A stretch of DNA of 63,130 nucleotides, filler included, from Klebsormidium nitens (lineage: Eukaryota; Plantae; Klebsormidiophyceae), in NCBI GenBank assembly GCA_000708835.1. It is 7 parts of 7 records of this genome, joined end to end, with 100 filler letters (N's around TTAATTAATTAA, not from the genome) between each part and the next. Parts side by side here need not be neighbours in the genome. Positions count along the whole stretch, not along the records: positions 54,376 to 57,237 come from DF237984.1; 6 more parts are not named here. One strand, given 5' to 3'. The notes below the pieces were generated by a model. The model ran no database searches and was not told the origin of the DNA. It saw only the letters and a list, made by a program, of their open reading frames with translations. Both the position numbers and the translations under genes were made by a program. The first letter of the stretch is position 1; the number at the start of each line of letters is the position of its first letter. Shown in pieces: positions 1 to 63,130 of this stretch.

Positions 1-9
1 CCCATATCG

Positions 10-1110
10 AGGGTTTTGCTCAGTAGAGTCTTGTGTACTTTCCTATCTTCGCTGCGGCGATGCTCTCTGACAGGTTGGTGCTATCCTTGTGTTGGTAGGT
101 GCTCTGGCCTCGTCGACTCCATCTCTGCAGCTCACTCTTGGAAGGCTCACTGGCCTGCAATTGACGCTGATACGGGTGAGCTCCTCTCCCTTGCTGCCCT
201 TCTCTGCTAGATATTACGTCTTAACATCTGGAGCACAGCGCAACTTACCAACTTGTTGGGACCCGCCGTAAGGGCTGTTTGTCTTGGGCTAGAAGCACGA
301 AGGTATTGGCTAACTGATGATTATGTGTCTAAAGCAGTTCGAGCATTTAAGAAGTTGGCAGCACGACTTGCCTGACAGATGCCAGACTGCATTCCTGCCT
401 CCTATCACATGATATTTTCAGACTATAGCACCGGCAGGGTGCCTTGCCTTGTTCTCTACTTGTCAAAATCTAGGCTAGGTTTTGAAGGGTATAACTTGCT
501 CTGTCCCCTCTGCGAAGTTTGCCCCATCATTCGCGATAATCGTCCATCCAGGTTTAGTCTGCGAGATGTGTTAAGTGAGATTTGTAACCTGAAGTGTGCA
601 ACATGCACCCCCTTGCTAACTCCCCTGGTCTGTTCACTAAGCTGAACGACAGAAGTTCGCTGTGCGCACCCAATTGCTAGTGAGGATCCGTGGTGTTCAG
701 CCTGGTGCTTCGTACAAACTTTCTCCCCCGAGCAAGCCAGCCATCCTCCGTTGAGGTTTTTGCGTGGAATAGTCTGGTGTACTTTCCTAGCTCAGCTGCA
801 GCAAGCTCTCTGACTGCTTGGTGCTATCCTTGTGCAGGTGGGCGGTCTGGCCTCGTCGAATCATCTCTGCAGCTCTCAACTATAGAGTGCTTCGAAGATC
901 TTCGAAGCCTGTATTGCTGGCCTGCAATTGATGCTGCATCGGGTAAGCTCCGCTTTCGTGTTGCACTTCCCAGCTAGAGATGACGCTACAAACCGCGGAG
1001 CACAGCATAGCTTTCCAACTTGTTGGGACCCGCCGTAAGGGCTGGTTAGCCAAAGACATAGTCTTGGGCTAGAAGAACTAAGGTATCGGCTAACTAACAA
1101 GTTGTAGTGA
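10..1110. repeat. Diverged direct duplication (~10-330 vs ~750-1110), possibly an old TE remnant
   Basis: Shared blocks such as gtgtactttccta, ttggtgctatccttgtg, tctggcctcgtcga, ctggcctgcaattga and ccaacttgttgggacccgccgtaagggctg occur in both halves in the same orientation. No convincing ORF. Confidence 0.65.
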
Positions 1111-1922
1111 TACAATAGGGTAGGGTAGTTAATTTGGAGTCAACACGCGAATTCCTCATGAAGCTCGAAATTCTGTTGCATCTGCTCTGCTTTCTTGGCT
1201 GCTTTACGCATTTCGAGGTCCCTTAGCCTAAGGGCCTCGCTTTCTTCCTCATTATTGATCCCGCTCGAGCCTTGACCCCCCTCTGGAAGGGCCCAAACCG
1301 TCCGACACAGCAGCTAGAAGAATGCACCAACAACATTTACAATTTGCAGTGGTGTCAACGGACTAAAACTCTTCACGATATGCCTTTCATGATGCAAAAA
1401 TAATAATATTCTTGACCTAATCGCAGTTGTGCAACCTCCAACTGCCGCAACTAAGCAGATAAGGGCACTATCCCCACGCCCTCTCGGGATGTGGACGACA
1501 GAGAACTTGCTTGACTCCGCGGCACTAAACCTAGATTTTGGGAGCTAATGCGCCTAAATCGCTAATTCATTCCTTGTTTCTAGCAATGCTATGATCAATT
1601 GCTACTAAATAAATAATATTGCTACTGAACAAGGTGAGCAAAGTTCCCTGGAGAACCACCATGTTCGGATTATAAGTTAAAAGGATCTGTCTCCAAGCTT
1701 TGACATGCTATCAGTCAACAGACCTATCCCCCCTTTCTCTATTTGTTAGCAGACCAAATCAGACCATGCTTTTGCTTTTACCTTAGTCTAAAGGCTAACT
1801 AGCTCGCCCAAGCCGGATACCTGAAGCCCATTTCAAACCTAACTATGCGTTGATTTATCTAGGTTTTGGTTGCTCTTGTTTTCATACCTTGAGCCAACGG
1901 GAGCCGTCCGGTGATAGGACCA

Positions 1923-2309
1923 ATGCCGATTCCTGCAACTGTCGGCGCCTTTGCGATCGTGCCATGCAATGATCTGCTTTCAGCCGTAGCCTTTTGGGAG
2001 CGCCTGGGATTTACGCAAACTGGGGGCGACCAATTCTACAGAATTCTCACCGGCTACGAGTGTGAGGTGCACCTCACCCAGGCTGGCGATGGACCGTGGC
2101 GCGTGCCAGCAGAGCACAATCCGTTCGGCGTATTCATCCGGACTCCTGAGGTCGAATCTATTGCTGCGCGGGTGGACGACTTAATCATACGACCAGGCGG
2201 TGTCCTGCGCCACCGGGAGTGGGGGATGTATGAAGTGGGGATCTGCGGGCCAGATGGGCTCCTCGTTCGCATCGGCTGGCCGTCTCGCTTAATGCAGCCA
2301 AGCACCTGA
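1923..2309 (+). CDS. VOC / glyoxalase-bleomycin-resistance family protein, bacterial type, intronless
   Basis: 128-aa ORF from ATG 1923 with AIVPCNDLLSAVAFWERLGF (N-terminal VOC strand-helix) and REWGMYEVGICGPDGLLVRIG (C-terminal pWG.re..v.DPDGn-like motif). Visibly more GC-rich than its flanks. Confidence 0.8.
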   Translation: MPIPATVGAFAIVPCNDLLSAVAFWERLGFTQTGGDQFYRILTGYECEVHLTQAGDGPWRVPAEHNPFGVFIRTPEVESIAARVDDLIIRPGGVLRHREWGMYEVGICGPDGLLVRIGWPSRLMQPST

Positions 2310-2539
2310 TAGGCTAATCTATGGTTGTTTGCTCACTCCTGTTGCAACGAAGTGTAGAGTTTATTAAGTCACAATTACGTACAACAGAATTTGTTTTATA
2401 GAATTGTGGTAAAACATAACGTTTCTCTTACGGATAGAAGCACGCTAGTTAGTGCTGCTTGAAATCATGGCGCGGTCAACTTCTAGCTTGCCCAAGATTG
2501 AGAGCCCACCTTTCCTCTGACCGAGCTAATTGTTGTGAA

Positions 2540-3836
2540 CGGAACAGAACGGAACGGAACGGAACGAGTTGCGAGATGCTCACCATGTAGCGCAGATCGA
2601 TCATACGGGTGCACATGTACTGCGGCCGGTGGGTGTGTAGGGCGCCCGTCTTCAGCTGCCAGATTCCGTTGTGGCAGTTGATGATGTAGACGTCCTTATC
2701 CAACAGAGCAGACATGTCGGGCGCATACATCTCGCCTTGCATGACCTCCATGGTACTCTTTATTGCCGGGGAGTTATTGTAGTTCTTGGGGCTTGAAATC
2801 AGGTCTTACCAATTTCTTTGCCTTTTTCTTGTCGTTGCCAACATCCTTCAACTCCTTGCGCAACCGTTTGCGTACTCTATCATACACCCTGCGAACCGTA
2901 TGTGCGCACCGGTAGGATCCTCCTCATAGCACGTTCCGTTCCAGTAGTACCACCCTCTTGTAGATTAACAGTCTGTAAGTAGAAGGAAGGAGGGGATTGT
3001 AGATGCCCCGCCGGTGTATCAGATAGTTTGGCCAAAAGACTGAACGCCTTCGATACTTTTTCTACAGCCGATTGGATGTTGGCCCACCAGTTTGCAGCCC
3101 AGATTCGGCGGCAACCAGCATCTCAGATAGTTTGCGCAGAAGCTTGAACAACATAAACATGTCGGACCCGCGCACGTACCTGCCGCAGGAAGAGTACATC
3201 TGAGTGGCGATATGGCTTCCGCCCATCTCCCCCTGAAACGCCCAGTGGTCCACGAAGCGCTTGTCCAGGGTCTTATAGACGCTCTCGTCGTCGGCGGAAA
3301 CGGGGGCCACCTCCCCGCCGAGCATCGCCTCGTATCGAGTGAGCATCCCAATCTGCTTGAGGGGCCGGACGTCGCAACACTCGCTACTGTTGCAGGAGTA
3401 GAGCAACGCCCGGCCGCGAACGAGGACGGAAAAGTTGTTCGATGTGTGTTGATGCCTGTACGGGCATGTACGCACTCCGTGAGCCCTCTATACGTACATG
3501 TCGCCGGCTGGGTACTTCTTCAGCCTGTCGAAGGTGGAGGTTGTATCTCCCGCTTTCGCGAGACACACTCGAATTCGCTCCAAGACGGCCGGTTCGGCGT
3601 TGCCACCCCTCTCGGTCGGGTCTGGTTCGGCCGTGGGACCCCCGAAGGGCTCAATTTTGACGGAGTCCCTGAAATACACACGAGCGTTGAACGGTCGGCG
3701 GCAGCTTGAACTTTCATGAACGGTTGCACACCTCATACGTCTCTGCGTTCAAACGTTCGGGGAATGGCGCAAATTTTTTCGATCACTCCAGAAGTGGTGC
3801 AACGGTTGCAGCCATTGGAGGGATTTGGAGAGCATC
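2540..3836 (-). pseudogene. Primase-helicase copy C: degenerate paralogue of spliced copy B, lacking the helicase half
   Basis: Exon homologues at 3668-~3180 (RDSVK...SQMYSSCG) and ~2985-2584 (D5_N: IINCHNGIWQLKTG) use the same splice sites as copy B. The D5_N exon has frameshifts and a deletion, and homology stops in the following intron at a (GAACG)n tract (~2537-2567). Confidence 0.85.
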
Positions 3837-4507
3837 NNNNNNNNNNNNNNNNNNNNNNNNNNNNNNNNNNNNNNNNNNNNNNNNNNNNNNNNNNNNNNNN
3901 NNNNNNNNNNNNNNNNNNNNNNNNNNNNNNNNNNNNNNNNNNNNNNNNNNNNNNNNNNNNNNNNNNNNNNNNNNNNNNNNNNNNNNNNNNNNNNNNNNNN
4001 NNNNNNNNNNNNNNNNNNNNNNNNNNNNNNNNNNNNNNNNNNNNNNNNNNNNNNNNNNNNNNNNNNNNNNNNNNNNNNNNNNNNNNNNNNNNNNNNNNNN
4101 NNNNNNNNNNNNNNNNNNNNNNNNNNNNNNNNNNNNNNNNNNNNNNNNNNNNNNNNNNNNNNNNNNNNNNNNNNNNNNNNNNNNNNNNNNNNNNNNNNNN
4201 NNNNNNNNNNNNNNNNNNNNNNNNNNNNNNNNNNNNNNNNNNNNNNNNNNNNNNNNNNNNNNNNNNNNNNNNNNNNNNNNNNNNNNNNNNNNNNNNNNNN
4301 NNNNNNNNNNNNNNNNNNNNNNNNNNNNNNNNNNNNNNNNNNNNNNNNNNNNNNNNNNNNNNNNNNNNNNNNNNNNNNNNNNNNNNNNNNNNNNNNNNNN
4401 NNNNNNNNNNNNNNNNNNNNNNNNNNNNNNNNNNNNNNNNNNNNNNNNNNNNNNNNNNNNNNNNNNNNNNNNNNNNNNNNNNNNNNNNNNNNNNNNNNNN
4501 NNNNNNN

Positions 4508-5340
4508 CGCCTCCTGCAAAAGCCGGAGACCGAGAAAAAGTTTGTGCGAATTCCTAAACACTCTGAACAGGACCAGAAAGGCTACTAGACTCGGCGCGCA
4601 TCAAGATGTTTACAAAGTTCATGCTTTGCCCAAACTATTCTGAGATCCGAGGTCAGCCGACCTACCTCCGATCCGTCGGGAGTGGCTACCTCAGTTGCCT
4701 CCGGCCGTGGGTTTGCTTCGATCTCCATACCAGCATGTACTGCTGCCTCTGCTGCCGCCTCCTGAAAAAGCCGGAGACCGAAGAAAGTTTGCGCGAATTT
4801 CTGAACATCCTGAAGATGACAAAGAAGGCTACTAAACTCAGCACGCATCCCGACGTTTATGATGTTCACGCTTTTGCCCAAACTATTCTGAGATCCGAGG
4901 TCAGTAGACCCACCTCCGACCCGTCGCGAGTGGCCTCCTCAGTTGCCTCCGGCCGTGGCTCAAGTTGTCCGATCTCCATACCAGCCTCTGCCTCTACCTC
5001 TGCCTCCGCCTCTGCTGCCGCCACTTGGAAAAGCCGGTGACCGAGAAAAGTTTGCGCAAATTCATGAACACTCTGAACAGGACCAGAAAGGCTAATAGAC
5101 TTGGCGAACTTCAAGATGTTTACAAAGTTCATACTTTGCCCAAACTATTCTCAGAGAACTTCAAGATGTTTACAAAGTTCATACTTTGCCCAAACTATTC
5201 TCAGATCCAAGGTCAGTAGACCTACTTCTGGATCGTCGCAGGTGGCTTCAACATCTGCCTCTGGGTGTGGGTTTGCTTTGATCTCCATAGCAGCATGTAC
5301 TGCCGCCTCTGCTGCCACCTTATTCAAAAGCTGGACACCG
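4508..5340. repeat. Array of ~200-250 bp degenerate units with head-to-head copies of the TGTTCA-motif (same family as 25255-27900)
   Basis: Recurring aaaagccggagaccgag..tttgcgcaaatt..tgaaca..ctgaaca...gatgtttacaaagttcat.ctttgcccaaactattctgagatcc. Exact ~50-bp tandem copy at ~5108-5207. Confidence 0.9.
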
Positions 5341-6224
5341 AGAAATTGCCGCGACATCGGGCAATTCGATAATTACGAACATCGAATCGAAACGGTACTT
5401 AGGGACAAGGCACCGGTCAAAACAATCAAGTAATGCGACCGAGTTGCCACCCACTGCGCAGTGCATAGGCTTACGGACAAGCAGCCCACGGAATAAGTAC
5501 GAACAGGGCCAAAAGGTCGACCGCCGTAAATGCACAGGAAACCCTAGCGGGTAAAAAGGTTGGTAGAAGGGGCTTGGTGATTTCCGAACTTTAAGATGGT
5601 ACTTGCCATTGAGTCGAACAGTTCCAGTCAAATTGCAAGTGGGCACTGCTATGTAGATTTTCCNNNNNNNNNNNNNNNNNNNNNNNNNNNNNNNNNNNNN
5701 NNNNNNNNNNNNNNNNNNNNNNNNNNNNNNNNNNNNNNNNNNNNNNNNNNNNNNNNNNNNNNNNNNNNNNNNNNNNNNNNNNNNNNNNNNNNNNNNNNNN
5801 NNNNNNNNNNNNNNNNNNNNNNNNNNNNNNNNNNNNNNNNNNNNNNNNNNNNNNNNNNNNNNNNNNNNNNNNNNNNNNNNNNNNNNNNNNNNNNNNNNNN
5901 NNNNNNNNNNNNNNNNNNNNNNNNNNNNNNNNNNNNNNNNNNNNNNNNNNNNNNNNNNNNNNNNNNNNNNNNNNNNNNNNNNNNNNNNNNNNNNNNNNNN
6001 NNNNNNNNNNNNNNNNNNNNNNNNNNNNNNNNNNNNNNNNNNNNNNNNNNNNNNNNNNNNNNNNNNNNNNNNNNNNNNNNNNNNNNNNNNNNNNNNNNNN
6101 NNNNNNNNNNNNNNNNNNNNNNNNNNNNNNNNNNNNNNNNNNNNNNNNNNNNNNNNNNNNNNNNNNNNNNNNNNNNNNNNNNNNNNNNNNNNNNNNNNNN
6201 NNNNNNNNNNNNNNNNNNNNNNNN

Positions 6225-9200
6225 TGACAGGGTGGCATCACTCTGCTACATTTGCAGACAACAGATCTGGACAAAGGAGCCTAGCAGCGGTGCACTGAGG
6301 CTGAGCTTCCGCAAATTCAGCACACTGAAAGGCTACCTGATCACTGCCAGCGTGCCTAAGAGCAAGCAGGTGAAACAGCTTCTGTGCCTCAGCTGCGTTG
6401 CCCGCCATTTAGGCTCAGTCGGAGAAAGCGCAGATGGCCTTTCACTGCTGCTCACAGACAGGCCCCCGGGTCTGCAAGATGCAGTGCTTTTTCAGCGGGA
6501 GAGGTCAGGTGCATGGCTGCAGAGGTTGCAGCTTACCGACCAACTCCTGGAGGAGGCCTCCGCGGCCAATGAGGGTGGTAGGAAAAGGAAGAACCCTAAA
6601 AAATCTGCAGCTGAGAGCTCTGGCCGGGGAATGCAGGCTGGCAAGAGACCGCGCGCAGCGTCGGTGAGCTGATGATTATTTTCTTCTTAGATCCTATGAA
6701 TATTTGCAATGCATCAGAAATCGTCCAACAATTGCATCAGCCCGGCCAGATTGTGCTGGACCCATTGTCTTGCATGCGCCCATTTAAAGAAAGGAAACAC
6801 GCGGTCCGATTACATGCTCTTCATGGAATTTATCATTGCTCGCCACCCAAAAGGCTCTTTGTTGGACAAGATTCCACAGGCAGTCTTGACCTGCTCGTTC
6901 CGCTCAGATTCTGAGCATGGTGTGAGGCTGATATCTGAGGCTGGTCAGGAGGTGTATCTGAAGGACTTGGTCGGCCCTTGCAGGCGCTCGAAGGCGGGCC
7001 CCGCAGCATTGCCAGCCAAGCCACCCTCTTCCTCAGTGGCGTGCTAGATGGCACGTGCCGCATGGTGTTGCCGGCGGGCCAGGACGGAGAGGGTCCGCTC
7101 CTCGGCAGGCTGTACCTGACGGCGTGGGATCACAATCGCGCAAAGCCGAAGCCGCTGGGCAAACCTTGCAAAGAGAAAGCACTGCTGGAGGAGGTCTGGT
7201 GGGACACCCAGGGCCGTCTCAATTGTACCTGCGACCGCGGCAGGCTGTCTTTAGAAGCCTCCTGCGTGCACAAGCTGGTCTTGGCGTCCCTCTGCACGGA
7301 CTCCATCGCCAGCAGCTGCCTGCCGACCGCGAAGGTCCTGAGCCAGGGGGGGCTCGTGGTCGAGCATCTGGGCGCAGACTCGAGTGGCACCTTCTATGCA
7401 GTGAGGAACAGTCCTTTGGGAGTGAGCCCTGAGCATAGGATGCTCCACCGGTCCACGGCTGGAGCCTGGTACTGTCAGGGCAAACTCAGCGGCTGTCCTG
7501 CGCAAGAATGCACTCACATCGCGGCGGCCAAGGCTACCCTAGCAGCGGGAAAGTTGCAGCATTGTGAGGGCATCCTTCTCGGGCCGGACGCCCTAAGTAC
7601 GGCAGCTCACTGGATCCTGGAACGGGAGGGTGAGCTGCCGTTGCTTGGCGAGCCGGACGAGCAAAGGGTGCAGAGGGCAGGGTGCGCAATCGGGCAAGGG
7701 GCAACCAATGAGGAGGAGGTCCTGCTGGGATTGATCGCCGGACAGAAGCACGGAGCGGCAGAGTGTCTGGGAGACGAGTGCTTCTGCCGGAAGCATCGGA
7801 TTCTTTTTGGAGAAGCGCGGGTGCCCTTAGACGCCATCGACGAGGCAGAGGCCCCGGAACCGTCGAGCACCGGCGTCGAGCTTTGGAAGCGGGCGCCGAG
7901 GGGTTCGAAATACTGGGCGGACCACGCGGGCGAGCTGCAAAGAGCCGCGCCACGCAGTGCCCCGGAGGAGCCGGCGGAGGACGCGCGGGGGAAGGAGGCA
8001 GTCCACGGCTGGGTAACAGCTTGCAATAGCTGCACTCTTAGCGGGGTGCTGCAAGGGGGATGCAAGCACGCGGAGGGGGAGCGCATCCAGGTGCCGATCA
8101 TGCTGCTGGGGACGGAGGCTCTGCAGGTCACGCAGCCCAAACTGGGCAAGCTCAGCGACTCCCAGCTTCACCATGACCCATGGATCAGCTGCCTCAAGGG
8201 AGGGCCGGTCCGCGTCAGCAAGCTAAGGGATTGCCATTTTCGCGAGCTCAGCCAGCTGGGCATGCTGAGGGCCGCTTGCCCGATTCAGGCACCCCCCTGC
8301 GGCGGCAAATGGGTAGAGCACGTGAAGGCGGCCTTCATCCACGGCTCCACCTGGTCGGAGCCAGTGCAAACGACGATCTACTGCTGCCAGTGCACTAGCA
8401 AGGCGCACACCGTGCACTTTTGTGGGGAACATCTCGGCCTCTACTGCTGGACGCAGGGGACGATCCTGGTTCAAGAAAGCTTGCAGCTCATCCTGAAGGG
8501 AATGCAACGATCGGGATCGGCCTTCTCCGCTGAGTTGGCGAGGGACCAGGAGGCTTTCGCCCGCTCCCCCGACTCGGTCGTTTTATCGGACGAGAGTTGG
8601 CGGCGGGCGAGTCTCGACTTCTTCAGGCTGGTCGGCAGGCAGATCCTCGAGTGCTGTTCTATCTGCGGCGTGCATCCGGAGGTGAGCACTTGTTGCAGCG
8701 TGGTCTCTTCTCTCGTAGTGTCGTCAATCTATGAGGAATGACGGATCCGTCGGCAAGCGCCCGAAGCGAATCTATATCCAAATTTAAATCACCGTCGTCG
8801 AATTCGTCGGGCAATGCAAGTCGGGTCACGTGAGTGGATAAGCTCTGCCTTGCCGCATCCATGCCGTGGCATTCTTCGAGGTTTTAATCGCGCCAGTATT
8901 TCCGCATTGCGTCATCCAATTTGCAAGTCAGGCATGACCCTTGGAGAATGAGTCAAAAGTTGCAAGTCCATACACACTTATATATATATAATAGAACGCA
9001 AGTTTTGACTGTCGGCCAGTTTTGTACGCCTGCGTCGAGATGCAAGATGCTGGCGACAATGATGACGAGGGGGAACCAGTTTCCAATCATTTTGACACCG
9101 TATGGAACCGCGCAAAAAGGCCACTAGAGTTGCGGCATGTTTTTGGAAGGCGAAGGCCATGTTGTCAAGAGTGGTGATCCATTCATGAAACATCAATATA

Positions 9201-11230
9201 TGGTCGAACGCCCGGGGCTCCACCCTAGACTTTTCGATGCTTACGCAAAACGCCTTCGAGCTTCGCAGGTGCTCCTGGCCGATGGAATAGTTGGAGTAGC
9301 AAACTCGGACGGTGGCAAACGGCCGGGAGGCTTAGGGAGTACCTCTCTGGACTGCAGGCGGACGTTCGTCCACCCGAGCCAGCAATCGGGCGGCGAGGCC
9401 CTGGAGAAGCAGTCCATCTCGGGCCGCGATTACTGCGCCGCAGGTCTGGAAGGTGGTGGCATGAAGCGGCGACTCCTGCTGCAGCCGGAGCTCCGCGACC
9501 TGCTTGCACGTCTCTCGCAGCACAGGCCGACGTCAGAGAGACTTGGGCAACGGCTCAGCGAGGCGGAGTACCTCGATCTCAAGGCAGCGCTCGCTCGGGA
9601 GGACGTGAAGGAGGTGGTGCGCTTCACCCAAGTGGAGGGCGAACCGGGCAGNNNNNNNNNNNNNNNNNNNNNNNNNNNNNNNNNNNNNNNNNNNNNNNNN
9701 NNNNNNNNNNNNNNNNNNNNNNNNNNNNNNNNNNNNNNNNNNNNNNNNNNNNNNNNNNNNNNNNNNNNNNNNNNNNNNNNNNNNNNNNNNNNNNNNNNNN
9801 NNNNNNNNNNNNNNNNNNNNNNNNNNNNNNNNNNNNNNNNNNNNNNNNNTTGCGGAGTCATCGGGACATCGGGCGGTCTCTCGGTCGTTTGCAGGCTGCT
9901 GCTGGGGTACGCGGCCACGGTGGAGGACCGGCGGCTGCTCGGAGCTGGCTCGCCAATCCTGCGGCGGTTGCTGGACGCCTACGGCGGCGGCTGCTTCCCG
10001 GCCTTTTTCGCGCCGGCCCTCCACCATCTGTACATTCTGACCGCGCTCGCCCGCGGCTGCACTGGCTTTGGAGACGAGTATCGGGACGGTTGGGTTATAG
10101 CCGCGCTCAGGCCTCTGAACCACGCCGTCGAGCTGTTGCGGATCCAAGCGGAGAGGGGCGCGCTGAACGGGCAGGAGACGCGACTTTTGGCGAATGCTCG
10201 CGGTCTCGCGGAACAGCTGCTGCCCGGTGTGGAGGCGTTGCAGCCGAGCCCGGATCAATGGGCGGCAATGAGCGGGGTCGAGCGGAGCCTCATATGGGAG
10301 CGGCTCGGCGTGGACGAGGAGGGGCAGCAGATGCACCCATTGCCCTCTGGGCATAGCTTTCGAGCGGAGCAGGATTCGCTGGGCCACTACTCCCTCCCGG
10401 GATGGGAACAGAAGCGAGGGCTACCGCACTACGTCACGTTCGAGCACGCTGACGGGAAGAGTCGGACGGGGGAGGAATTCAAGTGCAATTCGGGGCAGAC
10501 GGAGACCGAATGGGACGCCGCGAACGTGCCCGCGGCTGACGCGGGGAGGCGGCAAGGGGAAGAAGGCAAAGCGGCCGCACAAGAGCAGAGGCGCGATGGT
10601 GGTCTGCTGCCCCCATCGCGTCATATACGGCTTCCACGTGATGCTGAGGGGCGAAAGCCCGCGGGACGTATTCGCCGTGCTCTTCACGCGGCTCAACCGG
10701 GAGCACCTCCCCAAATTCGTCGTCTACGACAATGCCTGCGCCCTTCGCAACTACTGCATGCGCCGGGAGCCCGCCTTCTTCAGTGACGTCACCTTCGTCG
10801 TCGACAGGTGAGAGATCGTTATTCTCAATCGCAATCTTGCAAGCGCCTGTTAAAACGTGTACAGATGCATTCACTGTGCAACACATCTTGCAAGGTACGG
10901 AGCAAGTAGCTGAAGAATTGCGATTTTTTGTGCAGGTTCCATTACGCCAAGGCGGGGGCGGAAGTGCATAAATGTGGGCCCTCCAACGCGACCGACTTCT
11001 ACGATGAGCTCCGCTGGGTCAACACCTCAGCGGTCGAGAGCGTCAACAGCTTCTTGAAGAGGTTTAGGACGCTGGGCTGGTACTCGGGATTAGAAAGCTT
11101 CATGATCTTCCTGCCCATTCTTCTCAGTGGGTATAACGTAGATCTCAGGCGTGTAGACGACGCCAAGCTGACGGTAGCTTTGCCAGCCAGGCTTTGGAGT
11201 GCCGCAGTCAGGAGGCTGCTGTTGCAATGA
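6225..11230 (+). mobile_element. Spliced KDZ (Kyakuja-Dileera-Zisupton) superfamily DNA transposase gene with SWIM zinc fingers and a CxC domain
   Basis: SWIM-like motifs (NCTCDRGRLSLEASCVHK; WYCQGKLSGCPAQECTHI), Cys cluster (CPIQAPPCGG...YCCQC...H..CGEHLGL), CSICGVHPE|VLLADG joined across intron 8682-9268, then MVVCCPH..YGFHVMLRGESPRD, YDNACALRNYCMRREPAFF, VDR|FH across intron 10808-10935, NTSAVESVNSFLK. One apparent frameshift near 10500-10560. The 5' end is hidden in the gap. No termini identified. Confidence 0.85.
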
Positions 11231-11247
11231 TAGCAAGTGGAACGATA

Positions 11248-11610
11248 GCCTCGATCCAAAAACCAAAAAACCCAAAACTTTTGATAGTATGCAAATGAGT
11301 AGATGCATCTATATTTTTTTAAAAACATTTCAAATGGATGATAATTTTTGGGTTTTTTGGGTTTTGGTCAGACCCCCACCTCCGGGCCTCTTGCCACTCT
11401 CGCGTCTCGATTGTTGCATTGATGGCAGGTGGAAGGAGAGAGGAGAGGCCTCGATCCAAAAACCAAAAAACCCAAAGATTTCGATAGTATGCAAATGAGT
11501 AGATGATATGTATACTTTTTAAAAACATTTCAAATGGATGATATTTTTTGGATTTTTTGGGTTTTGGTCAGAGCTCCTCCAACCTTGCCTCTTGCCACTC
11601 TCTCGTCTCT
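11248..11610. terminator. Tandem 200-bp duplication, each unit an ~110-nt hairpin abutting the primase-helicase stop codon
   Basis: Arms ccaaaaaccaaaaaacccaaa (11256, 11456) pair with tttgggttttttgggttttgg-like arms ending at 11367 and 11567. The minus-strand TGA follows directly (11368-70 and 11568-70). The terminator function is inferred. Confidence 0.55.
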
Positions 11611-14600
11611 CTCTCGGCCGTTGCCTTTCTTTCATCTAGCTCTGCGCTCGTAAGCAATCTGACGCCGATATAAGGTCTTCCTGACCCGGAACCGTTCTGC
11701 TTGGGTACCTTGGGATGCTTCTCATCCGTAGTAATATTATGACCCTTTAGGGCCTTCGTAATTGCGTGCGTGGTCATTCTAGGGTCGTCACACGATGACA
11801 TTTTATAGGCAGAACAGAAATCCCCCTGTACGATTACCTCGTTTGCTTTGACAAGGCAGTACTGTTCGAGGAAGGTGGATAGCGTATCATTCTCCTTCAG
11901 GTACTCGTTGCAAGCCTTTGTAAAGACTTGGGGTCTGGGCCAGAGCGCCTTTCGAATGTCACCTTTGGCTGTTCGTATCTTGTACCAGTCCCGTGCGCCC
12001 TCGAATGCGACTCGGATGACGTCCTCGATGCCTTCTTTCGATTCGAGATACATCTTCAGACCGACGTCTGCCCTTCGGTGGTGTGGAATGTTTGGGTTAT
12101 ACTCAGAGTCCTCCACGTATTGATTCAAGTACGGCTCTAGAACGATCCTCCGGAGAAGGCCCGCATTCACCTCTTCCACGGGGATACGAGGCTTATTGTT
12201 CGTCAGCAGAACCAGCTTGTGGGTCGGGATGAAATTCTTCATCTTCTCGAATAACTCTCGAGCCGATATCTTCCCCCCTCCCGTCTGCTCCTTGATCGTG
12301 GCTGCGTTGATGGTCTGGCCATCGTCCAATTCGTCCGCAAGGCCGAAGCGAACGCCTTTCAATTGAGCCAGATGGCTGCTTGCAGCACTCGCAGTGTCGT
12401 CTTTCGTCTTCATGAATATGTGCTTCGAGCAGATGATTGCATACTCGCCCCAAGCTGCGAGTATGGCCTGCTTCAAAGCTCCCTTCCCGTTCCCCCCCTC
12501 GCCCCACCAGAAATTGACGATCTCCTCGTCCGTATATCCGGACATACCGTACCCCAAATAAAGAATCTTCCAGCGCACGACATCCTCGTCGTTATTCGCG
12601 ATATCCAGCAGGAATTCCTTAAACTTGGATCGTGTTCCGGTAGGTTTGGCATGGTATTCGCCTCCTGCGACGAGGCTGCAGAGGTGCGACGGGTGCGGCT
12701 TCATGAGTTCGCCCGTGGGGATGTATCCGACACCGTTTTGAAAATTCACGAGCAATGGATTCTCGTTCATGTGCGACGACAGATCGGAGACGTAGAGGTC
12801 CGTTACGACGTAGTGAAGGCACTTCTTGACAATTGTCGGATCCTGCACGTTGAATCTAATCTCCGGGAGTATATTCCCTGCGAGCTGCTTGCATTCGTCC
12901 CTGAGGAGCTTGTTTTTTGGATCTTGCACGTGTTTTTGCAATGTCGCTTGATCGAGATCCTTGAGACCTGGATTCGATTCGCACAGCTTGTCAGCAAAGA
13001 GCTTCTTGAAAAGTACCACAAATTCCATCCCGTACCAGCTCAAGAGGGCACCCATCTGAGCCGCAAAGACGCTCAAGACCTTATTACATGTGTCCTCCAC
13101 CCAACCGCGGCCATCCCAGTAGAAAAAGGTCTTCCTATCTCCCGTATTCAATATGCGGCCTTCGATCTTGTAGATGTGGCTGAAGATCTTGGCCAGACCT
13201 GCAAAAGGCTCTCCATTTCCGTCCCTGGCGACTTCGGCAACAAAGGCGAGAAATTGGCTCTTACCTTGTTCCCGGTACTTCCTAAAGAGGTTCATCTGAT
13301 CCTGGGGGGAGACCGCTTCGTTGGTAGCGTCTTGGAGCCCAGCCTCTAGGGTCAGCTCGCCCAGCTTTCTTACCGGCTCGTGGGAACAAAGATCACCATG
13401 GCAGCGGTAGAATACGTCGCGCCCGCGCTTCAGGAGGTTGAAATTATTACTGCCGGAGTGTTCGCGTCCGAAGAAGCACGTCCTGGGCCCGGTTGTGCGG
13501 AAGCAGTAAAATGTACCATATAGACCGTGGGGGAGCGAGCTGCCGTACGTGCTCGACGAATCGTTCGCCTTCTCCTTTAACAGCTTCTGGAGCTCTCGCA
13601 CGAGCGAGCCATCTTGCAAAAATGGCACAGGCTTCGCACCCGCCGCAACCAACTCGACCGGCCTGGTTGGCTGGACCGGCTCATCTTCTGATGCTAGATT
13701 CTGGTCAACTTCGCCACAGCCGTCGACAGCGGGGCCCGGTGGGGCACTGTCCGGGACGGCGATCGAAGGGGCGGCACCAGTTGAGCGGCCTCGGTTGATA
13801 GTATCGACGAGCCACGCAGGCATAGCATGTGGAATTCCGTCGCCCTCAGGTGCCCAAGAGTAGCCGCAAGATTTACCGTGCTTACCCAGATACCGAGCAG
13901 GAGGTGCGTAAAGGAGACCTNNNNNNNNNNNNNNNNNNNNNNNNNNNNNNNNNNNNNNNNNNNNNNNNNNNNNNNNNNNNNNNNNNNNNNNNNNNNNNNN
14001 NNNNNNNNNNNNNNNNNNNNNNNNNNNNNNNNNNNNNNNNNNNNNNNNNNNNNNNNNNNNNNNNNNNNNNNNNNNNNNNNNNNNNNNNNNNNNNNNNNNN
14101 NNNNNNNNNNNNNNNNNNNNNNNNNNNNNNNNNNNNNNNNNNNNNNNNNNNNNNNNNNNNNNNNNNNNNNNNNNNNNNNNNNNNNNNNNNNNNNNNNNNN
14201 NNNNNNNNNNNNNNNNNNNNNNNNNNNNNNNNNNNNNNNNNNNNNNNNNNNNNNNNNNNNNNNNNNNNNNNNNNNNNNNNNNNNNNNNNNNNNNNNNNNN
14301 NNNNNNNNNNNNNNNNNNNNNNNNNNNNNNNNNNNNNNNNNNNNNNNNNNNNNNNNNNNNNNNNNNNNNNNNNNNNNNNNNNNNNNNNNNNNNNNNNNNN
14401 NNNNNNNNNNNNNNNNNNNNNNNNNNNNNNNNNNNNNNNNNNNNNNNNNNNNNNNNNNNNNNNNNNNNNNNNNNNNNNNNNNNNNNNNNNNNNNNNNNNN
14501 NNNNNNNNNNNNNNNNNNNNNNNNNNNNNNNNNNNNNNNNNNNNNNNNNNNNNNNNNNNNNNNNNNNNNNNNNNNNNNNNNNNNNNNNNNNNNNNNNNNN

Positions 14601-14905
14601 NNNNNNNNNNNNNNNNNNNNNNNNNNNNNNNNNNNNNNNNNNNNNNNNNNNNNNNNNNNNNNNNNNNNNNNNNNNNNNNNNNNNNNNNNNNNNNNNNNNN
14701 NNNNNNNNNNNNNNNNNNNNNNNNNNNNNNNNNNNNNNNNNNNNNNNNNNNNNNNNNNNNNNNNGGGGTCTGCGGCCGTTGGCCTGACGTCAGATCGAGC
14801 GCCCGGGGTCAAACCCTCAGGGTATTGTTGAGGAGCCTGGAGGCCTGACGCTGACAAGCTGGCGAATGTCACAGAGGAGCTGCAGGTGTTCATGGCGCTG
14901 AGCAT
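11568..14905 (-). CDS. Virus-type Prim-Pol + Zn-binding + D5_N + SF3 (D5-like) primase-helicase, copy A, intronless over sequenced part
   Basis: Open frame from the gap edge (13920) to 11568: Prim-Pol tail GLLYAPPARY..GYSW, C..G.EH.SNNF..Y.C....C, NFQNG (D5_N), Walker A WGEGGNGKG, Walker B FGLADELDDG, motif C LLTNNKP, RRIVLEPY. The N-terminus runs into the 13921-14764 gap; the start at 14905 is tentative. Confidence 0.9.
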
Positions 14906-15006
14906 GTTATACTCTAAGGTTCTGTGAGAAAAAAACGAGCGTCAGAAAAACGCGTGTACGCGGACGATAATCCGTAAATAATTTCTCAATTGAGACTACG
15001 ACTGAA

Positions 15007-15339
15007 ATGTCAGACACGATCAGCAACCTACCCACAAAGGGCACTTACGCAGAGGAGATATTTACCTGTGAGTGTCGGCACTGCTTGACGGCTCGGAAAT
15101 ACAAACTGCGGAATCCGGATGCTCAAAACCGTTCTATGGCCGAATACTATCAGCGAAACAAAGATACCCTCCTCCTTGATCAAGCATGGCTGCGATACAA
15201 ACGAGGCGTCAATCTCCATTTGAAGACGCTCAACAAGCTCAAACAAGCTGGCTTCCCCGTAGAAATGACCGCTGGTGCGCCAGCCTCTCCGCCTACAAAG
15301 AACGATCTAATGCACTTCGTCGCAGTCGAGGCCGCTTAG
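15007..15339 (+). CDS. Small virus-like hypothetical protein (CxCxxC, YYQRNKD motif)
   Basis: 110-aa ATG ORF whose end overlaps the end of the convergent recombinase ORF by 4 nt. The basic ..AEYYQRNKD.. segment resembles small virophage/NCLDV proteins. Confidence 0.6.
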   Translation: MSDTISNLPTKGTYAEEIFTCECRHCLTARKYKLRNPDAQNRSMAEYYQRNKDTLLLDQAWLRYKRGVNLHLKTLNKLKQAGFPVEMTAGAPASPPTKNDLMHFVAVEAA

Positions 15340-16099
15340 CTTTTTGGCTTTCTTTCGTACTCTCGCATTTGCGTGCCGATTGAATGGAGCATCCTAGACG
15401 CCACGTATTGCCTGTCCGCCAGGGAGGCGTCGTTCTGGTACCGGTCGGTGAGAAAAATGTGCCTCAAGTGGTTGATCGTTAGGTGCCGACCGTCAGAAAA
15501 TGGGATCTCGCGTATGAATTGCGTCAGGTACTCGTCGTTCATAGGCTCACCCAAGTTGCTGAGCAACGTCAGGAAATACGCTCGAGGTACGAGTTCTATC
15601 GAGCGCTTTATGTAACACGAGAGCCGCTTCGGCATCTCGAATCGTTGCTCCCCGTACTTCTTCGCCGTCTTGAACGACTTTAGAACGAGTACATAGGTCT
15701 CGGTGTCTCCAGACTCCTTCAACACGTTTCCGNNNNNNNNNNNNNNNNNNNNTAGTGCTTTTGGATCAAATCGATGATCCGATCCACATCATTTTTGATC
15801 CAATCTAGGGTGTCCGGCAGGGTATCGGCCGAACACAAGAGGCGATGGACCGCGTTCAAAGACTTGACATACTGAGCGCACGTACTTTCGGCTCTGCCCT
15901 CTCCCTCCAGCAATTTTGCATGGCACATGGCCGAGCCACAGTGAACGACTCTCACGTCATCATCCACAGCTGGTCCCTGCGTGGATATCATGAATATATG
16001 TATATATGAGATAGTATTTTCAGAATACTTCGAGTTCAAAACGACGTCCCCCTGACCATCATAACCCGAGCTCATGCTTTTCCAAGGGAGGCGGTTCAT
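15336..16099 (-). CDS. Tyrosine recombinase/integrase of virophage / Polinton-like-virus type (gap-interrupted)
   Basis: C-terminal catalytic set: GN...YVLVLKSFKTAKKYG (Lys), TINHLRHIF (HxxR), MLHSIGTQMREY (His...Tyr). N-terminal part EGRAESTCAQYVKSLNAVHRLL. The first catalytic Arg would lie in the N gap at 15733-15753. The start codon is uncertain. Confidence 0.8.
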
Positions 16100-16318
16100 G
16101 TTTTTAGGAGCGGCAGGGACACAAATATCGACTGATTCGGAGAAAAGTGCATTAGGTCGGATTTTAGAGACGCGGTATTTTCTGAAAATACCGATCCAGG
16201 GATTCTGGCAGATAAGGGGGCATGTTCGGCTTTAATAGTGCATTCGGCCTGACGATTGGTCGGGTACTGGGCATGATTTTAAGAGGTTCGAGACATTTAT
16301 CTGGAGTGCCTCCGGGCG

Positions 16319-16864
16319 ATGAATTTATATACCGAGGCCTACTGCATTTTTTCATTGCATTCGATTATGGAAGAGGACCAGCCTCTCGAAGAAGGTAAAC
16401 ACCGGCGTTCGTTTCGGGTTCTCAAAGCTCTTGACATGCAGTCCAGTGATCAAACCACGAGACTGAGTGAAACGCGGTTGGAGATCGATGCCCAAAAAGG
16501 GAGGGTGGTTCAGGCGGGTTCAAGAGCTGGATCTTCTCTATTTCGACTGCTCAAGACGGATTCTCGTAAGTCCGCAACCCTTCCCTACGCATGCAGCGTT
16601 CTGCTACAGGAAACGACGAGAAGCAGCAAGCACAAGCAGTTCGCATATTCCGTCTCTCTTCGTGCGTTACCTGAAAATCGGAGGCCAGAGGGAATGAAAT
16701 TCCAGGGAAGCTACCGAACGACGGCAACGAAACTGACACTCGAAGAATTTGATGCATTGTTATCAACAAGCCAAGCCGCGAGGTTGACAGCCAATGTCAA
16801 GGATACAAAGATGAGGCGTATTGCACTTACGAAGAAGAGTCGAATGCCAAGTCCTACTGCTTAA
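16319..16864 (+). CDS. Hypothetical protein (likely ATG 16367)
   Basis: 181-aa open frame tightly packed between the recombinase and the next ORF. No recognisable motif. Confidence 0.4.
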   Translation: MNLYTEAYCIFSLHSIMEEDQPLEEGKHRRSFRVLKALDMQSSDQTTRLSETRLEIDAQKGRVVQAGSRAGSSLFRLLKTDSRKSATLPYACSVLLQETTRSSKHKQFAYSVSLRALPENRRPEGMKFQGSYRTTATKLTLEEFDALLSTSQAARLTANVKDTKMRRIALTKKSRMPSPTA

Positions 16865-16926
16865 GTTCAGGTGACCCGTATTCGTACTCAGCGAGCGACT
16901 TTTCTTAAGCTTTTTTTAAGGTGCTG

Positions 16927-17403
16927 CTAGCCTCTGGCGCTGGCGGCAAGCCGGTGGTACGTTTTGCACTTTGCTGGATTGGCAAGCATGTCGAGCATCA
17001 AGTCATCCGAGATGAGGTACCGCAACTCAGCGACTTTTTTATCCATCGAATCTTCTTGCTTTTTACGCACATCATTGCAAGCTTCTATGCGTTTGCTGCT
17101 ATGCTCTGATCGTTTCAAAACACTCCCCCATTCGACTAAGAGGTCGTAGGGATCCTTACACCGATGCACAACGATTCCGGCTTTTTGCAAACCGCGGCAA
17201 ACTGCATTGACAAGATCCGACATCGAGTATAGGGGCAGAAGTCCCTTAATTCCTGCAACATCGCCTAATTTTAAAATCATATTGTGTGTGTGTTCCATTT
17301 CAAACGTGCGTTTGATCCTGTTGACAGATTTATCGAGGCAGTCTTGATAGAATTGCCGAATTTGATTCCTTGTTTTATTATGGGCTGTCAACATTTCTTG
17401 CAT
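16927..17403 (-). CDS. Giant-virus-like conserved hypothetical protein (DUF5759-like pattern)
   Basis: YQDCLDKSVNRIK...GLLPLYSMSDLVNAVCRGLQKAGIVV...LLVEW matches my recollection of the Y..iL....rIk...G.PlY......i...L...Gf.V....l.isW pattern of NCLDV proteins. Needs an HMM check. Confidence 0.6.
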   Translation of the reverse strand: MQEMLTAHNKTRNQIRQFYQDCLDKSVNRIKRTFEMEHTHNMILKLGDVAGIKGLLPLYSMSDLVNAVCRGLQKAGIVVHRCKDPYDLLVEWGSVLKRSEHSSKRIEACNDVRKKQEDSMDKKVAELRYLISDDLMLDMLANPAKCKTYHRLAASARG

Positions 17404-17459
17404 GTTACTCGTCTTAGATAGATGTATGAAAATTACAACTCGCTAAAGCGTGACCACCT

Positions 17460-17965
17460 CCAGCGTGTTCAGGGTGTTCAGAGATCTGCACAAACTATTT
17501 TGAGAGGGCGAGGAAGAGGGGTGGGTGAGAAGCGTGTTCATGGTTTCAGACATCTGCGCAAACTATTTCCACGTGGCGAGAAGTTAAGGCGCGCTCTTGC
17601 ACAGTAGAGTGTTTCCGCTGCTAGAGCCATTTCTGTGGTTTTCCAATTCAATGCTTAGAACTGGATGTGCGACCAACTGTATGTTTGAGAGAGCGATGCC
17701 GACTGTTTGCATCTGTTTTGATTACAGCATTTATTTTTTGTTGAAACCCTTGCTAAATTTTCTACAGTCTTGCATCTTGTGCGCCTTACGGCGCAAAACT
17801 GAGCAAGTCAAGTATGATGAGTCAGCTTTAAACGTCCAAAAGAAATCTGCACGAACATTGTCGCCGGTGCAGCGCGGTGGCGCCGCGTCATCTGAAAAGG
17901 GTTTGGTCAAAACCTTGAACATATTGAACATCTAGACTAGCCCCAAGTTAGCCTAGCCTAGTTGC
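17460..17965. repeat. TGTTCA-motif copies plus a ~350-bp block homologous to 28060-28425
   Basis: Forward motifs at 17464 and 17535. From 17610, ttccgct..agagccatttctg, tgcttagaac.gatgtgc.acc and tttggtcaa.accttgaaca..tgaacat.ctaga..agccc...gttagcctagcct are shared with 28060-28425. Confidence 0.85.
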
Positions 17966-18272
17966 CGGGTGGTTCCCACCGTTTTCGACGGCGCTAGTTA
18001 CAAAGTTCCGTGATGCGGCCGGGGGGACACGTGGCGGCTGATTCTGTGGTAAACTCCACTTCGTTTGCTCCAGCAGCCCGTTTGCTTGGTTTGCTGGCAG
18101 CATTTGACGTTGTTTACAAAATACCATTGGCCAATCATATTAAAGCAGTCATAAATCCAATACGAGTCATTGGTTTGGCTAACTCGGCAAAACTCGACAG
18201 CAGTGCTTACAGCCGACCCATCAATTGAGAAGGCATCCATCACATCTCTCTTTCGTCTCTACAGGTGGTTTT

Positions 18273-20216
18273 ATGGCGCCTATCATCCGTCAGTTGCTGC
18301 TCTTTCCCTTGTGCATATCAATGCTTCTCGCTTTTGAGAGCTTCAGGCCGGTGACAGCCCAGTTTTCACTTGATTCGGAGACCCTCCGAACCAGGTACAA
18401 GAAGGAATGGGACCTAGTATCTTCTCTTGGTGATGAAGCTGCCTTTGCTTCATATGATGGAACGCAGACAAACGAAGCAAGGGTGTTGACCCATATTACA
18501 GGAACTTGGGATTCAGGCGGGCTCAATGACTGGCTATGGGCACGGGTTTCGAACTTGAGTGCGAACTCCAAGCATGTCGTAACTTCCACTTTTCAGGGGN
18601 NNNNNNNNNNNNNNNNNNNNNNNNNNNNNNNNNNNNNNNNNNNNNNNNNNNNNNNNNNNNNNNNNNNNNNNNNNNNNNNNNNNNNNNNNNNNNNNNNNNN
18701 NNNNNNNNNNNNNNNNNNNNNNNNNNNNNNNNNNNNNNNNNNNNNNNNNNNNNNNNNNNNNNNNNNNNNNNNNNNNNNNNNNNNNNNNNNNNNNNNNNNN
18801 NNNNNNNNNNNNNNNNNNNNNNNNNNNNNNNNNNNNNNNNNNNNNNNNNNNNNNNNNNNNNNNNNNNNNNNNNNNNNNNNNNNNNNNNNNNNNNNNNNNN
18901 NNNNNNNNNNNNNNNNNNNNNNNNNNNNNNNNNNNNNNNNNNNNNNNNNNNNNNNNNNNNNNNNNNNNNNNNNNNNNNNNNNNNNNNNNNNNNNNNNNNN
19001 NNNNNNNNNNNNNNNNNNNNNNNNNNNNNNNNNNNNNNNNNNNNNNNNNNNNNNNNNNNNNNNNNNNNNNNNNNNNNNNNNNNNNNNNNNNNNNNNNNNN
19101 NNNNNNNNNNNNCAGCACATTCTGATTAACACTCGTGGACAGTCTTTTCTCTGCTCACCGGGGATAGCCATTGGGAGTTATACGCACTTTCCTTATAGTG
19201 AGGTTGTTATTAATGGCACCAAGAAGATTGCTTTTAACGAGGCCTTTGACCTTGAGAATCTACCTCCAAGCAATGTATCAGACTGTTTGACCGCCGCACC
19301 AGTTGGGGTAAATGTTGCTTCAGCTGTTGCGCAGCGGCAAAATTTGATTGAGACGGCAGAGTCTACTGTCAATGGACTTATGACATTCTTTGGAGAAAAC
19401 TTTTGGAAGAATCTCCTCACGCTCAATAGTCGCGTTGGGGAATGCCAGGTGTTTGGATATGGTGACAATCCGGAAGCTTGGAGTACTCCTATATCCCTAG
19501 GGTTCAAAACCCCAGGATCGCAGCTGTGTGAAAACCCAATTGGTGAACTCCTAAACCTTTATGTAAATGGTACTCCGGGGACTTTATCGGGATTACAGGT
19601 TTTTGCTGCAAGCGAATTCAATGACTTATTCCACGTGATCCACGAGAGGCGTCTTAGGGGATGGGTTGAACAACAAAGTGCAAGGGTACAACAAAGGGTT
19701 CAATTGACTTACCCCACTGCTTCCTCCACTGAGATCTCTTTGGCTATAGTGACTGTTCTCACCGCCCTCTTTGCTGGAGACTGGGTGCAGACGTCCATTC
19801 ATAAGTTTGCAAACGATTTAAGTCATAAGTGGAATATTCAGGGTATCCGGAGGATGTTCCTAATATGGACATTTGTTGGAGTAGCAGAGCTAGGCGAAGT
19901 GGGTATCGAAGTTTGGCCCCTTGTAGGCTTGGCCTATCGTGAGTACAAGGCCAGCAGGGTCGTGGATGTCTCCTGCGACATTGGAGCTGAGACGTCTGCC
20001 GAATCTCGGGTATACAATCAGTTTGTGGGAACATTGTCTGTTATCTGTTCCTTGGTCTCATATACCCGTACAAGATTCATTGCTATACTAATTGCAACTG
20101 TGTTCTTGGTTAGCGCTAGCTTGGCTTTGGCTGCTTGGAGGATCTTGCACATCAAGAAAACATTGAGTACGATTGGTTCGCAGAGCAAACCGGAGTTGGG
20201 CTTTGAAAGCTTATAA
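18273..20216 (+). CDS. Orphan membrane protein: signal peptide, large extracellular part, ~3 C-terminal TM helices
   Basis: The same frame is open on both sides of the 18600-19112 gap. Hydrophobic N-terminus MAPIIRQLLLFPLCISMLLAF; hydrophobic segments EISLAIVTVLTALFAG, MFLIWTFVGVAELG and FIAILIATVFLVSASLALAAW. A possible 5'-UTR acceptor precedes the ATG. Confidence 0.7.
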   Translation: MAPIIRQLLLFPLCISMLLAFESFRPVTAQFSLDSETLRTRYKKEWDLVSSLGDEAAFASYDGTQTNEARVLTHITGTWDSGGLNDWLWARVSNLSANSKHVVTSTFQGXXXXXXXXXXXXXXXXXXXXXXXXXXXXXXXXXXXXXXXXXXXXXXXXXXXXXXXXXXXXXXXXXXXXXXXXXXXXXXXXXXXXXXXXXXXXXXXXXXXXXXXXXXXXXXXXXXXXXXXXXXXXXXXXXXXXXXXXXXXXXXXXXXXXXXXXXXXXXXXXXXXXXXXXXXXQHILINTRGQSFLCSPGIAIGSYTHFPYSEVVINGTKKIAFNEAFDLENLPPSNVSDCLTAAPVGVNVASAVAQRQNLIETAESTVNGLMTFFGENFWKNLLTLNSRVGECQVFGYGDNPEAWSTPISLGFKTPGSQLCENPIGELLNLYVNGTPGTLSGLQVFAASEFNDLFHVIHERRLRGWVEQQSARVQQRVQLTYPTASSTEISLAIVTVLTALFAGDWVQTSIHKFANDLSHKWNIQGIRRMFLIWTFVGVAELGEVGIEVWPLVGLAYREYKASRVVDVSCDIGAETSAESRVYNQFVGTLSVICSLVSYTRTRFIAILIATVFLVSASLALAAWRILHIKKTLSTIGSQSKPELGFESL

Positions 20217-20874
20217 GAGAGGGACACATGGCAATCCAGCATTATCCATCCTGCAATGGAAGATGCAACAGTATGTGCTATTTACAATGGTCTCATACAT
20301 ATAGTTAAACACTTATTCGAGATTTCAGAGATTGTGGACAGCATATTGGGCTAGTGGGAAAGGACGGAGATCGGATGATTACAACCCTTTTCAGAGTAAA
20401 TTGGTACAACCTCATTTTGCTACGTCGTTTTCGTTACTGTTCGCCTTCAATTCCATTCTCTTGAGTCTCAATGAGCATGTCAAAAACTCATTGCTGATGA
20501 CACAATAGCTTTCAATGCAAAGCCATCTATACTTGCAGGGGTACGTACATTTTGTGACTATCTCTTCAAGCACTTCTCTGGTGACTCGAGCATAATCTTA
20601 AAAAAGCTGACAGAGGGAGGCCAAGCTCCTGCACTAGTTGGACGTCATATTTGGGTACTGCTGCCGCTATGCAAAGGATGAAGAGTGGGAAAAGTTGAGG
20701 CGGGTGTTAAGGTAAATAAGTACAGGCGAGACGTTGATTCCTCAAGGAGGCTTGTGATATCATAGCAAGACGCTACCTGGAGCACTCACATAGCTCCTGG
20801 AGCGGTTGCAGCTAGAGTACCAGCACGCTTCAAAGAGTTGGCACATGAGCATAACACGGTGACGGTTGTGAATT

Positions 20875-21500
20875 TCCCCAGCGTTCAAACATCTCGCAGA
20901 CTATTCGCAAAGGCCGGAGCCGGTGTAGAGGTGGAGGTGTTTAGACATCTGCGCAAACTATTTCGAGAGGCTAAACAAAAGGGAGGCCGGTTTATACAAC
21001 GGAAGGCGTGTTCAGGGCATTTGGGCTTCTGCCAAGACTATTTCCAAGTGGCGAAGAATATTAAGAGGCGACTTTTGCACGGAGGCATGCTCGTTTAGGC
21101 TTGTGCGCAAACTATTTCCACGTGGCAAAAGTCAAGAGTGGGGCTCCGGTCTTGGACAATGGAAATCGTGTTCAGGATGTTCAGGTTTGTGCGCAAAGTA
21201 TTTCCACGTGGTGATAAGTTAAGGGCCGCTCTTGCACAGCAACATGCGTGTTCAGGAAGTTCAAGCTTTTGGAAAAATTAATTTAGGAGCCAAGGAGAGG
21301 GGCCGGTCTTGCACCGTAGCATGCATGTTCATGATGTTCAAGCTTTTGGACAAACTAATCTTGGAGCCAAGAAGAGGGCCGGCCTTGCACGTGGTCAAGC
21401 CCGTTCACAAATCCGTACAAAACTGGCAAACAAGTGGGGCGGTTTTGCATGAAGGCATGTTCAGGATGTTCAGACATTTGAACAAACATTTTTCAGATGC
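20875..21500 (+). repeat. Direct array of ~70-80 bp units each carrying one forward TGTTCA-motif
   Basis: Examples: 21169 cgtgttcaggatgttcaggtttgtgcgcaaagtatttcc; 21246; 21325 catgttcatgatgttcaagcttttggacaaacta; 21458. Units are separated by ...tcttgcac. Confidence 0.9.
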
Positions 21501-21633
21501 CATGGCACGTTGCAAATTCATGTTAATAGTGGATGACTTGCAAAAACGTAGATGGGATATTTACGGCCAATCATCTGTACATTTATATACAAATCTGCAT
21601 CCTCGTACCACTGCCTAAAGATCAACTAACGGT

Positions 21634-24578
21634 CTAACTACGTGCATAGACGCTCTTGACCCCCGGATAATACAGCTCCCTCTTTCCGAAAACGTTGACG
21701 GCCTTCCCGCTTCGCTTGAACCCCTTCCCCTCCATGCGCTTCTTCAACGCCTCGGGTTTGATTTCCTCATGCGAGAATTTGTTGTAGTCGTCGACGAAGT
21801 CATGCTCGAGAGTCTCCAGGCCGGTTCCCCGCAGGCAGTGCTCATCCAGAAACCGCTGCAGCATGTCGCAGTCTTCGAAATAGGCCCGCGTCGCCTCGAC
21901 GACTTCTGGCGGAGTCTCGCCGAGTCCCTCTCTGTAGTATTCGACAGACTCGCGCGCGAGGAGGGAGAGCAACTGCTCCAGGACGTCGGGAGCTAGCATG
22001 CGCTCCTTCAGGCCGGTGTTTGCAAGCCGGTGGTCCGGATTGGAAGGGTCGAATTTGTCAGCCGTCACGTAGGTGTTTGGAAATCGGAAAACTTCGATAC
22101 GCCGGCGGAAGTTGTCGGCCTTCGGATTGGTCCCCGGGGGCAGCAGGGGGGGGTTGTTGGTCTGGATGAAGGGCGTGTGGGTTAGCGTGAACTCCACGTT
22201 CTTTGTGTAGAGTTCGCGGGCCACGATGTCGCCCCCGCCGCACGTGGATAGAACCAGGGCCGCATCCACACACTGCGATTTGTCCGTCTCGTCCGATATG
22301 ACCATCCGCTTGCCCTTCAAGGCGAAGAGGTAGTGGGTCGGCGAGCCCTTCGAGGCAGGCCGCTGTCCAGGGGTTTTGACGACCGCGTCCGTGGACATGG
22401 TGCCGTAGTATGGGCCAAATGCCGCCTTGATCGCCTCCTTCCACACTCCCTTACCATTCCCTGCAACGCATTACGAATCTTTGACTACCTTCTTTTTCTA
22501 TTGAATTAAATCTGATTTTGTAAAAAAGAAGGACATTAAACATCCATATTTCTATTGGAACTAAAGGGCCACTGACAGGACGCCACAACGGTCCTTCTCC
22601 TCGGCTCTTGAAAATAGTTTACACAAAAGTGTGAACATCTTGAACATCCTACAAATGGCTCACCTCCGAGCCCGATGAGAAAGAAGAGCTTCTCCTCCCG
22701 AGTCATGCCGTTTGCTGCATACGCAAAGGCGCGTACAAAACGCCGGATGAGCCCCTCTTTGGCGTTAAAGATGTCCCGCAGGAACTCCAGGGGAACAGGC
22801 GAGGCGTGGTCCAGCCCCTGCAATCGGTGGAAATGCTCAGACAGTGCTACACCTTTTCGTCTCCGTTTTCCAATAATCGCGACCATTTGCAAACGACGGA
22901 GGGGGCAAGAGGCGAGATCGGAACGAGTTGCGAGATGCTCACCAGGTAGCGCAGATCGATCATACGAGTGCACATGTACTGCGGCCGGTGGGTGTCCAGG
23001 TCGCCCGTCTTTAGCTGCCAGATTCCGTTGCGGCAGTTGATGATGTGGACGTCCTTATCCAGCAGAGCAAACAGGTCGGGTGCGTACATCTCGCCCTGCA
23101 TGACCTCCATCGTGCTCTTGATCGCGGACGAGTTGTTATAATTCTTGATGCCTTTGATGATCTCTTCCAGTCTCTGAGCCTTCTTCTTGTCCTTCTCGTT
23201 TTTCAACTCCTTGCGCAACCGCTCACGTACTCGATCGTACACGCTGCTGAGCTGGTGCATCATGACGAACCGGACGTACGCGCCGGTGGGATCCTCTTCG
23301 TAGTGCTTCCCATTCCAAAAGTGCCACTTGTTGTAAAAGAACACTCTGCGTAGTAGAAAAGAGAGATTGTATATGCCTCCGCCGATGTACCAGAAAGTTT
23401 GGCCAAAAGACTGAACGTAATAAAAACGCTTCGATACTTTTTCTACAGCCGCTTGCATGTTGGTATCAGTTTGCAGCCCACATTCGACACCCACCAGCGT
23501 CTCAGATAGTGTGCGCAGAAGCTTGAACTACATAAATATGTCGGACCCGCGCAAGTACCTGCCGCAGGATGAGTACATCTGGCTGGCGATATGGCTCCCG
23601 CCCATGTCCCCCTGGAACGCCCAGTGGTCCACGAAGCGCTTGTCCAGCGTCCGATACATGCTCTCGTCGTCGGCGGAAACGGGGGCGACCTCTCCGCCGA
23701 GCATGGCCTCGTATCGAGTGAGCATCCCGATCTGCTTCAACGGGCGGACTTCGCAGCACTCGCTGCTGTTGCAGGAGTAGAGCAACGCTCGGCCGCGGAC
23801 GAGGACGGAGAAGTTGTTCGAGCTGTGCTGCTGCCCGTAAGGGCATTTGCGCTGTCCGTGAGCTCTGTATACATACATGTCGCCGGCTGGGTACTTCTTG
23901 AGCTTGTCGAAGGTGGAGGTGGTATCTCCCGCTTTCGCGAGACACACCCGAATCCTCTCCAGAACCGCCGGTTCGGCGTCGCCGCCCCTCTCGGTCGGGT
24001 CCGGTTCGGACGTGGGAGCCCAGAAAGGCTCGTGCTTGACGGAGTCCCTGAAATACACAACAGCATTGAACGGTCGGCGGCAGCTTGAACTTTCATGAAC
24101 GGCTGCATACCTCATGCGTCTCCATGTTCAGATGTTCAGGAAATGGCACAAGATGTTCTCAACCACTCCAGAAGTGGTGCAACGGTTGCAGCTACCGGAA
24201 AAAACTTGGAGAAGCAGATGGCATCCTAGAACAAGCCTCACCTGGCGGCTGCCCCCTCGCCGTTGATGACCGCGATCAACCAGTCCGGCATCGCCCTCAG
24301 GTTGGATCGGTCCTCCAGGATCTCTTGGATCCACTCATACCGCCGCTCCTCGCCGTCTAGGGCTCTGTAGCTACTCGGATCACAGAATATGAGCCCTCCG
24401 TCTCCCCGAGTGTCGATCCCGACCTTCTCATTTCGCCACGTGAGACCTTGCCGGCCGCCGCCGCTGATTAGACCCGCTTGCATCGAGGCCGACAGGGAGA
24501 AAAACAGGTGGACGCCTCCGTTTTCCGTTCGCTCATGCGGGGTATCGTCGGGCAAGACGTCATACAGTTCCACCATCT
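21634..24578 (-). CDS. Spliced virus-type Prim-Pol/D5-like SF3 primase-helicase, copy B (exons 24578-24242, 24047-23559, 23345-22943, 22817-22664, 22460-21634; further 5' exon(s) likely)
   Basis: Four GT-AG introns (24241-24048, 23558-23346, 22942-22818, 22663-22461) give one continuous frame of ~736 codons. Motifs: Prim-Pol TENGGVHLFF and GIDTRGDGGLIFCDPS, D5_N INCRNG, Walker A GLGG|NGKG split by the last intron, Walker B VISDETD, FIQTNNPP, RRIEVFRF. An acceptor ctttctcag precedes 24578. Confidence 0.9.
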
Positions 24579-25254
24579 CTGAGAAAGCGATGTGTAACGA
24601 TTACGACTAGTTAAGCCTAACCTCGTTCTCGACAGGATTTCGTTGACCGCGAGTTAGCGAAACGGCGGTGGTTACGTCTTAACGACGCACTGCGTGGCTG
24701 TCTGCAAGATGGCGTAATATCCCGGATGGATCGGCTTCAATGAGCCGATGTCACCGTTCAGGATAAGTTGTGTTCGGCTTTGCCGTTCGATGCAGCCAAG
24801 CTCATCTGTGCGTTCTGCACAGCTTGCGTGGCTGGTCTTGTCAAAGGTAGTGGACAAGAGAGAGCTATACGATTAGCCGCATAATCCACGTTGTATGTAG
24901 AGCTGTATGCTATTGATGCATATCTAGTCAAATCATGTATCGTGACGTGCTGATCTGTCTCGACTTGTGGTGATCCTCATCGCGACAGCGCAACGTGCTC
25001 AACATATGTGGATTCAATTGTCTTATCTCTTGACATGGCTTTCTGATCGTGGATGAGACGTGATCAACCCATATCGAGGGCAGAGACGTTGAGACGTCTT
25101 CTCGACATGGCTCTTGTGATTTCATCAAGCGTAAAGAAGCAAGCGCCTTGCGAGGTGCGAGTCTCGAGACTCCTCGACTGAATATGGAGCCTCNNNNNNN
25201 NNNNNNNNNNNNNTTGACGAATAGGTCCAACGTACACACAGGGAATCCGAGTTT

Positions 25255-27900
25255 GTGAAAGTGGCGAGCTGCAGCGACGCATTTGTCTACGGCTGGCTCC
25301 GTTGCCTCTGCTGTCGCCTCCTGCAAAAGCCGGAGACCGAGATTACTTTGCGCAAATTCCTGAACCCTCTGAACATAATGAGGAAGGCTACCAGACTGGG
25401 CATGCATCCGGCTGTTTATGATGTTCAAGCTTTTGCTTAAACTATTCTGAGATCCGAGGTCAGTCGACGTACCTCTGCTGTCGCCTCCTGCAAAAGCCGG
25501 AGACCGAGATTACTTTGCGCAAATTCCTGAACCCTCTGAACATAATGAGGAAGGCTACCAGACTGGGCATGCATCCGGCTGTTTATGATGTTCAAGCTTT
25601 TGCTTAAACTATTCTGAGATCCGAGTTCAGTCGACGTACCTCTGGATCGTCGCGAGTGGCTTCAACATCTGCCGCCGGCCGTGGGTCACTTGCTTCGATC
25701 TCCATGCCAGCCTGAGCTGCTGCCCCTGCCGCCACCTGGAAATGCTGGAGACCGATAAAAGTTTGGGCGAATCCATAAACATCTTGAACATACGTACGGC
25801 GAAGGCCAAGGCTACCAGACTTGGCACGCATCCAGATGTTTTTGATGTTCATGCTTTTGCCCAAATTATTATGAGATCCAAGGTCAGTAGGTAGGCTGCC
25901 TCTGCTGCCGCCACCTGGAAAAGCCGGGGACTGAGATTACTTTGCGCGAATTCCTGAACTCTCTGAAAAAGGACAAGGAAGGCTACTCGGCAACGCATCC
26001 GGATGTTTGTGATGTTCATGCTTTTGCCCAAACTATCTGAGATCCGAGGTCAGCCGACCTACCTCCGACCCGTCGGGAGTGGCTACCTCAGTTGCCTCCG
26101 GCCGTGGCTCTTGATCGATCTCCATACCAGCCTGTGCTGCTTCCCCTGCAGCCGCCACCTGGAAAAGCCGGAGTCCGGGTTTACTTTGTGCGAATTCCTG
26201 AATACTCTAAACGGGACGAGGAAGGCGACTTCGAACGCATCTGGATGTTTACGATGTTTATGCTTTTGCCCGAAGTATTATGGGATCCTAGATTAGTAGA
26301 CGTACCTGCGACCTGTCGCGAGTGGCTTCCTCAGTTGGCTCCGGCCGTGGGTTTGCTTCGATCTCCATACCAGCCTGTACTGCCGCCTCTGCTGCCGCCT
26401 CCTAAAAGATGCCGGAGGCCGAGAAAGGCTTGCGCAAATCCATAAACACTAAGATGCTATTAGACTCGGCAACGCATCGGAATGTTTATGATGTTTATGC
26501 TTTTGCCCAAAACTATCACGGGATCCAAGCTCAGTCGACATACCTCTGGATCGTCGCAAGTGGCTTCCTCGGCTGGCTCCATCCGTGGTTATTGTTTGAC
26601 ACCTTCGCACCATTTGGCAACAGTGGATGCGGTCTTCCACAGCGACAAGCGTGTTCAAGATGTTTGGACTTTTGGACAAACTATTTTCATGTGAGCGAAG
26701 GAGAAGGGGCAGGCTTTTGATGGGTTTTGTCAACGTGGTACCCCCTCTGGATATTTGATGTCCTTCTTTTTTACATGATCATCTTTTTTATTAATAGAAA
26801 AAGAAAGACATTAAACATCCATAGTGCTATTGGAACTGGAGGCCATTGACAGAACTCTGGTCCTCTCCTTGGCTCTTTGAAATAGTTTGTCCAAAAGCTT
26901 AGACACCTTGAACAAGGAATCGAGAGGTTTTTCTCTCGCCTAAAGTCTTTATGGGTTCCAGAGTGAAAGACCTACCCCCGAGTTGCAAATGGCTTCCACA
27001 GTCGCCGGCTCTTGCGGCATGGTGCCCACTGCCGCTGCCTCCTGGATCAGCCAGAGACCGAGATTAGTTTGCGCAAATTCATAAACATCCTAAACATAAA
27101 GCCTCGGCGGCTGTCGCTGATGTTCATGCTTGTGCGCAAACTGTTTATGGGATATTGAATCATATACCAACCTCTGGATCGTCGCAGGTGGCTTCATCAG
27201 ATGGCTCCCGCCGTGGCTCTTGTTGGATCTCTATACCGGCATGTACTGCTGCCGCCACCTGAAAGAGCCAGAGACTGAGAGAATTTTGCGCAATTCCATA
27301 AACACCCTGAACAAGACAAGGCATGCTACCAGGCTGGGCACGCATCTCGATGTTTATGCCGTTTATGCTTTTGCCCAAAACTATCACGGGATCCAAGCTC
27401 AGTCGACATACCTCTGGATCGTCGCAAGTGGCTTCCTCGGCTGGCTCCGGCCGTGGCTCTTGATCGATCTCCATACCAGCATGTACTGCCGCCTCTGCTG
27501 TTGCCTCCTGGAAAAGTCGGGGACCGAGATTAATTTGCGCGAATTCGTGAACACCCTGAACAGGACAAGGGGCACGCATCCGGATGTTTAAGATGTTTAC
27601 GGTTTTGCCCAAAACTTTTCTGGGATCCAGAGTCATAGACCTACCTTTGGTTCGGTTGAAGTGGCTTCCACATGTGGCGACCGCATCGGCTCTTCTTCGT
27701 GTTCTGCCGGCGGTTGCTCAAAGTTGTCCAGCCTCGTGTCCAGCTCCAAACCACTCTCTCTTGCTGCCACTGTCGCTGCCACCTGGGAAGATCTCAAGAA
27801 TAGTTTGCGTCAGTTCCTGAACATCCGAACACCGATTGGAAGATTTTTAGACAGTGCATGCATCTTGGTGGTTCAAGCTTTTGCCGAAACTCTAAAACAG
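25255..27900. repeat. 2.6-kb array of degenerate ~170-250 bp units with head-to-head TGTTCA-motifs
   Basis: Each unit reads tttgcgcaaattc.tgaac...tgaaca, then a ~30-nt spacer, then tgtttatgatgttca.gcttttgcccaaacta. Near-exact 167-bp tandem copy at 25305-25640. A long palindrome at 26652-26912. Confidence 0.92.
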
Positions 27901-28059
27901 TGGTAGTTAACTCACCACTTTGCAGGCGGGTTTTTGTCGCTTGCTTTTCTTAGGCAACCTCGTCTTCGTGCGCTTTGTGCTTTCGTTACCGAGCACGACA
28001 GCCTCTAAGCTAGTGGTCATGCTACTTACGTATGCCGGAGAAGTAGGCGAGTACAGTGA

Positions 28060-28425
28060 TTCCGCTTCAAGAGCCATTTCTGGACTGTGTTTTTCCATCT
28101 CAAAAGGCGGAGTTTCAGTGCTTAGAACCGATGTGCAACCGTGCTGTGGAGGGAGCAATGCTGACTAGCTTGCATGTGTTTTTGCTTCCGCCACTGTTTC
28201 GAAGCGCTTGCGAAGCTTTTACAGTCGTGTATCTTGTGCCGACCTTTGAACCTTTGAACCTTGCAGCAGCTTTCAGCAAGACTTTGAACACGAATTGAAA
28301 CCTTTGCACGAACGTTTGCGCACGGAGGCCATCGACGGCTGTCGCTGGCGCGATCGGAAATACTTTGGTCAAGACCTTGAACAGTCTGAACATGCTAGAT
28401 CAGCCCTAGGTTAGCCTAGCCTGAT
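28060..28425. other. Second copy of the conserved block ending gttagcctagcct (element end or bidirectional promoter)
   Basis: Colinear homology with 17610-17965 in the same orientation. In both cases the block lies upstream of a minus-strand primase-helicase. Confidence 0.75.
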
Positions 28426-28641
28426 TACCGAGCTGTTAGAGCGGAAAATGTCCTGACCTGTTTTTACGAGTTCAGGGTTTTCATGCTTTTAGGGAGTCAA
28501 ACCCAAATAAATGATAATAATGCTTTTGTGTGTTCAGAGAAGAAGACCGTCCCTCTCGTTCATTCGACTACTGCTGTAGTTTTACGAAGACGGAGACAAA
28601 GTGATCAAAGCAAGATCTACTAGGGCTGGCTGAACGCAGTC

Positions 28642-28965
28642 ATGGGGCTGTTTGATGTCTGCAAGCACACTCATTATTCAGACGCCAATATTTATAAGTG
28701 CCACGAGTACCATCGTACAAAGATTGGAGTTTATAAATCAAAATATGTGTCTTGGGGAGTCGGGCATGTAGTCAGTTACAGTGCGACACTTGGTGCCACA
28801 GTTGCAACCGGCGGTCTCCTGGTTCCCCTCATGCCTGTTTCAATGGGTGCTGCATATTCACACATGATGTACTACCAAAAAAAGATTCGAGTGCATGCGG
28901 AGGCAATGGAGAGGGCGGAGAAAGAGCTGAAGAGGAGAGGGCTACAAGTTCCTGTTGAAAAGTGA
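28642..28965 (+). CDS. Small orphan protein with Gly/Ala-rich hydrophobic hairpin and basic C-terminal helix
   Basis: 107-aa intronless ATG ORF; hydrophobic SATLGATVATGGLLVPLMPVSMGAAY followed by QKKIRVHAEAMERAEKELKRRG. Confidence 0.55.
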   Translation: MGLFDVCKHTHYSDANIYKCHEYHRTKIGVYKSKYVSWGVGHVVSYSATLGATVATGGLLVPLMPVSMGAAYSHMMYYQKKIRVHAEAMERAEKELKRRGLQVPVEK

Positions 28966-29080
28966 GAGGGTATTTGTATGATAGTCCTTAGCTCAGTTTA
29001 TTTGGAGATTAAAAGTGATTGAAATATTGTGTAGCTCTTTCAGTCTTTGGAAGCTTTCCAATGATGAATATATGTGTTTA

Positions 29081-29180
29081 NNNNNNNNNNNNNNNNNNNN
29101 NNNNNNNNNNNNNNNNNNNNNNNNTTAATTAATTAANNNNNNNNNNNNNNNNNNNNNNNNNNNNNNNNNNNNNNNNNNNN
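29081..29180. other. Artificial contig-joining spacer (also 42273-42372, 50023-50122, 54276-54375, 57238-57337, 59729-59828)
   Basis: An identical 100-nt N block with central TTAATTAATTAA (stop codons in all six frames) occurs six times. Confidence 0.95.
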
Positions 29181-29893
29181 GCTTGAGTGCTACTAGGTTT
29201 CCGAGTTCTCGAATCTCAACTCCCGAGCTGCACTTTTTGCCGCATGCAACACGTGGACCACATGGCCCACGTGGTCACATTTGATTGGCTCGCAACAAAT
29301 ACCACTGCCAGGCGCAGGCCCATGAACGAGCTGCAGCACCGTTCTCCAAGTTGTCAGCACTGGCGGCGCTAGCTTTGCATATGAGCATATCCCACCTACC
29401 TTAAGTATGCTCTTCTCTAAACTCGCATGGCGCTTCAATTACTAGAAGAAGAGCTTGGTGCCGTTGGTGGTGACTTTGTAGGTGCCTAGCTTTTTTCATA
29501 AATGACAAGTCAAAATATGGTCTGTCGTGAGTTGAGGGGCACTTGAAAGGGGGAGTGTGTTCGGCTGATAAAGAGTTTTTAGTCACATGGAGGTGAGGAG
29601 ATTCTGTCAAAGGGGCCACGTCAATTGTCATTTTTGCTCTTTGCAATGCTTGAATGTCCAGACTCCAGGTCTGCATTTGCTGAATCAGTACACTGCATTA
29701 TGCTCTAATCTACAAATGTTACACATTTCTGCGTGACTATACAATCCTTCCCTTCTTGCACTTCATGGCCATCAGCTGCTCCCCTGTTTGTCTCCCTTCG
29801 TTTGGCACCAGCTTCAAACAGGATCTGGCAGCTTCAGAATGCAGGAGCAACAAACAGAAAGACAGGATCTCATAGCGCTGAAGGGTCTGCAAA

Positions 29894-32800
29894 ATGGGTC
29901 CAATTCTCCTTCTCTGCCAGGCATCACCGCCAGATGGCTCCCATTCATTGGCCCACTCCCTCTGGCGCACTCGCTGGGACACCTTCAAGCGGAAGGCGTT
30001 CCGCAGCGACATGCTTCTCTACTGGACGCTCCTGGGTGTTGCTTTTGGGGCAGTGGTGGGGGGTATGGTGACCTGGCTACACCCGTCGGAGCGAGTGACT
30101 GAGCTCATTGGTCAGTTCTTGGGGCAAAGTCTCGGCTGTACGGAAAGTCTTTGGATCTGGTTGTCATGAGCGTTTGAGTGGATTTTGAGATTGTACTTTA
30201 GTCGGGTGGGCCTCCCTAAACCCAATTAGGGAGGCCCACCGCCATATCAGACTTGAAAAAGAAACATGAGAGAAACATGTTCTGGGAGCAAATTCCTGCG
30301 ATGTATCAAGATGCTCGTCACAACTGGCCATGAGACTTATGCATCGATGATGACTCTAAGAGTGAAAGATGTGTAGAGACTGTTCATACTTATGTACTGC
30401 AACAGAGGTTTAGCAACCTCTCAACTTTGGGGCCTTCGCGATCAGGCAATTTCCAGATATACACAATTGACAACAATGCACTGGCAAACAGTTTCCAAGG
30501 CTTTCTCCATCCTGACCCCAGGTTATCCTGGAGAGCTGCTGATGCGAGCGCTGCGTGAGTTGGTGCTTCCGCTAGTCGCTCTGGCGCTGATGACTGGGGT
30601 GCTCAACCTCCGACACACCACCACAGGGTGAGCGCTCTGGGACCCGTTCCTCAAGTCCCTGTTTGGAACATGCAACTAATGTCCTGTTCTTGCCTGTCTA
30701 ATACATCAATCATCTTGACTTCTGTCAGTCGATAGCCAGTTCATAGAAGACGCCTAGTGGCCAACCATGCGTCGCCCTGATCAGGCTCCAACATAACTCT
30801 TTGAAGCCTGCAACAAAGATTCCGTATGCACGGGCCCGAATGGTAAGACGAGAGTTTTATGGCACTGCGCCAAGCTAAACATGTTGTTCCGTGCGCATTC
30901 ACTTTTCGGATACTATTGAATAGATTCCGTCAAAATCTCTTCAGTGCTTTAGAAGAAGATGTAAGCCAGGCCTCTCCTCCCCTGGGCACCTAATCAGAAA
31001 AACTTTGTCCCTCCACCAATTCAAAGCATGCAAAACAAAACCAATTTCATTCGCCCCTCCTACAAGTCCGGCAGTAACCCAAGCCAGTCTCACAAAAACT
31101 CGCATTTCATATCAATCTACAGCTTCTCACCTTTCGTCGCACTCATTCGGCCTCACAGGAGCAGCCGCATCGCGCAGTGGGCGATGCAGTTCTACCTTCT
31201 GTCCATGCTGCTCGCTGTCGCCCTGGGGATAGGGCTTATTTACACCATCCGTCCTGGCCGGGGTCAGCCCCTCGCCAAGATGGCGCACAAAACCGAGTGT
31301 GGGAATGGGACCGGGAACAGTGTGCAAGGGGGCAGGTAAGCACCCGGGGGCAGTATTTCATTTCGGACGTGGAGCCATGTGTTCGGAAGACAGCACTCAC
31401 AATCAACACCATGCGAAGGAGAGGAAGCTGCATGGAATACTGACGCTGACTCCAAGAAGCCGCCACTTACTGTTGCTCAAATGGAGGGAAGTAGCAACCG
31501 CCGCTGCGTAAAACTCGGAGCCTCGTTGAGGAGTGCTTCCCTACCGTAAAGATGTGTCTCCGGGAGAAGCATTCCCAAAGTCTCTCGAGTCAGTGCTCAA
31601 ACGAGCCGCACATAGTGGTTAAGAAGATATCAGCACTAGAGAATTTTGAGGTTAACGAAGCTTTGTGAACGTTTGAATGTATGGCTCTAACATTCCTTTC
31701 TGAATGTTCAATCTTCGAATGTTGGGTGTTTGACGATCTTCACGGGTAGTTAGCCTATGTTCATCTGCGACTGGAGCCCAACGTGTGATGCGGCAGTGAG
31801 CAAACTCCAGGGCTGTGCAGAAGCTGACGTCACTTTCGCTCATGTTAACGTCACCAGGCCGGCGGCGAGCGGCGACCTGGTGGAGGCGCTGCTCAACATC
31901 GGGCGCGACCTGGTGCCCACCAATATCGTGCAGGCCGCCGCGGACGCCAACTTCTTGGGCGTCATTGCCATCTCCATCTTTTTCGGCTCCGTCCTCGCTT
32001 CCATGGGTATGTTCAAAGCAGGCGTTTTTCGCTTCACAGTATGTCTCGGGTTACACGCTCTCCTGCCCAGTCAAATCATGGAAAGACAATTCGTGTTGTT
32101 GTGGGTACTTGGGAAGACAATTGGGGTAGATTATTGGGCCTCATCCCCATCTTCGTCTTTTCCGCCGTCGTCCTCGCTTATATGAGTATGGTGTGCCAAG
32201 CACTTCCTTTCACGCATCTACGGTGGCATGGAAACAAATTCCAGGGTTCAGGATTTTGAAAGAACTTGGACCCCGAGTCTGTAGTCACCATACTTTTTAG
32301 GGCTTTGTTCTAGGCGTCCAGGAGGGCTTTTTGATCTTCGAACCGGCCAGTTCTTTGCTGTTTCCTCGTTTCAGGATTTTCAAGCCTAAAAAAGATCCTC
32401 GTTCTTTCCTTGATTCTGCCTTTCAGTATAATTGTACTCCTGACCTTATGTCTGTCTGGCCGGTGAATGGGTACGTGTCTCGTGATTTAGGCCTTGGAGG
32501 CTAAGACAACACTGCAACGTGGATGCCATCGCAAGTTCCGCTTGCTTGGTTGTGGTTGCGCCCTTTCGGACGTCTCCAAATCCCAGAAGTTTTCTGCTGC
32601 TCTTTTCGACGATTCATCCCGCCGAAGCCAGAGTCTCGGACCTAGGGTGTGCTCTTGAGCCGGTCGGTCGTCAGCAGCGGCAGATTGGATACGTCAAACA
32701 GCAGCAATTATCGCTCAGATAGGCCAGAGCAGGTTTGTCTCGTTTTTCTTTCCGATTCGGTCGAGGGTTAGCTACGATCGGTTACTGCGATATTCAGGAC

Positions 32801-35800
32801 CATTGCGGACTAACAGTATTAGTTGTCTGTTCTTGCAGGGGAAGAGGCGGAGCCGCTTATTCACAACATTGAGATTGCCAACAAGGCCGTCATTAACATG
32901 GTGAGGGCCCACTCGCAACTCGACCGCTAGGCGTGTTGCCAAGATCTTCTTAAGACAAATTCAAGGCTTGGCCGTGAGCAACTAACCCCTGAGTTACTCG
33001 TCGCTTACAACGTATGCACCGAACTTTGCGGACGTCCATCGACGCACCCACGTCAACGCACCTGTTTGCGCTCTCCAGCCATTTGCAGATCATCGGCGTC
33101 GTCACGAATTGAGAGTCAATCTTCCGCCAGTTCGGCCGGCACGTCTTGCGCAACACTGCGTTCATATGAGCAATTCGTCTTCGCAGTACAGAGTATGATA
33201 CCTCTTACTACCGCTTCCAGTCGAGGGTCGGCCCGCAACCTGCTTCTTCCGACATTCAACCAACCTCATAACGTCTGGGAAAGCAAAGCAGTAAAACGTA
33301 TTTAGATTGACACCACCATCTCTTGCAGATTCTGCACGTGGTCTGGCTTACGCCTATTGGTGTCAGCTCCCTGGTAGCGGGCTCCATCCTGCGCGCCTGC
33401 GACCTGGTGCTGCTGCTTAAGAGCCTGGCCCTCTACGTCATCACCATCCTGACCGGCTTCGGGCTTCATTGTTTCGTTGTTCTGCCCGCATTATTGTACC
33501 TGTATACCCGGAAGGACCCGTTCAAAGCGGCACGGTAGGTCAACCCCAGCTTGAATTGCTGCCGTGTTTTCTTTGGAAAATGACTTGGAAGTTGTGACCA
33601 TAATGTCCGGCTTTGGACTTCATTGCTGCGTCGTTCTGCCTGCGCTTCTCTACCGGTATTCCCGGAAGGACCCGCTTAAAGCGGCAAGGTTGGTCTGCTT
33701 TAACCCTTTCCTCAATTGCCGCCAAGTGGCCAATGAGTTACTTGGACGTCATGATCATTCTGATTGGCTTTGCGCTCCATTGCTTAATCGTCCTGCCCGC
33801 GCGTCTCCCTTGCATTTTCGGAAGGACTCATTTAAAGCGGCACGGTCGTTTTCGCTGCCCTCCTTGCGGTTCTCTTCGGGAAGAGGCTGACAAGCGCACG
33901 GGCGCTGGTTTTACGCGCACCCTTTTGGCTCCATCCTTGATTGTCTTGAAGGCCTTAGTTCGTTTTGCCCGTGTAATGTAGGGATTTCCAATTCGGCTGA
34001 CGCACTCGTATGCTCTTTCTGTGAAAGTTAACCTACTCGAAAGATAGCCCGTACTCAGAAGGGAAGGGGAAGCGTTATGAGTCCGTTCCTAAAGTGTGCT
34101 TTGCCGGCTGCGTATCCACCGCACTTGACGGTTGTGGAGAAGTCCCCTGCAACGGCCGAGCGTGAATTGATCTGCGCTCTTATCTCCGCCAACCTGGTGT
34201 CAAACCGTTTGTGGATTTTGGCGGTCGTTTCTTTCACCTTAGCAGCGGGCTTCAGCACGGCCTTAACCAAGCCCTTGAACCCGAAGGCTGCAATCCTCAA
34301 AATTTAAAATAGTGACTTCTTCCGCTCCTCTGCAGGTCTTCTTCCATGCGTTCGCCGTGAATTACGGCGCGCCTTTAAGCGAGCCCTTGAGTCTGACAGC
34401 TGTAATCACAGAATCCCGAGACCCTGTAGAGCGAAGTCTTTCAGGGGTTCGCAGTTCGCTGTTTCCGGTGTTCGCCCGGAGGGCTTCGATAGCAATCTTA
34501 TCTCCCACCGCTTCTACAGTCCCAGAATCCTTAATGCTCTCAATCCTGAAACCCCAAGATTCTGACGACTCAACTCTCAAGCTTTGAAAACCCTTAGTAT
34601 AGCTTCTGCTATTCTACAGGCCGTAATTCGCCGTGGGCTTCGGCACGGCCCCAATCTGATTGTTGCATCCAACCGCCACATACCCAGAATGTTGAAACCC
34701 TTGTGCTTGAAAGATGCTCGACTTCATAAACGACATCTCCTGCTACTCTGCAGGTCGTTCTTCCCCGCGTTCGCCATGGGCTTCGGCACGGCCTCGAGCG
34801 CGGCCACGATGCCCGTCACCATGCAGTGCGCGGTGGACCACGGCTGCCGCGAGTCCGTTGTCAACTTTGTCATCCCCCTCGGAACCAGCGTCAACAGGTG
34901 CGGGACCGCAAAACCCGAGCAGTTTCAAAGATTCTATGATATCCAATCTTTTTGTTGGGGCTCTTCTTGTCGTGAAGTGCTGCTTGTTGGAGACGCGAAT
35001 TGGTGTTGTCTTCGTGAGGCAGAGTTGCTTAAGTTTTCTCCTCAAAGAGGGGATTCGATCGCGTCTGGAGCAGGCTTGAGTCCATTGAAAGTGCTCTGTC
35101 AGCGAGACTAATGTTTGAGCCACAATACTCTATTTTGCAGAGATGGAGCAGCACTGTACGAAGCGGCGTCGGTCCTCTTCATAGCTCAGGTGCGTGCTGT
35201 CTTCCCTAAGCCGCCAGCTTGCACCCATATTTTTCAGAGGTTTCCCTGCAAGAATGCGTGGAAAGATCGAGTGAGCTTTAAGTTCTGGATGGTTGCGTTT
35301 CTGTTGCACAAATCACCAGGATTGAAAGCTGACTAAGATTGCTTGCGCGCAGCATGACCTTTATTGCAGCCCAAACTTCCTGCTTCGCTGGTTCCCGTCG
35401 TGCTTGAGATTCCAGAGCCTCTCTTGCTGGCCACGGGCTAGACCCCTCAGCAGGCAGGATTGACAGGCACTTTCTGGACGTTGTGTTGATACGAATTTCC
35501 AGACAAAACCTTTGGCCGCCTTCTCTGCGCGAGCAGCGTGGTCTTCCTCTGTTCTTCTTTTGATGGTCTTTTGTGTGCGACACTTTTGCAGGCCCACGGG
35601 ATGAATCTTTCCGCGGGCAGCGTTGTCCTTATCGCGATCACCAGCACCCTGGCAGCGGTCGGGGCGGCGTCGGTGCCAATGTCTGCGCTCGTGACCATGA
35701 TTACGGTTCTCCAGGTAAGAGGCGCAAGATTCCCTCATGAATTCAAGGGCTTGAACATGGGCTTTACTGTTTGTCAAGACTCGTTCTGTGACTACTCAGA

Positions 35801-36558
35801 GAAGGGAAACAAACTCCAAAAGTGCCATTTTTAAACCACCAAATCATGTGTTGAGCTCGAAGTAGAAATGCGAAACGGGAATGGAAGTTTGCTCAGGTTG
35901 GAAGGCGTCGACACGGTTGCGCTGTGTGCGTCGGTGACCATGACTACGGTCATCAAGGCAAGAGCGCAGGACTTGTGGTGTTCGGATATAGGACACGAGT
36001 TCGCTTTTCAGAACTTTCAAAGCTTTCCCTTCGAGCACAGTCAAAAAGAACTAGGTCCTCCTTCATGACACGCTGCATACGCATGCTTCCATTATAAAAA
36101 TAGCAACGAACATTATTGAGGTCAAACATAACCACCAATTGCTTTCGGGATTCGACTCCAAGTCAGAGTGGGCAGGCCGCAGAAAGATCGAACTTGAAAC
36201 TAGTGTCAGTAACTATCCAAGTTTCTCATCCGCTGCTAAGAGCCCATGCACGGTGACCGTGCAGGCTGTGAGCCTGGAGCAGTTCGTGGGCGACGTGTCC
36301 ATTCTCCTGGCCGTTGATTGGTGCCTAGGCATGTTTCGGACGGTCACCAATATCTGGGGCGATAGCGTGGCCGCCCTCTGCGTTGACCACCTTTCGAGGC
36401 AGCATGAAGCTACTGAACATAAGAGAAGGGCGTCCAAAGCAGACGGGATGCCGGAAGAGGAGATAGGGCTAGTGGGTCAGGATTGGGCACCTGAAGGGAT
36501 TGCAAGTCAGAGCGTGTTTCCGCGTCCGCTGTCGCCGATCAGGTGTCTTACAAGGTAG
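29894..36558 (+). CDS. SLC1 / DAACS dicarboxylate-amino acid:cation symporter, multi-exon
   Basis: Exons: ~29894-30110 (LLYWTLLGVAFG), 30522-30627 (YPGELLMRALRELVLPL), ~31160-31335, ~31855-32006 (DLVPTNIVQA..NFLGVI), ~32839-32900, 33329-33534 (VVWLTPIGV), ~34755-34897 (FGTASSAATMP..PLGTSVN), 35141-35189 (RDGAALYEA), 35591-35714, ~36266-36558 (AVDWCLGMFRTVTNIWGD). The start and some exon boundaries are approximate. Confidence 0.9.
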
Positions 36559-38149
36559 AAGAAGCGTTAAGGGCGTTGAAAGCTTGACACGTATTGTCGG
36601 AAGAGTTTTTTCAAAACGAACACTGTATATGTAGATAGGACTTGTGTTGTTGCTGCTTTTGTATTGCCGACTTGCGGCAAAATGGGCTATTGTAACAACA
36701 TTCGTAGGCTAAGTGACTCTATTAAAGGTGCAACCCGGTACCTCTGAAATGGCCTTGAAAAGCCTACACAGTCACGCACGCAATTCGCAATGTACCATGC
36801 CGAGGTTTAAGGATTTGCCAGATAGCATCAACCCTACAGCAGCCATGTCAGCATGGTATTTGTGGTTTTCAAAGCGTGCAGGCAAAATTTTATCGGGTGT
36901 TATCTATTACGCTTGGACTGGCGGATCCCACGAAGTGCAGCTGCAATAATTTCAGCGCGCCCCACTGGTCTGCGTGCGTCGCATCAGTAGATAATACATG
37001 GCATGACTGCCCTACTATTGGAATGGCCGCTTAGCTAGACGGCAAGCACGGCTAGCTGACGAAGGACCGTCCGCGGCCGTTGCATGCATGCTGCAACTTA
37101 TCGTGCATCACGCAATTCGACACGAGTGCACCTCATTATCTAATCAGGTTGACGTATGTCCGCACAAAGACGTAGGCTTCTTCGCTTTTTGGTACGTGAG
37201 CTAGCGCAGAGCATGGGGTCCTGACCCACAACGCGGGAAATCATCTGCCCATGTGACGTGTCCTGTTGTAGCATATTGAACTTAGCTACTGAAACCTCAA
37301 CGCTAGCAACTGGACGTAAAGGGTGCTTTCAACTTGACGTAAAGGGTGTAAGAACGTGGGCGGCCGCCTTCGCTAACTAAACATGGCCGCCTGCCTGCGC
37401 TCAAAGAGTCTGGTCATCTGGCACCCGCCAGTACGACAAGGTTCGGCCGAAGTTTCTAAATGGGCACATGTGATCGTATGCGATCGTTTTCGTCCGTAGG
37501 ATGATTGGTAGGTCAAGTCAACCGTCCATTTGCGACGCCGGGGCCCTGAGACGCCCGCGCATGAATTTGCAATTGTTCGGAAGAAGGCCAGCGTCGACGA
37601 GCATGACGCAAATGCTGTGCAGTTCAGGTGACCTACCTACTTCTAAGCCCAAGCACACTTTACGCCGCGGCCCCAGCTCTGACACTTTCACAGTTGTACC
37701 TTCAAAGTACGTTCGGTGAAGTGCATCCTTTGCGCGCCTTAAGTCCGTCGGATGACCCACCAACCGTTCTTGAACCGTCGGATACCCGAATTGCAACATC
37801 AGGTACCTGGAAGTCATCAAGTCGACTACGTACACTACTAGACTTTCATGAAGTAGGTAGGGCTCAGGAGTGAGGGCTTCCGGATCCTTGCCCTAGACAT
37901 TTTTGCGGAATGGCATCACGGAAATCTCAGGCTCATCAACGCGGCCTCCTACAAATTGGGCCGCCTCCTGCAGCTAGTCACCCTCAACAGCAACAAGGGG
38001 GCACCGTCAGAATCATTGAATCGCAGAATGCTGTATGCAGGTATACGAACCAGAAAGGGTGGACTCCAGCTTTGCGGCATTGTGCTCAGATATGCTCTAG
38101 CTGTTTCTCGCTTCGCTTTAGCCCGCGGATGGCAACGCTCAGTTAGTCT

Positions 38150-38760
38150 GCCTGGGATTATTGGTTAATTGGAGAGTGTCTGGATGTCTCCGGTCAGCAT
38201 GAAGAGCCCTGTTGTTGAGGAGTCAACGTGAGCATAGCCTGCAGAATGGAAGCATCTTTCAGTCTAGCGATGGAGGTTCTTTCGGCTTACAGGCTGCTAT
38301 GGCAGTCACCCTGCATTTTGCTTAGGCAATGCATGAGAGCAGCTAGACTGAGGAGCTCTTACAGCTCAGTCAGAGCTCAGAGCTCAAGCTCTTGCAGGTC
38401 CCAGCTCGTGGTAGATAAGCATTCCTGCAGCATTTGTCAAACCAATTCGTTTAGGAAGTGGCAGCATTTCAGAAGAAAGACAGGAGAGCAAGAGAAGGCT
38501 CTGCGCTGCTGGCCGCATCACTCTCTGCCACAGCTCGTTGACAAGGGAAGCAACCACAAACAACGGTCATTGCTAGCACAAGCAGAGTTGCCGTCTTTTC
38601 CTCCCTGCATCAACTTCAGCATTGCTGTCAACCTGGTCGCAGCATTCAAGTCAGAGCTCAGGTTGTTGGTTCCTGGCTTCATAGAAGCCAACAAATCCCG
38701 CTGTATTTTGCGAAGCATTTTGGAGCAGGAACAAAGCACGCAGCGGCTAACAGAGCCGCA
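38150..38760 (-). pseudogene. Possible highly degraded LINE ORF2 fragment
   Basis: The minus-strand peptide TNWFDKCCRNA resembles PTWFDADCRTA of the LINE at ~43770. Many stops; weak support. Confidence 0.3.
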
Positions 38761-41700
38761 ATGGCTCGAGCTATGAGATTGGTCCTGGGACTGCTTCTGG
38801 TGACAGCTCTGACGAGCTCAGGTAAGCATTGCTATTGCTGGCTTGAGTATGTCTCCTTGGTGTCTGCATGCATGCAATTAGGACCATTATGATCCCTTGA
38901 CTCTTGCTCGGACTCTAGTTCAAGCTCTTCAAGCAGCTGTGCATCTCAAGTTTCCCCAGTTCATCTAGCTACTTGTGCACCTCATAAATGCTAAAAAAGT
39001 GATTTCCTGCTCTTTGCAGTGAGCGCTCGGAGGATGCCTCTAAGTGGCCCGAAGCCCTTGGTGAAGCGATCAATGCTGGGTAAGTCCACCAAAGTCCACC
39101 ACCAAAGTCATAGCTGACTGGATGACTTTCCGCAAGAATGTTTGGGATGGAGACCAAGAGGTGTGTCCGAAGCTTGTCAATGCAGAGGAAAGAGCTATGT
39201 CAAAGAAACGCGCTTGAAGTGGTGTTTGTAGCATGGCTAGTCTAAGTTACAGTAGATTTCCGCTTGCGTTATACCTTCAAGAGAATCTTTGAAAGGGTCA
39301 AGAAGACAAAAGCAGGTGATTGAGACTTCTGCATGTTTTGGTGGCAGATGACCCTGCTGCCGCTGACGCTCCCTATGCCGCAACCACCTGGTGCGCCACC
39401 TTGGACTGCCTCGTGACAGCCATGACCGCAGCACAGGTAAGAAGATGCATGTCTCGCAATTCGCTCAACAGATTCCGACTGAGAACGGATCCAGTGTTGT
39501 TGTCTCTTCCTCTTGCGGTCCTGCTCGTTAGCGAGTCAGTTCTTTGACTTTGGCATGCACATGGCCAGGAACAGAGTAGCTACGTAGGAACAGAGCTCAT
39601 TTTACTATAACAGGAATAGATGGTCTTTGAAGAGTGAAGTCTTTGATTATCATCTCTTCCCTCCAGGCGCGGTGACCATGTTCAACCAGCCCCTGATACA
39701 AACCCTTAACTTTCTTGTTCGATCGACGAGCTCGGATGGAGACATCTGCATTGCCAGCTGCGTCAAAAGCACGAGCTCGGCTACCAAAGTTGACCCCAGA
39801 ACAGCCACCTGAACCCAGCCTTAACCTCAACCTCCTTCTGCAGGGCCAAAACAACAGCATGATCGTGGTTACTGACAACATCGACCTGAACGGCCAGCCC
39901 CTCCCCGCCGTTGTTAACAAGCTGGAGGTTATGGGGAACTGCCCTGACGGCTGCTGCTGGATCGACGCGCACGACCAGAGCCAGATCTTTGTGGTGTCTA
40001 GCACGGGCCTGTTCACATCGCACATGCTGGATATGCGCCACGGAAAGGCTGCTGGCTGCGGAGGAGCCGTCTGGGTGTCCCAGGGGGGGCGCGCCGGCTT
40101 CTTCGGCTCCAAGTTCAAGAACAACACCGCAGCTGTAAGTGGCTTGATGAAATCTCTTGATCAATCTTCGTACTGAATATGAAACTGCAAATCAACGAGC
40201 TAAATCATGCTTCGAGCTTTCATCTGAGGTGTCAGCTAAGACCTTTGAAGCTCACAGGATGAGCTCCACATTAAATTTGCAGGCCTCTTCGACGTACCCC
40301 TCTCCACTTAGGGCCAAATTGAGTGCTTCAGCCACAGCTGTTCAGCTGAACCATGAATTCTAAGCATGAAATAGCTGCAACTGAGATAGCTAGCTTCAGC
40401 GCTGCAACTATTCATAGAAAAGATTCTCGGAATTAGAAGATTGAGTCCTTTGTACGCGGCAAAACTCTGTATACCCAGCCAGAACGATCCAACTCTTTAT
40501 GTCGCAAACAAGAACTGTGAATGAACCAGCTCTGCTAAAACTGATTGCCGAGACTGAAGAGCATGTCCACCGTGCTGCAGATGGGAGCCGCCGTCTGCTT
40601 CGACAAGGGCGCCAGGGGCTTCTTCAAGCAGGGCAGCTTCAAGGACAATGTGGCTTCCGTTTCCGGCGGAGCCGTGTTTGAGGACCAGAACGTGTGCGTA
40701 ACTTATGTTGAGACCAACTTCGCGAGCAACAAGGCCGCCAACGGAGGCGCCATCGCGGTCAGCAGCGACAGCTCCGCTGACGTTCAGTACAGTCTCTTCA
40801 CCGCCAACTCCGCGACGGTGAGTCCCTCGAGCCTTTCGTAACGCTCTAGAGCATCTTATCCGATATTTTCCTGGCGTCTGCACTTCATTAGTTCTTCTTT
40901 ACAGCACGACTTTGCCCGGGTCCTGTCCGCTGTCTCGCTCGAGCACTGCAGGTTCCTCTACAAAGCACGTTAGCGCAGAGTCGAAAAAGCTAAAAGCACA
41001 GGTACTTCGCCCGCCGGATGGCAGCAGAAGTGCTCACATGTGCCAACATCTTTTCCGTCTGCAGACCCGGGGAGGAGCTATCGACGCCGCTACAGGGTCC
41101 ACCATTAGCGTCACCAACACGCAGTTCACCGGTTCCAACGCTCCCGTGAGTACCTGTGAATCTGCAAACCTTTCTTCATTAATAAAGTCGACTTCTTTGT
41201 TGATGAAGAAAGCATTTGAACTCGCACCCTGACGTTCAGCATGATCGAAAGCAATTGATCCGGCAACCTCACGTTCAGCATGATCGAAGTGTTGATTAGC
41301 AGTGCTTTCGAGTTCTCCCGTCACAAGATCATTATCCTTCTCTTCCTCCTGCTTATTTCTACTTGTCTTCTTGGGAGGACGCCTCAGCTGCTACCTGTGC
41401 ACATGCTCGGAAGCTGGTGCAAAGCCGTATCTTTTTCCTCAGCTGCTTTGAGCGAAGCCTCATCTTTCCTTTCTGATCAAAGCTTGATCAACTGCAACTC
41501 GTGATGTGCAGAACGGAGCTGATGCTAGCCTGGCCACTGGGGTCGCCAACTCCTTCATCAAGAACACGTACTCTGCTCCCGGATCCGTTGTCAACGGCAA
41601 CATCTGCACCACTGGCGGCGGTGAGCCTTCTTTTAAAATCACCAAGTTGGGGTGCCAAGCTAAGTCCTGAGTTGAGCGAATGCAAGCGAGTGCGAGGATG

Positions 41701-42272
41701 TTCGTATATAAAAAAAAGGTGGTCGAACAATAATTGTCTGCGTTTTAGAGTTATCAATTGACACGGTGTCAGTTTTTGAGGTCGGATCGTCTCAAGCTTA
41801 GATTCATTTCTCAGTTCGCCGCCTTTACATCCGTATCCACGCGTATTATATCGGTTCTCACGCGCCCCGTTCCCGCTCTCCGCAGGTGCTTGCACGGTTC
41901 AGGCCCCCCTCTGCAGCTGGATCCCCAACGACTGCCAGATGCCCCTGATGCCCTTCCCGGTGCCGTCTCCCTCCCCCTCCCCCCAGCCATCCCCGTCCGC
42001 CTCTCCAATCCCCTCTCCTTCCGCTTCCCCTATCCCCTCCCCTTCAAGCTCCCCCACCCCCCCCTCTCCCTCACCTTCCAGCTCTCCCGTTCCCCCTCCC
42101 CCTCTCCTTCCACGCTCTCCAATCCCCCCTCTCCGTCGCCGTCAAGCTCTCCCGTCCCCCCTCCCCCTCCTCCTTCCAGCTCCCCACTCCCCCCTCTCCT
42201 TCTCCTTCTAGCTCCCCCTGCCTTCTCCTTCCGCCTCCCCGTCCCTCCCTTCCAGCTCTCCATCCCCTTCCC
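38761..42272 (+). CDS. Secreted right-handed beta-helix (GGA[IV]/FxxN repeat) protein with Ser-Pro extensin-like tail, multi-exon, 3'-truncated by contig end
   Basis: Signal peptide MARAMRLVLGLLLVTALTSS followed by a gtaagc donor. Exons with GGAVWV..FKNNTA, GGAVFE..FASNKAANGGAI..FTANSA and GGAIDA..FTGSNA. Final exon CTVQAPLCSW..CQMP followed by (SP)n. Confidence 0.8.
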
Positions 42273-42372
42273 NNNNNNNNNNNNNNNNNNNNNNNNNNNN
42301 NNNNNNNNNNNNNNNNTTAATTAATTAANNNNNNNNNNNNNNNNNNNNNNNNNNNNNNNNNNNNNNNNNNNN

Positions 42373-45270
42373 AAAACCATATGTGTGTAAAGTTTCCAGG
42401 TCTTGGGCCAGCGGGCAAGGATCTTTTTCTTTGCCTAGTCTATCTCCCTCCAGGGCAGTCTTCGTGGTACCATCAAGCTGGAACTTCAGTAGAGGAGACG
42501 TTTGACCAGCTTAGGGAAGAAGTAGGAGAAGCTCTGCAATGTGGAGAAGTCGTGCTTGCAGGAGATTTCAATGCTAGAACGGGGTCTCTTCCTGATTGGT
42601 TGGATTCGGGAGACATTCATGTCCTTGCTCAGACACCAGATGCGGAGTGCCCTAATGAGGTAGAGTGCACAACTCCTAGGATGTCTCAAGATAAAGTGGT
42701 CAATGCGACGGGGCGAGTCCTTCTTGAGTTCTGCAGAACAACAGATTGTAGAATTTTGAACGGGAGAGCGAGAGGAGATAAAGAAGGCAGGGCCACTTGC
42801 TTTTCTGCAAGCGGCGGAAGCAGTCTGGTAGACGTTTTTCTTTGCCCAGCTTCTTTTGTCAAGCATGTAGACATGCTGAGCGTCTCCGAGGAAGTGCCCG
42901 AGTCTGATCATCGACTCGTGATGCTGAGCACTGATCNNNNNNNNNNNNNNNNNNNNNNNNNNNNNNNNNNNNNNNNNNNNNNNNNNNNNNNNNNNNNNNN
43001 NNNNNNNNNNNNNNNNNNNNNNNNNNNNNNNNNNNNNNNNNNNNNNNNNNNNNNNNNNNNNNNNNNNNNNNNNNNNNNNNNNNNNNNNNNNNNNNNNNNN
43101 NNNNNNNNNNNNNNNNNNNNNNNNNNNNNNNNNNNNNNNNNNNNNNNNNNNNNNNNNNNNNNNNNNNNNNNNNNNNNNNNNNNNNNNNNNNNNNNNNNNN
43201 NNNNNNNNNNNNNNNNNNNNNNNNNNNNNNNNNNNNNNNNNNNNNNNNNNNNNNNNNNNNNNNNNNNNNNNNNNNNNNNNNNNNNNNNNNNNNNNNNNNN
43301 NNNNNNNNNNNNNNNNNNNNNNNNNNNNNNNNNNNNNNNNNNNNNNNNNNNNNNNNNNNNNNNNNNNNNNNNNNNNNNNNNNNNNNNNNNNNNNNNNNNN
43401 NNNNNNNNNNNNNNNNNNNNNNNNNNNNNNNNNNNNNNNNNNNNNNNNNNNNNNNACCATGCCGCTAGGGAGCCAAAACTATGAGTGCCGGAATTGGCCC
43501 TACCTGATCCTGCGAACGCCCGAGTGATCAGGGGGCAGGCTATGCTGAAGAGGCAACGGCGAAGCGAACACTGCCAAGAGTCCTTGAGGGAGGTATCCCT
43601 CGTTTCCAGGAGTTGTTGGCATCGTCGGCAAAGCTGCACGCTTTGGCGGAAAGCTCAGCGGCAATGAGTCCTTCGCAAGCAACTGTAATGTCAGAAGAAG
43701 CAATAGAAGTTGCTGCAATTGGGGCGTTTCCAACGCCACAATCTCGAGGAAACTTTGTGACAAGCTGTAGTCCGACCTGGTTTGATGCCGATTGTCGGAC
43801 GGCCCGTAGGAAGTTCTTAGAGGCTTTGAAAGCAGGCGGTCCTTCGCATCTAAGCAGTCAACTGAAGAAGGAGTATCGAAAGGTTGTGCGAAGGACTAAG
43901 CGAGCTTTTAGCAAGTACCGCGCAGCCAGATTGGAAGATCAGATCCTAAACAGTACGGGTCGGTTTTGGAAGCAATTCCGAAAGAAAAGGCAAGGACTAG
44001 GTCTTGTGCATAAGGAAGGTCTAGTCAAGCATTGTCAAAATTTGTATGAGCAGTCGAAGGTAGAGGAGGTCCCTCTCCCAGGTGCAACGCGTGCCTCGGA
44101 AAGTCACTGGCGAAGGATCTCGGCAAGCGAAAGAAAGGAGCGAAGTGCTGGAGGCTCGGATCAGGGAGAGCGAAGTTGAAGCAGCTTTGAAGTGCCTCAA
44201 AAACGGAAGAAGTGCTGATCTGAAAGGCTTTACGGCTGAACTGCTGAAGGCAGGGCAAAAGCAGCTTGTGGCGGGCCTAACCTTAGTCTTTAACCGGGTT
44301 TTCGAAGAAGGCGTGTTTCCGGAGGATTGGAACGAGGGTGTGCTCGTTGCCATTTTCAAGAAAAGAGACCCGTCAGATTATGGCAATTACAGGACGGTGA
44401 CAGTGGGGCCGGTGCTGGGCAAGTTGTTTGCAACTGTCATCAACCGTTCGAAGCCAAATCGTTCGAACGATGTCATCAGCCTTCGAAGATCCATCGAGCA
44501 TTTCTGCGGGGTCTTCTGAGACTTCGGAAATCGACGCTGTCAAAGGCGGTTCTGGGAGAGTTCGGTCGGTTTCCCTTGCTCCTTGATCGCTGGGCGCAAG
44601 TCTTCAAATTCGTGAACCGGATAGCGAGCCTCCCCCAGGATCGGCTGGCCCGTTTGGCACTTGAAGAGTCGAGGGAAATGTGGGCAGCGAACAAGGGCGG
44701 GTGGTACGCAAGGATCATAGAAAAAGCTTGCGAACTCGTGTCAGCAAACGAAATAGTAAGGGTGTTCTAGACCTAGCTTTGCTTCGGGAAAGGTCTGAGA
44801 TGGCATATATGCAGGATCTGAGGGAGGGGTATGGCCGAAAATTCTGCACGTACTTCGGTAAAGTCAAGATTGGCTACTCCTTCGAGCCCTTCATAGATCA
44901 AATAGGCGTCTCCGCGTGCTTTGCCACCCTAGCCAGATTTAGAGTAGGAGCACACAAGCTCGCTGTTGAAACAGGGAGTTGGCAAGGGATTGCTCGCGAT
45001 GAGCGATATTGCCAGATCTGTAAGTCAGGAGCAATAGAGACGGAGGATCATTTTGTATATGATTGCTCGGGTTATAGTGAAATTCGAAGGACCTTTCAGT
45101 TCCTATTCGAGGGCAGAGGAGATAGAGACTTGAAAGCTTTTCTTAATTTGCAGGACACATATGCGGTAGGTAGATTCGTACATCTTGCTTTAGATAAGCG
45201 AGCTACCGTAATAGGACAATCGTCGACTTAGCCGATCACGGCTCCGAACCGACGCTAATCAAACAATAAC
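42373..45270 (+). mobile_element. Non-LTR retrotransposon (LINE) ORF2: APE endonuclease, RT with large internal deletion, C-terminal CCHC
   Basis: GDFNARTG, NG...GSSLVD, SDH (APE); WFDADC, WNEGVLVAIFKK.D..DYGNYRTVTV (RT start) joined at ~44460 directly to post-RT HRAFLRGLLRLRKST..LGEFG; CQIC...ETEDHFVYDC; short aataac-rich tail near 45262. Confidence 0.9.
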
Positions 45271-47220
45271 AATAACTAAATTTAATCTGTTGATTACTGA
45301 CACGACACTACCACGCGTCGGACTCACCGTCCCCGGTACGGCGGTTCCATGAGCCGCAACCAATCCCCCCGCGGAAGTACCAATGATTGGTACTTTCAAG
45401 CAGTATGATCTGCCCGGTTGATGTGTATGTTTTGACTGGGCAGCCCGGTTGCGCCCTATTCGGCACACTATAGGCAAATTTCAATCTGCAAATAGTCTAC
45501 GGTAAAGTATAGTGTAGACGATCCCCGGCCTGGGGTGAGTTGACCCCCGTACCCGGTGGATTGGAAAATCAAGTTAGAAGTTTAACCTATTGAGGTCTGT
45601 CTACCCAAGAACCGCAGACCGGACCAGATCTACCTAGCGTGATGACGTCATTCTTAAGTCTACCGTCCGCGGAAAGGTATGTACCAGTTGACTTAACACT
45701 ACTGCACAGTAGGTAGGCCTAGGCTGCCCTTGCTACATGAGTAGTAGCCAGTGTGTAGTGTTCAATTTTTACCAACGGCTGAAGACCGTAGACCGCGCGG
45801 TACGGCCGACGGTCCAAATAAGTAGTACCGGGTACCCGGTATACGGGTACCACGTCAGGACCGGCCTATCTAACTTGATTCCGGAGCCTCACACACGGAG
45901 CGATTGACACTATCAAACTTCCCGAATTGGCTGAGGGCTGCGGACGCCGTCGATGCGATTATCTACGGCGAAACCAGCCTTATCCCAATACTCGGATCCG
46001 AAACCGAATTTGCTGTGGTGGCTTCTACGGCCTCCGGGGTCGCGGGCTTCTTCAACAACGCTATGCATGAATATAGTACTCCGGATGACTTCCGACCGGC
46101 AAGGCGTGGTCTCATAACAGTTTTACAGCCACTGCACGAACGCCGACAATTGAAATGGCGGAGGGGTGGGTCGGCGGTTGGCGAAAGTGCCCGGTGGACG
46201 AGCGGGTAGGGGGTCCGGCGGCGGCGGCGGCAGCCGGGTTAAGTACACCGGGCGGATCCGCCCGCAAATACCAAGACAGTTTTCAATATATTGTGGTAGA
46301 TTTAGGATACTTGACATACCTATGAGATACGAACAGTAAATATGCGCTGATTTCGTACCAAAGTAGGCGATATTCTGCGTTATAAGCGCAGTTTTTAGGT
46401 TTTTTTGTTCTAAATTACGGGGGGGTCAGCCTGGCGGCTGGCGTGAAAAGTTTCGCAAAATTCTGGGGGCCGGGGGTGTGGCGGCCGGCGAATTGTCGGC
46501 GTTCGTGCGGTCACTGCCAAAGTGTTATGAGATCACGCCCAAGGCAGAATTGCCATATATATGTGCTTGGTGACGGGATCCTACATGGCAACTACATGCC
46601 TAACCTCATAGCGGCTGGCATACAATACCTAATTACATTCGCGCCTGCCAGGCCGCTATCCATGCTGCATATCATTCTGAATGTGGTCTGCCTAAATACG
46701 GTAGAGTACTTTTGTCAAGAGACGGTATTTTAATGCCCGTACCGGTAAAACGATCGGCCGAAGTGATGAAACCGTTGCCAGAATGTCAAGCCCATTTCAA
46801 GTTAATCTGCATGCGATATGGAGTTGTGCTCAAAGCAATCCATCGTGACACTGATTTGACCTACCAACCCGGGATTACAGGCCGACTTTCTTGTTTCAGT
46901 TTTCGCTTGAACCATGTTGAACTAATTCAATTTGCCCGATTTGGAAGGCTCGGTCCGATCTTGCGCGGCGAGCTGGAGCCTGTGCGCGGATCTGATTATA
47001 GAGTTTCGACTTGCACGCTTTCTTCCATCATCTATCATATCAGCTCTATGCAATAAACCCAGTTAGTTAACCGTTCTTTTATTATCTCGAGTACGCCCTA
47101 TAATGACGCCAATTTATTTTTACCAGTGACTCCGTTGACTGCATGCACCAGATTACACTCATCCACAGCGTAGGGCCCTCTCTAGTCTAGGCGCCCACGG
47201 AGACGGGCAGATGGCAAGGG

Positions 47221-47995
47221 TTGATTCGAGCGAACAGACAGTGTGAGCTTTACAATGCTAGCCGCGGGTGGAGGATAAAGAGCACTTCGTATTTGATTGT
47301 GCATGCCGCTTACAATGACAAACGGTTGGATTTTTGCGAGCTCTTCCCTTTCGATGGCAATAAAGATCTGAAGCGGTTCTTAAACGGTCCAGAGCAGGGA
47401 GCTATAGCCAAGTGTATATACTGCATTTGTAATTTGTATAAAACTTTTTAGAAAAATCAAGTGGATAATCCAGGCACGTGATAACCCCGCTTTTTCGCGG
47501 AAGTCCAGTCTCAAGCCCGCAAAATACGCCGCAATTGTAGGAACATTCCTAAAAAATTTGAAGACTGACCAATGAAGGTGAAGTATGCCGTTCTCCACAA
47601 CCTGTCATGGTGCAGTCTCCTTAAGTACTAACACACTTGTAAAAAGTTTGACAAAATTTTCTTAAAACCTTGAGTACATACATGGTGTGCATGCTCTAAA
47701 TCTCTAAAATGTTTTTTCTTTAAGTGTTGGCGATAAGTGATTTCTATATATCATCGGAATCATCGGGATGTAAGACCATGCTTTTCATCCCTCTTCAAAT
47801 TACTATACTGACTTCGCCTTAAGTACTTTTCTTTTTGTCTCCCGCAAATATTCACATGTCTTTTGCAAATGTCGACTGGACTTCCGCGGAAAAGCGGGGT
47901 TATCACGTGCCTGGATTATCCACTTGATTTTTCTAAAAAGTTTTATACAAATTACAAATGCAGTACTGCTCTTGGAACTAGAATGGTCTGAAAAT
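47221..47995 (+). mobile_element. 5'-truncated LINE 3' end interrupted by a MITE
   Basis: R.NRQCELY..., VEDKEHFVFDC and DLKRFLN resemble the C-terminus of the LINE at 45000-45200. The reading continues after the MITE (AKCI|YCSWN*). Confidence 0.65.
47421..47963. mobile_element. MITE with ~90-bp near-perfect TIRs and TA target duplication (Tc1/mariner-type)
   Basis: Left TIR ctgcatttgtaatttgtataaaac...cgcggaagtccagtc (47421-~47511) is the reverse complement of 47874-47963 with one mismatch. TA at 47419-20 and 47964-65. AT-rich non-coding interior. Confidence 0.88.
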
Positions 47996-48080
47996 CAAAC
48001 TTTTGAATTTTACACCGACCGACCGACCGAGCTCATAGCAGTACGCGCGCGCTCGCGTAGAAAGTGCCCAATCAAGCCCC

Positions 48081-48320
48081 GTGTAGGGTTGTAGGGTGTA
48101 GGGTATGTTTTACTTCCCTCATATTCATTTTCATTCCCACTCCTTATGAGATAAAGAATAACCCTACATACCCTACATACTCTACATTCAGTATATATGA
48201 AAAAAGAAAAAGGTATTAAATTGACACTGAAGTAAGTGTCATATGAGTTCAAAGTCAATAGTGTAGGGTTTTATCAAAGATCTACGCAACCCTACACAAT
48301 TCAGCCAAACCCTACACTGA
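48081..48320. repeat. TGTAGGG / CCCTACA inverted-repeat (hairpin) cluster
   Basis: gtgtagggttgtagggtgtagggtatg (48081) vs accctacataccctacatactctaca (48161); agtgtagggtt (48260) vs aaccctacac (48288, 48308). Confidence 0.8.
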
Positions 48321-48456
48321 GCCAAGGCACACTAGGGTCTATCCAAAATCTTCACCGATCGCCGCACGGAGTCCGCACCAAAATCTGCTCCAAATTTACT
48401 ACAACTCTTCTCCAAATTCTCTCGAAATCTTTACGGAATCACCGACTCGCGGTTTT

Positions 48457-49008
48457 TTAAGATTTAAACTCGAATGATTCATTTAAGATTCTATATTTTT
48501 TAACTTTCTTATTGCTTGTTAAAATCCCACCAGTCTTATAACAATCCGATGGTCTATCGAAACACCAATATAGTCTGTAAAAATAGTTTATAATATCCTC
48601 CCTTGATTCATATTGGTCGTTTCTTGGTTTTAATCTTCGACGATACTCATCAAAAACTATCGAAACAAGTTTCTGACACGGTTTCATATCTTTTTTTGGA
48701 TAAATGCCGTCATAGATAAATTCTCTCACAATCCTAGCACGTGCTTTCATGACCCGTAAAAGTTCGACTATACTTCTAAAACTTTTAAATGTAACTTTGT
48801 CGCTGCAAAGATGTTGTTTGATGTCAATATAGTCTTTTGGTGTTAAATCGATGTGGGGGTTGCCATTCTCACAGAACTCAATTCCATATCGTTGAAGAAT
48901 GTCTTGAGCCGGATCAGCTTTTTGCTCATTTTCCAGCTTCATTCTCACAATCTTTTCGTACAAATCCAATGGAAGGGCTTGCTCAACCTGCTTGAATGTT
49001 AAACTCAT
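48457..49008 (-). CDS. AT-rich intronless virus-like hypothetical protein (paralogous N-terminus with 49076-49648)
   Basis: 183-aa ATG ORF; N-terminus MSLTFKQVEQALPLDLYEKI. Lys/Ile/Asn-rich, with base composition far more AT-rich than the host genes. Confidence 0.7.
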   Translation of the reverse strand: MSLTFKQVEQALPLDLYEKIVRMKLENEQKADPAQDILQRYGIEFCENGNPHIDLTPKDYIDIKQHLCSDKVTFKSFRSIVELLRVMKARARIVREFIYDGIYPKKDMKPCQKLVSIVFDEYRRRLKPRNDQYESREDIINYFYRLYWCFDRPSDCYKTGGILTSNKKVKKYRILNESFEFKS

Positions 49009-49697
49009 TTTCTATGATCAGATAAAAGAATAATATAATATAAGCGAACAGACAGCCCGACTCGCGGTCATCGGTCTACATTTTTTTATCGACATAAGGA
49101 GCCCGGGTTGGTCTCATTCTTAAATATCTTTTCAAAGCTGTGAACATTGGAGTTCCTTCTTGTATAGAAAAATTATAATCAGACTTTTCAGAGTATATAT
49201 TAGTCAAAATCACATATCTGTGGGCTAGTCGAATTTGAGGATGAAATCTGTTTTCATATGCTGAAATATTTGTGAAAAAATCTGGTATTGAGTTGAATTC
49301 GTCGTCCGTTAGATTTTTCATTATTTTGGAATGCCACCCTCGACGGAATTGCAATCTTTCGAACAGGGCATGTTTTACCGCATACTGAAATTCCCTATAC
49401 TTATTTTCGTTATTATTCTTCATTTTCTCAAGAACTTTCAACAAATCAGTAAAGCACTCCATAGTCATAGCCTTGTGATCAATAAATTGTATCATTCTAA
49501 CTTTATCGAACCCAGTTATCATTGATGCATCTTTTTCAGACATCACCGTCATTTGGTTTATTCGTTCAGACTCTAGCACCTTTTTTGCAATCATTTCATA
49601 GACGTCATGTGGTAATGCCTTTTTTACTTGGTCAAGTGTTAACGCCATTTTCTATTATTAGATAAAATAAAAAAAAGGATATAAGCGAACAGACAAG
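49009..49697 (-). promoter_or_regulatory. Repeated promoter-like motif upstream of both AT-rich ORFs (copies at ~49009-49055 and ~49649-49697)
   Basis: Minus strand: gtctgttcgcttatat, AT-rich spacer, ttttatct.at.atagaaaATG precedes both ATGs. Confidence 0.6.
49076..49648 (-). CDS. AT-rich intronless virus-like hypothetical protein
   Basis: 190-aa ATG ORF; N-terminus MALTLDQVKKALPHDVYEMI. Shares its upstream motif with 48457-49008. Confidence 0.7.
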   Translation of the reverse strand: MALTLDQVKKALPHDVYEMIAKKVLESERINQMTVMSEKDASMITGFDKVRMIQFIDHKAMTMECFTDLLKVLEKMKNNNENKYREFQYAVKHALFERLQFRRGWHSKIMKNLTDDEFNSIPDFFTNISAYENRFHPQIRLAHRYVILTNIYSEKSDYNFSIQEGTPMFTALKRYLRMRPTRAPYVDKKM

Positions 49698-49700
49698 ACC

Positions 49701-50022
49701 CTAACGAACTGCATTATCGCCTTCCAGTCCAAATCGAAAATTGAGCTTCATGATCATGTCGCGATGATATGCCTTATACGGGAATCCGTCTGAATTCACT
49801 ATGTGGTGCTTCCTCGCAAAGTCCCGCAAGTCGGTTGAAATCCTATCTCTCTGCGATCTCGTGAGTCCTGCCTTGTTTTTGTATGCGACGACAAGCTTGC
49901 GGAACGTCGCTATCTCTTCTTTAACATTTAGCTCTTGCTCCTCTTCCTCGCCTTCTTCCTCATCTTCTTCCTCTTCCTCTTCCTCTTCTTCTTCCTCTTC
50001 TTCGACCTCCCTCTTGAACCTT
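49701..50022 (-). CDS. 3' part of a third co-oriented ORF with a poly-Glu tract, truncated by contig end
   Basis: Open frame RFKREVEEEEEEEEEEEEDEEEGEEEEQELNVKEEIATFRKL...GDNAVR* ending at TAG 49703-49701. Confidence 0.55.
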
Positions 50023-51958
50023 NNNNNNNNNNNNNNNNNNNNNNNNNNNNNNNNNNNNNNNNNNNNTTAATTAATTAANNNNNNNNNNNNNNNNNNNNNN
50101 NNNNNNNNNNNNNNNNNNNNNNAACCGGGATCATTCCGGCTGTAGCGCGCCCCGTCAGGCGTTCGGCTGAATGACGGCCAGGTCGTTCCGCTGTGCGCGA
50201 GTCTGAGCCAGTCGATTCCGCTTGCTTGCAGGCCCAATCCACATCTGTACCGGGCCCGATTCCGCTGCAGCGCGCCAAGGTTGGCCGTTCCGCTGCACGC
50301 TTCGTTGACCGGTTCCGTTGGGCGCGCAAGGCCTAGCTCAACCAGTCCGTTCCGCCAGCTCGAAGTCCATTCCGGTGAGAACTGGTTCCGGTTCCGCTGC
50401 AATGCGCAGCCATGCCGTTTAGCTGCGGGCCTCGTCCGCCACGGCCGCGTTGCGCGTGAGCGTCAGCAGATCCGTTCCGCCGGCTCGCGACCTTTCCGGT
50501 GCGGAACCAGGTCCGGCTCCGCTGCAGCGCACCCCATTCCAGTCATCGGCTGCACGTTCAATGGAGTCTTTACGTTGCGCGTGTAGCTCAGCCGGTCCGA
50601 TCCGCCCGGTCGCCGGCCCCTGTTCCGGTGCGGAACCGGCTCGTGGGTCCGCCGATTGGCCAGTGATCGGCTGTAAGCACAGCCAAGCGATCTCGACGGC
50701 TCTCGGGCAAGAGAGCCGATCATTCCCATAGAATCAGAAAGCTTCAAGCCGCCCCATTGAGCTTGTGCGCTACCTTGAACGACGTCAGGTTGAAATATAT
50801 ATTCTGAAAGCATCCAACAGAATCTCAACATGATGAGTCCTGGGCTTGAAAAAGAACTCGTCTGCTCGTAAGCTTTTTCTCTGTTCCATTTCTCGGAGGG
50901 GCCCCTCTTTGAAAGCGCGCGCGGCGCGCGGGTCAAAATGGCGCCGAAGCAGTAATTCGCCCGGCCCGCCGCGTACTTTCAGTGCGTCCCTTCCCACTGA
51001 AAATTAGCAGCAGAAGAATAGCACTGTAGCAGTCACAGCTACGGTTTAATGATCCTAGCTGTGTTTTCACCAAGTCAAGCCCGTACATATGATTCAGGTC
51101 GATTGCACGTTACAGCATGACTAATCCGGATGGCATGTGATGAAAGAGGTCGGAAGGAAACGGCTGGCCTGCACAGGCCGCTCGTGCCTTTTGGATTTCG
51201 GCTAGTATTGGTCATAAATACGTGACGGCAATAAAAGCATACCAGACCCATCATGGCAGGAGCTTATTTGATCAAATGGAAGAGAATGGCTGAAGAGTAC
51301 ACGCAGCTAGCGTCACTTTTATTATTGTCATGTGGAAACATATTCTGTACAGTGTGCTGATTGTCAATCTTATCTTGCTTTGAAATCTTAAGGTGCTCCT
51401 AACCAGCTAGTCTGAACGGGAGTTGGGTAGGCGACATCATGAGAGTAGTAACACCCAGCTAATTTGAGCGGCTTGAGTAGACGACGTTTCTGGAGGCGCG
51501 GATACCGAGCAGCCGCCGGGTGATTACTTTCCGCGCCGGTTGGTGACGGAAAGTCATACAGGCGGATTTGCCGTACAGAGAACGTCGCGCTATGCATAGG
51601 GAAATCAACGGGCGGGGAAGAGGCCCGCCGGGAACCCGCCAGCTGCGTGCGAGAAGAAAATCGTGGCTTTGAGTATCAGCGAGCGAGAGATCGTGAAAAT
51701 TCGTACGGTCTTTGTGCATCTCAGTCAGGTTTCGAATCTGGCAACACGTCAGGACGACTTGTAAAGCACGGGCAATAATCATTCTTTGAGGCACTTTTAG
51801 CCCCCACAGGAGTTAAAGGAAAGTTAGATGGGCTTTTGACACCGGATCAAGAGCCCACTTGATGTGGGCTCTGCTTTGGAATAAATCGCAACCCAGCGAG
51901 GAGTCGTAACAAGCAGACCTGAAACCTTAACCACATTCCAGCCCGATTAAGTGGCCGG

Positions 51959-53418
51959 CTAAGTGCCCTTAACAAACCTAGCTTTCTGAAATGAAAGCTT
52001 CCGGTATGTACCTGTAGGTGCGCCGGGGAAGGGGGCGCCCGCGAAACCCGGCGCCGCGCTGGGCCCCGCCAAGGGGCCCGGGGAAGTCGGGCCGGGTGCG
52101 ACAGCGGTCTGGATAGAGACCGGGGCAACGGAAGCGGTAGAGACCGGGGCAACAGTAGCGATGGGGATCGCGGTAGGGACCGGGGTACCGGTGGTCGGGA
52201 CGCCCACAAATATTTGACAGGTGCCATTCCTTAACGCGTCGAGAGTCGCGACCATAGGGCAGACGAAGTTCGGGACGCCGCAGCAGAATTGAAGCTGGCC
52301 GTCGGCGTAAGAGCAGAGAGTCCCGTTGGGGGTGATGCCATCGGGGGCGCACGAGCCTACGAAGAGGGGAAGAGATACATGTAAAGGACGAAGCGGTGCT
52401 GACCATTTCAGGTTGCTTTAGGGCTTGGGCAGCGGTTTGTTTGACCAATCTATTTGGTGAGGTGATGCTCATGTACAAACCGCAGCATTTCATTATATCC
52501 TTTGCGCGAGAGGGTTTCAGTCCGCTGTCCCGTTTAGTTCAGATCAAATACGAATTAGAGTCGTCCATAAAATGACTTTCAGAAGAAGTTCATCTGGAGA
52601 GACGTCAAATAAAATGACTTTCAGAAGAATCTCATCTGGAGAGTTCAAAGTATTCGTGACTTCGAAGAGCCTTCTCAAAGGGGTTCCGAAAGGGGGTTTC
52701 GATCAGTGGCTGGATCTGAAATGCTGTACGACGGAAAGGAGATTGCGGAGGAGCTCAAGGTTGGGATCGACCACATCCTTGTAAGTTGTCATGAAGAACT
52801 CTATTTAAGAAGACTTCAACGAAGTGGATTGAGTAGAATGTTTCTCCAAAGCCAGTTAGGATGAGTTAAAACCTAGTAGGATGAGTTACTTTAACCTAGT
52901 AGGAGATAGGTGTGACACCTGCGTTCTGAAGCAGCTTGCGCGAGCTGGCGGAAATGTCTTCGCTCGTTTGAGGGTCCCCGTTCCTGCCTCCCTGCTTTGG
53001 TAGACGAGCGCCGTACACCTGTGCAGAGAACACATGTTGCGTTCTTTTTCCGTATGGAAATCGATCAATCACATCCAATCAAGCATCTCTGCAACTTCAC
53101 AAACCGACTTCAACGGGTCAGTACTGATCTGACGTTCCTAAGTTCATGGAGCCAGGGCGGAAAATGTCTTCTGAAGGATCGCAGACTGGCAGGTGTCGCT
53201 CAGGTCTCTACTGAACAGCGCGAGGCTCAGTAACACAAGAACAACTCAGGAGATTTTCTCTGGTCAGTTTGGAACAATCCTTGAGAACTTTTGAAACGTG
53301 CTCCCACTGTTTCGTGTATTGAAAGACTCGCCGCTTGTGGGCTGCTCTGACTCACCTCGCCGCCCTGCGCTCCCACCAGGAGCAAGCCCACGAGAGCCAC
53401 GATCGTTCGGGGCGACAT
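51959..53418 (-). CDS. Secreted Cys-rich + Pro/Thr/Ala-rich (arabinogalactan-like) protein, multi-exon, partial model
   Basis: Signal peptide exon MSPRTIVALVGLLLVGAQG with gtgagt donor; exon VYGARLPKQ...; exon SCAPDGITPNGTLCSYADGQLQFCCGVPNFVCP followed by VPTTGTPVPT..APGPTSPGP and a gtacat donor. The last exon is unresolved. Confidence 0.55.
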
Positions 53419-54375
53419 TCTTGCGGAGGAGCGGTCGAAGTGCTATCAGAGGCTCTGGGGTGCTTTCGGATTCTGCTTGAGAAGAAGGCTTTGGAAACGA
53501 TGGTTCATGGAATGCTTTATATATGTATCTTATGAACCCATTGTTCTTGTGTTCAGCCCTCAATATTGAAACGCAACATTGATAGTCAAACGGTAGTCTG
53601 CAGACCATACTGGGTCAGACACTTATTTACTTTGTCGCAACAGGCGACCGACACTTAGCTGTGACTTTTGGAGAAAGCACAAGTCAACCCTGCTCGCGAC
53701 TGACTTTTTGACAGAAAAACGATTATCAACCTTGGAAAGCAGGGGAGGATTCTGCATCGCCCAGATGAACTGCGTGTGGCAGAGACTTTGGCGTAAAGTG
53801 TCCAGCAGACGACAAAGGAACGGCAGAGTACCGTAGCCCGACCTTGGAGGACTGTCGAGGCCCACGAGACCTTGAGATCGCTTCAGCACATCAAGAGCGA
53901 ACTACATAAACGACCGTGATTGCTTGAGTCCTGCTCGGACCGACTTGGAAAATACCCTTGAACCGGAGTTCGATTCACAATGCGGTAAAAGGAAAAAAGT
54001 CACCCGAGATCGGGGACGCCAGGATCAAGTGGTTTTTCATAGCTGATCCAGTCGAGGTTGTTGAGAATCACCCTTCATCACATCATAAGCACGCCATCAA
54101 ACGCCGCAGGCTTCTCATGCCCGTGGAACACGCCGACACATTCTGAGTTTCATCGGGGCTGAACACCCTACACTGAAGCGCCCCTTCTCTCCTAAGCACT
54201 TCTCTTAGAATGAATACAATCATCTTCATGTTCGTCTCCTCTATCAAGTCTAGCAGCCTACCAAATCTGATCACTNNNNNNNNNNNNNNNNNNNNNNNNN
54301 NNNNNNNNNNNNNNNNNNNTTAATTAATTAANNNNNNNNNNNNNNNNNNNNNNNNNNNNNNNNNNNNNNNNNNNN

Positions 54376-54718
54376 TCTAGCGTTCCTACTCATCCTGCTC
54401 GACTGCATGCTCTCGGAGCATATTCCGGTCAGCTGGCTGTCGGTCATCGTACTAGATTGCATAGTGGTGTTCGCAATGTGCGGAGAGATCGCCGTTCCGC
54501 CGTGGGTCTATGCTTCGAGGGTCCTATGGGTAGGCGGGTGCTACGCCATAGAGCTGATGAGGGGCCCGAACGACGAGATCTTCAGGTGCGGAGGGGCGGC
54601 ATCGGTACTTTTCGCCCTGGCGCTCTCCGTCGCGACGCTCCGCCTCCACACCCCGGAGCAGAAGCCCCCGGTGCCGATAGAGGTCGTCGTCGTGGATGAA
54701 GCAGTATTAGAACCGTAG
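54376..54718 (+). CDS. Small hydrophobic membrane protein, probably 5'-truncated by contig end
   Basis: The frame is open from the contig edge (LAFLLILLDCMLSEH...) with several hydrophobic segments. Its stop codon is 1 nt from the stop of the convergent ORF. Confidence 0.5.
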
Positions 54719-54719
54719 A

Positions 54720-55068
54720 CTAGTCGAAGACGTCGAACAACATAGACGCTCCCGTCGTAGCGGCACACGCTTTTGGATTGGCCCAGCAGAAACTGATCTT
54801 TTTGCCTTGATGGTAACCGAGACCACCGCATATGAGGAGTGAGAACATCGCGACAATCAGAGTTATGGTCAGCTTCATCATCATATTTCCTTTGACGCGT
54901 TGCGTGTCTGGGTCCACTTTTCTGGATGGCGTGATCGCATACGTGATGAAAGTGATGACGAGTGCAAAGAAGATGCCGATACCGGTGCAGACATACACCG
55001 TCGTGTAGTTTACGGATTCTGTCGATCATCTGCTCTCCCAGGCTGCCAAGACCGCCCTGTCTATCCAT
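54720..55068 (-). CDS. Small two-TM virus-like protein, apparent frameshift near 55020
   Basis: Two hydrophobic helices and a C-terminal WANPKACAATTGASMLFDVFD. The ATG at 55068 is in a different frame from the hydrophobic body (54998-54720). Confidence 0.5.
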
Positions 55069-55094
55069 GATTCATACATACACAGAAAATGTAC

Positions 55095-56729
55095 CTATCT
55101 TCCGGTCCTGAACAATTCATGATCCAGCATCGTCCGTGCTGTGGCGCTTGCGGTGGCGCTAGCGGGAACGGGGCTGCTGGGCTGCGCGTTGCCTTCGAGA
55201 TACCTGAGCACCTGAGGCATGTTCGGCCTGACGTGGCTCGACGGCTGAGTGCACAGCCATGCGGTCTTTATCATGCGCCGAACCTCTGCCTTGTCGTAAC
55301 CATTCTCCATGAGAAATGGATCCATGATGCCAAAGTACCCTCCCTCTTCTATCAGCGGCCTCGACCATGCCACCAAGCTCTCCTCTCCCGGCCTTCTCGT
55401 GCCGTCGACCGGGTACCGGCCGGTCACTATCTCCAATAGCACCACGCCGAAGCTGTAAGTGTCCGACTCCACCGTGAGTCTTCCGGTGTTGGCATAAGCG
55501 GGATCCAAGTACCCGAAAGTGCCTATCACGCGGGTGCTGACGTGCGTGTTCACGTAGGAGTCCTCCCTCAGTTTCGAGATGCCGAAATCGGCGACCCTCG
55601 CGTCCATGTTCGCGTCCATCAAGATATTGGACGACTTGATGTCCCGATGTATGATGGCAGGACGGCAGTCTTCGTGAAGGTAAGCGAGCCCCCTCGCAGC
55701 GCCCACGGCCGCCCTCAACCGCCCCGCCCAGTCGAGGCTCTTGGGTGCATGGATGCGGTCGGAAAGCGTGCCGTTCGGCATGAACTGGAGGACGAGCAAA
55801 CGCTTGTCTTCTTCCGAGGCGTAGCCCAAGAACGAGACGAGGTGCTTGTGATGGACCCTCGACACCACCTCCAGCTCCGACTGAAACTCACGTTCCCCGA
55901 TCTCGTCGGGCCCCTGCACGAGCGAAAACTTTATCGCGACCGTCGTCCCGTTCTGCAGCTCTCCTCTGTAGACCTTGCCAAACCCCCCGGCGCCCAAGAG
56001 GCGCGACTCATGAAAGCCGTCCGTGGCTCGAGAGAGTTCGTCGAAAGAAAACTCCGTCTTCGAGCGCACCGACGGGACGCTCTGACGTCGTGGGGGAGAC
56101 AGGTCCGGAAACCCGAGCTTTGCAAGAGGGAGGGCGGGGCCACGCTGCGTCCAGAGTCCGCTCTCTCGCCTCCCTCGAGTCTTCATCAGACACTTCAGGC
56201 CCAGCAACATCGCCACCAGGAGGACCAAGACGCCCAGCACACCCCCTGCGACGATCCCGATCGTCTTTCCGGTATCACCGCCGCCACTCGCCGGGGCGAT
56301 GGCCGGGGGGAAAGGAATTACTGCCGCCGTACTCCGGGGTACTTCGACGGTCGGTGTGGGGAGCGGGGTCGTCGTGGGCGCGAGAGGCGCCAGCGTGACC
56401 AGCGGCCTTGGCGTCGACGCGAGCGGCGCGGGAGTGAATGGGAGCGGCGCGGGAGTGAGAGGGCTCAGCGTGGGCTGAACGGTCCTCGACGGGACAGCGG
56501 TCTGAGTAGGCACGGGAGTCGAAGGCAGGCTGGTCGGGGCGGTAGGTTGTGGAGGGAGAGTCGCGGGCGAGGTCGAAGGGACCGGAACAGGCACGGGTAC
56601 GAGCGTGGACGCCACGGGTGGAACGGTGGCGTTGGGCTGCGACGTGATTGCCGGGGTAGGAGAGGGGCCGGACGTGGCATTCCCGCCCACCGGAGAAAGC
56701 GGCGTCAATGTGCTGTTTGCAGTTTCCAT
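55095..56729 (-). CDS. PERK-type (proline-rich extracellular, single TM) RLK/Pelle receptor-like kinase, intronless
   Basis: 544-aa uninterrupted ORF: P/T-rich N-terminus, TM IGIVAGGVLGVLVLLVAMLLGL, then FSFDELSRATDGF, LGAGGFGKVY, VAIK, HRDIKSSNIL, VADFG, VIGTFGYLDPAY, DTYSFGVVLLE. Confidence 0.93.
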   Translation of the reverse strand: METANSTLTPLSPVGGNATSGPSPTPAITSQPNATVPPVASTLVPVPVPVPSTSPATLPPQPTAPTSLPSTPVPTQTAVPSRTVQPTLSPLTPAPLPFTPAPLASTPRPLVTLAPLAPTTTPLPTPTVEVPRSTAAVIPFPPAIAPASGGGDTGKTIGIVAGGVLGVLVLLVAMLLGLKCLMKTRGRRESGLWTQRGPALPLAKLGFPDLSPPRRQSVPSVRSKTEFSFDELSRATDGFHESRLLGAGGFGKVYRGELQNGTTVAIKFSLVQGPDEIGEREFQSELEVVSRVHHKHLVSFLGYASEEDKRLLVLQFMPNGTLSDRIHAPKSLDWAGRLRAAVGAARGLAYLHEDCRPAIIHRDIKSSNILMDANMDARVADFGISKLREDSYVNTHVSTRVIGTFGYLDPAYANTGRLTVESDTYSFGVVLLEIVTGRYPVDGTRRPGEESLVAWSRPLIEEGGYFGIMDPFLMENGYDKAEVRRMIKTAWLCTQPSSHVRPNMPQVLRYLEGNAQPSSPVPASATASATARTMLDHELFRTGR

Positions 56730-56973
56730 CCTGGTCTACGTTACGCCTCGAAAAGATCCTGGGTTTTGATGCGTAGCGAAGGAATCCTCCTAAGGGTCTG
56801 GCGTGCCTTCAGTCGTCTTCGTCACCTTCCGGGACGAAAGGCGGCACTCGTCTTCTCCGAGATGTCCCTTAGCTTTCCCGGGGGAGCTCGCTTCGAGTAT
56901 AAGGAAGTACCATGTCTCTAATGCGCAAGTTCGGCCTTGGTCTTTTCAGGATTCGTGTCTAGTAAGATATGAT

Positions 56974-57237
56974 ATGGACATCGACCGTGGGGGTTTTATA
57001 TACTCTGGCAGACCAGTGGGCTCTCCAATCACCAAAGTTGGGTTCACCACCCGTCGGGATCCTGAGGCCTACATCAAGTTGCGTTACGCGGGCATCGTAC
57101 AGTTGGAGAACCTGATGGCTGTGACCAACGCCCCGAACGCGGAACGCCTTTGTCATCACATACTCAAGCCATTCCGCTATCAGTCCTTCCAATCAAAGGA
57201 GCTTTTCTACAATGCTCCACCACCCCACGAAATCCAG
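56974..57237 (+). CDS. T5orf172 / GIY-YIG-related domain protein, truncated by contig end
   Basis: GFIY...KVGFT...NAERLCHHILK..R....ELF matches the T5orf172-type pattern common in large DNA viruses. Confidence 0.7.
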
Positions 57238-57385
57238 NNNNNNNNNNNNNNNNNNNNNNNNNNNNNNNNNNNNNNNNNNNNTTAATTAATTAANNNNNNN
57301 NNNNNNNNNNNNNNNNNNNNNNNNNNNNNNNNNNNNNACTGAAAAGCTTGGCATAATTTCCACACATGCTTAAGCAGACGGGCAG

Positions 57386-59362
57386 GTGAATCCCGTCCTA
57401 CCGATCAGCCAGATCGTTACAACTTCTTTGCTTAGAGGCCAAGAAGTTTCCGCACAGCACGCTGTGTACGGCTGTTTAGGACTACCACTGAGATGGAGCT
57501 CGCGGGAACACATCTTTGTCCCTTCGTCGCCGCCTTCGCAACGTACCTTTCTTATCAAAAGTGATCAATCCTTACAGTGTCTTTCTCCGGACTCAACCGA
57601 CTGTTTTGCATCTAACATAATCGACAAATACGCCACGAGGCTGCAGAATCCAAGCTTGCAGGGGACCGATGACCTCACTCTCGCTGAGTTTGCAACGTGG
57701 TACGAGCCGTCGTCTTCGTTTTCTGCGCCGCCTGAAGATACGAACGACGACCAACTTCCTGAAGTCCAAACAGACTCTCCAGAAGGTAAGCGTTCCAGTG
57801 GTCGAGGGTCGAGAATTTATCGGAAAAGACGCAAGTCTAAGATCCTTCACATTGTCGGTTACAAACTAGCTGATAATTCGGAGCTGTTTTACCGGGAAAG
57901 GCTACTCTTGTTCCACCCTTGGTCTTTTCCTGTCGATGACATTGTCCTTCTTAGCGAAAAGGAAGATGAGATTCTTCTATCGGGGAACAGTAGTTTTGAA
58001 GATCGCTACAAACAAGTCGAACGCGCGGTGCTAGAAAAAATGACTGCTTATGAGTATAAAGCCGGTGTCGACTGGGATTCCGTCGAACGGCAGGCAGAAG
58101 CGTGGGCAGCAGAAGATGCCGAACATCTAGCTGCTGTGTTTGAAGACCTTGAATCGCGCGGAATTGTGGTGGAACCGGATTTTCAGCAGCATCCGTCGAT
58201 AATTTCTGATGATCCGCCGGAATCTGCCATTCCGCCGGAATTCCGGTGCGTTCCGGACTTCGAACCGGGCGGAGGTGCTTCAGCTATCGAAAAGCTTCCG
58301 ACTGCGCAGTATCTGATACCTGACGAAGAATTCCGGGCGGAAATGCAGATGCTAACTCTGGCACAGCGAGCCTACGTCTACCACATGCTGCGAAGTTTGA
58401 AGTTCCCATCTAATCGTCAATTTGTAGAATTTCTTACAGGTGGCGCCGGAACCGGAAAGAGTCTTGTTGTCCGATGCGCCACGCAACTAATCGTGCGTAC
58501 TTTCTCTACAGTAATCGGCGATGATCCTGTGTCTCTTAAGCTCTTACTCACAGCATTCACGGGGAGCGCTGCCTTCAACGTAGATGGTATAACGATTCAC
58601 TCGGCTTTTAAAATCCGCATTTATAAAAAGCTTGCTGAATACACAAAACTCTCTGGCGAAGACAAAGCGCTGTTGCGTGATCTTTACGAACATCTGAAAG
58701 GGCATGCAGTAGACGAAATCTCTCTGACGGGCGCTATACTTTTTCAAACTATCAGTTCTCGATTAGGGGAGATTTTTATGAATTCGGAAGTTTTCGGGGG
58801 CCTTCCAACGTTACTGACGGGAGATTTGTTTCAGTTAAAATCTTTGTGGGACAGTTATGTTTTTGAGGGAATCCAGAAGAAAGGCGTTGTAATCAGCAAC
58901 ATTTGGGAAGAAAACGTACGAATGTTCGAACTCACAGAAATTATGCGGCAGCGAGAAGCGCTTGTCTTTGCAGAAGCACTCAATCGATTACGTACAGGTG
59001 CTCACACATCGGCCGACTTGGCTCTGTTTCAGACTCGCGTCTTCGATCGCCTCCATCTGCCCTCGACTTACTCGACTTTTGACAAACACATTTTCGGGAC
59101 TCATAAAAAACGAGATGAGCACAACCTTCTTGTTTTCAACGACACAGTCGGGAGCGGTTTGACGCTGCTCACGCGAGATACTCTTCTCTCTCTAAATCTC
59201 ACCTCGCAGGACAGATCTCATTTTCTTTCGAGAGCTCGAGATCTTCCGGACACCGAAACCGCAACTTTATATTGGGAACTCCGGTTGAAAGTCGGTTTGC
59301 TGGTTGAAGTTACGTGTAACGTAGACGTTCCGGATGGGCTTTATAATGGAGCTACAGTGTGA
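57386..59362 (+). mobile_element. Helitron-type RepHel C-terminal half (PIF1-like SF1 helicase), truncated
   Basis: EVSAQHAVY..LGLPL..SSR..FV, GGAGTGKS, TAFTGSAAFNVDGITIHSAF, DEIS, GDLFQL, ELTEIMRQ, DGLYNGA followed by an abrupt stop. The HUH Rep domain is not in the contig. Confidence 0.82.
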
Positions 59363-59728
59363 CGTTTGGGCTATGGTTAAGTCTAACCGCTCAAACCCAC
59401 AGAGTTAAGTAACGCTCGCCCGTGCGATGCGTGACGATCTAAGTCCACTGTCCAGTAGTGACACGTGGCAACAGTCGAAGTAATGTTCGATAATTATTAT
59501 CATTGGACATGTCGACAGTAGTATAAGTAGAGCTACTAGATAAGCATGTCTCTCGCATGACCAGGATTGCTTGGCATGACGCAGGACGCTCTACTTTGCA
59601 GTCAGAAGTATGCTTGCCTTGCTGGAAGGACGTCTGGGAAGTGACTGGATGCAGCTAGGGGCGCTGCCCTGATCTGCCTCTCCACGATTCTCGACTGACT
59701 GAACGCAGGCAGAAACAAGACTCTGGAA
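59358..59728 (+). mobile_element. Candidate LTR inserted into the Helitron-type helicase
   Basis: The helicase ORF ends exactly where TGTGACG begins. The following sequence is non-coding and includes a tataag box. The partner end is not visible. Confidence 0.4.
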
Positions 59729-59868
59729 NNNNNNNNNNNNNNNNNNNNNNNNNNNNNNNNNNNNNNNNNNNNTTAATTAATTAANNNNNNNNNNNNNNNN
59801 NNNNNNNNNNNNNNNNNNNNNNNNNNNNGGGATCCCCGCGAGGGGCTCGGAAAGCTAGCGCCGTTACA

Positions 59869-62328
59869 CATATACTCCGCCTCTACCGTCGAGACCGCCA
59901 CCGCCGGTTGAAGACGGCTCGACCAACTCACTGCTCCCCTGAACATCAAGAAGACGTACCCCGTCGTAAACGCTTTGTGTCGACGTCCCCCGCATAGTCG
60001 GCGTCGCAAAACGCTTTAAAGACCTCGCCGCTCCCCCCAAAGGTCATTCCGGCTTCCGCCGTCCCCGCCAAGTAGCGCACCACCCCGAGCGCCGCCGCCC
60101 AATGCGCCTCCGTTGGCGCGCTCGTGTAGCGCGCCAATGAACCCACGGCGTGAGCGATGTCGGGCCGCGTGCACACGCTCAAGTACAACAAGCTTCCAAT
60201 GAGCTCGCTATAGTGGAATCTCGCCGTGTCGAGCGGCTCACCCTCTCGTGTCAACTTCTTCCCCGCCCCAAGGGGGACCGAGCGCGCCCTTGCGCCCGCC
60301 AACCCGTGCCGCCCAAGAAGCTCCCCCGTGAGCTTCTTTTGTGTGAGCTTCAACGTACGCGCCACCCGGTCGCGCGCCAACTCCATCCCGAGGAAGTAGG
60401 TCGCCTCCCCCAAGTCGCGCACGTCGTACTTCTCCGCCAAGTGCGCCTTCACCTTCGCAATCCGCTCCGCCCCTCGGGCCGCGACGAGAATGTCGTCCAC
60501 CCACACAATGAGGTAAACCCGCTCCCCGTCCACCACTCCCGAAAAGAGCGCCGCGTCCGCCGAGGACGCCACGAACTCAAAGTTCCCGAGCTCCTCCTCC
60601 AACCGCGTGTACCACGCACGCGGCGCTTGGCGCAACCCGTACAAGGTGCGCTTGAGGTGGCAAACCACGTTGGGCCCGCCTTGCTCGTACCCCTCCGGTT
60701 GCTTCTTGTGAGGAACGCCGTCTTGACGTCCAATTGGTGCAACTCCAAGTCGCGCTCCGCAAAAACCGCTAGGAGCGCCCGCAAAGTCGTGTGCTTGCTG
60801 ACCGGGGCGTAGACTTCCTCGAAGTCAATTCCTTGCTTTTGCAAGTACCCTTTCGCCACTACCCGAGACTTGTACCGCTCCACGTTCCCAGGCACATCCC
60901 GCTTAATCTTGTAAACCCACTTCATGGGAACCGGCTTCACCCCCTCCGGTTTTTTGGCAAGCTCCCACAGACCGTTCTCCAACAAGGACCGCATCTCCTC
61001 GTCCATGGACTTCCGCCAAAGCATCGCTTTTTCGCTTAATCGCCGGTTGCACCACCGAAAGCTTGCTATAGTCGTCAAGGAAAGTGGCCAAGTACCTACT
61101 CCCCCCCTTTGACGTCACCGGCATGGGCCCGCACACGTCCATGTGCACGAGCTCTAGGGGTTCTTTGCTATCTTTGGAGTCCGACTCTTTGGGGGAGGGC
61201 TCACGAGTTTGCTTTCCGATGATGCAAGGCTCACACACCGAGGTTCTTTTGCTCCAGAATGCCTCCGCTTTGACCCCCACACCCCGGACCGAGTCCCCCT
61301 CAACCATCTTGGCTAGGCTTTCGTACCCGGCGTGCCCCAATCTCCGGTGCCACAACACCGGGCTCTCGGCTTCCCTCACGAGCAAGCAAGTATCTTCCCA
61401 CGTTGTCTTCGGTTGACAAACAACGGGCATGCCCTCCGCATTCTTCTCCGCCCGAAGCACAACCTCTCCATCCATGGAAACCTCGCACACCTTCCCATGG
61501 AACACAACCTCGGCTCCTACCGCGGTGGCTTTCTTGACAGAGAAGAGATTCTCCGCCACACCGGGAACATAGGCAACCTTACGGAGAAGGATGACTTGCT
61601 CACCTTCCGGCGTCTCGCATCGCAACTCCACCGTGCCCACCCCGGCTACTTCAAGGAACCCCTTGTTCCCAAACTTGATTGCGCGAGTCCCCGGCTGAAG
61701 CATCTCCAACGTTGAGAACGAGCTCTTGACCCCCGTCATGTGTTGGCTAGCCCCCGTGTCAACAATCCACCGTCCGGTCTCCGCCCCTTCCCCGGCTACA
61801 AAGGCAACCCCTTGCCGGCCCCCGGTTTCCCCCTTCTTTGGGCACTCCCTCTTGAAATGATCCGGGCTACCGCATATGTAGCACATCTTTCCCGACTTGG
61901 GCTTCTCCGGCTCACGCGACCCGGACCGGCACTCTCTCTCAAAGTGCCCCAACTTACCACACTTGTGGCAAGCCATGGAAGCCTTTCCCGGGCCACCTTG
62001 CCCTTGCCCTTGCCGGCAAAGTTGCCACCCTTAGCCGCGTAGGCCACCGCCAAGCCCGAGGCCCCGCTATCTTGCTCCCCATGAAGCCCCTGCCTTTGCT
62101 CAAACACTTGCAATGTCGGAAGAAGCTCTTCCACCTTGCCAACCTCCTCCTTGGTGGTAGCCAACACCGTTACTACCCCCTCAAACTGGCTTGACAACCC
62201 GGCAAACACGCTAAAGGAGAGATCATCCGGCTTCATGTCCGAGCCGGCGGCTAGCAAATCCCGGTAAAGGTCGTTTGCAGGATAAGATCCATTCAGAGAC
62301 CGCCACCTGTCGTAGGTCGGAACCTTGG
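59869..62328 (-). mobile_element. Ty1/Copia LTR retrotransposon internal region, decayed by deletions
   Basis: Gag (AGLSSQFEGVVTVL), two CCHC knuckles (CHKCGKLGHFEREC, CYICGSPDHFKREC), protease WIVDTGASQHMT, LWHRRLGH, integrase start VHMDVCGP..FLDDYS fused to RT (KWVYKIK, GIDFEEVYAPV, QLDVKTAFL, YGLRQAPRAW, WVDDIL), RNase H CDADYAGD..STVEAEY. Gene order is Copia-type. Confidence 0.93.
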
Positions 62329-63130
62329 TGTTAGGGGCGGCTCGGCCCCTCAACTTTGTAGGCCGAGAGCTAATTTGGCTACCGGCTAAACCACCGGGCA
62401 CTCATGCATACCCCTATGTGACATGTATCAACTGCCCGGTCTATAGTGTACCGCGCTGTTGCGACCGGCCTGGCAGTGTTGCCCAAGTTCGGAACATTCA
62501 ACCGGAGTAGGTGATACCCACTTAGGCCGAGTTTGAAATGCTTTTGTCCTCTTCGAGCATATGCGCAAATGCTGGCAGAGTCCCGTGCAACCGAATTTGA
62601 AATTACACTGACCGTAGAGGCTTACCCGCAGAAGTCGGTCGACCGTGCGAAGGATTTTGGGGAAAAATAATAAATATAGTCAGTATTTTGGCCCAATTTC
62701 CCCGATTTTGGATCATTTTGGATTGAAAATAATGAAATCTGGGCCAAGAAATGAAGTTTTTGCCCCAATAATATTCCATATTATTTCATATTTCAAACAT
62801 ACTGGCAAAAAACCAACTATTATTTCTTCCCGACCGACCGACCCACCCAAAAGGGGGTAGGACCGGAACCCGGGAATTAAATTCGACCCGCCTAAGTGGA
62901 TTTGTCACTGCTGAGGCTAAGTGCTCTTTCATACCGTAGGGGACGTTGGAAAAAGCCTGGGTGATTGACGAGGACATGGTGGTCAAATGGGGGTTCTTAT
63001 TTGAAAACGGGTTCATTTCGACGCAAACGGAAGATGTTGAGCCCCATTCAAGCAATCTTTGATATGATCCCAACTCAGCACATGACATCATAGACTGTCA
63101 GCATATCGCAACCATTCCTCTATCTCATTA

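Follow-up and report, generated by a model that had tools for sequence, protein, structure and literature searches.

The analysed window comprises 63,130 nucleotides from Klebsormidium nitens (GCA_000708835.1), in which only positions 1–29080 represent a single continuous scaffold, the remainder consisting of other scaffolds joined by N-linkers. As judged from sequence, the elements in this region fall into two separate families rather than one, with A on one side and B, copy C and mini-B on the other (Table 1). The genes of A follow in the order of a Kyakuja-Dileera-Zisupton (KDZ) transposase, a tail-to-tail Prim-Pol/D5 helicase, a tyrosine recombinase of the type found in Polinton-like viruses (PLVs) and a DUF5759-like ORF. 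The unit is thus bigger than proposed in an initial annotation, which had placed its left boundary at 11248/11568, since the primase is joined to the KDZ gene on its left, here and in two other copies. While the parts listed in that annotation are genuine, neither their assignment to a single family nor the left end of A has held. In total, the A unit extends over about 12 kb. An Rfam scan of positions 1–29080 returned 0 matches.

Table 1. Features of the A and B element families and their coordinates in the window
Feature	Position	Strand	Basis or remark
Copy C, of B type with both ends truncated, exon/intron repeats	2557..5345	-	alignment, motif matches
KDZ DDE transposase gene	7062..11230	+	Pfam, Atlas, triad read from sequence
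Tandem duplication of KDZ-stop/primase-stop junction	11220..11609		~190 bp, 84% direct repeat
A-type Prim-Pol + zinc-binding + D5_N + SF3 primase-helicase	11568..14905	-	no intron in sequenced part
110-aa ORF without family	15007..15339	+
PLV-type tyrosine recombinase (OLV11-like by resemblance)	15336..16099	-	family alignment, model of homologue
181-aa ORF without family	16319..16864	+
158-aa DUF5759-like protein (Nucleocytoviricota family)	16927..17403	-	lead, below cut-offs
Mini-B: B 3' motif array joined to B promoter and first codons, ending TAGCCTAGCCT	17450..17959
B 3' flank, six same-orientation tandem motif copies	20880..21500	+	candidate origin or end-binding array
B primase-helicase	21634..24577	-	five exons in frame, four GT-AG introns
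Host repeat of very high copy number, inserted in B 5' of the Prim-Pol exon	24593..25193		summed contig depth about 1e5 vs about 50; no Rfam match
B 5' region	25214..28098	-	ATG at 28098, repeated acidic Ala-rich phase-0 exons
B end block with exon 1 start, promoter region and a single inward motif, ending in TAGCCTAGCCT	28052..28422

The KDZ transposase is the most novel part of A and had previously been missed. Its identity is reflected in an Atlas similarity of 0.94–0.95 to KDZ clusters and in a D-D-E triad found by reading the sequence (D in LADG, D in YDNAC and E in SAVES); a Pfam KDZ match on one exon is below cut-off (E 5.6e-5). The N-terminus contains a region labelled SWIM-like by eye and is Cys-rich, introns are predicted at 8682–9268 and 10809–10935, the 5' start is uncertain and the frame changes near 10.5 kb. 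In the duplicated junction with the primase, each copy contains an intergenic spacer that forms a predicted hairpin (DNA fold of −24.8 kcal/mol, calculated without shuffle control). The KDZ-primase junction is directly observed in three copies, with the two further ones located on contigs of the same strain (run X2) that are 81–84% identical in both genes. Two of the 13 joints listed (11139–12019 and 11223–13345) lead from the KDZ 3' exon into the primase, with a spacing at the former of 676 bases compared to 689 in the present copy after subtraction of the 190-bp duplication. The equal divergence of both genes in the linked copies implies that they were co-inherited. In one linked paralogue, which has kept its KDZ neighbour, the similarity to A is confined to the N-terminal half of the primase, suggesting that the helicase part has diverged or been swapped; P0008/P0011 are mixed primases of that sort. 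Close paralogues of KDZ outnumber those of the primase (up to 5 contigs at 11044), and some KDZ copies may thus be unlinked. In runs X9, which carries another organism label, and X7, a sediment metagenome, the KDZ 3' exon (83–90%) and the primase, recombinase or small ORFs (about 88–98%) are represented by diverged, individual pieces, with little or nothing of the region 18.1–20.9 kb. A scan for loci related to the KDZ exon found a single phage locus, which was judged spurious.

The minus-strand primase-helicase described initially in A is supported by a Pfam D5_N match (E 3e-9) and by TIGR01613 above its cut-off. Its Prim-Pol domain, which is present in close homologues, falls inside an N gap (13921–14764) that a contig from the same sample spans with about 470 bases. 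A zinc-binding Cys/His region is common to the primases of A and B, and the winged helix of the primase-helicase is a by-eye assignment. The A primase is 99% identical to KFL_008790040, four more K. nitens primase paralogues reside on other scaffolds, and in gene model KFL_003670050 recombinase and primase are fused in the same order as in A. A link between these two genes is also indicated by 4 of 13 JGI primase matches with E<1e-50, whose contigs have the same lengths as those of listed recombinase records (75568, 12284, 18624, 11890). A scan of metagenomes with the A2 alignment found no related locus.

The tyrosine recombinase is likewise corroborated by its family alignment, in which the residues R, K, R, H and Y are invariant, by matches to Pfam Phage_integrase in 19 of 115 family members and by the model of the homologue P0028 (pLDDT 92.5), which matches Cre and was obtained with a deeper alignment than a first recombinase model with a pLDDT of 51. 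The middle of the gene is masked by a 20-N gap (15733–15752), where it continues in loose contig ends. A comparison of the recombinase profile to the PDB by sequence gave nothing significant, and a scan of metagenomes two relatives at 23–24% (L001, L002), of which L002, at 23% identity, adjoins large ORFs resembling, by eye, major and minor capsid genes. The label OLV11-like refers to resemblance and to this context rather than to an alignment with OLV11. For the DUF5759-like ORF, which in another copy is linked to the 181-aa ORF by a joint (16676–17102), we found Pfam E-values of 0.003–0.005 and Atlas similarities of 0.84–0.86 with 188–195 shared features. For the region 14770–17990, no RNA run was among those listed, which does not bear on its expression. 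Two accessory genes of PLVs, a tyrosine recombinase and a primase-SF3 helicase, are thus both present in A, and the initial description of a multi-copy family in an algal host with proteins of PLV/virophage type is borne out.

Also in line with this description, Pfam detected no capsid, packaging ATPase or PolB among 82 ORFs of at least 70 residues in the region 5300–21700, a search with Pfam profiles, none of them PLV-specific, in a scaffolded sequence whose remaining gaps do not individually reach 0.9 kb. The boundaries that A, B and C had been expected to share did not emerge, as neither common termini and att sites at the candidate ends nor circles and empty sites at contig joints were found. 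The candidate ends contain no terminal inverted repeat (the longest exact inverted match between them being 11 bp), no recognised target-site duplication, including the 7–8 bp type of KDZ elements (where the left end probably lies, the sequence has a 561-N gap), and no att-like direct repeat. The sequence TAGCCT at 11246 was rejected as att site, since its location is the spacer between KDZ and primase, whose duplicated copy has a different sequence there. None of the 13 joints marks a circle or an empty site, and neither these nor an insertion polymorphism were seen in the contigs of 8 runs (15 of 60 joints listed), with contigs dropping rare forms. We infer the mobility of these elements from copy structure only. 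Their eukaryotic host with spliceosomal introns and the absence of an att repeat at candidate ends set them apart from phage satellites of the P4/PICI type.

In B, the Prim-Pol, D5_N and SF3 pieces of the described primase were all found. Its exons are interrupted by introns at 24241–24048, 23558–23346, 22942–22818 and 22663–22461, and joining across the last of these restores the Walker A motif. What had been described as arrays turned out to be exon-intron units in repeated succession, with a 35-bp motif in their introns: the repeat exons are separated by related introns of 130–153 bp, most with a back-to-back motif pair, and the 5' region is partly rearranged at 26.0 and 26.5–27.0 kb. The nine related introns lie mostly between duplicated exons, and the four primase introns are unlike each other end to end. 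This arrangement, with 0 motif matches in 34 kb of other scaffolds, is not that of introner elements, where near-identical introns occupy many unrelated host sites. Predicted introns are absent from one contig of a run guessed to be RNA. The repeat exons were joined onto Prim-Pol by eye only, and the last of them (35 aa) was rejected as Prim-Pol start upon matching neither the primase profile nor Pfam. A general intron hairpin was equally discarded, with z below −2 in only 2 of 13 introns. Copy C, as noted initially, repeats B, with 83% identity over 1287 bp in an alignment with indels and with frameshifted primase exons. The view of B and C as intronised derivatives of A is upheld concerning their richness in introns but not concerning their descent, since the helicases of A and B share 30% identity and B emerges as long-branched sister outside a 14-sequence A clade in a tree of 25 sampled helicases (support 98/96 for the A+B pair and 94/92 for A alone, subject to long-branch effects). 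A search for full-length relatives of B retrieved only matches of 26–28%, and a scan of IMG/VR with its helicase found no relatives.

The 35-bp motif, which is based on TGTTCA, is real but not shared by the genes of A, with none found in its primase, recombinase and small ORFs. A profile trained on 23 of the sites has 39 matches, all within 3.0–5.1, 17.4–17.9 and 20.9–28.4 kb, and 0 in either 29.1–63.1 kb or 20 shuffles. On the A side, matches are restricted to 17466 and 17930. The motif pattern has 0 exact matches in IMG/VR, and a likeness to P4 iterons, which found no support among the literature matches listed, does not enter the argument. The similarity of the end block near A to that of B is equally genuine (255 of 393 alignment columns are identical, and the score is 204 compared to a shuffle mean of −71 and a maximum of −40 in 200 shuffles), ceasing after TAGCCTAGCCT, with the following 100 bp at chance level; a third copy is seen in a joint from 28400 to 17939. 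However, this block consists of the B promoter and first codons and, together with its motif, would be part of a deleted B-type copy and not demonstrably of A. Mini-B, in which positions 17530–17604 are 83% identical to 21164–21239, is likely a derivative of B that arose by internal deletion. A scenario in which A interrupted a single B copy, leaving C and mini-B as its two parts, is disfavoured, as mini-B has its own 3' array.

Taken together, these features can be accommodated by two capsid-less elements, a composite transposon A and a separate intron-rich primase element comprising B, C and mini-B that would rely on an integrase in trans, a reading to which we assign an even chance. A likely consists of a KDZ transposase fixed to a virus-type primase-helicase, a recombinase and small viral ORFs, moving as a unit, and the elements of B type are likely mobilised by the trans-supplied integrase. 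In such a scheme, the KDZ DDE enzyme would excise and insert the A unit, whereas the Prim-Pol/SF3 protein would prime and unwind the excised DNA, leading to its copying outside of S-phase control. The Cre-like recombinase may circularise A or resolve replication dimers, and this role might be a leftover from an ancestral PLV in which the capsid module was lost. The 35-bp motif would serve as putative binding site (origin iteron) for B's own primase-helicase, residing in flanks and introns where coding is undisturbed, and mini-B would retain just the two cis ends.

Somewhat unlikely is the alternative that A is a decayed fragment of a PLV or giant virus beside which an ordinary KDZ transposon has inserted, with the pair copied passively by segmental duplication. 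Phycodnaviridae-like core genes, described for K. flaccidum/nitens in the sections of the report considered here (PMC5294986), and the DUF5759-like ORF would fit such an origin, as would the different GC (61% in KDZ with introns, 54% in the A primase) and intron content of both genes, the failure to find termini at candidate ends and the fact that linked copies number only three. However, it does not readily account for a primase frame that is open over 2.35 kb, for the paralogue that has kept KDZ next to a diverged or replaced helicase part, or for the expansion of the family in several metagenome records, where one recombinase cluster has 20 members. We regard it as improbable that A is a PLV-derived, helper-dependent satellite, integrated by its recombinase and packaged by a giant virus, with KDZ as cargo or passenger. 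The intact motifs and Cre fold of the recombinase, the proposal of OLV11-like recombinases as PLV integrases in the cited part of PMC4642659 and the many recombinase records without primase on a contig of equal size speak in its favour, but it is opposed by the lack of att-like direct repeats at candidate ends and of close primase or recombinase relatives in scans of IMG/VR, one 25-residue match to P0008 aside. Least probable is a single family, with A as gene-rich form and B/C as intronised derivatives ending in a common block, as the sister position of B, the Cys/His region in both primases and a block abutting the last ORF of A are countered by the low helicase identity, the homology of this block to the B promoter and first codons joined to the B 3' array, and a stretch devoid of motifs between 5.2 and 17.4 kb.

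The proposed composite of transposase and viral module in A has partial counterparts in other systems. The herpesvirus part of Teratorn reportedly contains capsid genes. Teratorn resembles A in that it unites a DNA transposon with a viral genome, but it is piggyBac-like and spans 180 kb, compared to about 12 kb and no capsid found in A (PMC10175614; this and the following reports are each represented by part of their content). PLVs with OLV11-like recombinase and primase-S3H share with A the recombinase family, the primase-SF3 fusion, small intronless ORFs and an algal host, but in A no major or minor capsid, packaging ATPase or terminal inverted repeats were found and KDZ is attached (PMC4642659, PMC10120064). 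Kyakuja, Dileera and Zisupton also combine a KDZ-type DDE transposase with cargo genes, and Kyakuja equally lacks terminal inverted repeats; however, their described cargo is TET/JBP, whereas that of A is a replication and recombination module, and no 7–8 bp duplication was found (PMC12730594). In the Plavaka giant repeats of Amoebidium, a protist with giant-virus insertions, a transposase flanks intron-poor genes including tyrosine recombinases, but these form tandem clusters of up to 50 kb and no primase-helicase is named in the sections cited (PMC11244446); Plavaka is unrelated to KDZ (PMC12730594). The replicons of pRN1 ORF904 and P4 alpha show the same single primase-SF3 design with C-terminal winged helix and TIGR01613 match, but are prokaryotic, whereas B has spliceosomal introns (PMC2777425). 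The pRN1 protein comprises Prim-Pol, D5_N, SF3 and winged-helix domains, and an essential non-coding region is located 3' of its gene, in the same place as the tandem motif array of B (PMC2777425). Among the literature matches listed, 'primase' is absent from one set and 'Zisupton' from another, with Repbase, paywalled papers and supplements outside their range.

Extended further, our reading of A and B would define a class of eukaryotic transposons, which we put forward as tentative and rather doubtful. In this class, a PLV module for replication and recombination would have been captured by a cut-and-paste KDZ transposase, with loss of the capsid, and the element would spread through excised circles that amplify themselves. 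A sister replicon with only a primase would have moved its origin-binding sites to spliceosomal introns and would spawn non-autonomous minis of 500 bp. Capsid genes in Mavericks of Trichomonas have led Bellas et al. to suggest, in the part of their work cited, an endogenous viral nature for all Maverick-Polintons (PMC10120064), which raises the question whether PLV-derived elements can adopt a purely transposon life. If our interpretation is correct, this question would become directly testable in a culturable streptophyte alga, through a capsid-less, multi-copy replicon of PLV type tied to a DDE transposase, and the cargo range of KDZ transposons would be extended from TET/JBP to replication genes.

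The element that we term unit A combines a KDZ (Kyakuja-Dileera-Zisupton) DDE transposase gene with a primase-helicase, a tyrosine recombinase of the type found in Polinton-like viruses (PLVs) and small ORFs. Transposase and primase are linked in three copies, this one included, as the 3' exon of the KDZ gene is joined to the primase in two other contigs (run X2, same sample; 2 of 13 joints), one connecting 11139 to 12019 with 676 bases between them (identity 83% and 81%), the other 11223 to 13345 with 2400 bases between them (84% and 84%). Position 11248 is thus not the boundary proposed in the initial annotation, whose gene content of A had omitted the transposase. The stop codons of both genes face each other about 140 bp apart at a junction that is a tandem duplication, and the KDZ gene, as assembled, contains a single frame change near 10.5 kb. 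Since close paralogues are more numerous for KDZ than for the primase, some KDZ copies may be unlinked to a primase. The left end of A probably lies between 5345 and 7060, the site of a 561-N gap, and its right end is at 17403 or further right. Farther upstream, 6225-7047 holds Cys-containing ORF pieces that may represent either a separate gene or 5' exons of the transposase gene.

Positions of annotated genes and candidate mobile elements
Feature	Position	Strand	Remarks
KDZ transposase gene	7062-11230	plus	left of primase; D-D-E residues; two predicted introns
Primase-helicase of A	11568 to ~14905	minus	D5_N and SF3 domains
Tyrosine recombinase of A	15336-16099	minus	family of ~350 aa
LINE-like endonuclease/RT	42321-45231		other scaffold; by eye
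PIF1-like helicase (Helitron-type)	57374-59362		other scaffold; by eye
Copia-like retrotransposon	59946-62401		other scaffold; by eye

The A primase profile matches ASFV C962R and poxvirus D5, and its Prim-Pol, found in the homologues scanned, sits inside a gap of ~470 real bases. A profile search with the recombinase family retrieved 2241 proteins at E 0.001, and 19 of 115 family members match Phage_integrase. A 16-sequence alignment conserves the catalytic R, K, R, H and Y without exception; of these, A's own protein shows K, R, H and Y, the first R falling within a 20-N gap. The model of one homologue (P0028, pLDDT 92.5) matches Cre at a TM of ~0.55-0.6. The recombinase accompanies the primase: the two are fused, with the gene order of A, in one K. 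nitens gene model, and of 13 strong JGI primase matches 4 pair with a recombinase record by equal-sized contig, among the recombinase records listed. In P0008 and P0011, an N-terminal half close to the A primase precedes a helicase from another clade, which suggests module exchange within the family.

Capsids and ATPase are the defining genes of PLVs (PMC4642659). In line with the initial annotation, a Pfam scan of the ORFs in and around A found neither a capsid nor a packaging ATPase, and we therefore do not file A as a PLV, despite the PLV-like character of its module. A 158-aa ORF resembles DUF5759 (Nucleocytoviricota) at lead level, and a distant recombinase relative lies on a contig with large ORFs resembling, by eye, PLV capsid genes. 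Whereas KDZ elements are known to carry TET/JBP cargo (PMC12730594), that of A is linked with a primase-helicase, a pairing described in none of the papers that the literature searches listed (Repbase and paywalled work being outside their scope). The nearest arrangement described is found in Amoebidium, whose recombinase-rich repeats are flanked by Plavaka (PMC11244446).

Unit A would move as one unit through KDZ cut-and-paste and amplify through its own primase-helicase, while the recombinase would circularise the element or resolve dimers. Against this model, and that for B below, the candidate ends revealed no TIR, target duplication or att repeat, and the contig joints examined no circle or empty site. 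A less likely alternative is a viral relic with an inserted KDZ that was passively duplicated.

The initial annotation, its observations partly confirmed and its interpretation partly supported, had regarded the intron-rich primase element B (20880-28422) and its relative C (2557-5345) as derivatives of A. This is at odds with the 30% identity of the B and A helicases and with a tree of 25 helicase domains (outgroups limited to search matches; P0006 and P0015-P0021, which miss most of the domain, omitted), where B on a long branch is sister of, yet outside, 14 A-type rows. C does repeat the B-type layout, as a truncated, frameshifted copy with the same introns where both overlap. Four GT-AG introns bring five B primase exons into frame and restore Walker A. 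The repeats initially described as motif arrays are, in B, short acidic phase-0 exons alternating with related introns of 130-153 bp (nine mapped), downstream of an ATG at 28098. A 630-base X10 contig of guessed RNA status, which aligns in five pieces, stops where exon 1 has its donor (27916) and omits exactly the 130-bp intron 27171-27042, which supports splicing in a B-related copy. The repeat exons may splice onto Prim-Pol; a profile test of this connection gave no support. Exon 1 encodes YSPTSPAY (28030-28053, minus), which is similar to the heptad in the CTD of RNA polymerase II but without significant Pfam support (E 1.6). A very-high-copy repeat without Rfam match is inserted at 24593-25193 (summed contig depth ~1e5; present also in a run guessed to be RNA).

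A 35-bp motif has 39 matches, all within C, B and mini-B (17450-17959), where B-type first codons lead directly into sequence 83% identical to the 3' array of B, the structure expected if a B-type element had lost its interior. At the two ends of B the motif faces inward, in most array introns it stands back-to-back, and two B primase introns also hold it above threshold. The end block common to B and mini-B, correctly noted initially, is identical at 255 of 393 positions, with similarity stopping at TAGCCTAGCCT; in B it spans promoter and first codons, and a contig joint (28400-17939) reveals a third copy of this end. Beside A it is seen in this copy alone, other A copies being known from protein records and contigs compared with the window, and mini-B may either belong to A or have inserted independently. 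A 222-base X6 contig from another organism's run (depth 3.7) shows zero differences from the block at 17670-17891 and may be carry-over. B would replicate from its motif arrays, putative binding sites of its own protein, by analogy to pRN1 ORF904 (PMC2777425), and would depend on an integrase supplied in trans.

Bases 1-29080 form a single scaffold and the remainder unrelated pieces, given the N-linker at 29081 (with five further along) and the 99% identity of the A primase to K. nitens KFL_008790040, which lies on a contig of 29,080 bp. A single-copy 647-codon ORF between mini-B and B (18273-20216, with gap), matching no Pfam family, combines a signal-peptide-like start and hydrophobic C-terminus with the region's lowest CpG ratio (0.63). 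Directly left of C lies a bacterial-looking, intronless glyoxalase/bleomycin-resistance-like ORF (1923-2309; Pfam E 0.003), and another scaffold holds two AT-rich, intronless minus-strand ORFs of 184 and 191 aa (48457-49651), possibly viral and of no Pfam family. Over 10500-29000, C>T (313 places) and G>A (337 places) dominate the differences in run X5, a pattern shared with base-converted libraries; if X5 is such a library, its identity of 90-95% would mean that this region is heavily methylated.

Follow-up and report, generated by a model that had tools for sequence, protein, structure and literature searches.

An intron-bearing primase-polymerase/helicase family of Klebsormidium nitens, probably long-resident and spreading by DNA copying

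It is probable, in our assessment, that the minus-strand gene ending at position 21634 (copy B) belongs, as an interrupted member, to a multi-copy Klebsormidium Prim-Pol/D5_N/SF3 family that is long-resident, spliced by the host and spreading by DNA copying. The window (the whole 63,130-nucleotide stretch of K. nitens DNA that was analyzed, filler included) consists of seven scaffold pieces split by filler linkers of 100 bp each (29081-29180, 42273-42372, 50023-50122, 54276-54375, 57238-57337, and 59729-59828), so nothing past 29080 adjoins the locus described here. Copy B and its relatives, copies A and C, all lie on the first piece (1-29080, DF237828.1) with N gaps between them; this scaffold is short and gapped, N letters making up 2.8 kb of the piece. 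Separately, the later pieces carry LINE-like endonuclease/reverse-transcriptase remains (42375-45228) and a copia-like retrotransposon (59949-62401), both judged from translations; a 92-bp near-perfect inverted repeat (47419-47510 / 47874-47965) within 47419-49651, beside which lie two related-looking, low-GC, intronless ORFs without a Pfam match (48457-49008 and 49076-49648); and a PIF1-like helicase ORF (57374-59359, E 1e-18), possibly Helitron-derived, with an unnamed ORF (56794-57237) on the piece preceding it.

As the initial annotation proposed, copy B reads as one open frame through four GT-AG introns, and its five exons contain no stop. On the minus strand, the exon at 24242-24593 encodes the C-terminal half of the Prim-Pol domain with the catalytic His motif, the DxD stretch being absent from the assembled sequence; intron 1 (24048-24241, 194 nt, phase 2) separates it from the exon for a Cys/His-rich, putatively zinc-binding region (23559-24047) with conserved C, H/C, C, and C columns. 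Intron 2 (23346-23558, 213 nt, phase 2), which holds two copies of a 33-bp motif, is followed by the D5_N exon (22943-23345; Pfam PF08706, E 5.5e-16), intron 3 (22818-22942, 125 nt, phase 0), and the exon running into Walker A (22664-22817). Intron 4 (22461-22663, 203 nt, phase 1) carries the same motif and falls inside the Gly that precedes NGKG, thereby splitting Walker A, as had also been proposed. The last exon (21634-22460) encodes the SF3 helicase from NGKG, which completes Walker A, through Walker B and motif C to the stop; TIGR01613 is above cut-off on P0224, the public protein model in which each of the five exons occurs verbatim and under which a spliced model of B is already in the public annotation. 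The limits of introns 1 to 3 and of the exon running into Walker A rest on the exon model together with contig joints. A palindrome-like repeat at 26651-26915 has arms that are 78-83% like most of intron 4, the matching segment being 26748-26914.

The predicted junctions are seen in probable transcripts. All four joints are exact in contigs from 4/4 public runs of three studies, and these contigs skip exactly the four introns, with CT..AC ends on the plus strand. The four runs are presumed to be RNA, the library type being a guess; the presumption is supported by run X8, in which an unspliced contig of exon and intron 4 has a depth of 3.3 beside spliced contigs at 84, and in which a KDZ relative is likewise spliced, at two GT-AG introns (8679>9267 and 10804>10933). 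Of 28 contig records aligned to B, one is at least 99% identical, three are at 95-99%, 16 at 90-95%, and eight lower. Since most are 90-95% like B and a single record reaches 99%, the splicing evidence concerns paralogues rather than the expression of B itself. Thus, the GT-AG introns of B-type genes are removed in transcripts, as seen in paralogue contigs from runs presumed to be RNA. The reading of intron 2 as coding sequence with one stop is ruled out by the contig joint and by alignment to contiguous relatives.

Toward its 5' end, copy B extends beyond the start at 24576 that had been given for it: the exon reaches 24593, and the start of the Prim-Pol domain is found in a further minus-strand exon (25214-25320; 54% in a tblastn search with P0218, E 4e-5; preceded by a YAG acceptor at 25321) that enters a 20-N gap (25194-25213). 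Between this gap and the exon at 24593, a 600-bp stretch (24594-25193) with no gene-family homology and no AG at its edge breaks the domain. Paralogous contigs match B to 24593 and then enter a DxD-bearing primase stretch that is absent from the assembled window; the DxD stretch of B may lie in the 20-N gap. The primase active site has both DxD and His in P0218, P0232, and P0226, and, read by hand, in the 5' extension of the paralogous contigs, whereas in B only the His motif is assembled. Upstream, about ten tandem phase-0 exon-like units, acidic and Ala-rich with motif-bearing spacers, occupy 25321-28077 on the minus strand and are predicted to form the N-terminal tail of B; the corresponding exon/motif array of C lies at 4508-5354 (minus strand), separated from C by an N gap. 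Given the 600-bp insert in the primase domain and the upstream exon-like units, B is probably a copy, now interrupted, of a gene whose introns number many more than four. That B is a 5'-truncated gene was dropped once the primase start was found at 25320-25214.

Copy C (2557-3812, minus strand; 83.5% nucleotide identity to B) is a broken fragment running from the intron-1 acceptor to the intron-3 donor; its exon 2 contains a stop and its exon 3 is disrupted by indels. The proposal that C shares the intron positions of B holds for intron 2, the intron-1 acceptor, and the intron-3 donor, but not for intron 4, before which C ends. Comparison of exon 2 between B and C gives a dS of 0.44 and a dN of 0.057 (ratio 0.13, p 1e-12), and purifying selection has acted between them in the past. 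This selection signal and the multi-copy cluster described below bear out the view that the spliced lineage kept duplicating and was maintained. The broken end of C closes in a short microsatellite and adjoins an intronless glyoxalase-like ORF (1923-2309; Pfam E 0.003, below cut-off).

Copy A (11568-14905, minus strand) belongs to an intronless Prim-Pol/D5_N/SF3 family. Its N-terminus (14905-14765) and body are separated by a gap (13921-14764), and the stretch said to be continuous is indeed open for 783 codons over 11571-13919. The model P0001 was ruled out as a second, 99% identical copy, being identical to A over residues 1-620 and from the same locus; its predicted intron near 11.9-11.7 kb is taken here as a model artefact, as the frame is open there and relatives align across. 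Next to A lies a likely tyrosine recombinase (15336-16231, minus strand, with a 20-N gap inside), a call that rests on an Atlas value of 0.98 to a tyrosine-recombinase cluster, mostly Preplasmiviricota; the candidate has no Pfam or PHROG match and contains what we take to be the catalytic motifs of these enzymes. Around it are three short intronless ORFs at 15007-15339 (plus strand), 16319-16864 (plus strand; predicted fold of low confidence, pLDDT 36), and 16927-17403 (minus strand; weak DUF5759 match below cut-off). Together, A, the likely recombinase, and the short ORFs likely represent the layout of a Polinton-like replication-integration module, the shared feature being an AEP/SF3 replicase adjoining a likely tyrosine recombinase; A is thus a member of a separate intronless family placed as in Polinton-like viruses. 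Among the ORFs scanned in 1-29080, no double jelly-roll capsid or packaging ATPase was matched in Pfam, PHROGs, or NCBIfam, libraries that may miss such capsids, and no B-family polymerase; of Nucleocytoviricota genes, the core set MCP, PolB, A32, and VLTF3 gave no match in these ORFs, only the sub-threshold DUF5759 appearing. No terminal inverted repeats bounding 15-30 kb occur in 1-30000, only short motif-derived inverted pairs. Copy A, the recombinase, and the gene at 18273-20216 have almost no contig cover in the four runs, which we do not take as silence.

Several further features of this neighborhood were recorded. The gene at 18273-20216 is an intronless 647-codon ORF, with a gap inside, that has signal/membrane-like segments, a GC3 of 0.47, and no match in Pfam, PHROGs, or NCBIfam. 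A tandem duplication (84%, about 190 bp) of the 3' end of A at 11220-11609 meets a KDZ-type transposase gene (6983-11212, plus strand; Pfam KDZ E 5.6e-5, below cut-off) that stands tail to tail with A. Contigs differ from this gene by 1-nt indels at 7220, 10308, 10313, and 10533, the last in two runs, and this KDZ copy may be frameshifted or mis-assembled while its relatives are spliced. Elsewhere, DUF5832 adjoins another A-clade model, P0017, and P0008 is an A-clade chimera whose N-terminal 46 residues are 87% like A and whose body, near P0009, is 42% like A; comparison of P0008 with 14905-14765 and 13919-11631 suggests domain swapping among A-type genes.

Copies A and B share the order Prim-Pol, Cys/His region, D5_N, and SF3 helicase; in both, PF08706 and TIGR01613 are above cut-off, and Walker A, Walker B, and motif C are present. 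The initial annotation took them for the same gene before and after intron gain. Neither part is supported: the two are 26.7% identical in amino acids over 744 columns, their best DNA match is only 32 nt (E 0.07), and they fall into separate clades, each of which radiated in Klebsormidium. Our trees were built on subsets (93/197 matches and 57 rows for quick trees, 26 rows for the careful tree). The A clade (19 rows, SH-aLRT 100, quick tree) is made up of long ORFs, many of them predicted with no splicing model, whereas the B clade (16 helicase rows, SH-aLRT 95, quick tree; 100/100 on four full models in the careful tree) is almost entirely fragments cut at Walker A, plus the spliced K. nitens models P0218, P0232, and P0226, which are 64%, 46%, and 44% identical to B. 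It is very improbable that B derives from A as its intronless precursor, or that A arose from B by retrocopying with loss of the introns, even with their common domain order and a distance of 6.7 kb. The AU test rejects a clade uniting the subfamilies to which A and B themselves belong (p-AU 6.5e-7), and B is more similar to the contiguous genes P0044 (37%), which may itself be a transcript, and P0028 (33%) than to A. The quick tree joins B to P0044 at 92, a grouping not rejected by the test (p 0.34), and the careful tree joins B to A plus P0109 at 69/69, setting the whole A and B clades side by side in a deep sister relation that would accommodate one old retro-loss. A recent precursor or retrocopy relation between A and B is refuted.

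The term 'viral' applied to these genes holds at the family level only, since IMG/VR yielded nothing closely related to A, B, P0028, or P0044. In scans of that collection, B matched one weak locus, the A alignment matched 80 loci at 24-31%, and P0028 matched four at 25%; nothing was matched by A itself, the alignment of B-type proteins, the recombinase, or P0044. Further contiguous relatives (P0050, P0189, P0191, and P0045) sit on contigs of 0.1-2 Mb, two of them on one 2.03-Mb contig, and intronless multi-copy versions may thus exist in another large genome.

As to the age of the introns, gene calls give both the nearest full-length relatives (P0028, P0029, P0053, and P0044) and the members of the A clade as uninterrupted ORFs, so the history requiring least is that the introns were gained once, on the stem leading to B. 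Intron sites in relatives were inferred from protein ends rather than DNA. GNGKG is held by 12/36 B-clade fragments, and in 12/12 of these the sequence leading up to it is unrelated, its final residue being A, V, S, L, or I instead of G, as fits a phase-1 CAG/TAG acceptor at the intron-4 site; the other fragments (24/36) either start downstream of this point or correspond to different exons. Within the P0226 subfamily (44% to B), P0228 breaks off exactly at intron 2, and P0227 diverges from the model precisely at the intron-3 site; P0213, of the 64% subfamily, breaks off at intron 1. No locus was returned by metagenome scans that used the B alignment or the last exon of B. Because introns 2-4 stand at shared sites in relatives 44% identical, the gain would be old, with no recent step from A to B, and the four introns were likely gained once, long ago. 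Of the proposal that they were gained after entry into the nucleus, the gain in an ancestrally intronless gene type stands; it may have taken place in a host chromosome or in a nuclear virus. An introner origin was rejected: the four introns share only a short motif, and the match of intron 4 to 26748-26914 starts 17 nt inside the donor.

The B family is repeated in the genome and has diversified. One 90% cluster has 19 members (15 listed), two seemingly on one contig by equal lengths, and several B-type subfamilies that are 44-64% alike coexist in one species. Many copies are truncated or frameshifted (B, C, P0046, P0190, and P0200), and the full models P0218, P0232, and P0226 keep Walker A, Walker B, DxD, and His. 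The 33-bp motif has 37 matches in 1-29080, of which 11 are the seeds, none in the other 34 kb of the window, and none in five shuffles. Introns 2 and 4 carry it, and intron 1 has a variant of it; it is further found as inverted pairs between the 5' exon units and in the flanks, where six plus-strand copies cluster downstream of B (20928-21495) and an inverted pair lies between the A module and B (17465-17931). Equal lengths of contigs suggest that 6/30 B-family metagenome contigs also bear an A-type gene, with 0.26 expected at random in 100 Mb, although repeats cluster anyway. All six linked contigs come from the B/P0218 subfamilies, and the remaining 24/30, some of 135-156 kb, have no A-type gene among the matches listed. 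For named K. nitens models, 1/7 B-type scaffolds (DF237828.1) also has an A-type gene among the matches listed. GC3 is 0.78-0.83 in B, 0.75 in a host kinase, and 0.64 in A, and no CpG depletion is seen in A, B, or C.

As a plausible mechanism, the B family would spread at the DNA level, as or inside a nuclear mobile element, carrying its introns along; copies keep their introns and so would spread without reverse transcription. The host spliceosome would make B-family mRNA, and the encoded protein would prime, polymerize, and unwind DNA, thereby copying the DNA that carries its own gene. The 33-bp motif in introns and flanks is a putative binding site or origin, and integration might occur via DNA breaks or a neighboring recombinase. 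B-type copies beside A-type modules could be the second replicase of one element or could have inserted there. We infer mobility from these features, and against it counts that this stretch yielded neither element ends nor a target-site duplication, an empty site, or an extrachromosomal form. A bolder reading, which we hold only tentatively, is that the B family forms a class of eukaryotic self-copying DNA element not described before: a primase-polymerase-helicase gene on its own that lost its viral capsid, acquired spliceosomal introns, strewed its own binding motif through introns and flanks, and copies itself into DNA breaks or rides Polinton-like integrase modules. If so, the family would be nuclear, intron-marked proof that AEP-SF3 replicases move alone.

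Two other explanations were weighed against spread of a long-resident family by DNA copying. In the first, which is rather unlikely, a single temperate virus or large element has both A and B as replicases, B serving as an intron-bearing, host-like latency gene and A as an intronless gene of the productive cycle, and the introns would have arisen in a nuclear virus. The A-B linkage on DF237828.1 and on six of 30 contigs by equal lengths is consistent with this, as are the punuivirus, reported to have introns in 61/506 genes with enrichment in latency genes (10.64898/2026.10.09.758095), elements described with a second replicase (10.64898/2026.10.13.758929), and several giant-virus inserts reported in Klebsormidium (PMC5294986); but the 24 other contigs, with no A-type gene among the matches listed, the confinement of the linked ones to the B/P0218 subfamilies, and the lack of a match to capsid, packaging ATPase, or B-family polymerase among the scanned ORFs of 1-29080 argue against it. 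It is quite unlikely that the family consists of domesticated host genes, or of passive cargo of a transposon such as KDZ, multiplied by segmental duplication. Such an origin would fit the host-like GC3, splicing in three studies, the long acidic N-termini, a Klebsormidium subtile transcript fragment (P0204) that falls in the B clade, and the presence on this scaffold of a KDZ gene whose relatives are spliced, yet many copies are truncated or frameshifted, as listed above, divergent subfamilies coexist in one species, and no conserved single-copy member was seen.

In the family proposed here, the introns serve as an internal marker, since any copy that has kept them came from DNA, not RNA, and was expressed via the spliceosome. 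Intron sites shared across 44%-alike subfamilies would mean long nuclear residence under selection, unlike the decay of most viral inserts, and they bear on whether introns in algal viral genes precede or follow integration (PMC9693826). AEP genes have been proposed, though not proven, to move alone, with 12 copies in Bodo saltans virus (10.64898/2026.10.13.758929); the B family makes AEP-SF3 movement without an integrase testable. Prokaryotic gene finders in surveys of endogenous viruses would fragment such genes, as with the relatives here. A literature search, with paper supplements and most subscription papers outside its scope, found no published description of the B family.

Among known systems, the AEP-SF3 replicase of Polinton-like viruses (Polisuviricotina) resembles A and B in having a primase domain fused to an SF3 helicase, and its pairing with a tyrosine recombinase is reported (10.64898/2026.10.13.758929; PMC10120064). 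Polinton-like endogenous viruses are described as intronless in PMC10120064, whereas the B family has at least four old introns that are spliced, and this locus differs from such viruses in that no capsid or terminal repeats were found. The phage and plasmid P4-family primase-helicases and the poxvirus D5-like helicases have D5_N, TIGR01613, Walker A/B, and motif C in common with A and B, but A and B add an N-terminal Prim-Pol (PF09250) and the Cys/His region, and B further adds a long acidic tail and introns; phage relatives are only about 25-31% identical. Viral inserts with introns are known in algae (PMC9693826; 10.64898/2026.10.09.758095; PMC11244446), and algal giant endogenous viral elements, including punuivirus, likewise hold virus-type genes with GT-AG introns in the nucleus (PMC9693826; 10.64898/2026.10.09.758095). 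No giant-virus core gene was matched on the scaffold of B, and in the Klebsormidium row of a table in PMC5294986 the D5 entry is apparently empty. Unlike these elements, B represents one family with the same intron sites across 44%-alike subfamilies and many scattered copies. Intron-rich mirusviruses, DNA viruses which are thought to replicate in the nucleus, are reported to have spliceosomal introns in their genes, like the B family, so introns need not postdate integration (PMC12768974).

Follow-up and report, generated by a model that had tools for sequence, protein, structure and literature searches.

Host-gene capture by giant viruses is well known, and the genes that viruses keep are those acting on host pathways that restrict them; EsV-1 carries histidine kinases. 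In the alga Klebsormidium flaccidum/nitens, PMC5294986 describes several distinct NCLDV insertions with DNA polymerases 40–92% similar, whose endogenous status was argued in much the way we argue below. Methylated viral genes (PMC12344493) and an EVE/DUF3339 island (PMC7060721) are likewise known in Klebsormidium. The consulted parts of these three sources make no mention of a captured receptor kinase, and no report of a virus with a streptophyte receptor-like kinase was found in the open-access literature. Here we describe such a candidate on a stand-alone K. nitens contig of 2,862 bp (DF237984.1), which occupies positions 54376..57237 of the window, the whole stretch of 63,130 nt that was analysed. 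We put the probability at about 0.6 that a host PERK-like mRNA was captured by a large DNA virus infecting Klebsormidium and that the contig is now endogenous. There is good support for capture by mobile DNA of a virus-like kind, and a giant virus is the likely carrier, judging from context and from the published Klebsormidium NCLDV insertions.

The contig is 90.5% coding. An unbroken open reading frame on the minus strand (55095..56729, read from 56729 to 55095) encodes an intronless PERK-like kinase of 544 aa, which confirms the intact, intronless RLK/Pelle gene reported by the first-pass annotation. The protein matches Pfam PK_Tyr_Ser-Thr (E=5e-39), and a PDB sequence ranking is headed by the receptor kinases SymRK, BAK1, BRI1 and FERONIA (E ~1e-69 to 1e-66), with IRAK4 after them. 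It comprises a Pro/Thr-rich ectodomain (residues 1–155), a transmembrane segment (157–175), a kinase domain (~226–515) and a short tail. GxGxxG (246), VAIK (264), HRD (361) and DFG (381) are present, and the kinase is of the RD type. The claim that all catalytic motifs are there holds for these four but not for APE, because the Glu of the subdomain VIII APE/xPE motif is absent and DPA (DPAY) stands in its place. DPAY also occurs in 9 of the 10 other clade members described below, P0005 having DPTY, and the same Glu is missing in 11 other plant kinases (104 scored). A chance reading frame or an assembly artefact was rejected, the frame being kept in relatives and a single contig of sequencing run X1 spanning the kinase; a bacterial origin was rejected on family membership in RLK/Pelle.

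Published features of PERKs (PMC4769139) that we find here are the lack of a signal peptide in a hydropathy scan, a Pro-rich N-terminus, a transmembrane segment and a C-terminal kinase. The Ser-Pro3-5 extensin repeats from the same definition are absent from the ectodomain, which is 26% Pro and 18% Thr and has 0 SPPP. The hydropathy scan found one hydrophobic segment, at 157–175, and no hydrophobic stretch at the N-terminus. SPPP is also absent from a K. nitens PERK-like protein and occurs 4–14 times in four of the named PERKs that were checked. Since the ectodomain has no SPPP, we call the protein PERK-like rather than a formal PERK; the earlier label of plant-type PERK is sound for the layout and not for the repeats.

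Ten relatives were found (P0001, P0002, P0003, P0004, P0005, P0007, P0008, P0027, P0121 and P0122; kinase identity 44–98%), all on ENA, JGI or Logan contigs of 6.3–127.7 kb, which are too large to be transcripts. The longer ones encode P0005 (127,683 bp), P0121 (78,655), P0008 (71,674), P0027 (58,267), P0007 (55,886), P0001 (49,089) and P0002 (22,908). Single-ORF calls on these contigs indicate that introns are absent. Plant and algal kinases with names reach at most 56% kinase identity, and no clade member came from a named algal proteome among the 120 matches listed. The kinase and its relatives form a single long-branched clade (96/99 in a 37-row tree, 97/96 in a 27-row tree); with ten relatives on other contigs, all in one clade, a lone retrocopy was rejected. 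The 27-row tree gives it as sister the PERK-like K. nitens protein KFL_002570190 (GAQ85851.1; 97/86), the only Klebsormidium RLK in the tree set, and the link to Klebsormidium is weak in the 37-row tree (54/91). Maximum-likelihood trees place the clade inside PERKs, but an AU test did not reject a position outside all named PERKs (p=0.256). The comparison with host RLKs suggested at first pass thus yields a sister relationship without forcing nesting among PERKs.

The kinase domain is identical to that of KFL_002570190 at 156 of 290 positions, and the path from their split measures 1.21 changes per site for the clade vs 0.18 for the K. nitens protein. Tails are 25–49 aa long in the clade (29 aa in our kinase) vs 221 aa in the K. 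nitens protein. The terminal motif T-x3/4-E-x-F-x-GR is nevertheless retained: a pattern composed after inspection of the sequences found it in 11 of 122 proteins, namely 10 clade members plus KFL_002570190. Retention of this 14-residue motif despite the loss of ~190 tail residues would mark a likely docking site. Among the differences listed (40 of 322), 15 of 15 nucleotide changes within the kinase domain are silent vs 7 of 17 in codons 144–221, and P0001 is identical to our kinase at 285 of 290 kinase-domain and 134 of 154 ectodomain positions. Judging from these comparisons, purifying selection acts on the kinase domain.

On the other side of a 244-nt divergent intergenic region (56730..56973; 52% GC), in which no TATA box or AAAATTGA motif was found, the plus strand carries a gene for a T5orf172 (GIY-YIG-like) protein, ~140 aa long in relatives, which the contig end cuts off after 88 codons (56974..57237). 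The divergent T5orf172-type gene of the first-pass annotation is upheld: the fragment itself stays under the Pfam cut-off (E=0.032 and 0.008; 17.1 bits vs 20), and the predicted fold of a 95%-identical relative agrees. Seven of eight aligned members match PF10544 weakly, and two distant members lie above the cut-off. The fold model has 63 BFVD matches to viral T5orf172 proteins at E<=0.001, with Bodo saltans virus on top; the matched proteins belong to NCLDVs and phages and are 11–25% identical. A PDB fold search with the model gave no match, and Atlas neighbours fall in bacterial and Uroviricota clusters. T5orf172 domains are also common in phages and bacteria. Excluding fragments of its own locus type, 13 close relatives all lie on environmental contigs; K. 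nitens has a distant one (KFL_002980050), and a search for longer relatives found none. Two of the 10 kinase contigs (22,908 and 127,683 bp) also carry T5orf172, as inferred from equal contig sizes, which signify the same contig rather than adjacency; the other 8 have no such size match. In 200,000 random draws, two such matches never came up.

Downstream of the kinase lie two small ORFs. The first, hydrophobic and on the plus strand (54376..54718; 103 aa if begun at the ATG at 54407, the frame otherwise running off the contig start), is colinear and gapless in run X6 at 91% identity and has no Pfam, PHROG or Atlas match. The second, on the minus strand (54720..55068; 349 nt), encodes two transmembrane segments and is frameshifted here, the ATG at 55068 being out of frame with the transmembrane frame 55025..54720; runs X1 and X6 have 5 extra letters at 55012-55014, which give an ORF of 354 nt. 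Its matches are weak and sub-threshold, with no family assignment, and by Pfam it is not DUF3339/EVE. Both ORFs are of the transmembrane type, as proposed, but because the second is frameshifted in the window, the proposed spacers of 26 and 1 nt are valid for the 354-nt form only. The contig is thus intronless and gene-dense, with spacers of 1, 26 and 244 nt. Compared with giant-virus proteins, the neighbours gave a divided result: the T5orf172 fold matches NCLDVs as well as phages, and the two small ORFs have no family.

The contrast drawn earlier with intron-rich host genes in the window is borne out by a host gene on another contig, which has 10 GT..AG introns of 243–1219 nt and is 27% exon; it is not a physical neighbour, since the window is composed of several contigs with N spacers between them. 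RNA runs X17 and X20 match this host gene exactly, and no RNA run was among those listed as containing the kinase contig, a blank that is given no weight either way. The CpG ratio of the contig (1.08 vs 0.59–1.2 elsewhere) is non-discriminating, and a repeat search of the contig found chance-level pairs only. No poly(A) remnant was found, the longest A-run in 300 nt being 5 and the next ORF lying 26 nt past the kinase stop. Marks of a processed retrogene (poly(A), target-site duplication, host flanks) were not found at the kinase, although an old retrogene could lose them.

Run X1 covers the whole kinase contig at a depth of 29.6, differing from it by 7 substitutions and 5 gap letters; across 12.9 kb of three host contigs, at depths of 18.8–20.1, it shows 0 differences. 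The run may be the window's own source and does not count as independent, and contig depth is not copy number. The same run contains diverged second copies (kinase 80%, T5orf172 86%), with depths of 7.9 and 10.8 for the other copies. Fragments at 91–98% identity occur in three other runs, one of them labelled freshwater metagenome. Run X9 shares 8% of the kinase contig's words yet did not align to the host gene at 85%, and is left out of account. A depth that stays within twofold of the host's suits an endogenous piece more than a virus in lytic growth sequenced alongside, and of the two options in the first-pass annotation, endogenised or co-sequenced, the former is the one we keep.

No RLK/Pelle kinase and no close T5orf172 relative was found in scans of IMG/VR viral contigs. 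The matches were 10 loci with distant kinases (25–45% over short stretches) and, separately, L011, which has a NEK-like kinase on an AT-rich GVMAG contig. Nor does the 2.9-kb contig carry an NCLDV hallmark gene. Scans of metagenomes and prokaryote genomes with clade-specific patterns were empty; the relatives' contigs apparently lie outside these collections, which makes this no evidence of absence. Of the original proposal that a giant virus captured a host mRNA, capture by mobile virus-like DNA stands, and a giant virus is the likely carrier.

An alternative is the kinase as cargo of other mobile DNA (a Polinton-like virus, a D5-primase/recombinase element or a giant transposon) that took up the host mRNA and spreads in or between Klebsormidium genomes, which we regard as unlikely, if the strongest of the alternatives. 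Several copies at 80–99.6% identity in one run, D5-primase elements in the same window (D5_N E=3e-9) and a T5orf172 domain that is not NCLDV-specific, with no IMG/VR match, all suit it. It is, however, unusual for transposon cargo to show strong selection on a complete receptor kinase, and the named structural matches of the T5orf172 protein come mostly from NCLDVs. Moreover, the carrier contigs reach 49–128 kb, perhaps including host flanks, vs 14–40 kb for Polinton-like viruses in the abstract of PMC12220804.

Somewhat less probable again is an old, fast-diverging, intronless Klebsormidium PERK duplicate, an ordinary receptor of a host retrogene family, with the metagenome contigs as host DNA. 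Its closest named relative is indeed the K. nitens PERK-like protein, K. nitens has ~91–94 RLKs (PMC10868138), and purifying selection is equally compatible with it. Since a cotton study reports PERKs without introns (PMC6479967), loss of introns alone is non-diagnostic. Against a host duplicate stand the tightly packed intronless ORFans and T5orf172 adjoining the kinase (90.5% coding vs 27% in the host gene), the occurrence of T5orf172 on the same contig as the kinase in two further cases, the lack of clade members from named algal proteomes in the listed matches and a stem rate ~6–7x that of the host. The least probable alternative is a large DNA virus that persists in culture unintegrated, free or as an episome. 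In its favour, the contig stands alone with no host junction, its depth and those of the other copies are unlike the host contigs, and near relatives occur in unrelated runs. Against it, one run contains at least 3 distinct genotypes, none departing from host depth by more than about twofold, the frameshift affects the window's copy and not those of X1 or X6, and PMC5294986 reasons likewise for the K. flaccidum insertions.

Capture of a host PERK-like mRNA by mobile, virus-like DNA draws good support from the intronless clade on large contigs, its long stem, a tail motif of the Klebsormidium type, the presence of T5orf172 on two further contigs, the extra diverged copies and the lack of a poly(A) remnant. 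In the likeliest account, a large DNA virus would have taken up the spliced receptor-kinase mRNA of a Klebsormidium-type alga, after which the gene would have changed at ~6–7x the rate of its host counterpart, shed most of the 221-aa cytoplasmic tail while keeping its terminal motif, and fixed DPA in place of APE. The product during infection would be a membrane-anchored RD kinase whose Pro/Thr-rich outer part is probably glycosylated; it may act in competition with the host PERK or bypass it, letting wall damage pass without the usual stress or ROS response, or alternatively may loosen the wall for virus exit. Given a viral origin, we rate a role in host PERK/wall signalling at just under even odds. 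We propose more tentatively that a virus lineage of streptophyte algae keeps a functional, trimmed PERK mimic, 44–98% identical among genotypes, that rewires wall-damage signalling. The copy in the Klebsormidium genome is probably a passenger starting to drift.

If this reading is true, a conserved viral PERK mimic would implicate PERK/wall-integrity signalling as antiviral, since viruses retain genes that touch limiting pathways. Such a pathway would then exist in algal relatives of land plants, with PERK-type signalling relevant to antiviral defence before plants reached land, and the mimic would be a natural tool for studying these receptors, of which ligands and partners are poorly known. 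The kinase and T5orf172 could serve together as markers for recovering undescribed Klebsormidium viruses from metagenomes.

Compared with the Phycodnaviridae-like NCLDV insertions of Klebsormidium, as described in PMC5294986, PMC12344493 and PMC7060721, the kinase contig is equally gene-dense, intronless, present in multiple diverged copies and, like most of them, without host junctions, and it probably comes from the same genus; it differs in having no linked core gene. Its T5orf172 protein shares the predicted fold, G-x-x-Y, K-x-G and two Glu positions with T5orf172/MUG113 (PF10544, PF13455), unlike which its subfamily is divergent, mostly below the Pfam cut-off, and has one named member, from K. 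nitens. With plant PERKs and KFL_002570190 the kinase has in common a Pro-rich N-terminus, a single transmembrane segment and an RD-type RLK/Pelle domain, and with KFL_002570190 also an SPPP-free Pro/Thr-rich ectodomain and the terminal motif. It departs from PERKs in its lack of introns, its tail of 29 vs 221 aa, DPA, the long stem and the virus-like neighbourhood, and it is without the Ser-Pro3-5 repeats that are a land-plant PERK feature. Like the MAPK-like and histidine kinases of giant viruses (GVMAGs, PMC13524828), it is a host-type signalling kinase for which interference with host pathways is proposed; those kinases are not RLK/Pelle, whereas the kinase described here is a whole single-pass streptophyte receptor, including ectodomain and transmembrane segment.

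The kinase contig (window 54376-57237) measures 2,862 bp at 59% GC and carries on its minus strand an RLK/Pelle kinase ORF (56729..55095; 544 aa, no break in frame) with an ectodomain rich in Pro and Thr (26% P, 18% T) and a single transmembrane (TM) segment at 157-175. The first-pass annotation credited this kinase with all catalytic motifs; GxGxxG, VAIK, HRD and DFG were found, but the APE motif reads DPA. The closest solved structures are SymRK, BAK1, BRI1 and FERONIA. PERKs have been defined by Ser-Pro repeats, a TM segment, a kinase domain and no signal peptide (PMC4769139), and no SPPP repeats occur in the window kinase. The protein is an RLK/Pelle kinase predicted to work like a PERK, and its formal PERK status fails on the extensin-repeat test. 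A T5orf172-like ORF, truncated by the contig end and scoring under the Pfam cut-off, starts 244 nt from the kinase on the opposite strand. After the kinase come two small hydrophobic ORFs. The second of them spans 349 nt and has a frame break in the window sequence; contigs from sequencing runs X1 and X6 have 5 extra letters at that point. The four genes give a coding share of 90.5%, compared with 27% exon in a host gene on another contig with 10 GT..AG introns of 243-1219 nt. The virus assignment of the contig rests on this anatomy and on context.

For the T5orf172-like protein, 14 close relatives were identified. A profile searched against 1.84 billion representatives matched 23, and among the 10 of these looked up the sole named member is K. 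nitens KFL_002980050. The structure model of one relative, P0123 (pLDDT 82), has 63 counterparts among viral structures with E<=0.001. A T5orf172 protein of Bodo saltans virus heads them and phage proteins also occur, while no PDB structure matched. Because the Atlas neighbours are T5orf172 clusters from bacteria and phages, the domain is a sign of mobile DNA and not specifically of NCLDVs. Two of the ten kinase contigs equal T5orf172 contigs in bp (22,908 and 127,683); of 200,000 random draws, 0.15% gave one match and none gave two. This indicates that the two genes share contigs in two relatives, adjacency not being implied. Scans of IMG/VR viral contigs, JGI metagenome contigs and prokaryote genomes found no clade locus and thus linked no viral core gene to the kinase.

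It is unlikely, if the best placed of the alternatives, that a Polinton-like element or another kind of large mobile DNA carries the kinase as cargo. D5-like primase/helicase ORFs lie at 11568-13910 and 21634-24600 (both minus; D5_N E=3e-9, DUF5906 weak), near an ORF at 15336-15788 whose motif marks it as a putative tyrosine-recombinase C-terminus; together they may form an element of Polinton-like or other viral type. The window consists of distinct contigs with N spacers between them, and 54376-57237 is a single contig. Pieces related to the D5-like ORFs occur near 3000-3800, and a weak DUF5759 match lies at 16927-17442. Three closely spaced intronless ORFs at 48457-50022 (minus; about 38% GC; no Pfam match at E<=0.01) are possibly a further viral fragment at a contig end. 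A PIF1-like helicase at 58040-59362 (plus; E=5e-19), on its own 2.4-kb contig, is probably a Helitron-type piece. At 6939-10786 (plus), long ORFs that lack introns and contain Cys clusters and a DNAC motif presumably resemble KDZ transposases, with no Pfam match for 6942-8738. Judged by eye, degenerate Copia-type and LINE-type retroelement ORFs lie at 59946-62236 (minus) and 42373-45231 (plus), and an intronless ORF at 1893-2309 (plus) encodes a putative glyoxalase/bleomycin-resistance-fold protein of bacterial type. The host transporter-like gene at 29241-36738 (plus; dicarboxylate/amino-acid symporter by eye) has 10 GT..AG introns, confirmed with two RNA runs.

The kinase search scored 7,986 candidates. 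Among the best 120 of these and added cluster members, ten close or clade-forming relatives came solely from ENA, JGI and Logan contigs (6,267-127,683 bp). Kinase-domain identity to the window is 69-98% in nine of the ten, P0027 being more distant. Among the matches listed, no kinase from a named plant or alga exceeds 56%, and no clade member falls in a named proteome; a protein identical to the window kinase was absent from the collection searched. As the carrier contigs are too large for transcripts and the relatives are called as full-length single ORFs, we infer that they are intronless. A lone retrocopy was rejected, given this family of ten on large contigs. The clade member P0005 (127,683-bp JGI contig) reads QRN for HRD and GTFR for GTFG and may be an inactive or decaying copy. 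Relative P0001 matches the window at 285/290 kinase and 134/154 ectodomain residues. Among 40 of 322 difference rows from the comparison with sequencing runs, all 15 kinase-domain nucleotide differences are silent, whereas codons 144-221 show 17 differences, of which 7 are silent.

A tree of 37 rows groups the window kinase with nine relatives in one clade (96/99), linked weakly to K. nitens (54/91) with a long Sphagnum branch included. A second tree dropped ten long-branch outgroups and near-duplicates (P0011, P0012, P0020, P0022, P0024, P0036, P0090, P0109, P0114, P0121); P0006 and P0122 were left out of both. Here the clade (97/96) is sister to the PERK-like K. nitens kinase KFL_002570190 (97/86), and both join Closterium (98/98). 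Measured from the split, the path to the window kinase is 1.21 and that to the host protein 0.18. As the nearest named relatives of two contig genes, the kinase and the T5orf172-like ORF, are K. nitens proteins, the host is probably Klebsormidium or a close relative. Since an AU test did not reject placing the clade outside every named PERK (p=0.256), and one Klebsormidium RLK out of about 91-94 was included, the tree alone is no proof of the donor. A C-terminal motif, its pattern composed after viewing the sequences, is shared by all ten clade members and the K. nitens protein, 11 proteins out of 122, and is a second character agreeing with placement beside K. nitens. Clade tails span 25-49 aa and the K. 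nitens tail 221. Membership of a fast host retrogene family is a still less probable origin for the kinase. Introns are reported in all peanut PERKs (PMC10868138, PMC12864506), and cotton PERKs are reported as intronless (PMC6479967).

Run X1, which may be the window's own source, shows 0 differences from three host contigs over 12.9 kb (depth 18.8-20.1). It covers the kinase contig with one 3,218-bp record (depth 29.6; 7 substitutions, 5 gap letters), in which four of five kinase differences are ectodomain replacements. X1 also contains another kinase, with 105 differences over 531 nt at depth 7.9, and another T5orf172 gene, with 38 differences over 265 nt at depth 10.8. Although depth does not equal copy number, the sequence differences indicate two or more nearly identical copies alongside diverged ones. 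The main record (record 1) and that of the diverged T5orf172 copy (record 7) both stop three letters beyond the contig end at 57237, which suggests that the 3' half of the T5orf172-like gene is a common repeat that breaks assembly. Pieces 91-98% identical to the contig occur in three further runs, of which one carries the label freshwater metagenome; they include a 770-bp record joining both TM ORFs without gaps. That the contig is free virus in the culture is the least probable origin. K. flaccidum has Phycodnaviridae-like core genes (40-92% similar) on several contigs, mostly lacking a host junction and interpreted as distinct insertions (PMC5294986), and methylated viral genes (PMC12344493), endogenisation (PMC11244446) and an HGT island (PMC7060721) are described in K. 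nitens.

We retain, at a probability of roughly 60%, a form of the first-pass proposal that a giant virus captured a host receptor-kinase mRNA: a large DNA virus infecting Klebsormidium-type algae would have gained a reverse-transcribed PERK-like mRNA, trimmed its tail while retaining the terminal motif, and maintained the kinase by selection in many genotypes, the contig being an endogenised piece. By analogy with PERK biology, the viral kinase might sit in the plasma membrane during infection, competing with or bypassing host PERK, and wall-damage and ROS signalling might be damped, or the wall loosened; PERKs have been connected with wall damage and with ROS control, whether positive or negative (PMC10868138, PMC12864506). 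Our search of the open-access literature found no report of a receptor-like kinase in a giant virus and no occurrence of 'RLK Pelle' in the first 20 of 917 matching papers; the available text of 10.1101/2025.04.19.649669 does not mention Klebsormidium. Giant viruses are described with MAPK-like and histidine kinases, the word 'receptor' being absent from the available text (PMC13524828). Host-gene capture by large DNA viruses is already known, and the new part would be a receptor kinase as cargo.
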